A stretch of DNA of 64,000 nt. Origin: Alphaproteobacteria bacterium (GTDB taxonomy: Bacteria; Pseudomonadota; Alphaproteobacteria; Micavibrionales; Micavibrionaceae). Both the position numbers and the translations under genes were made by a program. The stretch lies in contig JAUHWR010000001.1 in the NCBI GenBank assembly GCA_030427385.1, positions 1,544,042 to 1,608,041 on the forward strand, written 5' to 3'. The notes beneath the pieces were generated by a model, which did not search any database, was not told the DNA's origin, and saw only the letters and a program-made list of their open reading frames with translations. Below are positions 1 to 64,000 of this stretch, piece after piece; positions within the stretch are counted from its first letter, which is position 1, and each line of letters begins with the position of its first letter.

Positions 1-88
1 CATAGGGGGTCATCTGATTATCTTGGGCGTAAGTCGCGCTAAACGGCAATAGAAATGTAAATGCAGTGGTGAGGAGGAGTTTTTTCAT
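1..88 (-). CDS. 5' end of a secreted or periplasmic protein; partial, runs off the left edge
   Basis: The reverse strand from ATG (86-88) reads MKKLLLTTAFTFLLPFSATYAQDNQMTPY, a Sec-type signal peptide. An AAGGA SD lies about 10 nt upstream. Only 29 codons are visible. Confidence 0.35.
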   Translation of the reverse strand, partial: MKKLLLTTAFTFLLPFSATYAQDNQMTPY

Positions 89-162
89 TTGAGAATAGTC
101 CTTATTGAAATTTATACTCCTTTTAATCTACGCCAAGATAAAGATCTTTCAAGAGCGGATTG

Positions 163-1251
163 TCATGTACCTAAATCAAAATTTGCATCAGGGATGAATG
201 TTTCCAAAATGGTTGTTTCGTCATTGCCTATTCTCAGCTCAACCTGACGCGGCACATGACGCGAGCATAAACTTGTGAAAGCGACAGATAAATCTTCGCG
301 CGCCTTTAGGATTTTATCTTTAAAACTGACTTCCGACGAAACGGGATCAAATAATAGGGTTACGTTATCGTCATTAAAGATAGCGCCTGCCTTGTATTTC
401 ATAAAATTGATCATTATCAGACCCGCGCGATCCGCGTATTTTTCACGCTGGATTCCGCCGCCGCCAATACAGGAATGGTCGCCATCAAAGGGAATAATCG
501 TATGGTCAATATCATAATGCGGAGGGAATTCCATTTCCAAATGTTTATACAGTCCGCGCGTTTCATCTTTGGCAATAATCTCCGTACAAGAGCGCGTGCC
601 GCGCGGCAATTTAGAATTATGAAGTTCGAGCGGGCTTTGCGCCTGCGCGGCGTTATTGAACGGCTCAAAGGCTGTATTATTTACAAATGAGGCCACGGGA
701 TCAAAAGCAAATAAATGAAATTCAGGTTGCCGCGTTAAGCTGTTTTCGGCGCGGAAGGCCTCCATGTCATATGCTGATGGCTTTGAATGAGAGAGGTAAA
801 TCTCTTCATAAATCTGTTTTACAACGGACATTTTTTCCGCGCATGTTAGCGCTTCCTTGTCCTGTTGCTTTGCAAGCTTTGTAAAATCAATTATTCCGGC
901 CTTATGAAGCATCTTTTCCAAGACTAAGCCAATCACAAAGCCTCTACTGAAACCAACAATCGATACTTTAGGTGCAACTTCAGTCTGTTCGTTAGCAAAA
1001 TCACAAACATCTATATAGGATTGAAATAAAAGATCATGCGCGCCATATCCCCGCACTTGTGACATTGTTCTATGAAGAATTGTTCGTCCGGAAGATCCTA
1101 TACCGGGATAATAAATCGGGCGTTGTATGCCATCAGACTCATTTTCAATACTAGCCAAAGATTCATAAATCTTTCGACAATTCGATTTTGTATGTTCTTC
1201 CGCATGACGTCCTGTGCCGTCAAACAGAAGAATAAGATGAGCCTCCACCAT
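163..1251 (-). CDS. DUF2235-family alpha/beta hydrolase (Tle1-like phospholipase fold)
   Basis: Three family motifs in the expected order: N-terminal LILLFDGTGRH, then IYYPGIGSS, then the nucleophile-elbow-like GFSRGF. Confidence 0.7.
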   Translation of the reverse strand: MVEAHLILLFDGTGRHAEEHTKSNCRKIYESLASIENESDGIQRPIYYPGIGSSGRTILHRTMSQVRGYGAHDLLFQSYIDVCDFANEQTEVAPKVSIVGFSRGFVIGLVLEKMLHKAGIIDFTKLAKQQDKEALTCAEKMSVVKQIYEEIYLSHSKPSAYDMEAFRAENSLTRQPEFHLFAFDPVASFVNNTAFEPFNNAAQAQSPLELHNSKLPRGTRSCTEIIAKDETRGLYKHLEMEFPPHYDIDHTIIPFDGDHSCIGGGGIQREKYADRAGLIMINFMKYKAGAIFNDDNVTLLFDPVSSEVSFKDKILKAREDLSVAFTSLCSRHVPRQVELRIGNDETTILETFIPDANFDLGT

Positions 1252-1326
1252 CTTATGCCCTCTTTAAGATTAAATCTCGCAAACCTTATGACAGAGTATG
1301 ATCGATTCGTCTATATAAAAACGCCC

Positions 1327-3711
1327 TTAATTACGTAATGGCTTACCTTTTTCCAACATATGTTCAATACGCTCTAAGGTACCTTTATTATGCAGCAGGG
1401 CCATGAACTGATCGCGTTCCAGTTTCAGCAGATCATCTTCGGATATTGGCGTTGTCCAATCGGCCTTTTCACCGCCGGATAAGACTTTTGCCAAATGATC
1501 CGACACGACAATGTCATAATCCGTGGCTTTGCCGTTTTTGTGCAGATCAGATACCGCAAGGTTCAATGCCATTTTCCCGCTCTCACCCGGCAGTCGGATA
1601 TCAGTGCGTTTTTCAGGCGCCTGATAACCTTTTGCCATTTCTAAAGCGCGCTTTTTGGCATCATATAATAAGCGATCACGATTCATGGTGATCCCATCCG
1701 AATCACGGAAATATCCTATTTTTTGCGCCTCCGGGGCGGATTTGGCAACCGTTGCCACACCGATTAACTCAAATGCCTTGCGCACTGCGCCCATTGGGGT
1801 GGTATCAGGGGAAAACCATTGCGGATTATGCTGCGCCTTTTCACGTTCTTGAAAGCGCAATATCATTTCCTTGCAACCGCCCCAGCCAGGGATCACACCG
1901 ACCCCAACCTCGACTAAACCGCAATAAGTTTCTGAATGCGCCTGCACCGCATCAGCGTTTAGCAAAATCTCACAGCCGCCGCCAAAGGCAAAGCCACTCG
2001 GGGCGGAAACCACGGGAAAAGGCGCGAATTTAAGGCCGGTAAATATTTTCTGGCCGCGATCAATAAAGTCCTGCACTTGCGCCCACATGGCAATATTCAC
2101 CGAGAACAACGCTAAACCAAGATTAGCGCCGGCGGAAAAGTGCGAGCCTTCATTGTAAATCACGAGCCCCTTATAAGCGCTATCTTCTTTGCTCATCATT
2201 TTGGTTGTTTGTTCCAAGAGCTCAAAAATTTGCTCATCGAATGTATTCATTTTTGAATGCTTCTCAAAGCACAGAATCTGATCACCTATATCCCATACGG
2301 ATGCGGATTTGTTTGATAAGACCGGTTCTGAATTAAGCTTGATATCAGAAAGAAGCAGCACACCCTTCGGGCGTTCGACTTTATGATACTTACCGTCCGT
2401 GCCGAAATAATGCTGCGCGCCGTCAATCACCTTATAGAAGGTGCCGTCACCAACTTGCTGCAACAATTCGGGAATATCATATCCTTCTGCTGCAAGTTGA
2501 TCTGCGAACCATTTCGGGCCGAGCGCATCTATCATCTCGAATGGGCCCATCTTCCAATTACAGCCTAAATGCATCGCCTCATCAGCGCGAAAAACCGTAT
2601 CTGTTATTTCCGGCACCAAGGATGCAGCATAATGCAGTGTACGGCTTAGTACTTTCCATGCATATTGACCGCCGATATCATCGCTTTCGACAACGGCGCG
2701 CAAACCGGATCGGCCTGCATCTACGCTATCAAGCTTTGGTTTATCGGCGTCATGATATTGATCCTCAGAAAACTTATCTGCATGTAATGACAGCGCCTGT
2801 TTTTGTTTCTTACCTTTAGAAGCATCCGGATCCAGACGGTAAAACCCGCCCTTCCCTTTTCGTCCTGTATATCCTGCCTCTATCATTTGATGAATTACGG
2901 GATGATCGATATAAATCTTACGGTAGGCATCCTCCTTAGGCAGGGTCGATAACAAGCTTTCCGCCAAGTGCGGCATCAAATCAATCCCAATCAAATCAAG
3001 TAGACCAAAAACAGCGGTTTTTGGGATACCCACAGGCTTTCCCATTACAGCATCGGCGACCTCTATCGGAACATTATCTTTTATAGCAACATTAATCGCA
3101 TTTGTTAGGCAGAAAACAAGTAAACGATTGGCAATAAAGCCGGGCGTATCATTACATGGAACAACGCCCTTACCCAATTTCACATCGCAAAATTTAGTGA
3201 TTTCCTGCGCAGCATTTTTGCGCGTTTTATCGCCTGTCACAATTTCCATTAGGCGCATATAACGCGGCGGGTTGAAAAAGTGCGTGATTAAAAAATCTTC
3301 TTGAAACGCCGCGTCAAACCCCTTCGTTAGCAACTCCAAGGGGATCGTTGACGTGTTAGAAGAAACAATAGAACCTTTTTTGCGGTGCTTATTTATTTTC
3401 TCATATGTTGCATGTTTAATTTTTAAATCTTCCAGCACAACTTCAACAATCCAGTCACAATCGGCGATCAGGTTCATGTCATCCTCTAAATTACCAGGGG
3501 TAATTAATTTTGCATTGGATGGCAACATAAACGGCGCGGGATCTGCCTTTAGCATTTTCTGAATTGCGCCCTTAGCAATGGCGGAACGATCATCAGCATT
3601 TTTGGGAACGATATCCAACAATACCACAGGAATTCCCGCATTGGTGATTTGCGCGGCAATCCCGCTCCCCATTAATCCTGCGCCAATTACAGCTACTTTT
3701 TTGATGGTCAT
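1327..3711 (-). CDS. Fused 3-hydroxyacyl-CoA dehydrogenase / enoyl-CoA hydratase (FadN/FadB-type beta-oxidation enzyme)
   Basis: N-terminal Rossmann motif VAVIGAGLMGSGIAAQ. The C-terminal half has crotonase motifs (HFSAGANLG, FAFGGGCEILL). 794 aa, typical of the dehydrogenase-first fusion. Confidence 0.85.
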   Translation of the reverse strand: MTIKKVAVIGAGLMGSGIAAQITNAGIPVVLLDIVPKNADDRSAIAKGAIQKMLKADPAPFMLPSNAKLITPGNLEDDMNLIADCDWIVEVVLEDLKIKHATYEKINKHRKKGSIVSSNTSTIPLELLTKGFDAAFQEDFLITHFFNPPRYMRLMEIVTGDKTRKNAAQEITKFCDVKLGKGVVPCNDTPGFIANRLLVFCLTNAINVAIKDNVPIEVADAVMGKPVGIPKTAVFGLLDLIGIDLMPHLAESLLSTLPKEDAYRKIYIDHPVIHQMIEAGYTGRKGKGGFYRLDPDASKGKKQKQALSLHADKFSEDQYHDADKPKLDSVDAGRSGLRAVVESDDIGGQYAWKVLSRTLHYAASLVPEITDTVFRADEAMHLGCNWKMGPFEMIDALGPKWFADQLAAEGYDIPELLQQVGDGTFYKVIDGAQHYFGTDGKYHKVERPKGVLLLSDIKLNSEPVLSNKSASVWDIGDQILCFEKHSKMNTFDEQIFELLEQTTKMMSKEDSAYKGLVIYNEGSHFSAGANLGLALFSVNIAMWAQVQDFIDRGQKIFTGLKFAPFPVVSAPSGFAFGGGCEILLNADAVQAHSETYCGLVEVGVGVIPGWGGCKEMILRFQEREKAQHNPQWFSPDTTPMGAVRKAFELIGVATVAKSAPEAQKIGYFRDSDGITMNRDRLLYDAKKRALEMAKGYQAPEKRTDIRLPGESGKMALNLAVSDLHKNGKATDYDIVVSDHLAKVLSGGEKADWTTPISEDDLLKLERDQFMALLHNKGTLERIEHMLEKGKPLRN

Positions 3712-3766
3712 ATAAAGAACTCCTGCGTTTATCTGATTATAAATATAGCATAAAAATAGTTAACTT

Positions 3767-5944
3767 CTAACGCCCCTTTGCCCGCTCCACAGAAACGATC
3801 TCCGGTGTGGCACGTAAAGCCGCAATAATATTATGAAGATGCTTCGTATCCTGTACATAGACATCAAGCAGCATATCCCAGAAATCCAGCGAGCGATTGA
3901 CGATTTTTAGATTGGTGATATTACCGCCGCTTTTCCCGATCACGGTTGAAAGCGTGCCCAGCGCGCCGGTTGTATGAGAGAGCGTAATCTCCAACCGTCC
4001 GACATGGCTTTCCGCGCCTTCATCCTCATCACCCCATGATACATCAAGCCAGCGCTCTGGCGTATCGGCGAAAGTTTCCAGTGTTTCGCAATCAATCGTA
4101 TGGACGGTTACCCCCTTCCCGGTTGTCACAATCCCCACGATCCGATCCCCCGGCAACGGGTGACAACAACGTGCAAAATGCACGGCCATACCGGGGATAA
4201 GCCCCTTAATCGGCATAGGGCGCGATGATTTATCGGCAATTCTGGCGCCCGCATTGGCGACTTGCTCCAACGCCTCCCGCGCGCTCTGCGCTTGTTTAAA
4301 TTGCTCGGTTTGATGTCCCGGAAAAATGCTGCGGAAAACTTCACGGGCAACAATTAAACCAGATCCGATCTTTGCATAGACGTCGTCAATCTCCTCTGCC
4401 TTGTATTTTTCCATGACATTGGCAACGGCTTTTTCGGTAAATTCATAATCTTCGGCGCGGAATATTTTCTGCAGCATTGCTTTGCCAAGGATAATATATT
4501 CATCACGCTGTTGCTGGCGAATAAATTTGCGAATATGGGACCGCGCCTTGCCCGATGCCACAAAACGCTCCCAAGTGGGTGACGGGGTCTGGTTTTTGGC
4601 GGTGATGATATCGATCTGGTCACCATTTTGTATTTTGGTATTCAACGGCGCAATCCGCCCGTTAATTTTCGCACCAACACATTTATTCCCCACATCAGAA
4701 TGCACCGCATATGCAAAATCCACAGGGGTCGAACCCGTTGGCAATTCGATCAGATCGCCTTTCGGGCTAAAGACATAGACATGTTCTTGAAATAATTCCA
4801 GCTTCGTATTTTCAAGGAAATCTTCCGGTTTTTGTTCCTGATCCAGAATTTCAAGCAATTCGCGTAGCCAGCGATAATGGGTGGCATCCTTTTGATTGGC
4901 GCGCTTTTGACCGTCTTTATATGACCAATGCGCGGCAACGCCCAGTTCGGCTTCTTGGTGCATGGAATGAGTGCGGATTTGAATCTCAATCCGGTGGCGC
5001 ATCGGGCCGATAATCGTAGTGTGAATTGAGCGATAGCCATTCGGTTTCGGGGTCGAGATGTAATCCTTAAACCGTCCCGGAACAGTTGGAAATTCAGAAT
5101 GAATCACGCCAAGTGCATGATAACATTCACCGACATCCTCCACCTCGATACGAAATGCCATGATATCGGATAGCTGCTCGAAAGATACATTTTTACGCTG
5201 CATCTTTTTCCAAATGGAATAGCGTGTTTTCTCGCGGCCTGAAATTGACGGATTAAGATCATTTTTTTTGAAAATCAGCTTTAATTCCGCGATAATTTTA
5301 TCAACGGTGCCTGCCTCTTCCTTTCGCAGAAACATCAGACGGTTTGTGATGCTCTCCCGCGCTTCCGCGTTCAAATATGAAAAGGCAAGGTCTTCCAATT
5401 CCTCTTTAATGTTATGCGTGCCGATGCGTTCCGCCAGAGGGGCGTAGATTTCAAGTGTTTCACGCGCAATGCGCTTTTGCTTTTCCGGTTTATTGAAGTG
5501 ATGAAGCGTGCGCATATTATGCAAGCGATCCGCAAGCTTTACGAGTAGAACCCGAATATCTTCAGACATTGCCACAAGTAGTTTGCGGAAATTTTCGGCC
5601 TGCTTACCTTCAACGGTCTGGCTTTCGATTTTGTTTAGCTTACTGACCCCATTAACCAGCTCGGCAACTTCGGGACTAAATTTGGTTTTAAGATCATCAT
5701 ATGTGACCTCGGTATCTTCCAATGTATCGTGCAAAACTGCGGTTTGCAGCGTCGCCGTATCCATTTTCATTTCTGCCAGAATTTTGGCGACTTCTACGGG
5801 ATGGGTATAATATGGCTCACCGGAGGCTCTTGTTTGCCCGTCATGGGCTTGTTTGGCAAATTCAATAGCAGAATCCAACGCGACCAGATCTATGTCCGCG
5901 TTAAAAGCTTTCCATGTTTTGATGTCTTCGATTTCGTCAGGCAT
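3767..5944 (-). CDS. spoT: Bifunctional (p)ppGpp synthetase/hydrolase (RelA/SpoT homologue, Rsh)
   Basis: HD hydrolase motifs (YYTHPVEVA, HDTLEDT), synthetase motif RFKDYISTPKPNGYRSIHT, and TGS and ACT-like C-terminal regions. Lies immediately downstream of rpoZ, the conserved arrangement. Confidence 0.95.
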   Translation of the reverse strand: MPDEIEDIKTWKAFNADIDLVALDSAIEFAKQAHDGQTRASGEPYYTHPVEVAKILAEMKMDTATLQTAVLHDTLEDTEVTYDDLKTKFSPEVAELVNGVSKLNKIESQTVEGKQAENFRKLLVAMSEDIRVLLVKLADRLHNMRTLHHFNKPEKQKRIARETLEIYAPLAERIGTHNIKEELEDLAFSYLNAEARESITNRLMFLRKEEAGTVDKIIAELKLIFKKNDLNPSISGREKTRYSIWKKMQRKNVSFEQLSDIMAFRIEVEDVGECYHALGVIHSEFPTVPGRFKDYISTPKPNGYRSIHTTIIGPMRHRIEIQIRTHSMHQEAELGVAAHWSYKDGQKRANQKDATHYRWLRELLEILDQEQKPEDFLENTKLELFQEHVYVFSPKGDLIELPTGSTPVDFAYAVHSDVGNKCVGAKINGRIAPLNTKIQNGDQIDIITAKNQTPSPTWERFVASGKARSHIRKFIRQQQRDEYIILGKAMLQKIFRAEDYEFTEKAVANVMEKYKAEEIDDVYAKIGSGLIVAREVFRSIFPGHQTEQFKQAQSAREALEQVANAGARIADKSSRPMPIKGLIPGMAVHFARCCHPLPGDRIVGIVTTGKGVTVHTIDCETLETFADTPERWLDVSWGDEDEGAESHVGRLEITLSHTTGALGTLSTVIGKSGGNITNLKIVNRSLDFWDMLLDVYVQDTKHLHNIIAALRATPEIVSVERAKGR

Positions 5945-6028
5945 ATATTATAAAGGTACTCTAAAGAATTTAGAGTACCAGAATAATCGTTAATTTTCTA
6001 AGAAATTTGTTGAAAATACTGAATAAGA

Positions 6029-6439
6029 TTAAGCGTCGTCTTCAACTTCGCCGGCGACATCTTCTAAACCGGGGGCGTCATCTTCATTGTCAGCATCATC
6101 TGCGGCATCGGAGTCATCTGCCATATCTTCCAGAGCAGGCGCGCCCGCCATTTTTGCCCATTCTTCTTCGCCGTCCATCAAATCAATGACGGAATCATCT
6201 TCATCATCATTTTCAACGATTTTTTGATGGGTCTGGATTAATTCTTCCTTCATGACAGGAACAGATACAGTTTCTTCGGCAATTTCGCGCAGAGCCACAA
6301 CAGGATTTTTATCATTATCGCGCTCAATCGTCAGGGCCGCACCAGAGCCGATTTTACGAGCGCGTTGCGCCGCAACCATAACCAGTTCAAAACGGTTTTC
6401 GACTTTATCTACACAATCTTCGACAGTTACGCGTGCCAT
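6029..6439 (-). CDS. rpoZ: DNA-directed RNA polymerase subunit omega with a long acidic C-terminal tail
   Basis: [30 protein letters not shown] is the canonical omega N-terminus. I moved the start from the ORF-track 6499 to the ATG at 6437-6439, which has a GAAGGA SD. The tail is rich in D/E ([14 protein letters not shown]). Confidence 0.9.
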
Positions 6440-6507
6440 GGAATATCCTTCTTTTAATCTTGAAATAAGAGTTTTATAGTCTCGGTAGCAAAAGATCAAG
6501 TTTTTTC

Positions 6508-7290
6508 ATGGATATGAGTAAAAATAAGCCACCCCAAAACATCCTTATTTCCGGCGCCAGTAGCGGAATAGGCGCAGCGCTGGCGTTAGCTTATGCCAAA
6601 AAAGGGGTAACTTTGGGTTTAATCGGCAGGAACCAAGAGCGGCTTAATGCTATTGCGGGGCAATGCATAGTTCAAGGCGCAACCGCCTTAAGTTTACAAT
6701 CAGATATCCGCGATTATGAGGCAATTACTAAGTGGGCGCATGAATTCGACGAAGCGCATCCGGTCGATCTTATTATTTCAAATGCCGGAATATCCGCCGG
6801 AACAGGCAAAACTCAACAGAGCGAGCCCCTATCCGCAATACAAGACATATTCGATATTAATGTTATCGCCGCCATCCATTTCGGACAATGCCTATATGAG
6901 AAGATGGCAGCCCGCGGATATGGACAAATCGCTTTTACAGGCTCCATTGCCGGATTTCAGGGATGGCCGGGCGCGCCCGCCTATACCGCTTCGAAAGCAG
7001 CGATACATACCTATGCCGAAGCATTAAGATTGCTCAGCGCGCCGCATCACATAAAAGTCAATATTATTGCCCCCGGCTTTGTCAAAACCAATATGACAGA
7101 TCAAAATGATTTTCCGATGCCTTTTCAGCTATCTGCGGAATCGGCAGCCAAAAGAATCATGGGCGGCCTCACAAAAAATAAACGTTATATTATTTTTCCA
7201 CGGCGCATGTACTTGATTTCGTTTATTTCACGTATTTTACCTGAATTTTTATTACTACAGATTGCAAAACGTGTTTCCGGAAAAAAATAA
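6508..7290 (+). CDS. Short-chain dehydrogenase/reductase (SDR) family oxidoreductase
   Basis: Cofactor motif ISGASSGIGAALA, NAG motif, and catalytic YTASKAA (YxxxK). Confidence 0.85.
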   Translation: MDMSKNKPPQNILISGASSGIGAALALAYAKKGVTLGLIGRNQERLNAIAGQCIVQGATALSLQSDIRDYEAITKWAHEFDEAHPVDLIISNAGISAGTGKTQQSEPLSAIQDIFDINVIAAIHFGQCLYEKMAARGYGQIAFTGSIAGFQGWPGAPAYTASKAAIHTYAEALRLLSAPHHIKVNIIAPGFVKTNMTDQNDFPMPFQLSAESAAKRIMGGLTKNKRYIIFPRRMYLISFISRILPEFLLLQIAKRVSGKK

Positions 7291-7404
7291 TTATAGTTTT
7301 TTGTAAAATTATAGTTTTATTGAAATAATATTTCGATTATCTTTAAAAAAGAGGTGATTTGAAATAAAGTTACCCATGTAACCCCTAACCAGATTATTTC
7401 TGAT

Positions 7405-7701
7405 ATGACTATTTTTGAAAACCATCAGAGCCTGAAGAGAGTAACAACACTTTTGAAAGCTGTCGCAAATGAGAAGCGTTTAAAAATTCTTTGCGTATTA
7501 AGTAATGGTGAAAAAAGTGTGGGCACGTTAGAAACATTAATCGATCTGAGCCAATCAGCTTTATCACAACATTTGGCGCGCCTAAGACGTGATGAAATTG
7601 TTGAGACCCGGCGTGATGCGCAAACTATTTATTATTCAATTGCAGATCAAAATGTCATTAATTTAGTAGAGCATGCCTGTCGGTTGGTTAAAACAGTTTA
7701 A
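7405..7701 (+). CDS. ArsR/SmtB-family winged-helix transcriptional regulator
   Basis: 98 aa. LKAVANEKRLKILCVL...SVGTLETLIDLSQSALSQHLARLRRDEIV...YYSI matches the ArsR HTH core. Confidence 0.85.
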   Translation: MTIFENHQSLKRVTTLLKAVANEKRLKILCVLSNGEKSVGTLETLIDLSQSALSQHLARLRRDEIVETRRDAQTIYYSIADQNVINLVEHACRLVKTV

Positions 7702-7705
7702 AATA

Positions 7706-8839
7706 TTAAGAAACCAACAGCTCTTCATATACATCTAATGTCCGCTCCATCATTAACTCTTTTGAGAAATGATGCGCGGCATTTGCCATGCCTTTGGTTG
7801 ACATGATCGCCCGATCTTTGGGGGACATGGCCAATACTTTTTCAATTGCTTGGGCGAGCTCTTTTGCACTGCCGGGCCTTACAAGATATCCTGTCTCTCC
7901 CGGAATAATCGTTTCACGCGCACCGCCGTGATTTGTGGCAATGATCGGGCATCCCATTGCTTGTGCCTCCACCGGGACACGCCCGAACCCTTCCGGATCT
8001 ATTGATGCGGACACCACAATATCCGCCATCATGTAAGCCGCCGGCATATCATCACAATGATCAATAGTGCGTACACGTTCCCCCAGATTTTTGGATGTAA
8101 TCAATGTCTCCAATTCGCGGCGATATTCCCGTCTGCCTTGATCTGAACCGATCATTACACAATAGATATCTTTATCCCGTACAAGTGAAATTGCCTCAAT
8201 TAAAACATGATGCCCCTTCCATCTGGTCAGGCGCCCCGGCATTAAAATAATGCGCCCGCCTTCCGGTATCCTCCATAGCTTCAAAAGATCAATCATCGTT
8301 TTGGGGCCAAGCATTTTGGGATGGAATTTTTCAATCTGAATACCACGGGGAATGATACGTAAACGGTCATCCCCCACCGCATAATATTTGCGTAGATAAT
8401 CAGCAACATAATGCGAGATAGCAATCACACGCTCGCCCTGTGCCATCACGCTATTATATTTTTTTTTCACATCCCCATTAAAATTATACGGCGCATGGCA
8501 CGTGGTCATAAAATGCGTTTTTGTGCCCCGACATGCTTTTATACAGCTCCATGCGGGGGCGCGGCTGCGTGCATGGACGATGCTAACCTCTTCTTTTTTT
8601 ATAATTCTTTTTAAACGCGCCGCATTGCGCATAATTGTCAGGGGGTTTTTGGAATGCACAGGCATGTCAATATGTTCGGCGCCAAATCTGGACAGCTCCG
8701 ATACGCGATGCCCTCCATTTGAGACGATAATCGCGCGGGCGCCGCTTTTAACAAGTGTTTCTGCAACGTCAATACATCCCTGCTCTGCGCCGCCGGCACC
8801 AAGTTCTGGAATGACCTGCATAATTACGGGTTTTTTCAT
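7706..8839 (-). CDS. Glycosyltransferase, GT-B fold (GT4 family)
   Basis: N-terminal PELGAGGAE motif and C-terminal EGFGRVPVEAQAMGCPIIATNHGGARE (the E-x7-E region). The ORF-track start at 8848 is a GTG; the ATG at 8837-8839 (MKKPVIMQV) is preferred. Confidence 0.8.
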   Translation of the reverse strand: MKKPVIMQVIPELGAGGAEQGCIDVAETLVKSGARAIIVSNGGHRVSELSRFGAEHIDMPVHSKNPLTIMRNAARLKRIIKKEEVSIVHARSRAPAWSCIKACRGTKTHFMTTCHAPYNFNGDVKKKYNSVMAQGERVIAISHYVADYLRKYYAVGDDRLRIIPRGIQIEKFHPKMLGPKTMIDLLKLWRIPEGGRIILMPGRLTRWKGHHVLIEAISLVRDKDIYCVMIGSDQGRREYRRELETLITSKNLGERVRTIDHCDDMPAAYMMADIVVSASIDPEGFGRVPVEAQAMGCPIIATNHGGARETIIPGETGYLVRPGSAKELAQAIEKVLAMSPKDRAIMSTKGMANAAHHFSKELMMERTLDVYEELLVS

Positions 8840-8866
8840 GTGAAACACACCAACATAGGTAAGATA

Positions 8867-9253
8867 CTATCTTCTTTTATATTCAAACTTCTTTTTACCG
8901 CCATCACGTTCACGACCCAAGCCACCCTTTTTAGATTTAGGTGCGAACTTACTGGCGCTTAAAGAGGACATTGCCCGTATAACAATAACAAAGAAAAGTA
9001 TGGTTGCCCCAAGGATTAAAGCAATTACCAGTGCCGGGAGAGATAGAACAGGCACCACATATTGCACCCACTTTTCTTCACCAATCTGGTCAAACGCATA
9101 TTTATGAGTATCCGGAGAGTAATGTTCCCATAGCCAACCAAGATCAGTAAATTTAAAGCCTTCATCCTGATTCTCGTAATAGACATAAAGATCATATCCC
9201 ACTGCGGCGAATGCCGGAATGAGTAATAAGAAAATTAATAGCCCTTTATTCAT
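8867..9253 (-). CDS. Small membrane protein of unknown function (two predicted TM helices, basic C-terminal tail)
   Basis: Hydrophobic segments LLIFLLLIPAFAAVG and LPALVIALILGATILFFVIVI, then a K/R-rich tail. Sits 18 bp upstream of the GT4 gene on the same strand. Confidence 0.5.
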   Translation of the reverse strand: MNKGLLIFLLLIPAFAAVGYDLYVYYENQDEGFKFTDLGWLWEHYSPDTHKYAFDQIGEEKWVQYVVPVLSLPALVIALILGATILFFVIVIRAMSSLSASKFAPKSKKGGLGRERDGGKKKFEYKRR

Positions 9254-9344
9254 GATATATCCGTTTTTTTATTTGACTTATAATTTATCAGGGAAAATCC
9301 AGATCGCCAATGCTATTTATTAAATCTTATAATTAAGAGAAGTC

Positions 9345-9373
9345 TTGCGCTTTTTATTTTATATTTGTATGGT
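9345..9373 (+). promoter_or_regulatory. Possible sigma70-type promoter for tRNA-Ser
   Basis: TTGCGC (9345-9350), a 17-nt spacer, then TATGGT (9368-9373), ending 14 nt before the tRNA 5' end. Pattern match only. Confidence 0.3.
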
Positions 9374-9387
9374 CTGAAAAATTAAAA

Positions 9388-9478
9388 GGTGTCGTGGCCG
9401 AGTGGCTGAAGGCGCACGCTTGGAAAGCGTGTTTACGTTAATCGCGTAACGTGGGTTCGAATCCCACCGACACCGCCA
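9388..9478 (+). tRNA. tRNA-Ser (anticodon GGA), class II with a long variable arm and an encoded CCA
   Basis: Acceptor GGTGTCG/CGACACC. Anticodon stem CACGC/GCGTG with loop TTGGAAA. T-arm GTGGG-TTCGAAT-CCCAC. Long variable arm, discriminator G, then CCA. Confidence 0.9.
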
Positions 9479-9707
9479 TTTGATATCAAATTATCGTTTA
9501 AAATCAATAGAATCTGTCTTGTTATTTTGATCTCTGTTCTCGGTTGTGTGTTACAAACTGTGATACAAAATTACCAAAAGAGTTCCCTCCTACCTCTATC
9601 TTCGGGAACGGGAAATCGATGAAAAACTAGAGATTGATTATCCAAATGACGGAATTTCCTCTTTTGTACATAGACGTTAAAAGTGTGTGTCATTATACTG
9701 ATTTGCG

Positions 9708-12700
9708 ATGCTTTTATATAATAAAGGAAATTTAGGAAAATTAAGTGGGACGCTTAAACTAGCTGTGCCGATAATGTTTATCCTGTTTTCTATGGTTCTT
9801 GGGAGTTCGTTGGGTGTTGCCGGAACCAATTCACTTGAAGACGAATTGACTGCCCGGCAGGCGACGCAAACGCATAAGCTGCTGAATGCCTTTGAGGCAA
9901 TGCGTTCGGTTGGCGAAGCGTCGAATGCCGGCGTTGGGGCGGGCACGGAAACGGCGAGACAAGCTTGTTCGGCGTTACAGGATCAAGGTAGCCGTGTTTT
10001 AGGTGATGCCTTAAAAGAAGCCTTTTATAAAAATTTGATTACGCCGTCTTACCTTGCGGGATTTGAGGATACGTTGATTTCGCAGGGGCAATCGGGTTTG
10101 TCGCAGGCTTTGCGGATGAGCTGTGCCGCTCTGCGAGGGGAAGAGGCCGGGGGCGGTGCAAATCTTTTTGATACAGAAAATTTAAAGCGTATGGGCATTG
10201 CACTTGCTTTGGATCAGGGTGAACATACGATCAAATCCATGGCCGCGCCGTTTGTAGAACGCATTGAATTGGAAACCGGCTATGACGATGGCGTTTTTAT
10301 GTGGGAGGCTTTGACTGTAGTGCCTTTATGGGAGAACGGGAAAGACCATCTCTTCACCCAACTTTCCTGGCTGCACGATACGGAAGATGGCGATACGCTC
10401 AATGCAGGCTTGGCCTGGCGGCGATTGAATGAGAATAAGACAATGGTATATGGCGTGAATGCTTTCTTCGATCATGCGGCGCGCAAGAACCATAACCGGG
10501 CCAGCATCGGCGCGGATGTGCAGACTTCGACGCTTGGGTTATCTACCAATAAATATATTCCGCTTTCAAGCTGGAAAGGTTTGAATGTTTATCAGGAGGA
10601 GCGTGCGGCATCGGGATGGGATCTGGAGCTACAGGGGCGCCTTCCTGAATTTCCAGAATGGCAGGCAAACTTGAAGGGCTATGGTTGGTCCTCAAATTAT
10701 GAGGGCTGGTCGGAAGACATTTTGGGCTATGATACTACTCTGCAGTGGAGCCCCGTTAATATTTTGCAAGTCGAGGCGGGTGTGCGCAATGAACAAAGCG
10801 CTGACCCAGACTATCACGCAGCGTTGCGACTGGTTTACCGGTTTGGTGAAAATGTTGAGCGTGCCTGGGATAAGCCTGTTCGCCTCGCCAGCATGGAAGA
10901 GCGCGTCTATGATAAAGTGCGCCGAGAGAATAAAATCCGTACTGAACGCAGAACTAAAGATGAGTTCTTTGTCACTGTAATTGAAAGCGCCGGATCGAAC
11001 AGCGCCAACACAGAAGAAGGAGATATCGCTTTATCTGCTGGCGTAGGGCTGCCAATGCCCTTTACTTTGAACGTGAGTCCCTTAGTTGGATCAATCGCCC
11101 GTCTGGAATTTAGGGATAATGCCCTTTTAACTGTGGGTGCAGGTAGTCAGGTTCGTGTAGAGGCCAAGACGATCACATTGTTGTCCGGCGTACTGCAATA
11201 TGTCTCAGGCACACAGAACGTAACACTGGCTGCGCCGGGAGCCACGGTCACCCTACTTGGGACAGATGTAGATCTCTCAACGAACGGCACAACCTCTGTC
11301 TTACGTGTTCGTGACGGATCAGCCATATTGGCGGGCACATCATCGGGAAATGCCACATTGAATGCGGGTGAGGCGGCAGAGAGCGTAAGCGGTACAGTCG
11401 GCACCCTCATCAGCGCCTCTGCCGTTTATATCAGCCATACGGATGAAATCAGCGCAAAAATTGACCGCGTGGCCAGTGCGCTCATAGGCGTGAAAGTTGC
11501 GCCGTATCCGGCGGGAGCTCCTGTTCTCACAACGCAGGCCACGGCAAGCGGTGAGACCATGACCATCAGCCTAACCTTTAATGACGTGGTTAACGTGGCA
11601 GGGGGGCCTCCACAACTCACGCTGGATATCGGCGGTATAACGCGTACTGCGACTCTCTCCGGCGGCTCAGGCAGCAAAACACTGACCTTTAATTACACAT
11701 TGGTTGGAGCCGATGCGGGAGCCACGTCCATCACCGTTAATGGCTTTAATAATAATGGCGCAACCATAACAGGCAATGGCGGCAAAATCGCCATCACCAC
11801 GATCGCTGATACTGTGCTGGGTGAAGGCGCAACCCTCACGGAAACGATCGCCTTAGCCCTCGACTTCGTTAATAATCTTTTCTCCTTGAACGGGACATCC
11901 TACGGCTCCTTCACCGCCATTCCCGGCGCAACATTTTCTCGCGCAACGCCGGCAACAACTTATGCCGAGGACTCAAGCGGCAACCTCGTCGCCTTCGCCG
12001 CAAACACTCCTAGAATTACCGATAAAGGACTGTTGGTTGAGGGAACTAAAGAGAATTTAGCCCTATACAGCAACGATTTTAATCAGACAGGGTGGGCTCG
12101 CTTTAATGTAACTGCTTTACCAAACTCTACTTTGGCCCCCGATGGAACGATGAGTGCCTATAAAATAGTTGAAAATACAACAGTTGGAACCCAGCATTGG
12201 ATAGCACGCACAGGTATTAATGTTGTGTCGGGGCAAAAATACGTCATAAGCATCTTTGTGAAACCTGCCGAACGTACAGCTTTTAATATGTTTGGTTCAG
12301 GAATTTTCCCTCAAAGCGCAGCCTTTAACCTTTCCACGGGAACAATAACCTCTTCTTCTGCCCCTGCAACTATCAAACCTTACGCAAATGGATGGTATCG
12401 TTGTACTTTATTACTTACCGCTGGAAGTACTGGTAGTGCAAGCGCATATGTAGCACAACTCAATAATCCTACTGGAACATACACAGGCGATGGAACCTCT
12501 GGTCTATTCATCTGGGGAGCTCAAGTAGAGCAAGCCTCCTTCGCTTCCTCTTATATCCCAACCGCCGGGGCAAGCGTAACGCGGAGTAAAGACGACCCCA
12601 GAATAACAGGAATGAGCATTCTTCCTGACTATACGGCTTATGCTGAATTTGAATATCGTTCAGAATCTAGTCGTAATAGCAGTCGTCTTTTAGGATTGCA

Positions 12701-13040
12701 GCCTACGGCGGGAAGAAATGCTGTATCGCCGCTCACTTCAACAACACTTGCCCATACTGCTTTTAATACGATTGATGGAAATACAGCGGCTGCGAATGGT
12801 ATAAATCAATCAATTCGTAAACTTGCAGGAATTTCAACGACGTCACCACAATCTCGCCGAATAGTTGCTGATGGCGGGACTGTCGTTGGTGATGGTGGAT
12901 TTACACCTTTAACATCGGTTTTATTTATAGGAAATGAAAATGCTGGCGCAGCAAATTATATTGAAACATATCTGCGCAGCCTAAAAATCTACCCCACTGC
13001 CAAAACCGATGCCGAGCTTCAGGCTCTGACCGCGCCTTAA
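9708..13040 (+). CDS. Inverse autotransporter (intimin/invasin-type beta-barrel) whose passenger has FecR-like, Ig-like and phage/GTA spike-fibre-like plus LamG-like domains
   Basis: Signal-like N-terminus. The IAT beta-domain pattern spans about 10200-10900 (VVPLWENGKDHLFTQLSWLHD...LNAGLAWRRL...GVNAFFDH...ASIGADVQ...NKYIPLS...ASGWDLELQG...LRLVYRFG). The C-terminal LLVEGTKENLALYSNDFNQTGWARFNVTALPNSTLAPDGTMSAYKI...GLFIWGAQVEQASFASSYIPT resembles phage/GTA head-spike or tail-fibre domains as I recall them. Confidence 0.7.
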   Translation: MLLYNKGNLGKLSGTLKLAVPIMFILFSMVLGSSLGVAGTNSLEDELTARQATQTHKLLNAFEAMRSVGEASNAGVGAGTETARQACSALQDQGSRVLGDALKEAFYKNLITPSYLAGFEDTLISQGQSGLSQALRMSCAALRGEEAGGGANLFDTENLKRMGIALALDQGEHTIKSMAAPFVERIELETGYDDGVFMWEALTVVPLWENGKDHLFTQLSWLHDTEDGDTLNAGLAWRRLNENKTMVYGVNAFFDHAARKNHNRASIGADVQTSTLGLSTNKYIPLSSWKGLNVYQEERAASGWDLELQGRLPEFPEWQANLKGYGWSSNYEGWSEDILGYDTTLQWSPVNILQVEAGVRNEQSADPDYHAALRLVYRFGENVERAWDKPVRLASMEERVYDKVRRENKIRTERRTKDEFFVTVIESAGSNSANTEEGDIALSAGVGLPMPFTLNVSPLVGSIARLEFRDNALLTVGAGSQVRVEAKTITLLSGVLQYVSGTQNVTLAAPGATVTLLGTDVDLSTNGTTSVLRVRDGSAILAGTSSGNATLNAGEAAESVSGTVGTLISASAVYISHTDEISAKIDRVASALIGVKVAPYPAGAPVLTTQATASGETMTISLTFNDVVNVAGGPPQLTLDIGGITRTATLSGGSGSKTLTFNYTLVGADAGATSITVNGFNNNGATITGNGGKIAITTIADTVLGEGATLTETIALALDFVNNLFSLNGTSYGSFTAIPGATFSRATPATTYAEDSSGNLVAFAANTPRITDKGLLVEGTKENLALYSNDFNQTGWARFNVTALPNSTLAPDGTMSAYKIVENTTVGTQHWIARTGINVVSGQKYVISIFVKPAERTAFNMFGSGIFPQSAAFNLSTGTITSSSAPATIKPYANGWYRCTLLLTAGSTGSASAYVAQLNNPTGTYTGDGTSGLFIWGAQVEQASFASSYIPTAGASVTRSKDDPRITGMSILPDYTAYAEFEYRSESSRNSSRLLGLQPTAGRNAVSPLTSTTLAHTAFNTIDGNTAAANGINQSIRKLAGISTTSPQSRRIVADGGTVVGDGGFTPLTSVLFIGNENAGAANYIETYLRSLKIYPTAKTDAELQALTAP

Positions 13041-13308
13041 AATGTATGGCCTTTGCCACGCATCAGTCATGTAATATATTTATTGTGTCTTTTCAGACTT
13101 ATGTCCATTATCAGTCCGTTTAAATATTACAAAGCATGAACTAAAATAATCACGCTTACAGTAATAAGGTATTTATAAAATTAATGGAAAGTGTCATTTT
13201 TTATAGCGTGCGATCGATCATAAAAGAACGGTTACAAAGTGTATTGTAATTAAAAAACGTGATTTGAAATCTACTCATCATCTTGCTTTCCTTCAATTCG
13301 CCGCCTGT

Positions 13309-16300
13309 TTACTGACAATATTTGATATTATAGGAGCATAGATCATACAGGTCGATGATGGGTTGTTCTATTTCCATGAGGTTTGCTTCTACTAGGCGGA
13401 CGCCTCCATCTTTCTCAAAGCTTAAATCCTTAACGCCATGGCCGTTACGATGGACCACATAAGGTGGTTCTTGTGATGCGTTGCTCTCGGAATATTGGGC
13501 AGGTGAGAAGATATATCCAGTATTTCCCATTTGCCAATAATTAGTGATTTGCGTTTGGTATTCAACGGTTGAGCTTAACTGTTGAGAGGGAGAGGGCATG
13601 GCCAAAATTCCCGGCGCAAACGTAAAATCATATCCGATTAAACTTAAAAGAGAGCCTTCGGTCCCATTAATACGATAATTTCCCGACGCTTGTCTTGATT
13701 TGCTAAAGGACGGCAGGCCGCTCAAAATTGAGGATAGTGTATCTCCGCTTTCCAACCCTGAGACTGTATAAGTAAAGCTGTCATAGGTCGGATTGAAGGT
13801 ATTTAATATAACATCATCGGCTGTAAACGTCAGGGACGGCCGGTAAGCATATAGGAATAAATCGCCGGTTTGGGTGATCGAGAGCGGGGGATTAGTAGTA
13901 TAGCTGCGATTGTAATAATGCGGCGCGTTTAAGCCATTTTTTATTGTGGTTGACGGGCCATCTGTATAAACAAGATATCGTCCAGCCCCGGCATCAATCG
14001 CCGCCATGCCGCCGTTATTCGTAAAACCGTTTGAGACCAAAACCACGCTATTACCAGCGCCCGTGGCCGATACTGCGCCATTAAGAGTCATATCGCCATT
14101 GGCAATCATGGATAAAGAAGTACCCACATCCACCGCACCATCAATTGTGAAATGTCCGCCAAGCAAGCGCACGTTATTCGCGGTGATCCCCGTGAAGTCC
14201 ACACTATCAATATGAACCGCGCCGGCGTGGGCGGAACCAATCGTTACATCCCCCCCAATAGTAAATTGCGCCAATTCTGAATCAGTGATATTCAATGTGC
14301 CTGCACCACCGCCCACACCAATGCTCGTGCCCGATGTGCGGTTTTTGATGGTGAGGTTGCCAAGGGTTTCAATTTTAGAACCTGTTTCATCAAAATCCCA
14401 ATTATCAGCTATCAGTGTAATATTTCCAGAGGCCAAGCTTCCTGCCGTATCTTCACCAATTTCAACACCAGATATCGTTTGTATATCAGTTCCGCCTTCT
14501 GAGCGGCCTTCAATCGTAATGCTCGATGATCCGTCAGATACAACCTCAGCATTGTTTATAAAAACACCAGGTTCGGCACTCATCGTAATACCAAGCAGGC
14601 TAATATCTCCACTTGTGGATTGAAATTTGCTACCACCATTTTGAAGATTCATCCCTGCCCCTCTTTTCGCTATTCCGGTCATAAAAAGATCACCTGAATT
14701 CGTCACAATTGCGGATGAGGCGTTAGTCAAAATACCAGAATTATTCGTATTTGCTCCGTCACCTGACTCTTGACCAACCAAGATCACATCACCGGAGTCA
14801 TTTTCAATTCTAGCAGTAAACAAGTAAATGCCGTGATTTGCGCCGCCCACCCCGAATGAATTTCCGTGCACATTGATATCGCCCGCCGTCGAATTGACAT
14901 TGGCAGATGATTTTATATAAGTACCGTGATTGTAGTTACCCCCCACACCCCCGTTACCAGTGATTGCAATCGCACCATCAACAGATGATATTTCAGTGCC
15001 GCTATCGGTCATATAAACCCCGTAATTGTCCGTCGTTCCATTGCCGCCAGTCCCATTGAGGGTGATTGTTCCCGCATTCGCGCCCGCTCCGGTTGAGTTT
15101 ACATCCGAACCCGCGGCCAAATGGACGCCATAATTAAAATTACCAGATCCGTTTCCTGTTCCAGTTAAACGGATATCACCACTGGCAGATGTAACAATTG
15201 AATTTGAATTCAGCGATACACCATAATTGTAGCCAACGGCATCACCACCTGTTCCAGTGATCGTAATATTACCGCTGTCCGATGTAATAGACGGCGTATC
15301 ATTTATATATGTTCCAATATTGAATGATCCAGTATCACCACCAATTCCATTAAATGTAATATTGCCTGATGTTGTGGTTAATGTCGTTCCACCAGTTGTA
15401 TAGACACCATAGGTATTATCTGTCGCCCCATTTCGACCATGTCCATTAACCGTAATATCACCTGCGCCTGTATTGATATCAACGTTATCAAGTTTTAATC
15501 CGACATTGTAAGAAGAATTACCATAGGCCGCCGTGGTTAATGGGTTTGCCCCGCCACCTGCGATAAAATCTCCTCCGTTTGTTGAGATATTAGCGTTAAG
15601 AATTTGAATCGCGCCATTTTGATCCGCATCACGGTCGGCGTTAAGGATGATATCGCCATTTGACGTGACATGTTCATTAATTGAAATATTGCTGTCCGAT
15701 TTAATATTGATCGCCCCCCCTGATTGCAGGGTTGCATTATTCGCCATGACAAAATCATCAACGGTGATATCGATATTTCCGCCTGCAGTAATTGCGGCGC
15801 TGCCATCCTCCATATTCAGGCGCGTATCACCTGTGATGGTGATATTGCCCGTATTGGCATGGCCAATCCGGCTAATGCTGGCGGGATTACTTTGTTCCCA
15901 CAGGCGTATTGCGTCCGCCGTGCCGTTGGTGCCTTTATCATGTGTGATTGTAATGTCACCACCGCCTGTGGCCTGTATCAGACTTGTGCCATTACTTAAG
16001 CTTAGTCCTTGAGAATTGGCAGTTCCTTGGTTAGTGGTGTTGATCACAATGTCTCCATCACCGATCGTTTCGATGGTCGCGGAACTATAAAATCTTAAGA
16101 TACCCTCGCCTGCAGTACTTGGTGTAAACAAATCCAAGGTAATGTCACCATCATCCGCACGGATCAGGCCACCATTATTCATCCTAAGGCCACCGTTTTG
16201 GTATCCACCAATGCCGCCAGTAGAATAAATATTAATGGCAGAACTGCCGCTACCAATAATATTTCCAAAGTTATATGTGCCGTAATTAAAACTTCCCGAC

Positions 16301-19300
16301 CCGCGCCCTTGGGCCGTAATATCTATCGTGCCACCATTGCTTGTGATATTATCACCTGAGGACGCGATATATATACCGTAATTACTTTGCCCACCATTCC
16401 CACCAGTCCCATTTAAAGTAATGTTTCCTGTTGTGGTTGTAAGATCTGCATTAATATAAATCCCGTAATTATCATCGCCAGTATCTTCGCCTTCACCGCG
16501 GATAGTAATGTCCCCAATCCCCGTTGTGATCGTACTGTTATTGATATGTACACCTCTATCATACACACCATCCTGCCCCGCATGTGCCGCCGTAGTAAGA
16601 GGATTAGCGCCACCCCCGGCGATAAAATCGCCGCCATTGGTGGTGATTGTTGCGTTACTAATGCTAATGGCACCATCTTGAGTAGAATTACTGTCGGCAT
16701 TTAAGATAATGTCACCGTTGGATGACATGACAGAATTTTGAATGTCGATATTACTGTTTGAAATCAAATCAATTGTACCAGCAGAGGTGAGATCAGCATC
16801 AATATTTATAGCATCCCAGCCAACATTTCCCGCTGTCCCGCTTTCCATCCGAAGACTGGCACCATCTGTAGTGGTAAAAGTATCCGCAACGGTAATCGTG
16901 GCATCACTACCAGTATTCAAAAAATTAACATCATCGGAGAAGCTAACTGCACCTGTAATGTTTATGGCTTCGGTATATATATTCGATCCAAAGGTGATGG
17001 AATTAAACCCATCCTGTATAGTACCAAGTTCATCCGATGTCATCTGCCAATCATGCCCTGCCGATGTGCCTCCAATTTCCATGGCTTCGTTTTGATCACC
17101 TTCTAAGAAAATAAGGCTTGAAGAGCCATCGACATTTCCTGAAATAGATGATGTGGAATCAAAACTAATTTGTTCACTTTCTAAAGTTATATCACCGTTT
17201 GAATGTAATACTGAATTTGCAAGTAATTCTATCTTGGTACCACCGCTATGCGCACCAGCGTCGATGTTTATATTACCACCTGCATGAATGGAAGAATTTG
17301 CTTTAAGACTAAAACTTTGAGCTATCTGAGAAAAAGTAAAATCTCGTCCTACATTAACATCACCTGTTATACCAAAATTATTTGCCACATCAATGATGAA
17401 GTCTCTACCAACATTAATTGTTCCCGAAGAAATTCCGAGCCCTGGATTAGAGATGATAGTTAAATCCCGCGCGATATTTAGGTCTGCCGTAACATGGACA
17501 CCATTATAACCATGAATGCCCGGTGGATTTGCTCTACCATATATATATAAATCTGCGTTATCTATTGTTGTAATAGCGGCGTTTATATCTATAGGTGCCG
17601 TTACAGAACCACTGTTATTTATAAATTGTATATAATCAGAAAACGTAACTGTTTCATTTACTGCTGTTGTTGCTCTGTGAGCATTCCCACCAATTAAAAT
17701 CGAATTCCAACCGTCATCAAGGAACGCGAGCTCTGCCGCTGTTAGGTTAAGATCATTTGCATCGGTTGAGCCGATCTCAATCTCTTGATTTACATTGGCG
17801 CTTGTCAGTTGGATATCACCCGATCCTCTCAGGCTTGCACCGATATCAATTTCATCGGCCTTTAGGGTTATATTGCCACTGCCACTATTCAATTGAGCGG
17901 TTGTGGTTATTGTACCGCCTGCCGCGGTTTCCAATCGGATGTCACTGCCGTTTGCGGCAACCACTGTTAAACCCGTTAAATCGATATCACCACCTGACAC
18001 CATCGTTATATCACCTGATGCACCAAACGTATTAATCCGTCCGCCAGACACGCTTATAATATCGCTGTTCATGGTGGTGAGCGTGAGGGATTTATTACTG
18101 GCAAGATTCATTGTATCGCCCTGCAAATCAAGGGTGATGGTGTCTGTTGCTTGTAAGTCAATATTCGCCGTTTGTGATAATTTTTCCAAATACCGTGTGC
18201 TAAAGGTGCCAAAGCCATTCGTGGCGTCCATTGCCTCTGCGGCCTCGGTTCCTGCCCCTGCAATCGGGTCAAGATCTAAGTAACCCTGAGAAGATAGATG
18301 TTGGTTAATTAATAAAGTTTCATCCGCATTTAAAACTCGCCCATATAAGATTGAGGAATAATATTTATTAGCAAAACTGTTACCATATCCCGTTAGACGA
18401 TAATTTTTATCACCTGAATTTTGATCTATAAGAGAATTTTCACTGACAACATTTGTTCCATTAATGTCGATGTTATAAGTATCTGCAATTTCCGAACGAT
18501 ATGCCGATAGGATCGACTTCCCACTATATGATACTCCCGAGCCTTGGTCAGCTTTGGCAAAATCTCTGTATCGTAAAGTTCCTGTATTTGAATTTATAAA
18601 ATAATTACTATTTATATTGACTATAGTTCCACCGGCAGCGTAATGATCGATCGTTTCGACTGTAACAATATGGCTCATTTCGCTAGGATCAAACCCAGTT
18701 ACAGTCCCTGACAGAGAATCTGTGACCAGAAACGATGGCCCACTATGCCTTAATCTAATACCGTCTGATGTATATAAAGGCATTTCGTCTTCATTAATCT
18801 GGCTTAGGTCACTTGTGGCGGCTTTATCAGTCCACTCGGAAACAAGGCCTCGCCTAAGGGTGTCTGTTGCATATGTCGAGGTGAGTGTTTCTGCAACGGT
18901 GATGGTGGTGCCGGCAATGGCGGTGATTGTATATGTATCATCCCCAAGTGTATTGGCCGTGGTGATTGCGCCTTGTGCGCCCAACCTTATTCTGGCACCC
19001 ACTTGTAATTGACCAGACACATCCGCACTTGTGGTAATTGTATTTGTTCCAATCGATCCGCCGGCCGTCGCCCCGCCAAGTGCGTCTGTAGAGTATGTCA
19101 GTTCAATCGTTGCCTCATCCGCCGCATCCAGCCATAGGTCGAGGTCTGATGCAAGGTCAATGCTTGTCCCATCGGTTGACACATAGTCAGGACCAATCGT
19201 ACCGGAGGCATCGCCGTAAATCGTTATATCCGCAGGGTCAAGAAGGTATGTTCCCTTATTGTATCCACCTGCGGCAGCGGATAAATCGGCAAAACCATTG

Positions 19301-20592
19301 GCACGCAGGTTTTCCTTACCAGATGTTTCTAAGAACCCCCCATTGCCGGATTGAAGGCCGCCGCGCGCCAGAACGAGACCATTAAAATCTGTTGTGTGAT
19401 CACTCCAAAAAATCGTGCGCCCGCCGTCGCCATGAATTAAACCATCATTAAGAGTCAGGGCGTTTGCATCCACATATAGTGTCTGCGCCCTTAGGGTATC
19501 CCTGGTGCCCAAATAATCACCGCCAATCTTAATTGAACCGCCGCCGCGCGAAGAATCCGCCAAGAATGCGTCTGCAGTTTTGACCTGCTTATCCGCCGTC
19601 ATGGTTGCGGTATCAAGCTTTTCTTCAGATACTAGCGCGTTAGACGTACCGCTCGCATCTATTACAGAGCCCGCAGCAATTACAATATGCTGCCCCAAGA
19701 CACTGATTTGTCCGCCCTGTGTTTGGTTTTTGCGCCCGGAGGCATCTAAAATAGCGCGATTTATACTCATGCCGCTATCAGCGCCTCCCAGAATTATCTT
19801 ACCGCCGACATGATTCATGGATTGGGCTTCAATGATGCCACTATTATCAACAATGGAATCAAGCAGAGATCGGGCATGACCCGCCGTGAGCGCGACTATA
19901 CCGCCTTCGGCGCTTATCCGTCCTGTATTGGTGGCAAGCTTGCTGGCTTGCTCATCACTCACCGCCACCTTCAATAAACCATCACCCGCCATATCAAGTG
20001 TAAAAGTATCCGCCGCCGCCAGTTGTATCTGGCCTAGCTTTGCCTGAATCACGCCGTGATTTTCAACATGCGGAGCCACAAAATTGACTAACCCTGCTTC
20101 TTTGGCTGTGATTGATCCATGATTAATAATTGCACTTTCAGGCCTACCGGCCTGCTTAAATGCTAATTTTCCATTCATAAAATCATCATTATCAATGTCG
20201 GCTGTGCTCACCGTGAGTGATCCGACATCAACTGCAGCGCCCGCCCCAAACACCACCCCGTTCGGGTTTACCAACATGACATGACCGTTGGCGATTAAGC
20301 GTCCATCTATCTGTGAAGGTTTAACATCCTGAATTCGGTTTAAAGCCATCGCGCCAGTGGATGGCTGGTGAAACTCTACATGCTCTTGCGATGTCACATC
20401 AAAACTGCGCCAATCTAAGATCACTTTATCGCTATGCTGATGAATATCTGTCTTTGTCCCATTCTGACTGATATTTGCAGCGCCGCCAATAATTTGACCG
20501 CCTTGCGGCGCGGCCATGACTTTACCTTCCATCACCCCAAGAGCAATAGTTGCAACTGATGTCATCAAAAAATACTGGGATTTCCGAAACAT
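13309..20592 (-). CDS. Filamentous-haemagglutinin-family large exoprotein (TpsA) with an N-terminal TPS domain, beta-helix repeats, a LamG-like insertion and a C-terminal MBG-like domain
   Basis: TPS/haemagglutination-activity domain at about 20110-20510 (ILDWRSFDV...ALNRI...IDGRL.ANGHVMLVNPNGVVFG). Hundreds of G/N/T-rich beta-helix repeats follow. An MBG-like segment (SGNYRINGTEGSLLSLIGYDFTFAPGIL) lies at about 13610-13860. Confidence 0.85.
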   Translation of the reverse strand: MFRKSQYFLMTSVATIALGVMEGKVMAAPQGGQIIGGAANISQNGTKTDIHQHSDKVILDWRSFDVTSQEHVEFHQPSTGAMALNRIQDVKPSQIDGRLIANGHVMLVNPNGVVFGAGAAVDVGSLTVSTADIDNDDFMNGKLAFKQAGRPESAIINHGSITAKEAGLVNFVAPHVENHGVIQAKLGQIQLAAADTFTLDMAGDGLLKVAVSDEQASKLATNTGRISAEGGIVALTAGHARSLLDSIVDNSGIIEAQSMNHVGGKIILGGADSGMSINRAILDASGRKNQTQGGQISVLGQHIVIAAGSVIDASGTSNALVSEEKLDTATMTADKQVKTADAFLADSSRGGGSIKIGGDYLGTRDTLRAQTLYVDANALTLNDGLIHGDGGRTIFWSDHTTDFNGLVLARGGLQSGNGGFLETSGKENLRANGFADLSAAAGGYNKGTYLLDPADITIYGDASGTIGPDYVSTDGTSIDLASDLDLWLDAADEATIELTYSTDALGGATAGGSIGTNTITTSADVSGQLQVGARIRLGAQGAITTANTLGDDTYTITAIAGTTITVAETLTSTYATDTLRRGLVSEWTDKAATSDLSQINEDEMPLYTSDGIRLRHSGPSFLVTDSLSGTVTGFDPSEMSHIVTVETIDHYAAGGTIVNINSNYFINSNTGTLRYRDFAKADQGSGVSYSGKSILSAYRSEIADTYNIDINGTNVVSENSLIDQNSGDKNYRLTGYGNSFANKYYSSILYGRVLNADETLLINQHLSSQGYLDLDPIAGAGTEAAEAMDATNGFGTFSTRYLEKLSQTANIDLQATDTITLDLQGDTMNLASNKSLTLTTMNSDIISVSGGRINTFGASGDITMVSGGDIDLTGLTVVAANGSDIRLETAAGGTITTTAQLNSGSGNITLKADEIDIGASLRGSGDIQLTSANVNQEIEIGSTDANDLNLTAAELAFLDDGWNSILIGGNAHRATTAVNETVTFSDYIQFINNSGSVTAPIDINAAITTIDNADLYIYGRANPPGIHGYNGVHVTADLNIARDLTIISNPGLGISSGTINVGRDFIIDVANNFGITGDVNVGRDFTFSQIAQSFSLKANSSIHAGGNINIDAGAHSGGTKIELLANSVLHSNGDITLESEQISFDSTSSISGNVDGSSSLIFLEGDQNEAMEIGGTSAGHDWQMTSDELGTIQDGFNSITFGSNIYTEAINITGAVSFSDDVNFLNTGSDATITVADTFTTTDGASLRMESGTAGNVGWDAINIDADLTSAGTIDLISNSNIDIQNSVMSSNGDIILNADSNSTQDGAISISNATITTNGGDFIAGGGANPLTTAAHAGQDGVYDRGVHINNSTITTGIGDITIRGEGEDTGDDNYGIYINADLTTTTGNITLNGTGGNGGQSNYGIYIASSGDNITSNGGTIDITAQGRGSGSFNYGTYNFGNIIGSGSSAINIYSTGGIGGYQNGGLRMNNGGLIRADDGDITLDLFTPSTAGEGILRFYSSATIETIGDGDIVINTTNQGTANSQGLSLSNGTSLIQATGGGDITITHDKGTNGTADAIRLWEQSNPASISRIGHANTGNITITGDTRLNMEDGSAAITAGGNIDITVDDFVMANNATLQSGGAINIKSDSNISINEHVTSNGDIILNADRDADQNGAIQILNANISTNGGDFIAGGGANPLTTAAYGNSSYNVGLKLDNVDINTGAGDITVNGHGRNGATDNTYGVYTTGGTTLTTTSGNITFNGIGGDTGSFNIGTYINDTPSITSDSGNITITGTGGDAVGYNYGVSLNSNSIVTSASGDIRLTGTGNGSGNFNYGVHLAAGSDVNSTGAGANAGTITLNGTGGNGTTDNYGVYMTDSGTEISSVDGAIAITGNGGVGGNYNHGTYIKSSANVNSTAGDINVHGNSFGVGGANHGIYLFTARIENDSGDVILVGQESGDGANTNNSGILTNASSAIVTNSGDLFMTGIAKRGAGMNLQNGGSKFQSTSGDISLLGITMSAEPGVFINNAEVVSDGSSSITIEGRSEGGTDIQTISGVEIGEDTAGSLASGNITLIADNWDFDETGSKIETLGNLTIKNRTSGTSIGVGGGAGTLNITDSELAQFTIGGDVTIGSAHAGAVHIDSVDFTGITANNVRLLGGHFTIDGAVDVGTSLSMIANGDMTLNGAVSATGAGNSVVLVSNGFTNNGGMAAIDAGAGRYLVYTDGPSTTIKNGLNAPHYYNRSYTTNPPLSITQTGDLFLYAYRPSLTFTADDVILNTFNPTYDSFTYTVSGLESGDTLSSILSGLPSFSKSRQASGNYRINGTEGSLLSLIGYDFTFAPGILAMPSPSQQLSSTVEYQTQITNYWQMGNTGYIFSPAQYSESNASQEPPYVVHRNGHGVKDLSFEKDGGVRLVEANLMEIEQPIIDLYDLCSYNIKYCQ
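14605..16722 (-). repeat. Diverged internal tandem duplication (two units of 1059 bp / 353 aa) inside the TpsA gene
   Basis: (S/T)SNGDIILNAD...(D/N)GAI.I.NA.I(T/S)TNGGDFIAGGGANPLTTAA occurs twice. The Ser codons are at 16720-16722 and 15661-15663, exactly 1059 bp apart. Both copies are followed by G.G.....NYG(I/V)Y periodic repeats. Confidence 0.75.
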
Positions 20593-20740
20593 AACCCTAT
20601 AAGGATACCTGATTTAGCTTAAAGAACTATAAAAAATTATTTAATCAAGCCGTTCATAGAATGAAAAATATCACTTTTTGTTCGCATCGCAATTTATTTG
20701 GCATGATTTTTTTTTAAGAATATAGTTGCTTGTTGATAGC

Positions 20741-20775
20741 GAAAAAAAACGACCGAGGAAATAACTCTCGGTCGT
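20741..20775 (-). terminator. Rho-independent terminator downstream of the 542-aa gene
   Basis: Perfect 9-bp stem ACGACCGAG / CTCGGTCGT (20749-20757 / 20767-20775). It is followed on the transcribed (minus) strand by a T8 run (A8 at 20742-20749 on the plus strand). Confidence 0.75.
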
Positions 20776-20847
20776 TAAGAATTCATGGGTATGACCATGA
20801 TGGTTTAATAATCTTAAAAGAAAATTTATTTAAGATATGAAGGCATC

Positions 20848-22476
20848 TTATCCCCAGTAAGGACTAGTATCCATGCCTGTTAAGACATATGTATCATTAT
20901 TATCATAATCACCTGTTAAGGCCAGAACGTCTAGATCTTCTCTCGTGTGTATTACCTCCTCATCAGTCGCTTGACCTTCTTGTGCCATTGCACGGTCTTC
21001 ATCTAAACGTAAAGCGACAGGGTCTGTGCCGTTATAAGATGAAACAGCGCCAAAGAATTTAGTCGATAAGCCATTATCACCAAATTCAAAGCCATCACCG
21101 ATTTGGCTCCATTCATGCGTTAAGCTTTTTCCATAGGATTCAGCCGTAAAATTGTAACCATTATTTACGCCGCTGCCTTGCTCAATCGCAATCCATGCGA
21201 CTTCTGCTGTGTCATTCGGGTCTAGCTCACGCCCTTCACTTTCAATTTTGAAATCAAACCCGTCTTTGCCAGTTTTTACAGATTCTTGTCTTACGATCTT
21301 AAAGCCGTCGTCCGTACTGCTTTGGATTTGCGTTAGGACGATTGGGCGCTCAGAGAACGGAGTGTTAAACGTAATGCCATGCATGTAGTCTGCAAAATCA
21401 ACAGTTGTTGTGCCGACCTCTACTTTTGTTCCATCATCAAGCGTGAAGTTACCAGTATAAGTAGCCATATAGTTAACTTGTTCTGTCACATGATATCCAT
21501 CTAGATAATCAGCTTCTTGTAATATGATATCAAAGCTGCTGCCTGGGAAGTTTTCATAGTTTTCAACATTTTGGATCTTTGGTGTCGCCATATGTGACCC
21601 ATTAAAGCTAGCCAATGTTGTGAAAATGACAAGATCTTCTTCTCTAAAGTTTGTAGTTAGATTTACAGCAGTAGAATTATGACTAAGTTCAATAGAACCA
21701 AATTCTATGACCGTCTTGCCTTCCGGCTCTGGCTTCAACCAATCTTCGGCTAAAGTTGACTGAAGATATGAAAAATGACCTTCATCCAAAACATCATTAT
21801 ACTGAACAACTTTTTCGATTTCGCCTTTGAATTTTGAACCAGTTGCACGCTCATTATTTACAAGTGTAGTTTGTGCCACGCGGCCAACACCAATATCATC
21901 ACCATGTGCATATAAACGGCCAACACCAGTTTGGATGTCATCAACCAATTCTCCGTTCAAATATAGCTGCGCACTGCCTGTATTGGCATCATTACCATCC
22001 AGAACCAGTGTGGTTGTGTATTCTTTATTCGCTTCGATTTCAACGGAAAGCTCTTTATAGCCCCAATTACCTTCAGCTTTATTCCAGAACCCGGCAGTCA
22101 TTACACCGTTTTCGATTGAAATACTTAAACCGCGTGTAATACCGCCCTGTTCATACATAACTTGCGTTGATTCAATATCATCACCGGTTTTTAATTCCAT
22201 TGCATGTGTTTTTTGCAAGTAAGTGCCAGTGTTAATTTCCTGACTATCCGGAACAGAATGAGCGTTTACGCCGTCGATTAGAAACAGGACAGGCTGGGGC
22301 AATTTTGCCGCCACCGCCGTAGGAGCCGTCAAGAAATCAAATCTATCTGAATCCGTATCAAAGATTCCCTCTAAACCGGAATTTTTGATATTTAGCAGGT
22401 CATGCTCATCTCTTGGGAGCACACTGCTCATTCCCGTATTGGTTGTTAATGAATTACGTGTTAATGTAGTCGTCAT
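20848..22476 (-). CDS. Secreted-type protein with no Sec signal: LamG-like jelly-roll followed by three tandem beta-sandwich-like repeats; paralogue of the C-terminal third of the 1478-aa protein
   Basis: LamG-like core YEQGGITRGLSISIENGVMTAGFWNKAEGNWGYKEL...LYLNGELVD...FKGEIEKVVQYNDVLDEGHF. Then three repeats, each ending in an h-T/E-E-V-x-Y/H-x-A-x-E/T-x-G motif. AGAGGT SD. Aligns by eye along its length with residues about 950-1478 of the neighbouring gene product. Confidence 0.6.
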   Translation of the reverse strand: MTTTLTRNSLTTNTGMSSVLPRDEHDLLNIKNSGLEGIFDTDSDRFDFLTAPTAVAAKLPQPVLFLIDGVNAHSVPDSQEINTGTYLQKTHAMELKTGDDIESTQVMYEQGGITRGLSISIENGVMTAGFWNKAEGNWGYKELSVEIEANKEYTTTLVLDGNDANTGSAQLYLNGELVDDIQTGVGRLYAHGDDIGVGRVAQTTLVNNERATGSKFKGEIEKVVQYNDVLDEGHFSYLQSTLAEDWLKPEPEGKTVIEFGSIELSHNSTAVNLTTNFREEDLVIFTTLASFNGSHMATPKIQNVENYENFPGSSFDIILQEADYLDGYHVTEQVNYMATYTGNFTLDDGTKVEVGTTTVDFADYMHGITFNTPFSERPIVLTQIQSSTDDGFKIVRQESVKTGKDGFDFKIESEGRELDPNDTAEVAWIAIEQGSGVNNGYNFTAESYGKSLTHEWSQIGDGFEFGDNGLSTKFFGAVSSYNGTDPVALRLDEDRAMAQEGQATDEEVIHTREDLDVLALTGDYDNNDTYVLTGMDTSPYWG

Positions 22477-22789
22477 AGTTACCTCTATTTTTAAAGTTTT
22501 GGTTAAAGTTGGTTTTTTGTTAAATAAAACCTATTTTAAAGTCAAGTTAGTTTCTTTTTTTCATAATTTTGGGGATTTTTCCCACTAGACATAAGAAGCT
22601 TTAAAATGAAACTAGACGACATTTTATTATAGAATTTTGTTATAAAATTTCTAATTATACTTGTTATAAAAAATTTTCAGAAAATAGATTTTTTGAAAAT
22701 TTTTTTATTTTTTTTGAAATTTGATCATTCTAATCGTTAAAAATGATTACTTATGTATTCATCACGTTGTTTTAATGAATGTGTGGAGA

Positions 22790-22834
22790 CAAAAAAATAT
22801 CCCCGAAATCTATCAAAATAGATTTCGGGGATAT
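22790..22834 (-). terminator. Rho-independent terminator downstream of the 1478-aa gene
   Basis: Perfect 16-bp inverted repeat ATATCCCCGAAATCTA / TAGATTTCGGGGATAT (22797-22812 / 22819-22834) with a 6-nt loop. A T7 run follows on the minus strand. Confidence 0.85.
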
Positions 22835-22879
22835 TAAAATTATGACTTAAAAAGTTACTTTGATCTACTAAACATAAAA

Positions 22880-25800
22880 TCAGATTATGCTTGAAGTGTC
22901 CGTTCCCGTTAATAGACCCGCCCCTTCAATCGCAAAAATATCCATCACTTCATTGGTGTGTACGACTTCATTATCATGAGATCTGTCCTCTTGAATCATC
23001 ACATCAACGCCATTTTTCTGTAGATTATCAATACGAGCAACGGATGTATCTGTGCCGTTTGTCGTTGAAATCTGCGCCAAAAGCTGTGGTAAGCTATCAA
23101 ATTGGTCATTGAAGACGATATCTTCCCAATTGTGATCAAATCGCTGACCTGTGTGCTTGGCAAAGAAATCATGGCCATTTGCACTGCCGGCTCCTTGTTC
23201 GATGGCAAAATAGCCGATTGTTTCGGATAAATGCATGCCACCATTTGAGGCTTCTTCTTCTTGCATTGCCAGATTAAATCCATCATTCCGGGCATCATCA
23301 TGACGTGTGGTCACAAAAGCCGCCCCGTTATTTGTCTGAACTTGTGAGAAGATCGCAGGCGTGTAGTTAAAGTGGGTATCAAAGTTAATATTGTTCCAAC
23401 CACCGCTTGTTAGTAGAGGACTATCAATTGTTCCCACTTCCAATCTTGTGCCATCATCCAGAGTCCAGCTACCTTTTTCAACAACGATATAGCTGAATGT
23501 TTCTGTTGTGTGGCTCTGATCAAGATAATCGGCTTCTTGGGCATAAAGTGTGAAGCTGTCATTTTGTATATCTGTTATACGTGCAACAGCCATTTCCTCA
23601 CCGTTATGTGATGTCATCGTCGCAAAGACCACGGGGTTATTAAAGTGATTCTTTAAACTAACCGTTACTTCGTTGTGATTCGCATTAACGCTGCCGAACT
23701 CCATGATATAGGGCGCTTCGGGTGGCACTGTCTCATCAGATTTTTCTTCCGGCAGCCAATCTTTCGCTAAGCTGTCATTGAATTTTCCCAACTCCTCGCC
23801 CTTAAGCGCAGCGTTGAAATGTGCAAGCTTTTCAATTTTACCGGTAAAGTCCGTAGACCCTCTTACGGTTTGATTATTAATCAGCGTATCACCAGCAATT
23901 TGTCCAATGCCGATATCACCTGCATGCTCATATAACTTGCCGATCCCGCCTACGGTATCAACTTTTTGACCATTTAAGTAAAGAGAGGCAGTGCCCTTTT
24001 CATTATTAGTGCCGTCTAGAATAAATGTCGCCGTATATTTGGTATTGGCGGAAATATTTACGTCCAGCTCTTTATAATTCCAATTTGTTTCGGCTTTATT
24101 CCATGCTGCGGCAAAAAGCTTTCCGTCTTCAATGAAGAGATTGAAACCGCGCGTTGCGCCGCCTTGTTCATAAATCACTTGTTGTTTATTCACATTGGCA
24201 CCTGTTTCAAATGCAATAGCCTGTGTTTTACCAAGACTATCACCCAGATTAATGCCTTTGGCATCGGCCATGCCATCAATCTTCACACCATTTCGCAAGG
24301 CGTAAATAGGATCAACTGGCTTAGCTTCCGGAGTTATTGGCGTATTATCTTCGTCTGTATCAGTAAGCGCGGCAGATACTTTTAGCTGGACCGTAGCGGT
24401 ATCACTTTCGCCGCGTCCATCTATTACACTGTAGCCAAAGAAATCATTACCAACAAAATTTGCCTTGGGTGTGTATGTGAAATCACCATTCTTACTCAGA
24501 ATAACTTTCCCGCCCATTTCCGTCGTAATGGTTCCGGCTATAACTTCTAAATTATCGCCATTTGAATCTGTATCATTCCCTAAGACATTCTCACCCTTTA
24601 AGATGTTACCCTCAATGGCATTAAAGCTATCATTTTGGGCATTAGGTGCGACATTTTTAGATTCCGTCGGTATCGGACCGGAAACCAGACTGACATTAAT
24701 ACCTTTTTCAATCAGAACATCCTGACCACCCGCAACTTTTGATTTATAAAAACCATATGTTACGCCATCAATGGTTCTGTTATTTTGGAATGTTGAATTC
24801 GCCAAAGATACGCTATCGCCTTTTTCACCTTGAACCATCAAGGTTTCACCATTATCAGAAATTCTGAGCGCGCTGTTCAAAAGGAGCTTATTATTCGCCA
24901 AGTTCCTAAGGTCGATTGTTTCCACGCCAGAGACCACAGCACCGCCGATTGCAAAATCGAGTTCGTCGCTATTTTGGTAAGCAAGGCGAATGGTGTCATG
25001 ACCGCTACCGCCATCAATAATGGTATCATTTGCATCAACCACCATGATGTCATTGCCGGCATTGCCGTATAGCTGGTCAGCGCCGTTTCCGCCGTGAAGG
25101 GCATCATTGCCATCGCCGCCGCGCAATATATCATTACCGCCATTACCTATCAGGACGTCTTCTTCGACAGTGCCTTGTAAGACATTATTGCTATTATTGC
25201 CTTCACGATGGACACCTTGTAGGAATGTTCCCGCATCACGATTTTCATTGACCCATGGGGTTTCCTGATTAAGGTCCTCGATGAAGTCAAAGCGGGATGT
25301 ATTGGCATTTGCCTCATTCTGCTCCCCGACATATTTTAGTGATCCGAAGCGTCCTTGATAATCTTTATGGTGGTGAATTTCGCCGCCGCCATTTTTAATC
25401 CAAGCATCGAACCATGACTCATAGATACTTTCCATCGCGGGAGAATCATAAAGGTAATTCAGGAATGGCTTGAATGCGCCATCAACCTTGGCATTGCGAT
25501 ATTTACCCCATTGCGCCTGAGATATATGTTGTCCGCCTTCATACATCAGAAGATCAAGATTATAGTTTTCGGCCTTGTTACCTTGTTGGATGAAACGCGC
25601 TTGCATATCTGTTTCCAGATCTTTGTGTAAAGCCCGCACGATCAATGTGCCATCCGCGATTAATTCATTAATCGATTTATTCACAATTCCATCAAATTCA
25701 AGAACTGTTCTGAACGCATTACCAGTATTAAAACGCATCTTCAAAACAGAATTTCCGCCTTCTTTTTCTAATCTGACGTAATTATGCACATCGGAGCCGA

Positions 25801-27316
25801 ATAACGTTTCGGCCTTAGGATTTTCAACCCATGAACCGTTTTTGATTTTTTGAAAAAGAGCATTATTATTTTTGGCAATTGCATCATATACATCAATCGT
25901 CAAATCTTTTGAATATTTAACATTTTCAATGACTCTGTTCGCATTAACGGTGCCATTTGAATTAAATACATTTTCAGGAAGATCAATGTAGTTCTTTGAT
26001 TCTAGACTGGCTGATAAGTAATGGGCAATAAGCTCAGCAGCTTTCACATTGCCGTATGTTTTTGCCATATGTGTCATCAAATCAACATCAACGCCGCCCA
26101 ATGTACCGCCAAAATATCCGCCAACGGCCAGAGAATCCATTACAGAAGCCGGATTAATGTATCCAGATGGATCTGATAATTTCCATAGCTTTCCGGTTAA
26201 TAACACATCCGTTGATGCCGGATCATTCGAGGACGCGCCCATGACATTAATTAGGCGGGCATCTGCATTTGCGGGATCATTATTTTCAAAAACATTTTGA
26301 AAAATTTTGCCTATTTGCGTGCTCCGCATCGCAGAGAATTCCGCCCATGCTGTTTTCCCGTTATATTGCGGCATATCGCCCCAAAGTTTTTTCGCCTGTG
26401 TCTGCGCATATGTATTTGTATCAAAGATACCGTTCCACATCTCATTGCCAAGCTCGACATAGACTTTCAAGCGTGGATCCAGATTTTGCTCTATGTAACG
26501 CGCCATCCCAAGCGCAAATTCGTCTGAAGAGTTAATTGGAATATTAATCCAGGCATCCGTTCCGGTTTTATTTGCCAAGGCGACAATAATATCAATCGGA
26601 ATACCATTGCGATCAACATCACCCGCAGTTCCCAAATTATAAGAATAATAATCAAGGCCGTCTCTTTCTGCGAAGGAATCTTCGGCGTAATCCAGAATTC
26701 TATTGCCTTCCATCCATTGCATATATCGAATTGAGCGGAAATCCTGTACCAGATCAATATATTCAGGTGTGAATATTTCACCGGCTTCAAATTCCTGCAT
26801 ATGATCTTCATGCACGATTTTAATATTGCGGATGTAATCGCCGTTATTATTTGTATCGGTTGCTTTGATGGTGATATCAAGCGGCTGATTATTCACGTTA
26901 TAATCAAATTCCAAAATGGTTTTACCATTTATTTTAACATTTCGCATCGCAAAACCGCCGCCGCCGCCGTGAACGATATCAATCGTTCCGGTGCCTTCGA
27001 CGATCATGTAATACTTGCCTTCGTAATTCTTGGCGTTATCTGCTTCTGAGGAATACCACATAGTTTTAGTGGAAATCGTTCCGGCTTTTCCACCGCTCAC
27101 GGGGAGTGATTTCGGCCAGCCATTTTCATCAAGATTCAGTTTGTGAAAACTGGTTCCATTTGAGGAGTTCCAGTTTTGAGCCTCCTTCATCCTGTCTATA
27201 AATGCGCCAAATGTATCCGCGCCCCATTTTAAAGGGTTGGTGGTATTAACACCTGATGATGGATTTATTAAACCTGTGGCTTCAAGGCCGTTTTGAACGG
27301 TATTTCCTGTTGGCAT
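22880..27316 (-). CDS. Large multidomain exoprotein: clan GH-A-like TIM-barrel glycosidase, RTX Ca-binding repeats, a cadherin/VCBS-like domain, a LamG-like domain and a triple beta-sandwich repeat
   Basis: Candidate acid/base motif VELGNEMWN (about 26431-26457) and nucleophile motif LMYEGGQH (about 25521-25550). Four GGxGxD nonapeptides (GGNDILRGGDGNDALHGGNGADQLYGNAGND, about 25040-25150). A VCBS/cadherin-like segment (NAQNDSF...GNDTDSNGD...FTYTP...) lies at about 24380-24660. No Sec signal peptide. AGAGGGA SD. Confidence 0.7.
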   Translation of the reverse strand: MPTGNTVQNGLEATGLINPSSGVNTTNPLKWGADTFGAFIDRMKEAQNWNSSNGTSFHKLNLDENGWPKSLPVSGGKAGTISTKTMWYSSEADNAKNYEGKYYMIVEGTGTIDIVHGGGGGFAMRNVKINGKTILEFDYNVNNQPLDITIKATDTNNNGDYIRNIKIVHEDHMQEFEAGEIFTPEYIDLVQDFRSIRYMQWMEGNRILDYAEDSFAERDGLDYYSYNLGTAGDVDRNGIPIDIIVALANKTGTDAWINIPINSSDEFALGMARYIEQNLDPRLKVYVELGNEMWNGIFDTNTYAQTQAKKLWGDMPQYNGKTAWAEFSAMRSTQIGKIFQNVFENNDPANADARLINVMGASSNDPASTDVLLTGKLWKLSDPSGYINPASVMDSLAVGGYFGGTLGGVDVDLMTHMAKTYGNVKAAELIAHYLSASLESKNYIDLPENVFNSNGTVNANRVIENVKYSKDLTIDVYDAIAKNNNALFQKIKNGSWVENPKAETLFGSDVHNYVRLEKEGGNSVLKMRFNTGNAFRTVLEFDGIVNKSINELIADGTLIVRALHKDLETDMQARFIQQGNKAENYNLDLLMYEGGQHISQAQWGKYRNAKVDGAFKPFLNYLYDSPAMESIYESWFDAWIKNGGGEIHHHKDYQGRFGSLKYVGEQNEANANTSRFDFIEDLNQETPWVNENRDAGTFLQGVHREGNNSNNVLQGTVEEDVLIGNGGNDILRGGDGNDALHGGNGADQLYGNAGNDIMVVDANDTIIDGGSGHDTIRLAYQNSDELDFAIGGAVVSGVETIDLRNLANNKLLLNSALRISDNGETLMVQGEKGDSVSLANSTFQNNRTIDGVTYGFYKSKVAGGQDVLIEKGINVSLVSGPIPTESKNVAPNAQNDSFNAIEGNILKGENVLGNDTDSNGDNLEVIAGTITTEMGGKVILSKNGDFTYTPKANFVGNDFFGYSVIDGRGESDTATVQLKVSAALTDTDEDNTPITPEAKPVDPIYALRNGVKIDGMADAKGINLGDSLGKTQAIAFETGANVNKQQVIYEQGGATRGFNLFIEDGKLFAAAWNKAETNWNYKELDVNISANTKYTATFILDGTNNEKGTASLYLNGQKVDTVGGIGKLYEHAGDIGIGQIAGDTLINNQTVRGSTDFTGKIEKLAHFNAALKGEELGKFNDSLAKDWLPEEKSDETVPPEAPYIMEFGSVNANHNEVTVSLKNHFNNPVVFATMTSHNGEEMAVARITDIQNDSFTLYAQEADYLDQSHTTETFSYIVVEKGSWTLDDGTRLEVGTIDSPLLTSGGWNNINFDTHFNYTPAIFSQVQTNNGAAFVTTRHDDARNDGFNLAMQEEEASNGGMHLSETIGYFAIEQGAGSANGHDFFAKHTGQRFDHNWEDIVFNDQFDSLPQLLAQISTTNGTDTSVARIDNLQKNGVDVMIQEDRSHDNEVVHTNEVMDIFAIEGAGLLTGTDTSSII

Positions 27317-27585
27317 ATTAGTCCCTCTATTTTTTTGACGTTCTTATTGAAAGCGAACATCTTATTTATTAACTGTATTTATATTTATTATTGGAAATTC
27401 ACAACAGGCAAAATGGATAATTTTGTTTTTATTTTTTGGCGCTGTGAACTCATCTCCATATAATCATGTTATAATTTTTCATAAAATTAAGTCAAATTTT
27501 AATGAAAACTTAATACTTTTTCATGAAAAATAAGCAGTTAGAGGATTTATAAATGCAAGCGGGACTCTAAAGAGCCATCTTTTGC

Positions 27586-28341
27586 TTAGTTCACGAGCTG
27601 GTTACTATTTTGAATATACATCTGGATGGCGCCTGCCTGTCTTTCAGATAATATAATGTCATATTCGTTTGCATGACGCCCTGAAAAATTATCATAGTTT
27701 AAATAGGCAAAGGGTACATAAAATTCATTTTGATCCGCTCTGAATATAACATGCTCGATTTTACCGTTAAAATACGTCACGGATAAAACATTTCCGACCT
27801 CGCCGCGATCGGGATCAAGTATTGTGCTGCCCGGAAGCTGTCTTACACTGATTAAATCAGTCAAATTATCTTCTAAATTTGTTTGTAGCGGGATTTCCAA
27901 AAAATCACCAACGGGCATATTCACCATTACCGGATCATCATTTTTCAATTGACCTACGTCTGAAAAAGGAAGAAGACGGAGGCCTTTTGCCGAATCATCA
28001 AATTCCTCAACTGAAATCCATTCGATTTGACCGTTTATGCGATCGATATAAACATCATATAACGTCCCGATTACTGTCCCATTTGCCGCATAAACAGTTT
28101 GCCCCAAAATTTGTGTGTCATCTTTAAGTTGGTCTTGCTGATCCGGGAGAGATTGGGCGGATGCCAACCTGTAGTCAGCCGCCTTTAGAGGCAATTCATT
28201 TTGCTGGCTTTCAACTGTTTGGTAAGTAAAAAAATATAAGGGAATGCCAAGCAGTATAACAATTGCAATCATGCCAAAGGCAATTCCAGCCATTGGTGAT
28301 CTGCGTCTTTTTTCAATGGTAATGTCGTATTCTTCCTGCAT
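27586..28341 (-). CDS. Membrane-anchored protein with two PRC-barrel domains
   Basis: N-terminal TM helix (MAGIAFGMIAIVILLGIPLYFF). PRC-barrel-like segments VYAANGTVIGTLYDVYIDRINGQIEWISV and ILDPDRGEVGNVLSVTYFNGKIEHVIF. Confidence 0.65.
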   Translation of the reverse strand: MQEEYDITIEKRRRSPMAGIAFGMIAIVILLGIPLYFFTYQTVESQQNELPLKAADYRLASAQSLPDQQDQLKDDTQILGQTVYAANGTVIGTLYDVYIDRINGQIEWISVEEFDDSAKGLRLLPFSDVGQLKNDDPVMVNMPVGDFLEIPLQTNLEDNLTDLISVRQLPGSTILDPDRGEVGNVLSVTYFNGKIEHVIFRADQNEFYVPFAYLNYDNFSGRHANEYDIILSERQAGAIQMYIQNSNQLVN

Positions 28342-28402
28342 GGTAATAGTCCCTTCTGTGATGAGAGCAAATCAAGATCATTGCTCTTTCTGATATAAGA
28401 AC

Positions 28403-28435
28403 AATCCAGATAGACTATTAAAGCCTGTCTGGATT
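28403..28435 (-). terminator. Possible terminator hairpin downstream of csbD
   Basis: AATCCAGA / TCTGGATT 8-bp stem (28403-28410 / 28428-28435), extendable with one mismatch. A moderately U-rich stretch follows on the minus strand. The loop is large, so this is weak. Confidence 0.3.
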
Positions 28436-28479
28436 GAACTAGGTTTACGTCGATCTGACATAAATTAATAAAGCTGAAA

Positions 28480-28683
28480 TTAAGCGGCTTTAGTTCTTTC
28501 CCATTCAGAGACCTGCTTTTCAGCTTCGTCCTGAGCAACGCCGTAGCTTTCCTGAATTTGGCCAACCAACTTTTTGCGGTTACCTTCAATTTGATCTAAT
28601 TGATCATCTGTTAGCTCACCCCATTTTTCCTGAATGGTGCCTTTTAGTTGTGTCCAGTTTCCTTCAATAATATCCTTGTTCAT
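28480..28683 (-). CDS. csbD: CsbD-family general stress protein
   Basis: 67 aa. [41 protein letters not shown] is the CsbD signature. Confidence 0.9.
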
Positions 28684-28718
28684 AATTTTTCCTTTCTTTT
28701 GAAGTTGAAGTTTAATGG

Positions 28719-29453
28719 TTAATCTTTGACGACATCTTTATATGTCTTAAACGTCGCCGCTTGTTCTGCTGTCATTTGGAAGTTCAAGTCTTCCTCATGA
28801 CGGACAACCTTTAAATCGTTGTAATTAAGGGCCACTTCATCACCGCCGAAACCAAGGGTTTGGTTAAATGACACGATGATCTGATCACCTTCGCCATTAC
28901 CAGATAATGAAACGTCTTCCACGCTTGCGATAACTTCGCCGGCCTGATCAATAATGTTGCCTTCCAATAACTCAGCAACACTAAATCCATTACTGGGGAT
29001 GACCTTTACAGTGTCGCTGTAATCTTCACGGTCATATGAGAAGGCCGCCGCTTGATCGATATTTTCTTCAGATATGTCGGCAATCACATTGCCATCTTCA
29101 TTAATCTCAGATAATACGCTGAATTCGAATGCAACAGTCTTACCTAACCCCGTGAAATCACCATCGGCCAAAATAACCATTATGGGGGCGCCTTCACGAT
29201 TTAAGATTACGTCGCTAACTTTGGCGATGCGCTCATCTGCTTTGTTATAAACAACCTTACCAATTAGGTCGGTGGCAAGAGATCTCTCATTGATCTTAAT
29301 CACGCCGACATGCTCCGCTGGCTGTGATTTAGAATCCAAGTGAAGTTCTTTTTTTACTACAACGCTATCTTCGGTTGTTGCTGCACTTACCGCAGTACCC
29401 ATTAGCATTGTACCAGCAGCAAATGCGAAAAGTGGTATAAATTTATGTTTCAT
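28719..29453 (-). CDS. Periplasmic PRC-barrel domain protein (two domains) with a signal peptide
   Basis: Signal peptide [24 protein letters not shown]. Segments [31 protein letters not shown] and [30 protein letters not shown] are PRC-barrel-like. AAGGAGAA SD. Confidence 0.7.
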
Positions 29454-29482
29454 GATTCTTCTCCTTATTTTTATGCTTCACC

Positions 29483-29507
29483 AACTAACTTAGGGGTGCG
29501 AAGTTCC
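29483..29507 (-). promoter_or_regulatory. Candidate EcfG-type (alphaproteobacterial general stress sigma factor) promoter for the PRC-barrel/csbD transcription unit
   Basis: The minus strand reads GGAAC (complement of 29503-29507), then a 16-nt spacer, then AGTT. The consensus is GGAAC-N16-17-CGTT. The box ends about 30 nt upstream of the ATG at 29453. Confidence 0.5.
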
Positions 29508-29517
29508 ATATTATTTT

Positions 29518-29790
29518 TTAACAAACTAACAATTTCGGGGTTTGGCTTTTTGTAGATTTGATATCTATACGATCAAACTTACCTGCTCTTAATTCTATCT
29601 TTTTTTGGATGTCATGCAGGTCCGTTAGTAGATCAGATACGTCATTATTGCCGTTCTTTTCATCCAAGTCTTTTGCTTCGATAATCAAAACATTATGAAC
29701 TGAATTTTTACTTCCGACTTCTTCTTTCATATACATCGAATTAATAAGTGGGTGGGGAATGCCTTTTATTCTTCTTGGTATTGCTAACAT
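29518..29790 (-). CDS. Hypothetical 90-aa protein
   Basis: An AAGGAGA SD sits 5 nt upstream of the ATG at 29788-29790 (MLAIPRRIKG...), so the ORF-track start at 29856 was shortened. No recognisable motifs. Confidence 0.4.
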   Translation of the reverse strand: MLAIPRRIKGIPHPLINSMYMKEEVGSKNSVHNVLIIEAKDLDEKNGNNDVSDLLTDLHDIQKKIELRAGKFDRIDIKSTKSQTPKLLVC

Positions 29791-29958
29791 TTTTATCTCC
29801 TTGGGTTCGTGTTGATAATAAAAAGATAGCTCCTGCTTGTTGCTACATTGCGTCATGGTTGTTTCTTTTTGGAAAAATTTTGTTTCTGTTTTGTAACAGC
29901 GGCTTCGACATTTTTTTCACGTCATATAGGGCACTATATTTATAGTGAGCAGAAATAT

Positions 29959-29984
29959 GGAACGAAACCATCGGACGATGTGTT
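29959..29984 (+). promoter_or_regulatory. Candidate EcfG-type promoter for the EF-hand protein gene
   Basis: GGAAC (29959-29963), a 17-nt spacer, then TGTT (29981-29984), about 33 nt upstream of the ATG at 30017. Confidence 0.4.
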
Positions 29985-30016
29985 TAATAACCATAACTAA
30001 TCAGGAGATTGATAAC

Positions 30017-30556
30017 ATGAAAAAGAATTTACTATTAAGTACAGCCTTTGCTTTATTTATATATGCACCGGTTTCACATGCGGAGACTTTAAAAACAGAA
30101 ATTTATACCCAGCCAGTGGTTGTGGACAATGTTCGCACGATTAAATTTTCAGATTTCGATATAGATAAAGACGGATTTTATACCAAAAAAGAAGTTGGCA
30201 AGAAATTGTTTCAAGTATTCGATCGCGATGGCAACGAAGTTATAGATAACAATGAATGGGATATGACGAGTGTTTATACAATCACGCCCATGGAAAAAGA
30301 AGTATACAAATTTTTAGATAAGAATGATGACGGTTACACAGATTCATCATCATATACTTATGAAACATTCTTTGCGGAATCCGGTTTGGCTCATTTTGAC
30401 CATAATAAAGACGGCCTGTCCCCGAAAGAATTTATCGGGGTAAATTTCCAAAGTTTGGATGATAACGATGATGGCATTATTCAAATTGAGGAATGGGAAG
30501 AGGCATATGAAGATAGAAACCGTCCGGAAGCGGCAGAGCAAGAACGGTATAATTAA
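30017..30556 (+). CDS. Secreted EF-hand calcium-binding protein (about five DxDxDG loops)
   Basis: The start was moved to MKKNLLLSTAFALFIYAPVSHA (signal peptide, AGGAGA SD). EF-hand loops: DIDKDGFYTKKE, DRDGNEVIDNNE, DKNDDGYTD, DHNKDGLSPKEF, DDNDDGIIQIEE. Confidence 0.8.
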   Translation: MKKNLLLSTAFALFIYAPVSHAETLKTEIYTQPVVVDNVRTIKFSDFDIDKDGFYTKKEVGKKLFQVFDRDGNEVIDNNEWDMTSVYTITPMEKEVYKFLDKNDDGYTDSSSYTYETFFAESGLAHFDHNKDGLSPKEFIGVNFQSLDDNDDGIIQIEEWEEAYEDRNRPEAAEQERYN

Positions 30557-30629
30557 ATTATAAAAAGCTTTAATTCCGCCGGAATAAACGTTATCTATCA
30601 TATGGTTAAACCCATATACGGATAGAAGC

Positions 30630-31661
30630 ATGCTGGTCACAATCGCGTTGAATAACTATAATTATGAATCTTATATCAAAGAGGCGATAGACAGCGCATT
30701 AAACCAGACCTATCCGTTTATTCAGGTGGTGGTGGTTGATGACGGATCAACCGATGGATCACGCGCAATTATTGAATCTTACGGGGATAAAATTACCGCG
30801 ATTTTTAAGGATAATCAGGGGCAAGTAAGCGCCGTTAATAGAGGATGGGAAGAAGCCAAGGGAGAGATTGTGCTATTTTTGGATTCTGATGACGTTTTAT
30901 TCCCCGACACCATTCAAAAATGCGTTGATGTCTATAATAACGGCGATTACATTAATGTTTATTATATGATGGATAAGGTTGACAAACAGCGTAACCCCAA
31001 GGGCGATGTCACGCCGGATCAGGGTTATAGCGAAACACCACCTTTGGAAGATATGCGCAAATGGGGATATTATGCTTGTCCGCCAACATCGGCTCATACT
31101 TTTAAGAAAGAATATTTAGACAAAGTTATGCCCATCCCCCTTCGATCTGTAGGAGAGGAAGATGACGAAGTTCCCACAGATTCTTATTTATCGACTTATG
31201 CCGCTTTTATGGGGAATTTGTTTTTTATTCCTGAAGTTCTTGCCCATTACAGACTTCATGGAAATAACAAAGGCAGTTTGAGAAATAACTTTTCAAAACA
31301 CAAATTAAGACGCATGTTTATGCGTGATGTGCGTAGAGAATGGCTTCAAGTCGATTATTGCCGTAAACATAACATCGAGATTAAAGAGGATCGCGTATCC
31401 TTTAATCCGATTTATATTAAACACCGTTTTTTATCTTATCGCTTATTTCCTGAAGGGCATCCCATCGCCGGTGATACCTTTTCGTATTTGCTTAAACGGG
31501 GAATCCAATCAGGATATGTTTACCCGTATTTATCGCTGCGAAAAAGAGTGCTTCATTACGTAATGATACTGGTCATCGCCTTCATGCCCATCAGTATTAT
31601 AAAATACATATTGGATAAATATTACATTAGCTCCTACCAGTCCGCAGAAGACCGTCTATAG
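30630..31661 (+). CDS. Glycosyltransferase family 2
   Basis: VTIALNNYNYESYIKEAIDSALNQTYPFIQVVVVDDGSTDGS and the DSDD (DxD) motif. C-terminal hydrophobic helix. Confidence 0.8.
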   Translation: MLVTIALNNYNYESYIKEAIDSALNQTYPFIQVVVVDDGSTDGSRAIIESYGDKITAIFKDNQGQVSAVNRGWEEAKGEIVLFLDSDDVLFPDTIQKCVDVYNNGDYINVYYMMDKVDKQRNPKGDVTPDQGYSETPPLEDMRKWGYYACPPTSAHTFKKEYLDKVMPIPLRSVGEEDDEVPTDSYLSTYAAFMGNLFFIPEVLAHYRLHGNNKGSLRNNFSKHKLRRMFMRDVRREWLQVDYCRKHNIEIKEDRVSFNPIYIKHRFLSYRLFPEGHPIAGDTFSYLLKRGIQSGYVYPYLSLRKRVLHYVMILVIAFMPISIIKYILDKYYISSYQSAEDRL

Positions 31662-31664
31662 GGC

Positions 31665-33551
31665 TTATTTTATAAAGTTATAGAACATATTTGGAATATA
31701 AAAACGTTTCTTATTTAGAATAAATCCGATGAGATTAATGTGATTTCTATCAGTTCTGGAGATAGCGGCCTGTACCACGGGATATCGTGTCCGTTCGGCT
31801 TCGATCATAAATATAGACATATCGGCAAAACTGTTAATACGTGTACTGATCGGATCGTTAATTAAATTGCTGGATGTGATAAAAACAAGATCAAAATTTT
31901 TGCTGATTTGTGCAAAGACACCTTCCTTGATCATGCGGTTTTTATACTCGCCAAAAGATAAGAAGTATAACGCAGGAGGAAATGAAGCCTTAGTTGTTGC
32001 GGTATGCAAGTCAATCTCTTCCGCCTCAAAATAAGTAAGTTTCGTATCATCAATTACCAAAATGCGTAGATCCGTACGTGATACAGACAAATAATTTGCC
32101 AGATTAAATACAAGTGTGCTGGTCCCTTCATTTTGATTACAGCTGGTAACAGAAATAATCTTTGAATCCGCTTCTTTTTTTGTATTGATTTCCTGTACCA
32201 AAAATTCAAGATCATTCACAGGTAACTTTGATTTATGTCTTTTCTGGAATCTATCAATATACATATAGCTGGCGAGCAGAGGCGCTTTAAATAAATGCGA
32301 AATCTGGTCGGCGGCAACAATGCGCGTATCCATCAACTCAGAAATGATGGCAATTGCGCCGCCGATACAAGCGGCAAGAACAACCGATAATAATAAAATC
32401 AGCTTTTTATTCGGTTTGGCGGGGCGAACAGGAACGCTTGGCTTTTCAATCAAAGCAATTTGCGTAATTTTTCTCTTATTCAGATCCTCATTCACTTCAG
32501 CGGCCTGCATGCGCGAAAGCGCGCGTTCATATGCCGCCTCTTTCAGATCCACATTGCGCCTCAAGATATCATATTGCGATTTATAAGCGTTCATTTTCGC
32601 AATTTGCATATCCAAATCTGCAAGCTTATCCTGTAGCGCCCCCGTAGAGCGTTTAAGATTTCCGATCTCGGCGCGAAGATTTTCCCTGACCTTTTGAACG
32701 ACATCGCTACGCTCATTATAGGTCAAAAGCAATTCTTGCTCCTGTGAGCGTAATTCACTAATGCGTTTTTGTGCCTCATCCAAAGCCGGAAAAGGAACCC
32801 CCTCCCCCCCATCAGTCTTTTTGGCGGGAAGCGGAAGAGATGTGCCGCTTTTTTCACTATAGGTTGTTAAGTACTCAGTGATATCACTGCGTTTATTTAA
32901 AAGAATCGTAATTTCTTCATCAATCGAGGTCACGCCAGAAGTGTCTTTAAAATCGAGCAATTCTTTATTTGCTTTTTGCAAATCATCTAAAGACTTATCT
33001 GTTTGTTCACGGATAATATCTGTTTGGGCATTATTAAAGAACTCTGATTGGCGCTCTATGAATAAGGCCACATGCTTTTCGAGTAACTCAAGTGCTATTG
33101 TCGGATTTTTATGATAGACCCCAACATCAATGATGCCTGCGCTGCTGGAGGGGATTGTTTGAAGATCTTCCATATAATTTAAGATGGCACGATCCATTTT
33201 CTTCTGTGGATTTGAATCTTTTGTGTCGAGTAAATGAGGGTAAATCTCGTCTAAGGAAAAGTTGCCTAATAATTGTTCAACCAAATCACGGCTGCGGAAA
33301 ATATTTAAATTTGATTGGATTAATCCCCTTTTTTCCTCGGCTGTCAGTTTAACGATTTGGTTTTGCGTAATTTCCGGGCGGGAATCCTGTTCAAATTGCA
33401 CCATGAACTTTGCCGCACTTAAAAAGACCGGTGTGCTGAGGAGAATATATAATAATGCCGCACTTACAATCGGAATGAATATAGCGAAAAATTTCCATTT
33501 TTGCCTGAAAGCGGCACGGAAAACACTTCTGGTATCCATCTTAATAATCAT
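31665..33551 (-). CDS. Polysaccharide co-polymerase (Wzz/GumC/ExoP family) with a degenerate BY-kinase-like C-terminal domain
   Basis: Wzz-type N-terminus (FRQKWKFFAIFIPIVSAALLYILLSTP), a long coiled-coil periplasmic region and a second TM. The C-terminal P-loop region reads SCNQNEGTST instead of GEGKST (32115-32132), and the Walker B Asp is lost (DLVFITSSN). The start is uncertain: TTG 33569, ATG 33551 or ATG 33539. Confidence 0.75.
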   Translation of the reverse strand: MIIKMDTRSVFRAAFRQKWKFFAIFIPIVSAALLYILLSTPVFLSAAKFMVQFEQDSRPEITQNQIVKLTAEEKRGLIQSNLNIFRSRDLVEQLLGNFSLDEIYPHLLDTKDSNPQKKMDRAILNYMEDLQTIPSSSAGIIDVGVYHKNPTIALELLEKHVALFIERQSEFFNNAQTDIIREQTDKSLDDLQKANKELLDFKDTSGVTSIDEEITILLNKRSDITEYLTTYSEKSGTSLPLPAKKTDGGEGVPFPALDEAQKRISELRSQEQELLLTYNERSDVVQKVRENLRAEIGNLKRSTGALQDKLADLDMQIAKMNAYKSQYDILRRNVDLKEAAYERALSRMQAAEVNEDLNKRKITQIALIEKPSVPVRPAKPNKKLILLLSVVLAACIGGAIAIISELMDTRIVAADQISHLFKAPLLASYMYIDRFQKRHKSKLPVNDLEFLVQEINTKKEADSKIISVTSCNQNEGTSTLVFNLANYLSVSRTDLRILVIDDTKLTYFEAEEIDLHTATTKASFPPALYFLSFGEYKNRMIKEGVFAQISKNFDLVFITSSNLINDPISTRINSFADMSIFMIEAERTRYPVVQAAISRTDRNHINLIGFILNKKRFYIPNMFYNFIK

Positions 33552-33565
33552 AGCTGTCTTTCCAA

Positions 33566-34294
33566 TCAATCGATTGTATAGGTTGCGTTAACACCCGGTG
33601 ATACAAACTGTTTAATCATTTGCTCATATTCTTCATATACCAATGCCGTATCGGTTTTTGGAACAAATACAACATCATAGGATGCCAATCTTGGGTCTTG
33701 GGTGACGTCACCGCCTTGAGTTGCGGCATAATAATTTGCCACAAAAGATTCTGGATTTTCCCCTTCACCTCTACGGATAATCAGGACTTTTTTATCCTGA
33801 CCTGAATTTTTGATGCCGCCGGCTCTTGCAATGGCCTGGGTCAAAGTCATCGGTTGACCAATTGTGACATACTCCCCCGGTGCATTAACTTCGCCGCTGA
33901 CATAAATACGCGTCGGCGCATATGAGCGTACAATAACAGAGAGCATTGGTTTATCTAATAATTCTGAATAAGCAAACTCAAGTAGCTCATTCACTTTTGA
34001 AACACTTAAATTATAAACCAGAATATCTCTGGCGATACTGGTTGAGATCATGCCATCGGGGCGCACAGATACGCTTTCATTCAATTCCGGGTTTAGGGGG
34101 AATTTAATATCCAACGTGTCACCCACCTGTAGCTTGTATAAAGGCAATTTTCCGGCGGGCTGTGCGATTGGTCTGATATTTGAAGGCGCCGTGGGAATAT
34201 CTTTGTAATTATTCCCCCCCGCACATCCGGTGACCACTATGACACATAGGAGCAATGCTATCTGATTGAAATAATTTCTAAAATACTTACTCAT
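33566..34294 (-). CDS. Polysaccharide export outer-membrane lipoprotein (Wza/GumB/ExoF family)
   Basis: The start was moved to MSKYF...LLCVIVVTGCAG (lipobox, AAGGA SD). Poly_export motifs YKLQVGDTLDIKF, VSVRPDGMIS, VSGEVNAPGEY and an SLBB-like C-terminus. Confidence 0.85.
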   Translation of the reverse strand: MSKYFRNYFNQIALLLCVIVVTGCAGGNNYKDIPTAPSNIRPIAQPAGKLPLYKLQVGDTLDIKFPLNPELNESVSVRPDGMISTSIARDILVYNLSVSKVNELLEFAYSELLDKPMLSVIVRSYAPTRIYVSGEVNAPGEYVTIGQPMTLTQAIARAGGIKNSGQDKKVLIIRRGEGENPESFVANYYAATQGGDVTQDPRLASYDVVFVPKTDTALVYEEYEQMIKQFVSPGVNATYTID

Positions 34295-34340
34295 ATCGGG
34301 TTCCTTCAAAATACGTATAAGTTTGATTGTTGTAATATGA

Positions 34341-35375
34341 TTATAGTGAGCTGTCACTTAATTTATCCTTACCGCTATAAATTGAGACGCCTTCCCAAAA
34401 TCCGCATGACCATCCCAAGTGCATGACCATCATCGCAAATCCGGACATAATAACGCGCCAATCCTTATGTTCATAAGATAAAAACAGCCCATAGCACAAG
34501 CATGCCAGTGACCAACTATAAAAGGGAATAAGAAAGAACGGATGAATAATTCCGAATAGCCCCACCAATAGCACAGGTAATATAAAGGCAGGGATCATTT
34601 GACGTGGTTTCGGGCGTATTTTGTGTTTAAAAATTGTTTTCGCGCGCCCTTTTCCAAAATTACTATATTGCTGAAACAATGACATAAATGATTTTCTGGG
34701 GAAGTAATCCAGATAAGTCTCGCCGGTTAGCCAAATTTTATGACCCGCCATAATGACCCGATGATCATATTCCGCATCTTCATTATGAGAGAAGCTCTCA
34801 TCATAGCCTCCTAACGATTTAAAAACATCTGTTTTAAACAAGGCATGATGACCATGATCGACCCATGACCCATTTTGACCCACTTGGCGATGTAAAGATC
34901 CGCCATTCCCCATTTTTGAATTTTGAGCAGCGGCAATGGCGATTTGAACGGGATTTTCACCGATACTATTCATGGACACCACAACGGATGCCGCTCCGGT
35001 TTTCTTTTGTTCCTCTATCAGAGTTTTGCAAAATCCATGCGGATAGCGGGCATGGGCATCAAGCCGAATAAGAAAAGGCGCCGCATCGCCAAATTTTGAT
35101 GCAACAAGGTTAATCGCCGCGCTTTGCAGGCGTTTTGGATTTAGCATTACCTCTATATTTTCATGATCATCCGCCAATGCTTTGGCGATCATATATGTAG
35201 AATCCTTACTTTGACCATCCACAATTACAATCATCACATTGATATCGGCTGACTCTGCTATAACTGAGGCAACGATATCTTTGATATATTTTTCTTCATT
35301 TAAACACGGGATCGCAATGACAGCATCATAAATGTGTGTCGCTTTATCTGAATCGATGTGATCTGAATTGTTCAA
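34341..35375 (-). CDS. Glycosyltransferase family 2 with a C-terminal membrane domain (ExoA-like)
   Basis: AVIAIPCLNEEKYI...VIVDGQSKDST, then three or four C-terminal TM helices. The apparent start is TTG with no clear SD, so the start is uncertain. Confidence 0.7.
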   Translation of the reverse strand: MNNSDHIDSDKATHIYDAVIAIPCLNEEKYIKDIVASVIAESADINVMIVIVDGQSKDSTYMIAKALADDHENIEVMLNPKRLQSAAINLVASKFGDAAPFLIRLDAHARYPHGFCKTLIEEQKKTGAASVVVSMNSIGENPVQIAIAAAQNSKMGNGGSLHRQVGQNGSWVDHGHHALFKTDVFKSLGGYDESFSHNEDAEYDHRVIMAGHKIWLTGETYLDYFPRKSFMSLFQQYSNFGKGRAKTIFKHKIRPKPRQMIPAFILPVLLVGLFGIIHPFFLIPFYSWSLACLCYGLFLSYEHKDWRVIMSGFAMMVMHLGWSCGFWEGVSIYSGKDKLSDSSL

Positions 35376-35389
35376 TAGAGTATTCAGCT

Positions 35390-36010
35390 TTAATAAGCGC
35401 CTTCGCGTTTGAGGACAACAAATATGGTTTTAAACATAATTTTGATGTCCGTTAAGATAGATAGATTATGTACATAAGCATTATCAAGTGTTACCCGTTT
35501 GTTATAACTGGCGTCACTTCTGCCGCTGACCTGCCATAAACCTGTTACCCCCGGTTTTACGGAGAAATAGTTTTTAATATCTTCATTATAATACTTAATT
35601 TCATCCGCGACAATCGGGCGTGGTCCGACCAAGCTCATTTCGCCAATTAAAACATTATATAATTGCGGCAGCTCATCAAGGCTGGTTTTTCTTAAAAAGC
35701 CGCCAATCGCTGTTATGCGGGGATCGTTTTTTAATTTATAGGACGCCTCCCATTCTGCTTTTGCTCTTGAGTCATTCGCTAAAAGCTGCGTTAAAATCTC
35801 TTGTGAGTTTGTGGCCATACTTCTAAATTTCCAACATTTAAAAGAGCGTCCATCTTTTCCCAGTCGCACATGTCCATAAAAAGCAGGGCCGCCATCTAGC
35901 CTAACTTTATATATAATAAATAAAAATAGTGGGCTGAATACGATTAACCCCAAAGTTGATCCAATGATATCCATAGATCTTTTTAAAAATTTAATAATAG
36001 TAGTCGACAT
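35390..36010 (-). CDS. Undecaprenyl-phosphate sugar phosphotransferase (bacterial sugar transferase; ExoY/WbaP C-terminal type), the priming enzyme
   Basis: DELPQLYNVLIGEMSLVGPRP and KPGVTGLWQVSGRSD motifs with a single N-terminal TM. The start was moved to the ATG at 36008-36010, which has a GGAGGA SD. Confidence 0.85.
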   Translation of the reverse strand: MSTTIIKFLKRSMDIIGSTLGLIVFSPLFLFIIYKVRLDGGPAFYGHVRLGKDGRSFKCWKFRSMATNSQEILTQLLANDSRAKAEWEASYKLKNDPRITAIGGFLRKTSLDELPQLYNVLIGEMSLVGPRPIVADEIKYYNEDIKNYFSVKPGVTGLWQVSGRSDASYNKRVTLDNAYVHNLSILTDIKIMFKTIFVVLKREGAY

Positions 36011-36224
36011 ATCTTCCTCCATTACGGCCTGTCTTTCATAAGCTTCCCCACACCGGTTGCCTTTCATAAGATAAGCGGATAAGTTGTTCAGCAGGCTTAC
36101 TTTTATTTATATTACTTTTTTATTATGTAATAAAAACCTGCCTTGCGGCGCAACAAAAAAGTTGTTTTATATAATAACTTCATTTAAATAGTCAATTTCA
36201 TTATAAAATGCAATAGGAAAATTA

Positions 36225-37364
36225 TTGAAAATAACTTATCTCGCTCATGATGTCTCTGATGCCGCTATCGCTAAGCGGACGGCCATGCTGTCTCAAGCGG
36301 GGACACAAATATATCTGGCTGGCTTTCGCCGCATTGCCGAGCCGATAGCCACATTACCGGGCGCAAGCAGTATCACCGATTTGGGACGAACACGTAATGC
36401 CAGCTTTATAAATCGGATAGTAGCAGTATTGAAAGTTCTTATACGGATATATTCCTATAAAGCTCTTTTCAAGGATGCGGATATCATCATAGCGCGCAAT
36501 TTGGAAATGCTGGTCATTGCCGTTACGGCCAAAGCACTTTTTTATCAAAAGAAAGCGCCGATTGTTATTTATGAATGTCTGGATATTCATAGAATGATGT
36601 TAAAAGAGAACATCGTCGGGAAAGTACTACGCGGTATTGAAGGATATTTAAGTCACAAAGCCGATGGCTTAATTACCAGCTCCCCCGCCTTTGTTAGTGA
36701 CTATTTTGAGCAAAAATCACGTGTAAACCTGCCTGTTAAATTGATTGAAAACAAAGTTTACATGAGCGCCCCATATACCCGCCGCGATAATTCAAATCTC
36801 AATATTGAAACTAATAACGTATGGAAAATTGGTTGGTTTGGTGTGTTACGGTGTCGACAAAGCCTGGCCATTTTGTCAAAAATGGCAGAACATAGCCACG
36901 GCAAAATCAAAGTTATTATACGGGGGAAACCCGCCTATGATCAAATTCCGGATTTTGATCATATTGTGAATAATACAGACGGGCTGGAATATAAAGGAAC
37001 ATATAAATATCCCGATGATTTAGCTGAGATATATGGTGACATTCACTTTAATTGGGCCATTGATAAGTATGAAGATGGGCAAAATTCATTATGGTTGTTA
37101 CCCAATCGTTTATATGAAGGAAGCCTGTATGGTGCCATTCCGGTTGCGGAAAAACATGTCGAAACGGGAGCCTATCTGGATAGGTACAATATCGGTGTCA
37201 CATTGCCGCAACCTTTGGATCATAATGCATTTGCTTTTTTTGATAAAATGACCACAGAGCGTTATAAGACACTTAAAGAAGGGCTTATGAGCCTGCCTGA
37301 TACCCATTGGATATTTCAACAAAAAGAATGTGATGACATACTCGCATGGATGAAAAGCTTATAA
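36225..37364 (+). CDS. Putative glycosyltransferase (GT-B-like); family not recognised
   Basis: 379 aa inside the EPS locus, TTG start with an AGGAAAA SD. It resembles uncharacterised exo/pss-cluster glycosyltransferases, but I cannot point to a diagnostic motif. Confidence 0.4.
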   Translation: MKITYLAHDVSDAAIAKRTAMLSQAGTQIYLAGFRRIAEPIATLPGASSITDLGRTRNASFINRIVAVLKVLIRIYSYKALFKDADIIIARNLEMLVIAVTAKALFYQKKAPIVIYECLDIHRMMLKENIVGKVLRGIEGYLSHKADGLITSSPAFVSDYFEQKSRVNLPVKLIENKVYMSAPYTRRDNSNLNIETNNVWKIGWFGVLRCRQSLAILSKMAEHSHGKIKVIIRGKPAYDQIPDFDHIVNNTDGLEYKGTYKYPDDLAEIYGDIHFNWAIDKYEDGQNSLWLLPNRLYEGSLYGAIPVAEKHVETGAYLDRYNIGVTLPQPLDHNAFAFFDKMTTERYKTLKEGLMSLPDTHWIFQQKECDDILAWMKSL

Positions 37365-37415
37365 TCTTTAGGGATTTATGCCTATCATTTTCAAAGGATT
37401 AAGATATAACACCCT

Positions 37416-38654
37416 ATGTTTTACAAATTGAGCAATGCCGGTTTAAGAATGGCGTCTTTAGGTATAAAAATGCTGTTTATGCTCTATATGGGGAAGTATT
37501 TGGGCTTATATGATTTGGGGACATATGGTCTTGTCGCCGCGATTGTGGCGTTGTCGATACCATTATTGGGAATGCAATTGGAATATGTGATCTCGCGAGA
37601 GATCATTGGTGAAAATGATGAACATCAGGCGATATTGCTTAAAGATGAATTGATTTTTTATATGTCCAATTATGGTTTTCTTATTTTTGGATGCATCATC
37701 TTATGGCCCGTTCTGGCGGATAGCTTTGACAGCAGCATTATAATTTACACATTGATTTTGTGTATTTTAGAGGGCATATCAACGCTTGCGACCGCAACTC
37801 TAACGTCATTGCAGCGCCCTATCATTGGCAATATTGTCTTCTTTATCCGTTCTTCATTATGGGTCATTCCGGTTGTCATTTTGGGTCTTATTGATGAAAC
37901 CTATAGAAACGTAGATATTATTTTTCAATTTTGGATTGGCGGCGCGCTGTTAAGTTTAGTATTTGCGGCTTTTATTTTGAAGTATTTGCCATGGATTAAG
38001 GCCTTTCAAGCCAAAACAGATTGGCGGCGCATTCTAAAAAATGTCAAAAAAGCTCTGCCTTTATGGGGCGCCGCAGTTTGTTTGGCGGGGGCGACCTATC
38101 TGGACCGTTTTGTGGTCGAAAGTTTTTTAGATCGTGAATTTGTGGGTATTATAAGTTTTTACAGCGCCTTTATCGTTGCCATTGCCGCCTTAACGGGCAG
38201 CAGTGTTTTCTCCTTCAGCTATCCCCGCATGATCGCTCTACATAAGGATGGAAATCATGCGGAGCTTTACGCTTTGACCAAATCCACAACCATACAGGCC
38301 GGCATTTGGGCGCTGGGATTATCGCTTATAATTGGGCTCTTTATACCCGTTTTAGGTGAGATGATCGGACGGCCGGAATTTGCAACCTATAAAGCTGTGT
38401 TTTACATTATGTTGCTCGGCGTGGTGATCCGCACCACCACGCAAAGTTTGCAATTTTTAAGCTATGCCCAACATGATGATTGGGTTGTATGGACCGGCAA
38501 TCTGGTTTTCCTACTCAGTTCATTATGTTCTGCACTGATTTTAATCCCGCTTTTAGGCTTCATTGGCGCGGGATATAGCGCGATTATATCCGCACTATGT
38601 TTAAGCCTGTGGCGATTATATTATATGAAGCCAGAACCCGCCGCCCCCGCCTAA
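37416..38654 (+). CDS. Polysaccharide flippase (Wzx / MOP superfamily)
   Basis: 412 aa with about 12 hydrophobic helices. The N-terminus (LRMASLGIKMLFMLYMGKYLGLYDLGTYGLV) is typical of oligosaccharide flippases. Confidence 0.7.
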   Translation: MFYKLSNAGLRMASLGIKMLFMLYMGKYLGLYDLGTYGLVAAIVALSIPLLGMQLEYVISREIIGENDEHQAILLKDELIFYMSNYGFLIFGCIILWPVLADSFDSSIIIYTLILCILEGISTLATATLTSLQRPIIGNIVFFIRSSLWVIPVVILGLIDETYRNVDIIFQFWIGGALLSLVFAAFILKYLPWIKAFQAKTDWRRILKNVKKALPLWGAAVCLAGATYLDRFVVESFLDREFVGIISFYSAFIVAIAALTGSSVFSFSYPRMIALHKDGNHAELYALTKSTTIQAGIWALGLSLIIGLFIPVLGEMIGRPEFATYKAVFYIMLLGVVIRTTTQSLQFLSYAQHDDWVVWTGNLVFLLSSLCSALILIPLLGFIGAGYSAIISALCLSLWRLYYMKPEPAAPA

Positions 38655-38659
38655 CAAAT

Positions 38660-41446
38660 TTATAATACATTAATCGGAGTGCCATTTCCGGCGGCCACAA
38701 TCACCGGCGTCATAACATCGGCAATGATTGATTGTCCCAATGCTGTCGGATGTGTTCCATCACTGAAATAATCTGTGTCCGTTGCGTCTGATAATTCATC
38801 TCTTAATCGTAAATCAACCACCGAATCCGCATGATCGTCCCATTCAGCGAGCATCAGGGCGCGAGCTTCGGAAATTCGTGTACTGAATTGCGCCGCAGTT
38901 AAACCAAAAGATGTTGTGCCTGTGATTTGGCTATCAAATGGGATCATGGCGATCACCGTCCATCCTGCTGATCGTCTTGCATCGCAATATGCCCAAAACC
39001 GATCAACGGCTATTCGTGACGTAACATCTTGGAAAAATAGTTCATTCCTGATTTCTAAAGCTGCCAAAACATTGGGACGTGTTTGTGATAATTGGCTATC
39101 AATTTGCGTCGCCGCATCCGAGCTCATATCCGTGGTAGTTTGCCCTGAAACAGAGACATTTTGCATAGTAATGCCCAATGCTCGCACATCTTGTGCAACT
39201 CTTGTGGGCCATGAATTAGCTTCGATATGTTGCGTAATTGAATTACCGTCCGCTATAAAATTCGCGCGTGTATTTATAGTCGGCGGAGCACTTTTATAAG
39301 GGTGGGAGATCGGCAGTAATGCTGTATATCCTGTTTTATGCGCTATGTAGCCTTCGGTGGCTTGCCTCAGATCATTGGATTCTATACTCGCAATTATAAA
39401 GGTGTTGATTGTCCCTCTTAGACCGATATTTTTAACGCTTGTATTTCCAATTATATTTGTAGAGGCAGAAAAGCCCGCTGATCCTGTATATGTACCGTCA
39501 ACTTCGCCGTTAATCAGCAAATCAACCCCGCCATTTGATTTTGTAATTTGAAGACCCGCAAGAACAGGAGTGTCAATTGCTAAGCTCGCGGCGCTGATCG
39601 CTCTTTGCGTTACGGCCTGTTGAGTTACACGTAGTTTTTCATCTGGGTTCACTTGGAAGTGAATCGCATTATTGCCACCGCCTGATATAGTTTTTGCATC
39701 CGCCGTATTATCAACTTTCAACAAAGATATAATCATTTGACGACTGAAAGAAATTGATTCATTAAGCGTAAGCGCGTCATCAGATTCAAAACGAACGCCG
39801 CCAATTACACCATCAAAACTTGTCGTACCGTAAGTCGGAATGTCCGTTCCCGAGGCCGTCCCACCATTAATGCCGTCCATTCCGTCCCAATCGGTTAATG
39901 ATGTGCCGTTTGTCGTGTCATCATTCGCTTCCAACCATAAAGTAATATATTGAGAATCTGAAGGGACCCAAACATTTGGAATTTCATCAAGCTGTGTTGG
40001 CGCGGTATTATTTTTAAGCACATTCCCGACCACATTCGTCATATAGCGGTAATAGGTTTGATATCCCGCAAAGCTTGGGTGAATACCATCATCGCTGATG
40101 ATGTCGCTATCATAGGTAAGCTCGTAATTTTGCAAGTAGGGCATGCCGTCCGCATGGCAATATTCGGGGGTGTTTTCTGCAAGCCATGGCGTGATAATAT
40201 TTTCATTATAGGGGCGTGATCCCAAATATTGGAAGCGCACACATGTGCCGTCTTTATCGCCTGTTTCGGGATCTGGTAAGGGGCGGTCATAGAAGGGGAT
40301 TTGTCCGAAGAACATTTTATGACCCGCCGTTGTAATGGCATTAAATATATAATCCAGATCATCGGCAAAGCCATCAATAAGGTTAGCCGCATTTCCATTT
40401 GGATCAAAGTAAGGGCGGGTTTGCGTGACGTTATTCGTGCCGATATACCCGATAAAGTATGTCGGATAGGCTTCGACGCTATGCCCGGATAAAATCGTAT
40501 CAATGGCATCGCGTAAATCTTCTGCGGTATCGCCGTTTGTGCCTTCCTCTGCTGTTTCAACATAGGCGCTCGCATCAATCGCGAAGGCAACATCCAAATC
40601 CATGGCGGAGCTATCATCTTGGGCGTCCCATATTCCTTGGGCGATGGAATCCCCTAATAAAACCGCTTTGAAGTCATATTGTTTATTTGTCCAGTTAGCG
40701 GCAATGTAGGTTGCCATCTGATCCATTTGCTCGCTGGTTAAGGCGGCATCATAAATCATTATCTCGCCATATTCGCCCTCAATTTGAAAGCTTGCGCCGG
40801 CTGTATGAGAGCCAAATATTAAATTCACGGCTTCGGCAGACTGCGCCCCGACTGTAATCGTGGTATCTGTCCATGTGCTTTCGCCGTCTTTTATGTAACT
40901 GGCTGTGAATGCCGATCCATCCCAATGCAGAGCAATCGCGGTTAGTGTATCGCTTACGCCTGTGACAAATGTTGTCGTCGTCCCGCCGCGCACACCGACT
41001 TTAATCTCTCCGCTTTCATAGGTGCATAACAGTTGTTTATTCCCAAAGGCGCTACTGGTTTTGGATAAGATCGTGCCATTACCGTTATACGTACCCACGC
41101 AGAAAATGGTAAAGGCATCCCCCGCATCGGCGAATAATGACGTATCGCCAAATGTGCCTGTGCCTGTATCTAGCTTACTGGAAGCATCATAGGCAACACG
41201 CAACATATGATTGCCCTTATCGGCATGGGTTAATTGCGCCCAGTTTGAGGTTAGGGTCGCATCATAGCCGTTGGCTGTTTTATCGGACAATCCCGTAATT
41301 GCAGGGGCAGTGCCGATCAAAGTTGATCTGTCCTCCGTGTTATAATGCGCTTGCAAATTTTCCGTGACGATTGCGTTTGTTACAATATTCAAATTTAGAG
41401 GACGCAAGCGTGTACCGCGCCCCAAACCAAGCGGTAATCCCAGCAT
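38660..41446 (-). CDS. 928-aa LamG - SGNH hydrolase - LamG - SGNH hydrolase protein with no Sec signal
   Basis: Two GDSL/SGNH block-I motifs (VLLGDSIAQG near 40650; FIADGNSITQH near 39240) and two block-V motifs (DDGIHPSFAGY; SDGTHPTALG). Two LamG-like jelly-rolls (EGEYGEIMIYDAALTSEQMDQMATYIAANW; ITLWLEANDD...). CAGGAG SD. Confidence 0.65.
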   Translation of the reverse strand: MLGLPLGLGRGTRLRPLNLNIVTNAIVTENLQAHYNTEDRSTLIGTAPAITGLSDKTANGYDATLTSNWAQLTHADKGNHMLRVAYDASSKLDTGTGTFGDTSLFADAGDAFTIFCVGTYNGNGTILSKTSSAFGNKQLLCTYESGEIKVGVRGGTTTTFVTGVSDTLTAIALHWDGSAFTASYIKDGESTWTDTTITVGAQSAEAVNLIFGSHTAGASFQIEGEYGEIMIYDAALTSEQMDQMATYIAANWTNKQYDFKAVLLGDSIAQGIWDAQDDSSAMDLDVAFAIDASAYVETAEEGTNGDTAEDLRDAIDTILSGHSVEAYPTYFIGYIGTNNVTQTRPYFDPNGNAANLIDGFADDLDYIFNAITTAGHKMFFGQIPFYDRPLPDPETGDKDGTCVRFQYLGSRPYNENIITPWLAENTPEYCHADGMPYLQNYELTYDSDIISDDGIHPSFAGYQTYYRYMTNVVGNVLKNNTAPTQLDEIPNVWVPSDSQYITLWLEANDDTTNGTSLTDWDGMDGINGGTASGTDIPTYGTTSFDGVIGGVRFESDDALTLNESISFSRQMIISLLKVDNTADAKTISGGGNNAIHFQVNPDEKLRVTQQAVTQRAISAASLAIDTPVLAGLQITKSNGGVDLLINGEVDGTYTGSAGFSASTNIIGNTSVKNIGLRGTINTFIIASIESNDLRQATEGYIAHKTGYTALLPISHPYKSAPPTINTRANFIADGNSITQHIEANSWPTRVAQDVRALGITMQNVSVSGQTTTDMSSDAATQIDSQLSQTRPNVLAALEIRNELFFQDVTSRIAVDRFWAYCDARRSAGWTVIAMIPFDSQITGTTSFGLTAAQFSTRISEARALMLAEWDDHADSVVDLRLRDELSDATDTDYFSDGTHPTALGQSIIADVMTPVIVAAGNGTPINVL

Positions 41447-41479
41447 GATGTTACTCCTGATAAAGTTGTGATTGAGAAT

Positions 41480-41514
41480 AAAAAAAAGCCATGATCCATG
41501 ATGGTCTCGTGGCT
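41480..41514 (-). terminator. Rho-independent terminator after the Cys-rich protein gene
   Basis: The minus strand reads AGCCACGA-N12-TCATGGCT (8-bp stem, one mismatch) followed by T8 (A8 at 41480-41487 on the plus strand). Confidence 0.6.
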
Positions 41515-41558
41515 TATGTTAGGATAATAATCCTATATATTTTTTATTTTGTCAAGTT

Positions 41559-41939
41559 TTATCTCTGTATTCTCTCATCATACTGATAGGGATTTTTGTC
41601 CTCTTCATCAACCTTGCGGTCTATACAGATTGATTGTCTGGCGGCGGCATCTTCATTGCATTGCGTGCGGTCGGTATAGCTGCAAAGCGCTAAAAGCGTG
41701 GAATCAATTATACAATATTTTTCCGCGCCAATATATCGTGGCTCAACATCCGGAGATAAAACACAATATGTATTATTGCGAAAATCAGCATCTTTACGAC
41801 AGCCCTGCGTATGATCATAAATACACTCGAAATAGGTGTTGTTCCGTAAAATACAAAATGGATAAGCGGCATTACCTGCCGCGGGGAACAGAATATACAA
41901 GCAGCTAAAAAATACTAAATAATACTTTAATTTTATCAT
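41559..41939 (-). CDS. Small secreted cysteine-rich protein with a tandem 4-Cys module (DUF3551-like)
   Basis: The start was moved to MIKLKYYLVFFSCLYILFPAAGNA (signal peptide), which avoids overlap with galE. Two repeats of a C-x(8-10)-C-x(7)-C-x(10-11)-C pattern: YPFCILRNNTYFECIYDHTQGCRKDADFRNNTYC and KYCIIDSTLLALCSYTDRTQCNEDAAARQSIC. Confidence 0.5.
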   Translation of the reverse strand: MIKLKYYLVFFSCLYILFPAAGNAAYPFCILRNNTYFECIYDHTQGCRKDADFRNNTYCVLSPDVEPRYIGAEKYCIIDSTLLALCSYTDRTQCNEDAAARQSICIDRKVDEEDKNPYQYDERIQR

Positions 41940-41959
41940 AATAACGCATAAGAGACGGG

Positions 41960-42964
41960 TTATAGACCCATAATCTTCTTTTTCCAATTAAGAGCGGAGG
42001 TTATAATCGTTTCTATACTATTATATTCCGGTGTCCAATCCAATGTCTTTAGGATTTTATCATTCGCCGCAATTAAGGCCGCGGGGTCACCTTCACGTCT
42101 TGGAGCTTGTGTGACGGAAAAATGATGTCCGGACACATTTTTAACCGCCTCAATAATCTGGCGGTTTGAATAGCCCTGACCATAACCGCAATTAAGTGCC
42201 AACGCTCCATTCACATCGCGGGTAATATTATATTTCAAAGCCGCAAGGTGTGCATTTACCAAATCATTAACATGAATATAATCACGCACGCACGTCCCAT
42301 CAATCGTATCATAATCCGTCCCAAAAATTGACATGCCGCTGCGAATGCCCAGAGCGGCTTCACAGGCTACCTCAATCAGATGGCGTGCTTTAAGGGAGTT
42401 TTGCCCTGTACGTTGCTGGATGTCTGCCCCCGCGACATTAAAATAACGCAACATTGTAATATTGACGTCGGGATATAAGCGCGCCAAATCCTCTAACATC
42501 CATTCCATAGCTAGCTTTGAGCGACCATAAGGATTAATCGGATTGTGCGGGTGATCTTCGGAGATCGGTAGAGATAGAGCCTCCCCATAAATCCCTGCGG
42601 AAGAAGAAAACACAATATTTTTGATGCCTTGCCGAAAGGCAAGATTAAAAAAGTTAAATGCAGATAGGGTATTGGCTTGATAATATAGATCAGGTTGCTC
42701 GATAGATTCCCCCACATAAATCAAACCCGCAAAATGAATGATGGCATCGATATCCTGATAGAGGGAAAACAAATCCTTCATGGCTGCCATATCGCCAATA
42801 TCCGCGCGGATAAAAGAAACATGCAAAGAATCGAAAAAATCTTCCGGCGCGCGGCTATTTGATAAATTATCAACGCCGATAACATCCTGCCCGGCATCAA
42901 GTAATGCCAAAACCATATGTTTGGCAATATAGCCGTTAGCGCCGGTGACTAAAACCTTTCCCAT
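41960..42964 (-). CDS. galE: UDP-glucose 4-epimerase
   Basis: VLVTGANGYIAKH Rossmann motif, catalytic YGRSK, 334 aa. Confidence 0.85.
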   Translation of the reverse strand: MGKVLVTGANGYIAKHMVLALLDAGQDVIGVDNLSNSRAPEDFFDSLHVSFIRADIGDMAAMKDLFSLYQDIDAIIHFAGLIYVGESIEQPDLYYQANTLSAFNFFNLAFRQGIKNIVFSSSAGIYGEALSLPISEDHPHNPINPYGRSKLAMEWMLEDLARLYPDVNITMLRYFNVAGADIQQRTGQNSLKARHLIEVACEAALGIRSGMSIFGTDYDTIDGTCVRDYIHVNDLVNAHLAALKYNITRDVNGALALNCGYGQGYSNRQIIEAVKNVSGHHFSVTQAPRREGDPAALIAANDKILKTLDWTPEYNSIETIITSALNWKKKIMGL

Positions 42965-42988
42965 AATAATCTATTAAATGAAAATGTC

Positions 42989-43882
42989 TTATGCCGCAAG
43001 CTTTAATTTCGATAATGCGTTAATGTGATTCGGCCCAACCCCGCAACATCCCCCTATGATGCTTGCCCCTGCGGAAATCCATTGCGCGGCGAATTCCTGA
43101 TAAGTTTGCGGCGTTATTTCAGAGCGTATCTCTTTTAAGCCGTCATTTGCCTGTTGTGTTTTTGAAATTGGAGTAAAAGCATTGGCGTACGCACCGCGAC
43201 GTATGGTGACATCACAATCTTGTAAAATTTGAAGTGCGGGTTGCATTTCTTCGGGTTGGCTGCAATTGAATAATACGCCTTCAAGATCATGATTTTTGAT
43301 AAATGTGGCGACATCTTCAATGGATTCACCCGCGCGCAATTGCGGCGGAATAGCTGTGTCCCCTTCACGATCTGTCAGGGTAAATGACATCCATTTTGGT
43401 TTGTTACTGCGCTGTAACGCTTTCATTACCGCTGCCGCTTCTTCTAGAGATGACATTGTTTCCACCAGCCAGAGATCACAATCAGATTCTTGTTCTTCTA
43501 TCAGGGGGCCATATAACGCGGCGGCTTTATATGCGGAAAAATAATCGGGGCGATAGGATCCGAATACCGGCGGGATGCATCCCGCAACCTTTACGGGGCT
43601 TGTGGCATCATTCGCCGCCTTGCGCGCTAGCTTTGCCGCCAAAGCTATTAGAGCCCTGCCCCCATTATCAAAGCGCTCTTGCCCGATATGAAAGGGGATG
43701 AGCGCGTAGCTATTTGTAGTAATGACATCCGCGCCCGCATCAATGAAAGCGCGATGCGCCTGTGATACAAAATCCGGGGCATCGATAAGGGCGGCTGCCG
43801 ACCATTCGGGTTGACGAAATGGCGCGCCCATGGATTGTAATAACCGCCCCATACCGCCATCCAAGATTAATAAATCTGACAT
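42989..43882 (-). CDS. Homocysteine S-methyltransferase family protein
   Basis: N-terminal LILDGGMGRLL, internal zinc-ligand Cys (AGCIPP) and C-terminal GGCCGVGPNHI. Confidence 0.8.
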   Translation of the reverse strand: MSDLLILDGGMGRLLQSMGAPFRQPEWSAAALIDAPDFVSQAHRAFIDAGADVITTNSYALIPFHIGQERFDNGGRALIALAAKLARKAANDATSPVKVAGCIPPVFGSYRPDYFSAYKAAALYGPLIEEQESDCDLWLVETMSSLEEAAAVMKALQRSNKPKWMSFTLTDREGDTAIPPQLRAGESIEDVATFIKNHDLEGVLFNCSQPEEMQPALQILQDCDVTIRRGAYANAFTPISKTQQANDGLKEIRSEITPQTYQEFAAQWISAGASIIGGCCGVGPNHINALSKLKLAA

Positions 43883-43885
43883 GTT

Positions 43886-45373
43886 CTATCCTTGTGTAAA
43901 TAATGATAAATAATTTGACCATTGCCCATATAATTCTGCGCTTTGATGTGCGCTCATTTTCGGTGCATACGTTCGATCCGGTTGCCAATGATTGGCAATA
44001 TCATCCAGACCGTCATACATGCCGACCGATAACCCCGCCAGATAGGCCGCACCAAGCGCAGTGGTTTCCGTGACCTTTGGCACATCAATCTGAATTTGTA
44101 AAATATCCGCCAAGAATTGGCAGACAAATTCATTCGCCACCAAACCGCCATCAACCCGTAGCCTATTCGCCTCAATACCTGCATCTGATCCCATTGCGGC
44201 GAAGAGGTCCATCGTTTGATAAGCCTGTGCCTCCAGAGCGGCACGGATAATATGGGCTTTATTTGCACCGCGGCTCAACCCCATAATTGCGCCGCGTGCG
44301 TCCGGTTTCCAATGCGGCGCGCCAAGTCCCGTAAAGGCAGGAATAAGGTAGACGCCATTATTATCCGTCACAGATTGTGCCAAATCTTGCGTTTCCGCCG
44401 CGTTTTTAACCAGTCCCAATTCATCGCGCAGCCATTGCACAATAGCACCCGCCATAAAGATCGAGCCTTCGATAGCATAGTTGATTTGTCCATCCAACCG
44501 ATAGGCGGGGGTAGTTAATAAACGGTTTTGGCTTTGTTTAAATTCTGCGCCAATATTCATTAACGCAAAACAGCCTGTGCCATAGGTTGATTTGATCATT
44601 CCTTTTTCAAAACATCCTTGCCCGATTAAGGCGGCCTGTTGATCCCCCGCGATTCCGCCAATCGGGATAGATAAACCAAATAAGGCAGGGTCAGTCACCC
44701 CAAAATCAGCAACATTGTCTTTAACATCCGGCAATATGGCAGCAGGAATATTGTAAATATTTAATAATTCCGCATCCCATTCTTGGGTTACGATATTATA
44801 AAGACCGGTTCGCGAAGCATTGGTAATATCAGTCACATGCTGCGCGCCGCCTGTTAAGTTCCAAACCAAGAAACTATCGATTGTACCAAATGCCAAATCA
44901 CCTTTTTGCGCTAACTGTGCGGTATGATCATCATGATCCAGAATCCATTTAATTTTGCTGCATGAAAAATACGGATCAATCAGTAGGCCCGTCTTTGCAG
45001 AAATCTGGCTTTCAAGCCCCTTATCCTTTAAAGTCTGGCAGTAATTTGCCGTTCTGCGATCTTGCCAAACGATCGCATTATAGACTGGCTTTCCGGTTGT
45101 TTTATCCCATAAAACCACGGTTTCGCGTTGGTTTGTAATACCGATTGCCGCAATTTGTTGTTCGGGATTTTTTTGCGACAGAACATTTTTGATCGTTTGA
45201 AGCGTATCACGCCAGATATCATTCGCATCTTGTTCGACCCATCCGGATTGCGGATAATGTTGTTTGAGCTCAATTTGGGAGGTATGAAGCGGGCGGGCAT
45301 CATGGGAAAATAATATGGCGCGGCTGCTGGTTGTGCCTTGATCAAGGGCGAGAATTAGCGGCTGTGTTGTCAT
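43886..45373 (-). CDS. glpK: Glycerol kinase
   Basis: LILALDQGTTSSRAILF, GITNQRETVVLWD and WILDH motifs. 495 aa. Confidence 0.95.
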   Translation of the reverse strand: MTTQPLILALDQGTTSSRAILFSHDARPLHTSQIELKQHYPQSGWVEQDANDIWRDTLQTIKNVLSQKNPEQQIAAIGITNQRETVVLWDKTTGKPVYNAIVWQDRRTANYCQTLKDKGLESQISAKTGLLIDPYFSCSKIKWILDHDDHTAQLAQKGDLAFGTIDSFLVWNLTGGAQHVTDITNASRTGLYNIVTQEWDAELLNIYNIPAAILPDVKDNVADFGVTDPALFGLSIPIGGIAGDQQAALIGQGCFEKGMIKSTYGTGCFALMNIGAEFKQSQNRLLTTPAYRLDGQINYAIEGSIFMAGAIVQWLRDELGLVKNAAETQDLAQSVTDNNGVYLIPAFTGLGAPHWKPDARGAIMGLSRGANKAHIIRAALEAQAYQTMDLFAAMGSDAGIEANRLRVDGGLVANEFVCQFLADILQIQIDVPKVTETTALGAAYLAGLSVGMYDGLDDIANHWQPDRTYAPKMSAHQSAELYGQWSNYLSLFTQG

Positions 45374-46868
45374 GACAAAGCTCCTTTACCAAGGTTGGAA
45401 TATGGTCTTCAAGCGCCTCTCTGGTTTGCGGGGAGATATGCAAACCGAGCTTAGAACGCCGCCATAAAATATCTTCTACGCTCCGCGCCCATTCCGCGCT
45501 GATAAGATAGCGAATTTCGGTCTCATATATGTGATCGCCAAAATGCTTGCCCAGATCATTTACATTTGAAGCGGTTTTTAGAATATCTTCAATTCTGCTG
45601 CCATAAGCGCGCGCATATCGGCGCAACATTTGCGGATCTGCCCAGGGATAATTTTGCTGTATTTGCTTAAAAAATGTTTCAAAATCCGCATCCTTAATTT
45701 GCCCCCCCGGTAATAAGGCGTTTTGCGTCCATTTATCTTTAATATGGGGAAAAAACGGTGCGATTTTAGTGATCGCCTGTTCGGATAATTTGCGGAACGT
45801 TGTAATTTTACCACCGAATATATTCAATAAAGGCGGACCAAAAGCGGTTTCCAAATCCAACTTATAATCACGCGTCACATTGGACAGGCTGTCATCACCG
45901 CTATCCAATAATGGTCGCACACCGCTATAATTCCAAACAATCTGGTCGGTGTTGGTTTGCTTGTCGAATGTACGGTTAACCGCATCACATAAATATTGCT
46001 TTTCATCATCCGATATCTCGGCATGACTTGGATCACCGTCATAGAGAGCGTCTGTCGTACCGATCAGGGTAAAATTACCCTCATACGGGATGGCAAATAC
46101 AATCCGCTGATCGGGTTGTTGCAAAATATAGGCATGATCGCCGTCATAAAGGCGCGGGATTATGATATGGCTGCCCTTTGAATAGCGTGTTTTGAGCGTA
46201 TCCGGTTGCTCAAGATGATTGTGATCAATAAATTGACGCACCCATGGCCCCGCCGCATTCACCACACATTTGGCCCCAACTTCAAAAATATCATTATTGT
46301 TACCTTTTAAAGATGCTTGCCAAATCTTGCCATCTGTTTTCAAGGACACGCATTCAGTGCGCGTTAAAATTTCAGCTCCCCGTTCGGCGGCATCTTTAGC
46401 GGACAAGACCACTAAGCGCGAATCTTCAACCCAGCAATCCGCGTAGGAAAATCCTTTTTTATACGAATTTTTTAAAGGCGCGCCTGCTTTGTTTTTGGAT
46501 AATTTCATTCCTTTGGAGCCAGGCAGAATTTCTCTCTTTCCCAAAAAATCATACAAATAAAGCCCAAGACGGATAAGCCAATAAGGGCGCAAATGCGGCT
46601 CATGGGGTAAGATAAATTGTAATGGCCAGATAATATGCGATGCACTGCGTAGTAAGCGCTCCCGCTCGGTTAGCGACTCTGCCACCAACTTGAAATCATA
46701 TTGTTCCAAATATCGCAGACCGCCATGAATTAATTTGGTGCTGGAGGAAGATGTAGCATTGGCAAGGTCATCTTTTTCAACTAGAAGAACGCTCAGTCCG
46801 CGTCCCGCCGCATCTCTGGCGATGCCGCATCCATTTACCCCGCCGCCAATTACAATCACGTCATACAT
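45342..46868 (-). CDS. glpD: Aerobic glycerol-3-phosphate dehydrogenase (FAD-dependent)
   Basis: MYDVIVIGGGVNGCGIARDAAGRG dinucleotide-binding motif and KLIHGGLRYLE. 508 aa. Its 3' end overlaps the glpK start by 32 nt. Confidence 0.9.
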   Translation of the reverse strand: MYDVIVIGGGVNGCGIARDAAGRGLSVLLVEKDDLANATSSSSTKLIHGGLRYLEQYDFKLVAESLTERERLLRSASHIIWPLQFILPHEPHLRPYWLIRLGLYLYDFLGKREILPGSKGMKLSKNKAGAPLKNSYKKGFSYADCWVEDSRLVVLSAKDAAERGAEILTRTECVSLKTDGKIWQASLKGNNNDIFEVGAKCVVNAAGPWVRQFIDHNHLEQPDTLKTRYSKGSHIIIPRLYDGDHAYILQQPDQRIVFAIPYEGNFTLIGTTDALYDGDPSHAEISDDEKQYLCDAVNRTFDKQTNTDQIVWNYSGVRPLLDSGDDSLSNVTRDYKLDLETAFGPPLLNIFGGKITTFRKLSEQAITKIAPFFPHIKDKWTQNALLPGGQIKDADFETFFKQIQQNYPWADPQMLRRYARAYGSRIEDILKTASNVNDLGKHFGDHIYETEIRYLISAEWARSVEDILWRRSKLGLHISPQTREALEDHIPTLVKELCHDNTAANSRP

Positions 46869-46971
46869 GATCTTAACTTAGCAGAAAATAGTGTGATTTC
46901 CAGAGATTATAAATATTCGTTTTTCCTCGCGACATATACGGCGCGGTCATTTAGATATCTTAAATCCTCAG

Positions 46972-49900
46972 CTAATCCATTAACGCTTGACGAAGCTTTG
47001 CCTGACGATTTTCGTGATACGTTAAGACATCTACAAAGGCGCTATTTACATCATATTGGCGCAATATATCCGCCTCATCAGAAATATCTTGGATATCGCT
47101 TATATCTTGTAAGAAGTCCATCGCTTCACGCATATTCGTATAACCGCCGGAATTATCAACATTTTCAAAAGAAACAACCTGCTTTTGAACTACCTCATCA
47201 TTATTTTGCGCTATAAATGGTATGGATAAATCAAGGCCTAAAATCTCTCGAATGCGATCCGTAGTATGATTGCGTAAAATTTGGTCGGTTTTGATTTCGA
47301 ATAAATCACGTTGACCAAAATTTCCTGTGATATCTGACAATAATAAATTACTATCGCGCACCGGCTCTTTTAAGCTCAGGAATTCAAGATCCGCGTGACG
47401 GCGTGTGCGCTCCGGCTCTATAAATCCTTCATTACTGAATTCGGCAATATCATTAATATCAATGGTGAAGGTTTGATCAAACGTATTGCCCTCCACATCC
47501 GTAACGCGAACAACAATGTCTATCGATGAGAATTCTTCAAAATCAAGCGCATTGCTTTGAAGCAATAACTGATCTCCTGAGATCATAAACATATTATCAG
47601 GATTCGTCATCAGCGTGTAACTCATCACGTCATTGGGCATATTCGCATCTGTTGCCGCAAGATTACCAACCAGTGTTTGTTCTTCGGAATTTTCATCTAT
47701 ATTCATGTTATCCAGCTCGATAACATCCGGCGCCACGTTATCTGTGACGTTAATCGTAAATATCTGATCAAATGTGCCGCCATTACCATCATCGGATCGA
47801 ACGGTCACGGAATGTGTGGCCTGTGATTCAAAATCAAGCGCGGCATTTAAAACAAGATTTCCACTGTCCAAAATGAATTTGCTGTCCGGATCGGCGATAA
47901 TGCTATAGGTGAAGCTATCCGCAGGAAGATCAGAATCCGTGGTAGATAGCGCGCCGATAATCGTGCCAATTTCAGATGTTTCCAATATATCAAGATTTGA
48001 AAGATCAATAGCTGTAGGTGCATCATTTTGCGGCGTTACGGTAATTGCGATGCTAGCCGTATCAGCAATTGCGCCATGTTCAAGACCATCAGCAAGGGAG
48101 ACATCAAAGCCGGCGGTGAGTGTCTCACTGCCATCATGAATGAATGCGACATCAGAATTTATAATATCCTGATACGTGAACGTATTTTGAGCAACGCCGC
48201 CAACTTCTATCGTGCCATTGGATATATTTGATGCAGTGAATGTAATGTCTGCATTTATATCATCCGGGTCAATTCCGCTTAAGTCTGTCGTGGTTAGAGT
48301 GTAGCTTGCGCCCTCATTCATGGCGATGGTTAAATCCCCCCCAATCACCGCGGAGTCATTTTGCGGGGTCACGGTAATATTGAACGTATCTGCCGCAAGG
48401 GTATTTGTCGCATCGCGCACTGTGAAATCAAAGCTATCCGTTGTTGTCTCACTGCCATTATGGACATATTGCACGCGCCCCGCCTGAATATCTGCCAAGG
48501 AGAAACTGGTAATTGCCACGCCTGCATTTGTGGAAAGCTGGAGACGGCCATTACTTAATGCGCCTGTCACATCAAAGATTACCGCGGCAGGCAGCGTATC
48601 AACATCCGATGTTGTTAGTGCCGCTGTTGTAATATCAATTGTGGCGCCCTCATTTAAGGTAATGCCATTATTTGTGGCCACGGCGGGCAGATCATCCACC
48701 GGAGTTACAGTTATGCTCATTACATCAGTATCTGCCACTGCGCCATGCTCCAATCCATCGGCGAGGGAGATATTAAATCCGGCGGTTACTGTCTCACTAC
48801 CATCATGGGTGAATGTAACATCGTTATCTATAATATTTTGGCGTGTGAATGTATTTTGCGTCACGCCGCCCACTTTAATAATGCCGTTTGATAATGCCGA
48901 AACAGTATAGGTAACATCGCCCGCGCCATCATCCGGATCAATCGCGCTCAAATCCGCGGTTGTGATTGTGACGCTATTACCTTCGATGACAGTCATGGAA
49001 AGATCGCCTGTAATGACCGCGCCATCATTTTGCGGTGTAATAACAATATTGAATGTGTCCGCCGCCAATGTGTTTGTTTCATCGCGCACTGTGAATGTGA
49101 AGCTATCTGTTGTTGTCTCGCTGCCATCATGGACAAATCGCACGCGCCCCGCATTGATATCCGCCAAAGAAAACGCCGTAATGGCAACACCCGGCGCAGT
49201 TGAGCGCTCTAAACGCCCATTTGCAGGCGAGGCCGTCACATCAAAAATCACTTTACGCGGTTCAGTATCAATATCCGTAGTGGTTAATTGTGCGTTGGAA
49301 ATAGTAACGGTTGCACCTTCATTTAAAGTTACGCCGTTATTGATGGCCGCGGTCGGTAAATCATCCACCGCATCAATGATAATATCAAAGCGCCCCGTAT
49401 CAGGAAGCGTGCCATTTTCCGTACCGTCAATGACAGATAGATCAAATCCCGCCGTTAATGTATCGCCGCCATCATGGATAAACGTTAGACGATTATTATC
49501 TATGTCATCCTGCGTAAAGGTTGTTGCCATGACGCCGTTAACTTCCAAATGGCCATTTTCAATGTTGGATGCGGTATATGTTAATCCGGTTCCGCTATCA
49601 TCCACATCCACTGTATTAATATGAACATTTGTCAGGTTCAGCGCACCGCCTTCATTCATGCGAACTTCATTTCCGCTTTCGTAAAAGTTAACATTGCGGA
49701 ACGTAATTGAGCTTGTCCCCGATGCATCATGATCCAGAACAAATACCATCTGGGTCATATTGCCGGTGTAATCCTGCCCGATCGGAATATCAAATCGCAC
49801 CCAGCCATCACCAGATTGATATGTACGGAATGTCTGATCCATACCTGACCATACTTGCGAGCCATATAATTGATATCCTAATACCCCGCCGCCAAAGCCG

Positions 49901-52900
49901 CTTGCATCATCAAAGCCAATCCCCACGATCTCTGCCGGATCATCCGTCTGAAATTCAAATGACAATACCGTATTTGCCGTTAAAGAATAGGGATATAGAA
50001 CACGCTTCCATGCATTACCACCAATCGTTAGTTCAGATCCATCTGCACTGACGGTTGCTGTAGCTGGCAAGCCGTTTTGCCCGTCTTGAAAAGCATCAAA
50101 GGCTTCTATTGTATAATCATTAAAATCGATAATATTCGGCGCGCCGTCATTTATCACCAGAGTCGGTGCTTCGTTAATCGGTGTCACATTGATTAAGAAC
50201 GTATCAGTATCAGGCGCCGCGCTGTTTTCGCCGCCATCGGCAACTTGAATATCAAACCCCGCAACAGTTGTTTCGCTATCATCATGTATAAACGTGACCA
50301 ATCCAGCATCCAGATCGGCCTGCGTGAACGTATTTTGTGTCACGCCGTTCACTTGAATTATTCCGTTACTTAGATTAGACGCGGTCCAATCCAAACCTGT
50401 TCCGAAATCATCGGGGTCAAAGGAATCCAACATGGTGGTATTTAAAACCAGCGTTGCGCCTTCATTCATGGTCGGCGCAGCATTGGTGGAAATTATAGGT
50501 GCATCATTAATGTTATCAACGCTCATGCTAAATGTACCTGAGGCAGTGCCCGCCCCATGCTCCCCGCCGTCAGCAATTGTAAAATCAAAACTAGCCGTCG
50601 TCGGAGGGCCGCTATGGCGGAAAGCAATTCGTGAATTATCAATATCATCCTGCGTAAAGCTGGTAATCGCCACATTCGGGTTTGAGACAAATTCAACTTG
50701 TCCGTTAACTGTCCCTGTTATGTTGAAATCCAGACCAATGCCGCTATCATCCGGATCAGCGGCGCGCAAAACAGCATTTTTAATTAAGACAATGCTGTTC
50801 TGATTTACAGAGGAACCAAGATTTAAACCAATCGTCGGGGCATCATTCACCGCAATTTTTGTCAGGTTAATCGTAGCACTATCGGGGACAGCGCCATGCT
50901 CCCCGCCATCTGCCACGCTCACATCGAATTGTGCATTTCCTTCATTGCCATCATGACGAAACACAACCCGATTTGCATTTAAATCGGCTTGGGTAAACGA
51001 AAGGATCGGCACACCCGGATTAGTCGAAAGCTCCACAAAGCCATTTGTGATATTGGATAGTGTATAAGTAAGACCTGTGCCGCTATCATCCGGATCAGTC
51101 GTATTTAAAATTGCGGTTGTAATGGTTACGGTTTGACCTTCGACCACGCTGACGGGCGCATTTGTTGTGATGATCGGCGTATCATTTAACGGCGTTCTGG
51201 TAAGGGTGAATGTCCCCGTAGCGGGTACGGCGCTATCCTCCCCGTCATCCGCCAAAGAAAAGTCAAAGCTGCCATTGGCTTCTGCGCCGTCATGGATAAA
51301 GACAACCCGGTTATTATTGACATCATCTTGCGTAAATGTTGTGGATGTTACGCCGTTGACCTCTATGTGGCCATTTGCAATCGAACTGGCAGTATACGTT
51401 AATTGATCTGGTGTATCCGTTACATCTGTATCGGTTGAATCCAGCATTGCTTGGGATATGCCAATGCTACCCCCTTCCAACACAGTTGCGCCGGTATTGG
51501 TTATGATAGAGGGACCATAATTTACATCCGTGATCACAATATTAAAGGTGTTTCCTGATACTGTCTCCCCACCATCAGTTACACTGAAATCAAAACCATC
51601 GGACAAAGTCTGCGATCCGTCATGGATATAAACTACGCGGTTATTTTGTATATCATCAAGCGTGAAGCGTGAAATTTCATAACCGGGGTAAGTTGTTAAC
51701 TCAATACGGCCATTGACCGGCTTGCTTTCCATTCTAAAAATTGTATCGCTCGCCACATTATCAATATCGCTTATATTCAACTCCGCAATCGTAATCGGGG
51801 TTGTGGCCCCTTCCAGAACATTTAACGGGTTGTTATGTGTGATGGTAAAATCATCGTTAAAGTTAATAGTAATATCAATTTCCGCAAATTTCCCGCCAAC
51901 GGCTTCAGTGGCGCGAATGGTCAAAATGTAGCTATCTGTTACAGTTGCATTCAGATTTGTGGTATCCAGAATTCGTAATTCACCTGTCAGTGTATCAATC
52001 TCAAATATACCATCGCCATTTCCCGCCTGAACCGAATAGTTTAACACGCCGCCTTCGGGGTCAATCCCCTTCACAAACCCAACAGAATCGCCAACATTAA
52101 TGTCCGATCCATCAGGGTTGGAATGGCTGAGTGTATAAGTATCATTATTGATAACATCCTTGCCCTCCCACTCCACGACTGAATATCGCGAACTGCCATT
52201 ATTATCGTCATACCACAGGTCATTATTGTTCATCAGCGCATAGTTTGCGCCTGTACCGCTATTTGGCTCTGATCCGTTCCAGTTATTATAAAATGCACCA
52301 TTATCTACATTACCATTTCGCACAATTTGCATACCGGCTTCGGGGCCCGCCATCCAATACCACTCCCCTTCATTGCCGGAATCACTGGCGGCAATCCATG
52401 AATGTGTTGATGTCATCTGATCTACGAATGATTGCTCCGCAGCCGATGTGATGGTGACCAAATGCCCGCTTTGGCCAAAAAGAAGCTGCGTTTCCGCAAA
52501 TGATAACGCATCATCAAAAGACCTGTTTGTGGTGATCTCTTTACAAAAATTCCCTGTTGCCGCACTGTAATAAACACCAAAATAAGTTGTTTCAACAACT
52601 GCTTCCGCCGTCAGAAGGGGCGCTTCATCGATATCGGTGATGTTAATAACAACATTCCTGTCGGTATATTTTGATAAAGCATTGTCATCATAAGCGCGTA
52701 TACGAATGGTATATTGATTATCACGGTCATAATCCAATAACGTATTATTCGCAATTTCAATTAAACCCGTCGTTGCATTAATTTTGAATACATTATCGTT
52801 ATTACCGCTTACGATTGAATAGGTGCGCGTATCCCCTTCTGCATCTGTCGTTACAACCGTGCCGACATCATCATTAACACTCGCATTTTCGGCAATGGAA

Positions 52901-55530
52901 AAAGGGCCATAGCTTGTAAAAACCGGCGCCGTATTTTCAAGTGCATCCAGAATATTGATGGTATAGGTCTGATCATCAAAAAGTAACCCCGGCCCATTAT
53001 CCGTCGCACGTACATCCAATGTATATGATCGTATTCCCAATTCGTAATCAATTGAGCTGTTATCAATAATTTTAATTTCACCTGTGGCGCTATCAACCGA
53101 GAAAATGCCCACGCCCGTGCCACCGGTAATAGTATATGTCAGGCTTTGCCCAACATCCGGATCATATCCCGCCACATGCCCGATTTGATCATTATTCGGG
53201 GTTAATTCCGACATTTCAATGACACGGTCAGAACCGGTTTCCTTTAGTTCCTTAATTTTCAAATTATCGATGCCGAACGCTTCATTATTAAGATCATTTG
53301 TATTCAAGTTTGAACCAAAACCTAATTTAAAGGAGCTATCCGTATTCTTAATGGTTAAAGAATATCTGACGATCTGGTCCTGATAAGAGGTGTTATAAGT
53401 AATAAAGCCGATATCATCGGTTAATTCCTGTACGCGATATGTCACATCGCCAAATGTGCCACCCACTTCCCGATCATAAGTCGTGCGATTATAAATATCA
53501 TTGTTTAAAACCTGTGTATCATTAATAAACAGGTAAAATCTCTCGTTTTCCCAACTATCAAGCTCATAAAAATCAAACTCAATTGTGATATATTCCTGAT
53601 CACCGGACAGGGCGAATGTTTGAAATAATTCTTGATCGCCCGCAACGTGAACATTTCTGCCAAATCTGCCCCAAAACTGCGATAACGTGGCATCGGTTGA
53701 TGTTGTATTATTATTCCAACCTGATGCGCCGCCTTCAAAATCCTCATCATATATAGTTACTTCTTCCAATAAAACCGGCGCGGTATTGACGGTATTGACC
53801 CGGATATCATAGGTCTGTCCCGCAATCGTGTTGGTACCGTCATACAGGCTGAAGATAAATTGATCATCAGATCCGATCATGCTGTCATATGTGATTGAAC
53901 CAACATCTAAATCATTCTGTGTAAATGTATCCCCAAGCCCCAAAGCGACCCCGTCTTTGTAGATCGTGCCAAAAGAAACATTGCCGGTAATGGTGTAAAT
54001 CAAGGCGGAGGAGCTATCATCAATATCTGTGGCAATTAATTTGGTATTTAACTCACCTGGATCAAGCGGAAAATCATAGACAATAAAATCACTATCAATG
54101 GTGCCCTGAAAGGCCGTTGTTCCGTTCGCACTGCCGTTAAAACCGCCATAAGACCCACCGCCAACAACCCCGATGCCGCCGTCATTACCACCGGATAAAT
54201 CGGCTGTGTCCGTATATCCTGTTAAAGAGGCTTCGGCCGTTCTGCCATAAGAAAACCAATCAAAGTTTCCTGCTTGACGGTAATGCATTCTGATTTCGTT
54301 TGATTGCACATCAACTTCAACAACTACCGCATACTGCGTAGAGTTAGCCAAAGCCGCCCCAGAGGATAAAACGGGAGTATTAGAGGCCGCACCTGAATAC
54401 CAGACCAATTCGTTTGCGCTATTAAGATAGAGCCCTATTCCGCGACCTGATCCGCCATCTTCAAACAGAACTTGTCCGGGATTTGCCGCGTAATTAGTTG
54501 CCGCCGTTGTAAAAATAAGTGTGAACTGGCTGCTTTGACCATCTATCAAACCCTGATTTGTGCCATATGATCCAACCCCGCTTTCGCGATATTTTTCAAT
54601 GCCAAATGTGCTGGCATCGCCGCCGAGTGAGACGGAAAAGCCAAGCGAGACATCCGCGCCGTTATTGGTGACAATTATCGGTGCTTCATCAACCGGCGTA
54701 ACATCAATCGAAAATGTCTGCGCGGTTACTGTGTCTGTCCCATCCGTAATTGTAAAATCAAATGAATCCGATATGGTTTCGGAATCATCATGCACATATT
54801 GCACACGGTTATTATTAAGATCATCCAGTGAAAAAGACGTAATCGCAACGCCGGTATTTGTGCTCAGCTCTATGCGGCCATTTATGGTTGTACTTGTGAT
54901 ATTAAAGATTACTTCTGTATCCGTATTATCTGGATCGCTTACGCCCAACATCGCCGAAGTGATCGTTGCCGTACTACCTTCAAGAAGGCTGAGCGGTGTG
55001 TTTGTATCTACGCTTGGCGCTTCATTTTGAGCAACAACTGTCACACTGATATCTTCGGAAAAATACGCCCCTAGAGAGAAATTTATCGTACGGTTAAGCG
55101 TTGGGCTATCTGAGCTATTTTGATAAGTTATATTTTCTATCAAGCGTTCAATTGCCGCTTTGGACGCATTAATATTTAAATCAAAGACCAAATCCAAGCC
55201 GTTTGTTCCGTTTGAAGAAACCGTGGCAATCAATACGCCCTCAAAAGTCACGTTCGCTCCATCGAAACCGATTTGACCTGCGCCCGTGCCTTCATCATTT
55301 AAAGTTAATTGGTCTTCCGCGCCGCCCGTCGTTGATATCGTTAGCGCATCACCATCAAAATCGGTTGTTGTGCCTGAGATAGTAACGTCTGAATCAAGTA
55401 TTTGCGGAGTTGCATTGGCATCATTTTCCGCCATAACAGTTGTTGTCGTCAACGCCCCCAAAGAAGCATCCAACATCACGCGCTTTTCCAGCGCCATGAG
55501 GGTCAATCTCTTTTTTCGGATCCCTGACAT
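46972..55530 (-). CDS. Giant (~2850 aa) mosaic adhesin with about 20 cadherin-like/Ig-like ~105-aa repeats, classical cadherin repeats, LamG, two jelly-roll/CBM-like domains and a C-type lectin domain; no Sec signal, no RTX
   Basis: Recurrent repeat ...NEGA...I....L...D.D......F......NG..........IT.F...D.....V.F.HDGSE....F.F...DG. LamG at about 54100-54560. Jelly-roll at about 53250-53760. CTLD at about 52160-52560 (HSWIAASDSGNEGEWYWMAG...YNNWNGSEPN...WYDDNN...VVEWEG). CBM-like domain at about 49670-50140. Classical cadherin repeats at about 47440-48040 and 52590-53000. The ORF-track start at 55539 is a TTG; the ATG at 55528-55530 has a GGAAAGG SD. Confidence 0.85.
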   Translation of the reverse strand: MSGIRKKRLTLMALEKRVMLDASLGALTTTTVMAENDANATPQILDSDVTISGTTTDFDGDALTISTTGGAEDQLTLNDEGTGAGQIGFDGANVTFEGVLIATVSSNGTNGLDLVFDLNINASKAAIERLIENITYQNSSDSPTLNRTINFSLGAYFSEDISVTVVAQNEAPSVDTNTPLSLLEGSTATITSAMLGVSDPDNTDTEVIFNITSTTINGRIELSTNTGVAITSFSLDDLNNNRVQYVHDDSETISDSFDFTITDGTDTVTAQTFSIDVTPVDEAPIIVTNNGADVSLGFSVSLGGDASTFGIEKYRESGVGSYGTNQGLIDGQSSQFTLIFTTAATNYAANPGQVLFEDGGSGRGIGLYLNSANELVWYSGAASNTPVLSSGAALANSTQYAVVVEVDVQSNEIRMHYRQAGNFDWFSYGRTAEASLTGYTDTADLSGGNDGGIGVVGGGSYGGFNGSANGTTAFQGTIDSDFIVYDFPLDPGELNTKLIATDIDDSSSALIYTITGNVSFGTIYKDGVALGLGDTFTQNDLDVGSITYDSMIGSDDQFIFSLYDGTNTIAGQTYDIRVNTVNTAPVLLEEVTIYDEDFEGGASGWNNNTTSTDATLSQFWGRFGRNVHVAGDQELFQTFALSGDQEYITIEFDFYELDSWENERFYLFINDTQVLNNDIYNRTTYDREVGGTFGDVTYRVQELTDDIGFITYNTSYQDQIVRYSLTIKNTDSSFKLGFGSNLNTNDLNNEAFGIDNLKIKELKETGSDRVIEMSELTPNNDQIGHVAGYDPDVGQSLTYTITGGTGVGIFSVDSATGEIKIIDNSSIDYELGIRSYTLDVRATDNGPGLLFDDQTYTINILDALENTAPVFTSYGPFSIAENASVNDDVGTVVTTDAEGDTRTYSIVSGNNDNVFKINATTGLIEIANNTLLDYDRDNQYTIRIRAYDDNALSKYTDRNVVINITDIDEAPLLTAEAVVETTYFGVYYSAATGNFCKEITTNRSFDDALSFAETQLLFGQSGHLVTITSAAEQSFVDQMTSTHSWIAASDSGNEGEWYWMAGPEAGMQIVRNGNVDNGAFYNNWNGSEPNSGTGANYALMNNNDLWYDDNNGSSRYSVVEWEGKDVINNDTYTLSHSNPDGSDINVGDSVGFVKGIDPEGGVLNYSVQAGNGDGIFEIDTLTGELRILDTTNLNATVTDSYILTIRATEAVGGKFAEIDITINFNDDFTITHNNPLNVLEGATTPITIAELNISDIDNVASDTIFRMESKPVNGRIELTTYPGYEISRFTLDDIQNNRVVYIHDGSQTLSDGFDFSVTDGGETVSGNTFNIVITDVNYGPSIITNTGATVLEGGSIGISQAMLDSTDTDVTDTPDQLTYTASSIANGHIEVNGVTSTTFTQDDVNNNRVVFIHDGAEANGSFDFSLADDGEDSAVPATGTFTLTRTPLNDTPIITTNAPVSVVEGQTVTITTAILNTTDPDDSGTGLTYTLSNITNGFVELSTNPGVPILSFTQADLNANRVVFRHDGNEGNAQFDVSVADGGEHGAVPDSATINLTKIAVNDAPTIGLNLGSSVNQNSIVLIKNAVLRAADPDDSGIGLDFNITGTVNGQVEFVSNPNVAITSFTQDDIDNSRIAFRHSGPPTTASFDFTIADGGEHGAGTASGTFSMSVDNINDAPIISTNAAPTMNEGATLVLNTTMLDSFDPDDFGTGLDWTASNLSNGIIQVNGVTQNTFTQADLDAGLVTFIHDDSETTVAGFDIQVADGGENSAAPDTDTFLINVTPINEAPTLVINDGAPNIIDFNDYTIEAFDAFQDGQNGLPATATVSADGSELTIGGNAWKRVLYPYSLTANTVLSFEFQTDDPAEIVGIGFDDASGFGGGVLGYQLYGSQVWSGMDQTFRTYQSGDGWVRFDIPIGQDYTGNMTQMVFVLDHDASGTSSITFRNVNFYESGNEVRMNEGGALNLTNVHINTVDVDDSGTGLTYTASNIENGHLEVNGVMATTFTQDDIDNNRLTFIHDGGDTLTAGFDLSVIDGTENGTLPDTGRFDIIIDAVDDLPTAAINNGVTLNEGATVTISNAQLTTTDIDTEPRKVIFDVTASPANGRLERSTAPGVAITAFSLADINAGRVRFVHDGSETTTDSFTFTVRDETNTLAADTFNIVITPQNDGAVITGDLSMTVIEGNSVTITTADLSAIDPDDGAGDVTYTVSALSNGIIKVGGVTQNTFTRQNIIDNDVTFTHDGSETVTAGFNISLADGLEHGAVADTDVMSITVTPVDDLPAVATNNGITLNEGATIDITTAALTTSDVDTLPAAVIFDVTGALSNGRLQLSTNAGVAITSFSLADIQAGRVQYVHNGSETTTDSFDFTVRDATNTLAADTFNITVTPQNDSAVIGGDLTIAMNEGASYTLTTTDLSGIDPDDINADITFTASNISNGTIEVGGVAQNTFTYQDIINSDVAFIHDGSETLTAGFDVSLADGLEHGAIADTASIAITVTPQNDAPTAIDLSNLDILETSEIGTIIGALSTTDSDLPADSFTYSIIADPDSKFILDSGNLVLNAALDFESQATHSVTVRSDDGNGGTFDQIFTINVTDNVAPDVIELDNMNIDENSEEQTLVGNLAATDANMPNDVMSYTLMTNPDNMFMISGDQLLLQSNALDFEEFSSIDIVVRVTDVEGNTFDQTFTIDINDIAEFSNEGFIEPERTRRHADLEFLSLKEPVRDSNLLLSDITGNFGQRDLFEIKTDQILRNHTTDRIREILGLDLSIPFIAQNNDEVVQKQVVSFENVDNSGGYTNMREAMDFLQDISDIQDISDEADILRQYDVNSAFVDVLTYHENRQAKLRQALMD
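48028..49365 (-). repeat. Near-exact tandem duplication (two units of 669 bp / 223 aa, each a two-domain unit) inside the adhesin gene
   Basis: The units begin at DDLPTAAINNG (first Asp codon at 49363-49365) and DDLPAVATNNG (48694-48696), exactly 669 bp apart. Long identical DNA runs occur, for example CATCGCGCACTGTGAA in both copies (near 48410 and 49080). Confidence 0.85.
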
Positions 55531-55610
55531 CAATAACAACCTTTCCGTCTTCTATTAAGTGTAATCGGATTTGGTTAAGAACTCTTAAAATTTTCAATAG
55601 TATCAGCAAT

Positions 55611-57032
55611 TTAATGCGTCATGACGATATCTCTCGCTAATGTATTTTGAAAGGTTGCATAGGCATCTTGCAGATCCGTTAACGATTGGTAATAAGATAT
55701 TTTTTTAGATTGCGCCTGCATCTTACGGATAAAAGCATCCTGTTTTGTTTCAAACCCAACGCCTGATTTCTTTTCCAGCGCATAAGCCATGAATTTTTCA
55801 TTCTCATATTCTTTCTGGCGATCACGCGTTAATTGATAAAAATAATCCAGCCTTTGCCGCGCCAAATGTACCTGTGTCATTACCGCCAAAGTCAATGATA
55901 ACCGCTTGGCGTTATCTATCTCCATTTGGTTTTTCGCCCCGCGCTTACGAAGGGGATAAGTAATCAGAGCAGATAAGTTTTGCTGCAAGGATAACGTGAA
56001 ACTGCCCCATTGATTTTGTCTTAAAAAATCGTTGCCATCGCGATTAATGCCAAATAATAATTCCGCGCCCGGAACGGTGCGAATGATTTCCTCGCGTAAG
56101 TTTTGTAAATTCACATCCCGCTGCAATACTTGTTCACGTATCTCAGGACGATTTTTAATTGCCTCTGCTTCAAGAGTTTCTATATCTTCCGCCAGAAGTG
56201 CCTTCACCTCTTTCGATGGTATCCGCATATCTTCGCTTAGTTTCAGATTGATATTTTGCGGATAAGATAACAGGCTTTTCAACTCGGTCATCGCCAGAGA
56301 AATCTGGCTTTGAGAGTTACGAAGCGCGGTAAGTGATTCTTGGATATCCTGTTCCATATCTCCTAATACTTCACGTGAAAGTAGCTTTTTATTCTCTGCG
56401 GTTTTTATATTTTGAAGCAATTCCTGCGCTTGGCGAAAAATAGCATCGCTTTCCTTTTCAGTTTTTTGTGCGGCGAGCGCACGGTAATAAGCGGCATAAA
56501 TATCCTTTTGAATATTCTGGACGACTTTATTATAACGCTCTATCGCTATTTTTTGCTGCGCTTTTGCATTTTGTGCCTGAGACACCGCCAATAATATATT
56601 TAACGTTGTCCAGTTCACGCTTAAATCTTGGGTATCCCGAAAGGACTGGGTTGAATATGATGGCTCTAATGATTGGGTATTTGTTAAAACTGACCGGCTA
56701 GACGCCGCGCCCTTATTGGATCGCCCAATATAGCTCGCATTTAAGTTTAAAGATGGTAGCGCATTCATTCTGGCCAGATCAATCTGGTCTTCGGCGGCCA
56801 GAGTTTCTAATGCGGCAACATATGCATCTAAATTCTTTTCTGCGCCGCGCCTTAAGGCATCATTCAAGGTTAGATGAATTGTTTGATGTTGAAAATCATC
56901 AAATCCCAATGCCTTTTGATCTTGCGCTAATACATCAATATGCTGCGCGCTATCCATCTCCGTTGGAGTTGTAGTACAACCGCACAAAAGGACAAAACCG
57001 CCAAGAAACATTAATTTTAAGTTGGGTATCAT
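55611..57032 (-). CDS. TolC-family outer-membrane channel lipoprotein
   Basis: Lipobox LLCGC. Two-fold repeated coiled-coil/beta architecture typical of OEP proteins (473 aa). Its start overlaps the upstream gene's stop (ATGA at 57029-57032). Confidence 0.8.
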   Translation of the reverse strand: MIPNLKLMFLGGFVLLCGCTTTPTEMDSAQHIDVLAQDQKALGFDDFQHQTIHLTLNDALRRGAEKNLDAYVAALETLAAEDQIDLARMNALPSLNLNASYIGRSNKGAASSRSVLTNTQSLEPSYSTQSFRDTQDLSVNWTTLNILLAVSQAQNAKAQQKIAIERYNKVVQNIQKDIYAAYYRALAAQKTEKESDAIFRQAQELLQNIKTAENKKLLSREVLGDMEQDIQESLTALRNSQSQISLAMTELKSLLSYPQNINLKLSEDMRIPSKEVKALLAEDIETLEAEAIKNRPEIREQVLQRDVNLQNLREEIIRTVPGAELLFGINRDGNDFLRQNQWGSFTLSLQQNLSALITYPLRKRGAKNQMEIDNAKRLSLTLAVMTQVHLARQRLDYFYQLTRDRQKEYENEKFMAYALEKKSGVGFETKQDAFIRKMQAQSKKISYYQSLTDLQDAYATFQNTLARDIVMTH

Positions 57033-59158
57033 GAGATCACATCACTTTCCGGTAAAATAATAGAATAAGCCCATATTAATATCTGGACAATGGGGGCGAT
57101 TTTTTCCCCCGACATCATGACCTTGCCTGTTGCGGCAAAAGGTACATCCGACACATCTGGGGTTAAGGTTACTTTATACAAAGTTTGGCGCGGAACGATG
57201 CGCTCTTCTTCATATCCATTTGTGAAAAACTCACTATAGATAGAACCGCCATAGAGTGAGGATAATTCCTTTTTATCCAGACTGCTTATGTTTGTTTGCT
57301 CAATGTCTTGTACTTTTACGGGGATGGTATCAGCAAGAGCATAATCTGCCCGAAAACTCCCTTTTGTACCCGCCTTCAATCTTTCAAATTGCTGCTCTGT
57401 GACATAAGCACTTACTTTATAAACTTGTGGCTTTATGAGGCGAAATAGTAATTTTTCTTGTCCGACATATAGACCTTCATGCAAATCTTCGGCGCCGTCT
57501 TTAATAATACTGTCATAGGGCGCTTTAATAACAAGCTGTTCCTTTTTCACCTCGAAGGAGGATACTTTTAGTGATAATTCTTTGATTTCATTTTCTAATT
57601 GATCCAGATCCTCCCGCAGCAATGCCGCATCTGTTTGGCGGCGTCTCTTGATTTTCTCCAATTCCTGTAGCGAATTTTTGGCGATATTATAATCGCGTTC
57701 CAATTCTTCTGATTGCATGTAAATTAAGACTTCACTGGCTTTGACCATACGGTTTTCCGTGACATTTAAAGAGATAATTTGCGCAGGATATGGTGCATAA
57801 ATATCGCGATATTCCGCAGCATGAATTAAAGCGGGAATTTGCATACGCATATTTAAGGGAATAAATAATAAACACAAAGCGCATGCAAATAATAGAACGC
57901 TTATTTTGCCTCTCGCATGGATAAGAATGTCTTGCCTGCGAGTCGCCCATATTTTGAGCTCCGATAAGATGGGCTTACCTATAAACCACAGCAATTCAAT
58001 GCCCATAAGAATTAACCCAAGCGGCTTTGGGAATAACACATATACCAAATACGCAATCCCCAAAAATAGGAAGAAACGATAAATCAAAATGGCCCAGCCA
58101 AAGATGATAAAAAACTTTATTTTTTCTGGCCGCCCATATTCCGGGCACTCATCTTTCCATCCGAATAATGTTTTACGCAAAGCCCAGCGCGCACAGGCAA
58201 AAGAGCGTGCATGAAGGTTTTCTATGCTGAGCATATCGCTTAAAATGAAATATCCATCAAAGCGCATTAGCGGGTTTAGGTTAATCAATAATGAGCCGAT
58301 AAGTGAGATACTCACGATACTAAAAGCAATACTCTGCAATGTGCCGGGCGCGGAAAAATTCCAAATTAACAGAAAAATAGAGGCGAGCATTAATTCAATG
58401 CGTATCCCGGCAAGACCAATTTCAATCTTTTCTTTCTTAGAAGCCAAATGCCAGGCGGCCGTGGTTTCTGTGTAAAATACCGGATACATCACCATAAAGG
58501 CAATGCCCATATGCGGTACCTTTAACCCATATTTATGCGCAGTATATGCATGTCCAAGCTCATGAAATAATTTGATAATTGTAAATATTATGGCGATCAT
58601 CATTGCACCTTCTGCACTGAATAAGTCCATAAAAGTATGGATAAATTCATCCGCGCGCCCCAATGTCATGATCACGCCCAATATCAATAATAAAACACTA
58701 AAAAACGTTGCTTCTCTGGAGAATAAAAAAGCAAGATACGGATACGTCGCCTTTAAGAAATTTTGCGGGCGAAATATGGGCAAAGAAAAAAATAAATATT
58801 TATGAACCAGTTCAGATAATAACGATTTTTCTTTTTGGGGCGGGGTAAGGGGCAGCCCGTCTGTTTCTAAAATTAATCCATGTTGATTTAGAAATAACAA
58901 CAATTCCTTAAAAACATCCGTCTCCGGCTCCAGAGTGGTTTGATTATGTAGTAAAGACGCAAGATCATCATATGTTTCACAAAATGAAAAGCGGGACAGA
59001 TATTCAAATTCAACCCAGCCAATTTGAAAATATTGATGGGAAACGGGATGATATAACCGCCAGAATGGCTGCCCATCCTCATCAATGCCGCCCTTTATTA
59101 ACTTCAAATCCGGACTAAGGCGGGGTATTTTTGTATCGGCGCTTACCTCGAACATCAT
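57029..59158 (-). CDS. Fusion protein: cytoplasmic PqqD/RRE-like N-domain, polytopic S2P/M50 zinc metalloprotease, and HlyD-type membrane fusion (periplasmic adaptor) domain
   Basis: HELGH at 58550-58564 and NLNPLMRFDG at 58253-58282 (S2P HExxH and NxxPxxxxDG motifs) sit inside hydrophobic helices. At least six TM segments. The C-terminal 260 aa have a coiled coil (EELERDYNIAKNSLQELEKIKRRRQ...) plus beta-barrel segments typical of MFPs. Confidence 0.75.
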   Translation of the reverse strand: MMFEVSADTKIPRLSPDLKLIKGGIDEDGQPFWRLYHPVSHQYFQIGWVEFEYLSRFSFCETYDDLASLLHNQTTLEPETDVFKELLLFLNQHGLILETDGLPLTPPQKEKSLLSELVHKYLFFSLPIFRPQNFLKATYPYLAFLFSREATFFSVLLLILGVIMTLGRADEFIHTFMDLFSAEGAMMIAIIFTIIKLFHELGHAYTAHKYGLKVPHMGIAFMVMYPVFYTETTAAWHLASKKEKIEIGLAGIRIELMLASIFLLIWNFSAPGTLQSIAFSIVSISLIGSLLINLNPLMRFDGYFILSDMLSIENLHARSFACARWALRKTLFGWKDECPEYGRPEKIKFFIIFGWAILIYRFFLFLGIAYLVYVLFPKPLGLILMGIELLWFIGKPILSELKIWATRRQDILIHARGKISVLLFACALCLLFIPLNMRMQIPALIHAAEYRDIYAPYPAQIISLNVTENRMVKASEVLIYMQSEELERDYNIAKNSLQELEKIKRRRQTDAALLREDLDQLENEIKELSLKVSSFEVKKEQLVIKAPYDSIIKDGAEDLHEGLYVGQEKLLFRLIKPQVYKVSAYVTEQQFERLKAGTKGSFRADYALADTIPVKVQDIEQTNISSLDKKELSSLYGGSIYSEFFTNGYEEERIVPRQTLYKVTLTPDVSDVPFAATGKVMMSGEKIAPIVQILIWAYSIILPESDVIS

Positions 59159-59161
59159 GGG

Positions 59162-60493
59162 CTATACCCCCAACATACTACGCAGCGTGATTAACGGTCT
59201 GCGCAAGATTTTATAGATCAAGATAGTGCGTTGCCCATTAATTTTGGCAACACCTTTCCATCCGATGCGTATGTCCGCATCCTTATCATTTAAAAGCGCG
59301 CGGATTTTATAAGTTAGCAATCCATCAGCATCCGCACTGGCCTGATAACCTATGGTATCTATTGACGCGGCATAATTCACCAAAGGCGTGGCATTAGGAA
59401 AGAAGGAAATGTCTGCCTCTTCTCCCACTGGCAACATTGATTGCAAGGGAATACGAATTAAAAGCTCAACCTCGGCGGGATCGGCAATCTGCATGATGGG
59501 TTGTCCTGTCCGCACCGGTTTATTTTTCAAATCATTTTTATCGGCAAAGATAGCTATGCCGGCACGCGGCGCTTTAATGACGGCTTTGTCTAGTTGAGTT
59601 TTCGCATAATCCGCTTCGATCTCTTTGGTTTTAATCTCTGATAACAGACGATGCAGTTCCGTCTTTTTTTCAGGGCTTGATAAAACTTCTCTCTGTAATC
59701 GGGAAAGGCGGCTCAAAGACGCCCTATAAGCTTCCGAAGATGTGTCTGCTTGCAAAGTCAAAGAGTCCAAATCCATTTCTGCCACGGGCATGTTTTCGTC
59801 AACCTTGGAACCCGGATTAATCAGAACATTATTTAATATACCGTCAAATGGCACGCTGACGGTCATCGAGGATACCGCAATGACTTCGGCGGGCGCGCTG
59901 ATTGTTAATCTGACAGGTAGAAATGCAAGTAAACATAATATAATCCATATATATTTTCGATATGGCTTTACCTTGTCGGATAAAGGTAGAAAATCACGCT
60001 TATCTTTAACGCGGTTCAAAACCATGGCGCGCGTATAGTAAAATGATAATTCGTTTAAAATATGTGTATCGGCCTCACTTAATGGCGCTTCACGTTCCAG
60101 CCACAGACCGCCTAAAATTTGTTGATCTTCGCCGTATTTAAAAAATACAATTGAGGCATTCGGCGCGGAATATCCCAGCCATTCTTTAGTTTCCTCCTCT
60201 GATAATCCTGATAATTCAATGGGATGTATAATATCATCGACCTGGGAGCCTTTGATCTCTTTTTGCAAAACATCCTTCAGCCATATTCCGTGTGGGCCAT
60301 TAGGGTCAAGTACAGCATTGCCAGAAATGTTATGCAGATTGACCGTCTTACCACTCACCGTCCAAAAAACTGCCCTTCTGTAATCGACAATTTTTTTAGA
60401 GACATTTACCGCTAGAAAGCCGAGTTCCTTTAATGACGTCGTTTCCAGAGCCTGTTTTTGGATTTGGAGCAATAGCAGCGCCTTATCCATCAT
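59162..60493 (-). CDS. HlyD-type membrane fusion protein with an N-terminal cytoplasmic GAF-like domain
   Basis: About 175 aa of soluble N-domain ending ...QILGGLWLEREAPLSEADTHILNELSFYYTRAMVL (GAF-like by eye). One TM helix (YIWIILCLLAFLPV). Then lipoyl-like, coiled-coil and beta-barrel MFP segments (VIKAPRAGIAIF...VRTGQPIMQIADP). Confidence 0.65.
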   Translation of the reverse strand: MMDKALLLLQIQKQALETTSLKELGFLAVNVSKKIVDYRRAVFWTVSGKTVNLHNISGNAVLDPNGPHGIWLKDVLQKEIKGSQVDDIIHPIELSGLSEEETKEWLGYSAPNASIVFFKYGEDQQILGGLWLEREAPLSEADTHILNELSFYYTRAMVLNRVKDKRDFLPLSDKVKPYRKYIWIILCLLAFLPVRLTISAPAEVIAVSSMTVSVPFDGILNNVLINPGSKVDENMPVAEMDLDSLTLQADTSSEAYRASLSRLSRLQREVLSSPEKKTELHRLLSEIKTKEIEADYAKTQLDKAVIKAPRAGIAIFADKNDLKNKPVRTGQPIMQIADPAEVELLIRIPLQSMLPVGEEADISFFPNATPLVNYAASIDTIGYQASADADGLLTYKIRALLNDKDADIRIGWKGVAKINGQRTILIYKILRRPLITLRSMLGV

Positions 60494-61736
60494 TTGCCCC
60501 TGTTTGCACTGCTTGCTTCATTTTACTTAAACGTCTGTTATTTTGCATTTGTAAGGCAGTTTGCTCCTTTTGCGTTTCCAAATATCCTAGAATGCCCTGA
60601 TCACGGATTTTCAATGCGTTCACTTCAACCAGACCGCTCATCCCCGGTAATAACGGATCATTATACCCCTTTAGCGCCGCGCTCATTTGAATAGATTGAC
60701 TGACGGGGTCAACTTCACCGTAAATCTTTGTTATCTCTGCCTGATAAATTTCTCCTGTTTCGGATACTTTGACGCTCAATGGCGCGCCGATATTCACATA
60801 GCGCAACCATTTTGAGGGTAGAATAAACTGGACATCTAATTGATCGCGTGAAGCAATTTCCATTAAAACACGATCTGTGCGTGTATATTCCTGGGGATTT
60901 GCCAGGCGATTCGTGACACGCCCATCATAGGATGCGCGAATGATGCAAGCATCCATTTGAGATTTTAGCGTGCTATTTTGCGCTGTGGTTTTTTGTTCCT
61001 CAACCTTCAGCTCTTGCTGTTCCAGATCCGAAATAATATCAAGCTTGAACAGCTCTTGCCCTTGTTTTACACGTTTTTTTGCCAGATTTTCAGCCGCCTC
61101 AATTGCCGCGATTTCATCATTAAGATTTTGACAATCATACGTCAGCAAAATATCACCCGCCTGAAACACATCGCCATTATCAACATAAATATGCTCGATT
61201 TTGCCATCGCGGCTGCTGGAAATAACCGTCATTTTTTGCGGCACTAACACGCCTTCAACGCGCAAGATTTCGTCTTCTATATCATAGCGATATGACATCG
61301 GTTCAGATATAACAACGCCCTTGGGCGGCTCCTTGCGTTTGACAATAATACCATCGGTGCTTTCTTGATCATCCTGTGCAAGTTTATGCGGCGCAGAATC
61401 CGTAATTGTTTGTAATTCCTGTACATGCAAGATAGGGGCATGATCATGATTTCCAGAGCTAGGCTCAATATCCTGTAATGATACCCAAGAGCTGATATCA
61501 GGTTTTGCGAATAATCCTTGCGGGATTTGTACGGAAAAATTTAATTTTGATTGCCAATAGGTACTGGTTTCCTGAAACAGTTCCACAAATTCTTTGCCAT
61601 TGGGCAAGCCTACTTCTGGGATATAGCTCTTCGAAGCTTCCTGACGTTCGGTAACATAAAAAAATCCGCCACCTGCAAAAATACAGATGATCAGCCCCGT
61701 AAGGAGTATCCCGAATGTTTTTCTCTTCATTAACAT
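60483..61736 (-). CDS. HlyD/RND-adaptor-type membrane fusion protein
   Basis: N-terminal TM helix (FGILLTGLIICIFAGGGFFYV). Lipoyl-like VDNGDVFQAGDILLTYD, a coiled-coil hairpin, then IIRASYDGRVT... and GMSGLVEV. The start is uncertain (TTG 61742, ATG 61736 or ATG 61730). Overlaps the next gene by 11 nt. Confidence 0.75.
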   Translation of the reverse strand: MLMKRKTFGILLTGLIICIFAGGGFFYVTERQEASKSYIPEVGLPNGKEFVELFQETSTYWQSKLNFSVQIPQGLFAKPDISSWVSLQDIEPSSGNHDHAPILHVQELQTITDSAPHKLAQDDQESTDGIIVKRKEPPKGVVISEPMSYRYDIEDEILRVEGVLVPQKMTVISSSRDGKIEHIYVDNGDVFQAGDILLTYDCQNLNDEIAAIEAAENLAKKRVKQGQELFKLDIISDLEQQELKVEEQKTTAQNSTLKSQMDACIIRASYDGRVTNRLANPQEYTRTDRVLMEIASRDQLDVQFILPSKWLRYVNIGAPLSVKVSETGEIYQAEITKIYGEVDPVSQSIQMSAALKGYNDPLLPGMSGLVEVNALKIRDQGILGYLETQKEQTALQMQNNRRLSKMKQAVQTGANDG

Positions 61737-61840
61737 AACCAAGCAGACATGCCCAAGTGAATGGAATAGACTTTTCCACTTTTTATAATAAAGTAAAAAT
61801 CAAGACTGCGGAACGAAAAATCTAAAAAAACGATATTTTT

Positions 61841-63250
61841 CTAAGCTTTAATGCTGAATTGATTCGTTTTTTTACGGCAAATTGATTGGCACCAGAAATG
61901 CACGCTTGCCCCCGCAAGTACATTCACCCCGGCGATCGCCACAAATAATCCGGTAACGCCATAGTAAAAATGCCCGATATAGATGGCGGGAATCATAAGG
62001 AAAACCATCTTTACGACAATCATAACAAACGATAAATGCGGCATGCCCATGGCATTGAATGCCGATGCCCACCCATTCACCAAGTTTGAAAAAGCATAGG
62101 TCAGCGGCACAATCATAAAAAACAAGACAACATAATTGATAACGCCTTGGCCTTGTTGAAATAACGCGCCAATCTGTTCACCGAATATTAATAAAATTAA
62201 GGCCACTATCATCGAATAAATAACGGAAAACCCAATCGCCAGTCGCAGGGTTTCATTAACGCGGTCCATTTTTTTTGCGCCAAAATTCTGTCCTATAATT
62301 GGCGCCATGCCAACGGCAACACCCATAATTACTATAAATGCGAATGCCTCTATACGGCTGACAATGCCAAAAGCCGCAACGGCCTCAAGGCCAGATTTCG
62401 CCAAAAGTGTAATAATCAGCGCATTCACAACCGGCTGGATAGAATTCGTCAAACCCGCCGGAAGTGCAATAAATAACAACCTTTTGGCACTATCCCAAAA
62501 TAACTCAAAGCGTATGAGCTGCTGAAAGCAAATCAGGTTTTTTTTAACATATAGAACGTATAGCCCCGCGCACATAGCCGCGGCATTGGCAATGACGGTG
62601 GCAATCGCCGCGCCCTGAATTTCCAATCGTGGGAATCCCCATAATCCAAAAATCAATAATGGGTCCAAAATAATATTAACAACCGCAACAACCGTCATAA
62701 TTATTGCGGGCGTAAAAGCGTCCCCACTGGCACGAATGGCTGAATTGCCAACAAGAGGTATTGTTATAAAAACCACGCCTGCATACCAAACCGTCATGTA
62801 ATTAATCACTAATGGTAAGAGGTCCGGGTCTGCGCCCATTAATGTAAATAACCCGTTTTGTGACCAAAGTCCGATCCCCGCCAAAACTAAAGACAGCAAT
62901 AAAACCAGTAATAACCCTTGTGATGTAACGCGTTGCTGCACCTCGCGATTCCCCTCCCCGATCAGGCGAGATACCACGCTGGACATGGCGATGCCAAAGC
63001 CCATGACAAAGCTGAAGATCATATAGGTAATCGGGAATGTAAAGGTAACTGCGGCTAATTCCTCGGTGCCGAGTAACCCGATAAAATACATATCCACCAA
63101 CTGAAATGAAATAATCGCCCCGATCCCCCACATCATTGGCACTGATAAACGGGTTAAATGGGATTTAATTGCGCCCTTGGTTAAATCGCCCTTATTTTTA
63201 TAATGGGCAGGAATGTCGGCATCATCATCAAGGGCGGGCTCAGAACTCAT
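61841..63250 (-). CDS. MATE-family efflux transporter
   Basis: 12-TM protein. LTRLSVPMMWGIGAIISFQLVDMYFIGLLG is typical of the MATE N-terminus. The start was moved to the ATG at 63248-63250 (MSSEPALDDD...), which removes an improbable 72-aa extension that would run into the purL promoter region. Confidence 0.8.
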   Translation of the reverse strand: MSSEPALDDDADIPAHYKNKGDLTKGAIKSHLTRLSVPMMWGIGAIISFQLVDMYFIGLLGTEELAAVTFTFPITYMIFSFVMGFGIAMSSVVSRLIGEGNREVQQRVTSQGLLLVLLLSLVLAGIGLWSQNGLFTLMGADPDLLPLVINYMTVWYAGVVFITIPLVGNSAIRASGDAFTPAIIMTVVAVVNIILDPLLIFGLWGFPRLEIQGAAIATVIANAAAMCAGLYVLYVKKNLICFQQLIRFELFWDSAKRLLFIALPAGLTNSIQPVVNALIITLLAKSGLEAVAAFGIVSRIEAFAFIVIMGVAVGMAPIIGQNFGAKKMDRVNETLRLAIGFSVIYSMIVALILLIFGEQIGALFQQGQGVINYVVLFFMIVPLTYAFSNLVNGWASAFNAMGMPHLSFVMIVVKMVFLMIPAIYIGHFYYGVTGLFVAIAGVNVLAGASVHFWCQSICRKKTNQFSIKA

Positions 63251-63332
63251 GAGATAGGTATAGAAGTTTTTTCTGTCGATGAAAACAAAGAAAAGGCTTT
63301 TCCTTCCTATTGTTTCGATTGTATAAAACCAT

Positions 63333-64000
63333 ATGACACAAAATGCCCTGAAATCATCCGCCGCCACAATCCATGAGCCTGAAGTAACCTTTGAGCTTGC
63401 CAAAGGATATGGATTAAGCCGTGAAGAATATGACCTCATCTTAAATCGTTTAGAGCGCACGCCCACCCATACCGAAATAGGAATATTTTCAGTAATGTGG
63501 TCAGAGCATTGCTCCTATAAAACATCACGCATGCACCTTAAAACGCTGCCCACTAAGGCACCTTGGGTCATTCAAGGGCCGGGGGAAAATGCCGGAGTTA
63601 TTGATATCGGCGATAATCAGGCCGCCATATTTAAAATGGAATCTCATAATCACCCTTCTTATATTGAACCCTATCAAGGTGCAGCCACTGGCGTGGGCGG
63701 TATTATGCGCGATGTCTTTACAATGGGCGCACGCCCAATTGCGAATTTAAATGCGCTGCGTTTTGGGGATCCCTCCCATCCTAAGACACGGCATTTAATC
63801 AACGGGGTTGTCGCCGGAATTGCTGGATATGGCAATTGCATGGGCGTACCAACTGTTGGCGGAGAAACTCAATTTGACAGCAGTTATAACGGAAATATCC
63901 TTGTTAATGCCATGACTGTAGGTATTGCCGAACAAGATAAAATATTTTATGCACGCGGTGCATCCGTGGGTCAGCCGGTGGTTTATGTCGGGTCAAAAAC
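63333..64000 (+). CDS. purL: Phosphoribosylformylglycinamidine synthase subunit PurL (5' part, runs off the right edge)
   Basis: My own translation from the ATG at 63333 gives [66 protein letters not shown]...[12 protein letters not shown]...[27 protein letters not shown]. This is the canonical PurL N-terminus. It is absent from the ORF track because no stop codon lies within the window. Confidence 0.9.

Follow-up and report, generated by a model that had tools for sequence, protein, structure and literature searches.

The 709-aa fusion protein encoded in the window (the whole 64,000-nucleotide stretch of alphaproteobacterial DNA analyzed here) is probably, at a likelihood of roughly 60%, a machine of three modules that serves as the signature subunit in a cassette dedicated to the export of giant surface proteins. 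From N to C terminus, its modules are a predicted peptide-leader-binding domain that resembles RiPP recognition elements (RREs), a zinc protease embedded in the membrane, and a periplasmic channel adaptor. The proposed cassette consists of a TolC-like factor, two adaptor paralogues, and the fusion, and it adjoins the gene of a very large adhesin, the presumed cargo (Table 1).

Table 1. Features of the export cassette and of the presumed cargo in the window
Feature	Residues or length	Position (nt)	Strand	Basis
Presumed cargo, cadherin-like/lectin adhesin	2855 aa	46972..55539	(-)	Pfam Cadherin_3 x12, Cadherin, Lectin_C
Presumed leader recognition motif ALEKRVMLDAS	adhesin aa 16-26	55462..55494	(-)	Divergent LEPR-XLL
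TolC-like outer membrane factor	473 aa	55611..57032	(-)	Pfam OEP, two stretches, E 2.4e-19
RRE-S2P-adaptor fusion ORF	709 aa	57029..59158	(-)	Called from sequence
HlyD-type adaptor moiety, periplasmic (predicted)	aa 438-709	57032..57847	(-)	Pfam HlyD_3, Foldseek, HlyD match
Seventh membrane helix	aa ~415-437	57848..57916	(-)	Hydropathy peak 2.43; AF2 helix 415-432
S2P (M50) membrane core, six hydrophobic segments	aa ~148-410	57929..58717	(-)	NCBIfam, Pfam, PDB match, hydropathy
NLNPLMRFDG, third zinc ligand D301, TM4 cytoplasmic end	aa 293-302	58253..58282	(-)	Motif, invariance, hydropathy
HELGH zinc-binding/catalytic motif, TM2 cytoplasmic end	aa 199-203	58550..58564	(-)	Motif, invariance, hydropathy
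RRE, PqqD-like winged helix, cytoplasmic (predicted)	aa ~10-97	58868..59131	(-)	AF2, Foldseek, hhalign
Adaptor paralogue 2	443 aa	59162..60493	(-)	Pfam HlyD_3; conserved directly upstream of fusion
GAF-like N-domain of adaptor paralogue 2, cytoplasmic	~175 aa	59969-60493	(-)	Pfam
Adaptor paralogue 1	419 aa	60483..61742	(-)	TIGR01730, 110.8 bits (cutoff 94.9); cassette-conserved

The two signature motifs of a site-2 protease (S2P) lie exactly where the earlier note had placed them, and both are intact. In an alignment of 57 homologues with 35 to 61% identity to the fusion, residues H199, E200, H203, N293, P296, D301, and G302 are invariant, and HELGH and NLNPLMRFDG are therefore no chance matches. 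An exact look-up of the window protein gave no record, and the closest relative, at 61% identity, comes from a metagenome contig. The best HMM match of the fusion is the daptide intramembrane metalloprotease equivalog NF041824 (aa 37 to 374, E 3.8e-40), with 138.2 bits against a cutoff of 300 bits, followed by NF058609 (YydH/LiaK; aa 152 to 316, E 3.1e-13). The protease core also matches mjS2P (3b4r, E 1e-3). Pfam Peptidase_M50 (PF02163), for which precomputed matches exist among the homologues, covers aa 188 to 277 with 26.3 bits, marginally below the gathering cutoff of 27.2, and HlyD_3 covers aa 543 to 622 with 40.4 bits, well above its cutoff of 22.2; the fusion of an M50 protease with an adaptor is thus real, as had been claimed. 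Hydropathy analysis yielded seven membrane segments with 14 versus 2 K+R residues on alternate loops, which places the N terminus of the fusion inside and the C terminus outside. HELGH falls in the hydrophobic segment 179 to 202, and in this hydropathy-based topology the catalytic motifs sit at the cytoplasmic ends of their helices. The RRE would then be cytoplasmic and the adaptor part periplasmic, in line with the earlier note, with the seventh helix probably carrying the chain into the periplasm and anchoring the adaptor.

The earlier note had likened residues 1 to 110 to a PqqD-like winged helix, and structure prediction agrees. The N-terminal sequence that it quoted is present in the ORF and conserved in the family, where G29, L66, and L90 never vary and conservation is at least 90% at P31, Y43, W48, E52, R56, F89, and L95. 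AlphaFold2 (AF2) predicts the order strand-strand-strand-helix-helix-helix (strands 19 to 25, 31 to 37, and 42 to 46; helices 48 to 55, 63 to 73, and 80 to 92), with a pLDDT of 87.9 for residues 1 to 112 alone and ∼90 for the RRE in the full-length and domain-only models. Because the 50 Foldseek matches listed for the full-length model were all adaptors, a separate model of the N-domain was required. The 10 best PDB matches of this model were RREs only (TbiB1, TfuB1 [6jx3], CteB, and TglHI), several of them solved with a leader peptide bound, and the top match was TbiB1 (5v1u; E 0.012, target-normalized TM 0.66). The RRE call for the window protein rests on predicted structure, and the Foldseek E values are modest (0.012 to 0.19). 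By sequence, its membership of PqqD is weak: the window protein has no Pfam PqqD match, only 1 of 39 N-domains in the family has one (E 0.028), and an NCBIfam search with residues 1 to 103 alone returned no match. The NF041824 alignment extends into the RRE because the protease adjoins it. A distant homologous fusion, in locus L085, scores above the cutoff for Pfam PqqD (PF05402; 26.8 bits against 23.4), and hhalign joined the window-family N-domain to the Pfam-PqqD-positive N-domains of distant fusions over 93 collinear columns (P 9.3e-5).

A profile of the N-domain compared with PDB sequences recovered no RRE; its matches were winged-helix regulators, all of them weak (MecI, E 0.23). The N-domains of five family members also match the Pfam MCM winged-helix model weakly. 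Both would fit a generic DNA-binding or dimerization winged helix on a signaling protease that cuts an anti-sigma-like factor controlling adhesin expression. We give this reading scarcely any weight. The structural neighbors of the domain are RREs rather than DNA-binding winged helices, the cassette contains no sigma or anti-sigma genes, and an adaptor fusion in the periplasm with a TolC-like linkage is ill suited to a signaling protease.

The C-terminal moiety is composed of a lipoyl domain, an alpha-hairpin (residues 484 to 540 in the AF2 model), and a beta-barrel. Its Foldseek matches are MacA, EmrA, and MexA (E 1e-10 to 1e-11), and its best PDB sequence match is HlyD (8dck, E 6.7e-16). As for partners, the outer membrane factor is adjacent, its start overlapping the stop of the fusion by 4 bp, and no ABC, RND, or MFS gene is conserved. 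The label of adaptor paralogue 2 (MFP2) was assigned to 76 ORFs across the related loci. Among 18 family members compared with GAF over this N-domain, 6 matched (best E 5.6e-6), and the match of the L085 counterpart is above the cutoff. GAF was seen through Pfam only; a profile of this N-domain had no match in the PDB. A MATE gene also adjoins the window cassette. It was otherwise found only in L081, the locus of the closest relative, and is unlabeled in L001 to L080.

The genomic context ties the cassette to giant proteins. In a survey of 80 related loci from Pseudomonadota and Nitrospirota, extending 10 kb to either side, the conserved neighbors were adaptor paralogues (80/80), the outer membrane factor (57/80), and giant proteins (49/80), and there were no others. 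Of the 74 loci with enough flanking DNA, 59 have a giant ORF no more than 2 kb from the cassette, and no ABC or other transporter is conserved within the surveyed 10 kb. This coupling persists to ∼20% identity, on the E. coli plasmid pKL53-L and on plasmids of Pseudosulfitobacter, Pontibrevibacter, and Methylosinus. On the latter three, PGAP places an “LEPR-XLL domain-containing protein” beside a PqqD-annotated fusion; the distant fusions are named “PqqD family peptide modification chaperone,” and the L088 cargo is likewise named LEPR-XLL. In one distant branch, whose fusion scores above the Pfam PqqD cutoff, the cluster also includes a gene for a SecA-like ATPase; the window branch has none. 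A comparison of DUF3467 with the PDB gave no match. The co-location shows a functional link between the cassette and the giants rather than the step that the protease performs.

The same survey bears on whether the fusion instead acts in the maturation and export of a small ribosomal peptide (a bacteriocin or a RiPP, in the manner of EpeP/YydH or daptide MpaP), the adhesin being a mere neighbor. Such a role would suit the protein itself: RiPP leader peptidases are its best HMM matches, RREs are otherwise known from RiPP pathways only, and the M50 protease EpeP is thought both to cleave and to export its peptide. The loci speak against it. No family of small ORFs, and hence no candidate precursor family, occurs in more than 6 of the 80 loci, those 6 being close Nitrospira relatives, and no modifying enzymes are conserved. 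Daptide genes (short Thr-ending precursors, an aminotransferase, a dehydrogenase, and a methyltransferase) are neither present in the window cluster nor conserved in the related loci. The window leaves just 71 bp between the outer membrane factor and the adhesin, and the motif-bearing giant is the sole conserved nonmachinery neighbor from E. coli plasmids to Nitrospira. We therefore consider the small-peptide role very unlikely.

The giants themselves share a feature at the N terminus. The giant ORFs of related loci begin with ALEPRIMFDGAAVATA, known in NCBIfam as LEPR-XLL (NF012209), and the motif common to the giant neighbors is LE(P/K)RxM(F/L)D. Its regular expression had 36 matches in 2.76 million six-frame residues of the loci compared to 0 or 1 in shuffles, and positions L(-1), E0, R2, and D6 are kept in 37 of 38 sequences. 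The motif stands at the N terminus of a giant ORF in 34 of the 80 related loci, a count in which the cargo N terminus of many loci lies beyond the fetched DNA. The cargos of related loci score 18 to 20.5 bits against NF012209, whereas aa 16 to 31 of the window adhesin score 12.1 bits (E 0.12), below the cutoff of 17, which counts against the export model. The K-for-P variant of the window motif is also found in L001, L003, L066, and L081. A small-residue stretch follows the motif (GAAVATA in cargos and SLGALTTT in the window adhesin), and most cargos have a di-alanine there. Cargo C termini are conserved within clades only and carry no common secretion signal; the window adhesin has no RTX repeats, as judged by Pfam HemolysinCabind. 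The earlier suggestion that the first ∼30 residues of the adhesin are the ligand of the RRE is thus backed by comparative genomics. An apparent covariation between RRE and motif (LEKR with “HP.S” and LEPR with “DP.R”) tracks phylogeny, and we give it no evidential weight.

The data above bear directly on the domains, on the conservation of the catalytic motifs, on a topology derived from hydropathy, and on the genomic link of the cassette with motif-bearing cargo. The export scheme that we infer covers leader binding, the cleavage and its site, the order of events, the inner membrane route, and the energy source. The cytoplasmic RRE would bind the LE(P/K)R-x-M-(F/L)-D segment of the adhesin in the way that RREs bind RiPP leaders, taking it up as an extra beta-strand. 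This capture would set the small-residue stretch at the zinc site of the S2P, which is predicted to open to the cytoplasmic leaflet, and the S2P core would cleave the leader, or N-in anchor. The fused adaptor and the two paralogues would probably form a mixed ring, and the adaptor would connect the inner membrane complex with the TolC-like duct, by which the passenger would exit. Two further points weigh against this scheme. First, at ∼10 to 12 residues, the small-residue stretch falls short of the length of a normal transmembrane substrate. Second, the window cassette contains no inner membrane transporter or ATPase, which counts against export of a 2855-aa adhesin; the fused S2P may stand in for the transporter.

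The same anatomy would also serve a switch between retention and release, in which the adhesin stays tethered by an N-terminal LEPR-like segment that the RRE keeps at the inner membrane, with the rest threaded through the adaptor/TolC duct, until a later, regulated S2P cut frees it. Functionally, the switch would parallel the control of LapA by LapG/LapD, and the GAF domain of adaptor paralogue 2 may gate it. Regulated cutting of N-in anchors is a classical role of S2Ps, the adjoining adaptor carries a conserved cytoplasmic GAF-like sensor domain, and the di-alanine after the motif in most cargos can be counted on the same side. We nevertheless consider such a switch unlikely, as the cassette has no conserved LapD/LapG-like genes or nucleotide cyclases and the nearest curated relatives of the protease are constitutive RiPP maturation peptidases.

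Set beside known systems, the export cassette combines parts that have been seen separately. The closest precedent is daptide MpaP/DapP, in which an N-terminal RRE is joined to an intramembrane S2P and the substrate has a short conserved N-terminal recognition motif adjoining the cut site (Ren et al. 2023, PMC10028931). MpaP/DapP are found in Gram-positive phyla with ∼40-aa precursors, ABC transporters, and modifying enzymes alongside, and they have no C-terminal adaptor, whereas the window fusion has a 270-aa HlyD-type extension and is accompanied by two adaptor paralogues, a TolC-like protein, and an unmodified cargo of 2855 aa. EpeP/YydH, the M50 protease of epipeptide maturation, also sits in the membrane, serves a secreted ribosomal product, and is proposed to cleave and export, but it matches the protease core only and its substrate is a small peptide. 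Type 1 secretion (LapA/LapBCE and HlyA/HlyBD-TolC) shares the HlyD-type adaptor and TolC-like duct beside a giant repetitive adhesin; the window cassette differs in having no conserved ABC transporter, an N-terminal rather than a C-terminal signal, a cargo without RTX, and three adaptor paralogues instead of one. Peptidase-containing ABC exporters of the CvaAB-TolC type also join a leader peptidase physically to the export machinery, although theirs is a C39 cysteine protease and not an M50 metalloprotease. RseP and SpoIVFB share HExxH and NPxxxxDG in membrane helices and cleave N-in membrane-proximal segments, whereas the fusion has no PDZ or CBS domain, a cytoplasmic RRE as the putative recognition module, and no signaling partner in the locus. 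Finally, the stand-alone RREs (lasso peptide B1 proteins and PqqD) have the identical fold, and the TbiB1 and TfuB1 leader complexes lead the Foldseek matches; at 13 to 20% identity, the window domain differs in being fused to a membrane protease and adaptor and in its presumed ligand, the N terminus of a giant protein instead of a RiPP precursor.

The pairing of RRE and S2P is already known from daptides. What appears to be new is the C-terminal HlyD-type adaptor together with the giant-ORF cassette context, with neither a conserved ABC transporter nor a small precursor. A full-text literature search found no publication on this cassette, which is widespread and apparently undescribed. We tentatively suggest, at a little short of an even chance, that it constitutes a distinct secretion pathway, widespread among Gram-negative bacteria, for giant surface proteins of the LEPR-XLL type, in which RiPP-style recognition and an intramembrane metalloprotease replace the ABC transporter of type 1 secretion; one branch would draw its energy from its own SecA-like motor and the window branch from another source.

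RREs are seen as a hallmark of peptide natural product pathways. If the export reading is true, an RRE selects giant adhesins for export and would be the first whose target is the N terminus of a protein of several thousand residues and not a RiPP precursor. The reading would also explain the LEPR-XLL motif, describe giant-adhesin export with no ABC transporter in the gene cluster, and give a function to thousands of genes labeled “HlyD family adaptor,” “biotin/lipoyl-binding protein,” or “PqqD family chaperone.” For genome mining it would mean that RRE matches of this type do not mark biosynthetic clusters. The cassette is also carried on E. coli and Citrobacter plasmids, and these copies make the question directly testable.

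The main new result is the genomic context of the fusion, the 709-aa protein that joins a proposed RiPP recognition element (RRE), a site-2 protease (S2P), and an adaptor. In the window, the fusion gene stands between those for two further adaptors and a TolC-like factor, which together form the cassette, followed by the adhesin (the presumed cargo) and then by housekeeping genes. At least 585 related loci emerged from a scan that took a single genome for each species, and 80 of them were fetched for neighbor analysis; these came from Pseudomonas, Burkholderia, Pelagibacter, Alteromonas, Phytobacter, Arcobacter, Azospira, many Nitrospira, and others. The recurring order was outer-membrane factor, adaptor 1, adaptor 2, fusion, and the cassette is conserved and genomically coupled to its cargo. 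The only families conserved within ±10 kb were the adaptor type (80 out of 80), the outer-membrane factor (57 out of 80), and giants, the large surface proteins adjoining the cassette (49 out of 80). Of the 74 loci whose flanks were long enough, 59 had an ORF of 700 aa or more within 2 kb of the cassette. No ABC or other ATPase was conserved within ±10 kb of the 80 loci, and no small ORF was common to more than six of them, those six being closely related. The family is large: when fusion aa 1-435 were searched against 1.84 billion cluster representatives, 10,963 matches reached E ≤ 1e-3 and 2,192 reached E ≤ 1e-30, and a word-index search gave 474 relatives. Almost all of the best 150 of the former and nearly all of the best 120 of the latter are ~700-730 aa, the length of the full fusion.

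Coordinates of the features discussed (in the window unless a locus is named)
Feature	Position	Strand	Remarks
Adaptor 1	60483-61742	minus	first in gene order
Adaptor 2	59162-60493	minus	second; 443 aa
Adaptor 2, N-terminal domain	59969-60493	minus	~175 aa
Fusion	57029-59158	minus	third; 709 aa
Fusion, HELGH	58550-58564	minus	aa 199-203
Fusion, NLNPLMRFDG	58253-58282	minus	aa 293-302
TolC-like factor	55611-57032	minus	fourth; start overlaps fusion stop by 4 bp
Cadherin-like/lectin adhesin	46972-55539	minus	fifth; 2855 aa; no RTX repeats
Adhesin, last ~250 aa	46972-47720	minus	ends …FVDVLTYHENRQAKLRQALMD
MATE-family transporter	61841-63466	minus	directly upstream of cassette
Inverse-autotransporter beta-domain protein	9708-13040	plus	FecR-like domain
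Two-partner-secretion (TPS) domain protein	13309-20592	minus	2427 aa
542-aa ORF	20848-22476	minus	no Pfam hit
RTX/cadherin protein	22880-27316	minus	1478 aa
Higher-GC segment	10001-12000		inside inverse-autotransporter gene
MATE, closest relative's locus	L081 5845-7251
E. coli pKL53-L cassette and giant	L084, NZ_CP030920.1 109718-129511
DUF3467, distant branch	L085 6657-6998; L088 6512-6793; L089 6363-6683		between giant and adaptors
Adaptor 2 counterpart, distant branch	L085 7038-8903
SecA-like ATPase, distant branch	L085 11048-13030; L088 10788-12773; L089 10841-12757		~640-660 aa; directly downstream of fusion

The earlier note had read this ORF as an M50-adaptor fusion with both S2P motifs, and translation reproduced the two motif positions exactly. 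H199, E200, H203, N293, P296, D301, and G302 were invariant in an alignment of 57 sequences (35-61% identity), in which the N-terminal ~100 residues were likewise well conserved. Both modules lie in the same ORF as described: Pfam HlyD_3 matched aa 543-622 above its cutoff, and an M50-type core was found at aa 188-277 (Peptidase_M50, 26.3 bits versus a cutoff of 27.2). The top NCBIfam match was NF041824, the daptide biosynthesis intramembrane metalloprotease (E 3.8e-40, aa 37-374), at 138 bits far under the 300-bit cutoff, and the second was NF058609, the YydH/LiaK epipeptide protease (E 3.1e-13). In an AlphaFold2 model built from the alignment (pLDDT 89.8), a module of three strands and three helices (aa 19-92) precedes a helical membrane core, a lone helix (aa 415-432), and an adaptor with an alpha-hairpin (aa 484-540) and beta domains. 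Only periplasmic adaptors (MacA, EmrA, MexA, etc.) appeared among the 50 Foldseek matches listed for the whole model, and the fusion profile matched the PDB sequences of HlyD (8dck, E 6.7e-16) and mjS2P (3b4r, E 1e-3). Hydropathy gave seven membrane segments (149-167, 179-202, 247-265, 274-292, 346-375, 380-398, and 419-437), and Lys plus Arg on alternate loops counted 14 versus 2, which argues for an N-terminus in and a C-terminus out. This predicted topology implies a cytoplasmic RRE, a periplasmic adaptor, and catalytic motifs at the cytoplasmic ends of TM2 and TM4, in line with the placement that the note had proposed to check.

The N-domain (aa ~10-97) had been described as PqqD/RRE-like. 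In a separate model of aa 1-112 (pLDDT 87.9), the top ten PDB matches were exclusively RRE proteins, from four RiPP classes: TbiB1 with bound leader (5v1u/5v1v; E 0.012, target-normalized TM 0.62-0.66), TfuB1 with leader (6jx3; TM 0.68), CteB (5wgg/5why), and TglHI (8hci); matches ranked below these had low probability throughout. By sequence, support is weak: the N-domain profile found only marginal winged-helix matches in the PDB, aa 1-103 alone matched nothing in NCBIfam, and Pfam PqqD matched 1 out of 39 family members (E 0.028). One distant relative, encoded on a plasmid of Pseudosulfitobacter and matched by tblastn at E 5e-26 (aa 29-676), clears Pfam PqqD (26.8 bits versus a cutoff of 23.4), and PGAP labels such fusions "PqqD family peptide modification chaperone." N-domains of the two branches aligned by hhalign over 93 collinear columns (P 9.3e-5). 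These homologous fusions indirectly support an RRE. From the predicted structure, we conclude that the N-domain has an RRE fold, and it is probably homologous to PqqD-type RREs, but judged by sequence it is no Pfam-level PqqD member.

The cargos share an N-terminal feature. A single motif, consensus (L/I)(L)ALEPRIMFDGAAVATA, was seen at the visible giant N-termini, with L(-1), E0, R2, and D6 kept in 37 out of 38 sequences; across 2.76 million six-frame residues its regular expression gave 36 hits, compared to 0-1 in shuffles. The LEPR-XLL family NF012209 scored 18-20.5 bits (cutoff 17) on related cargos' N-termini compared to 12.1 bits on the window adhesin, which carries the variant ALEKRVMLDAS (aa 16-26) common to its nearest relatives (L001, L003, L066, and L081). 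The last ~250 aa of the adhesin are conserved in cargos of this LEKR clade only (L001, L003, and L066; E 1e-12 to 1e-23). Cargo C-termini differ in other clades; many have a loose (S/L)(F/L)xxQ(L/F)… helix, and some Nitrospira cargos have a hydrophobic terminal segment.

Of the 67 plasmid or chromid records found to carry the cassette, 18 are from E. coli and 8 are from Citrobacter. For example, E. coli pKL53-L encodes a 4473-aa LEPR-type Ig-like protein, starting "…RFALESRQLFDGAALAETA", then a TolC-like gene, two adaptors, and the fusion. This complete set of cassette and giant is found beside IS elements on plasmids of the IncFIB type in E. coli and Citrobacter, which shows both horizontal mobility of the system and its availability in a tractable host. 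A more distant branch (Pseudosulfitobacter, Pontibrevibacter, and Methylosinus) has the order giant (10-13 thousand residues), DUF3467, GAF-adaptor, PqqD-S2P-adaptor fusion, SecA-like ATPase, short adaptor, and TolC-like protein, the last annotated in the Methylosinus locus only. PGAP names the Pontibrevibacter giant "LEPR-XLL domain-containing protein," and the Pseudosulfitobacter giant has "…FEPRVLLSADL." The ATPase (SecA_DEAD E 7.5e-99, plus a preprotein cross-linking domain), variously labeled translocase, DEAD/DEAH helicase, or prepilin peptidase by PGAP, is missing from both the window and loci L001-L084; its presence in the distant branch is a hint as to the energy source. DUF3467 had no relative in the PDB by sequence. 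This small protein is also encoded close to the cassette in four Nitrospira loci, at ~5.6-5.9 kb on the opposite strand (L013, L014, and L070) or at ~1.9-2.2 kb (L031).

The pairing of RRE and S2P is already published, because the daptide peptidase is described as carrying an RRE at the N-terminus of an intramembrane site-2 protease (PMC10028931). By analogy, the fusion may work like daptide MpaP and like a peptidase-containing exporter. It falls outside the daptide family and classical type 1 secretion as these are defined and, formally, below the Pfam PqqD and M50 thresholds. Full-text literature searches returned no M50-adaptor fusions with giant adhesins; LEPR-XLL turned up in two papers, purely as a label in annotations. 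Taken as a whole, the system has a substantial chance of being a new secretion pathway.

Four steps make up the best-supported reading of the mechanism. First, the cytoplasmic RRE would capture the LE(P/K)R motif. Second, the S2P, whose active site would lie at the cytoplasmic leaflet, would receive and cut the small-residue stretch after this motif. Third, the passenger would exit via a duct of three adaptor paralogues and the TolC-like protein. Finally, some energy source would power translocation. S2Ps typically cut N-in segments, and the M50 protease EpeP is thought both to cleave and to export its peptide; these precedents fit the four-step reading. Motif binding by the RRE, the cleavage site, the path across the inner membrane, and the energy source are all putative. 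Cleavage might be coupled to secretion or might be a regulated release, possibly involving a GAF domain. Adaptor 2 has a conserved cytoplasmic domain ahead of its membrane anchor, in which Pfam GAF matched 6 out of 18 family members (best E 5.6e-6), and its distant-branch counterpart clears the GAF cutoff. This domain may be a sensor regulating the export cassette.

A MATE gene adjoins the cassette in the window and in the closest relative's locus; none is labeled in L001-L080. Other surface or secreted giants abound in the window (table). The RTX/cadherin protein has a C-terminus resembling that of the neighboring 542-aa ORF, and GC content reaches 0.52 within the inverse-autotransporter gene compared to ~0.38-0.47 elsewhere in the window.
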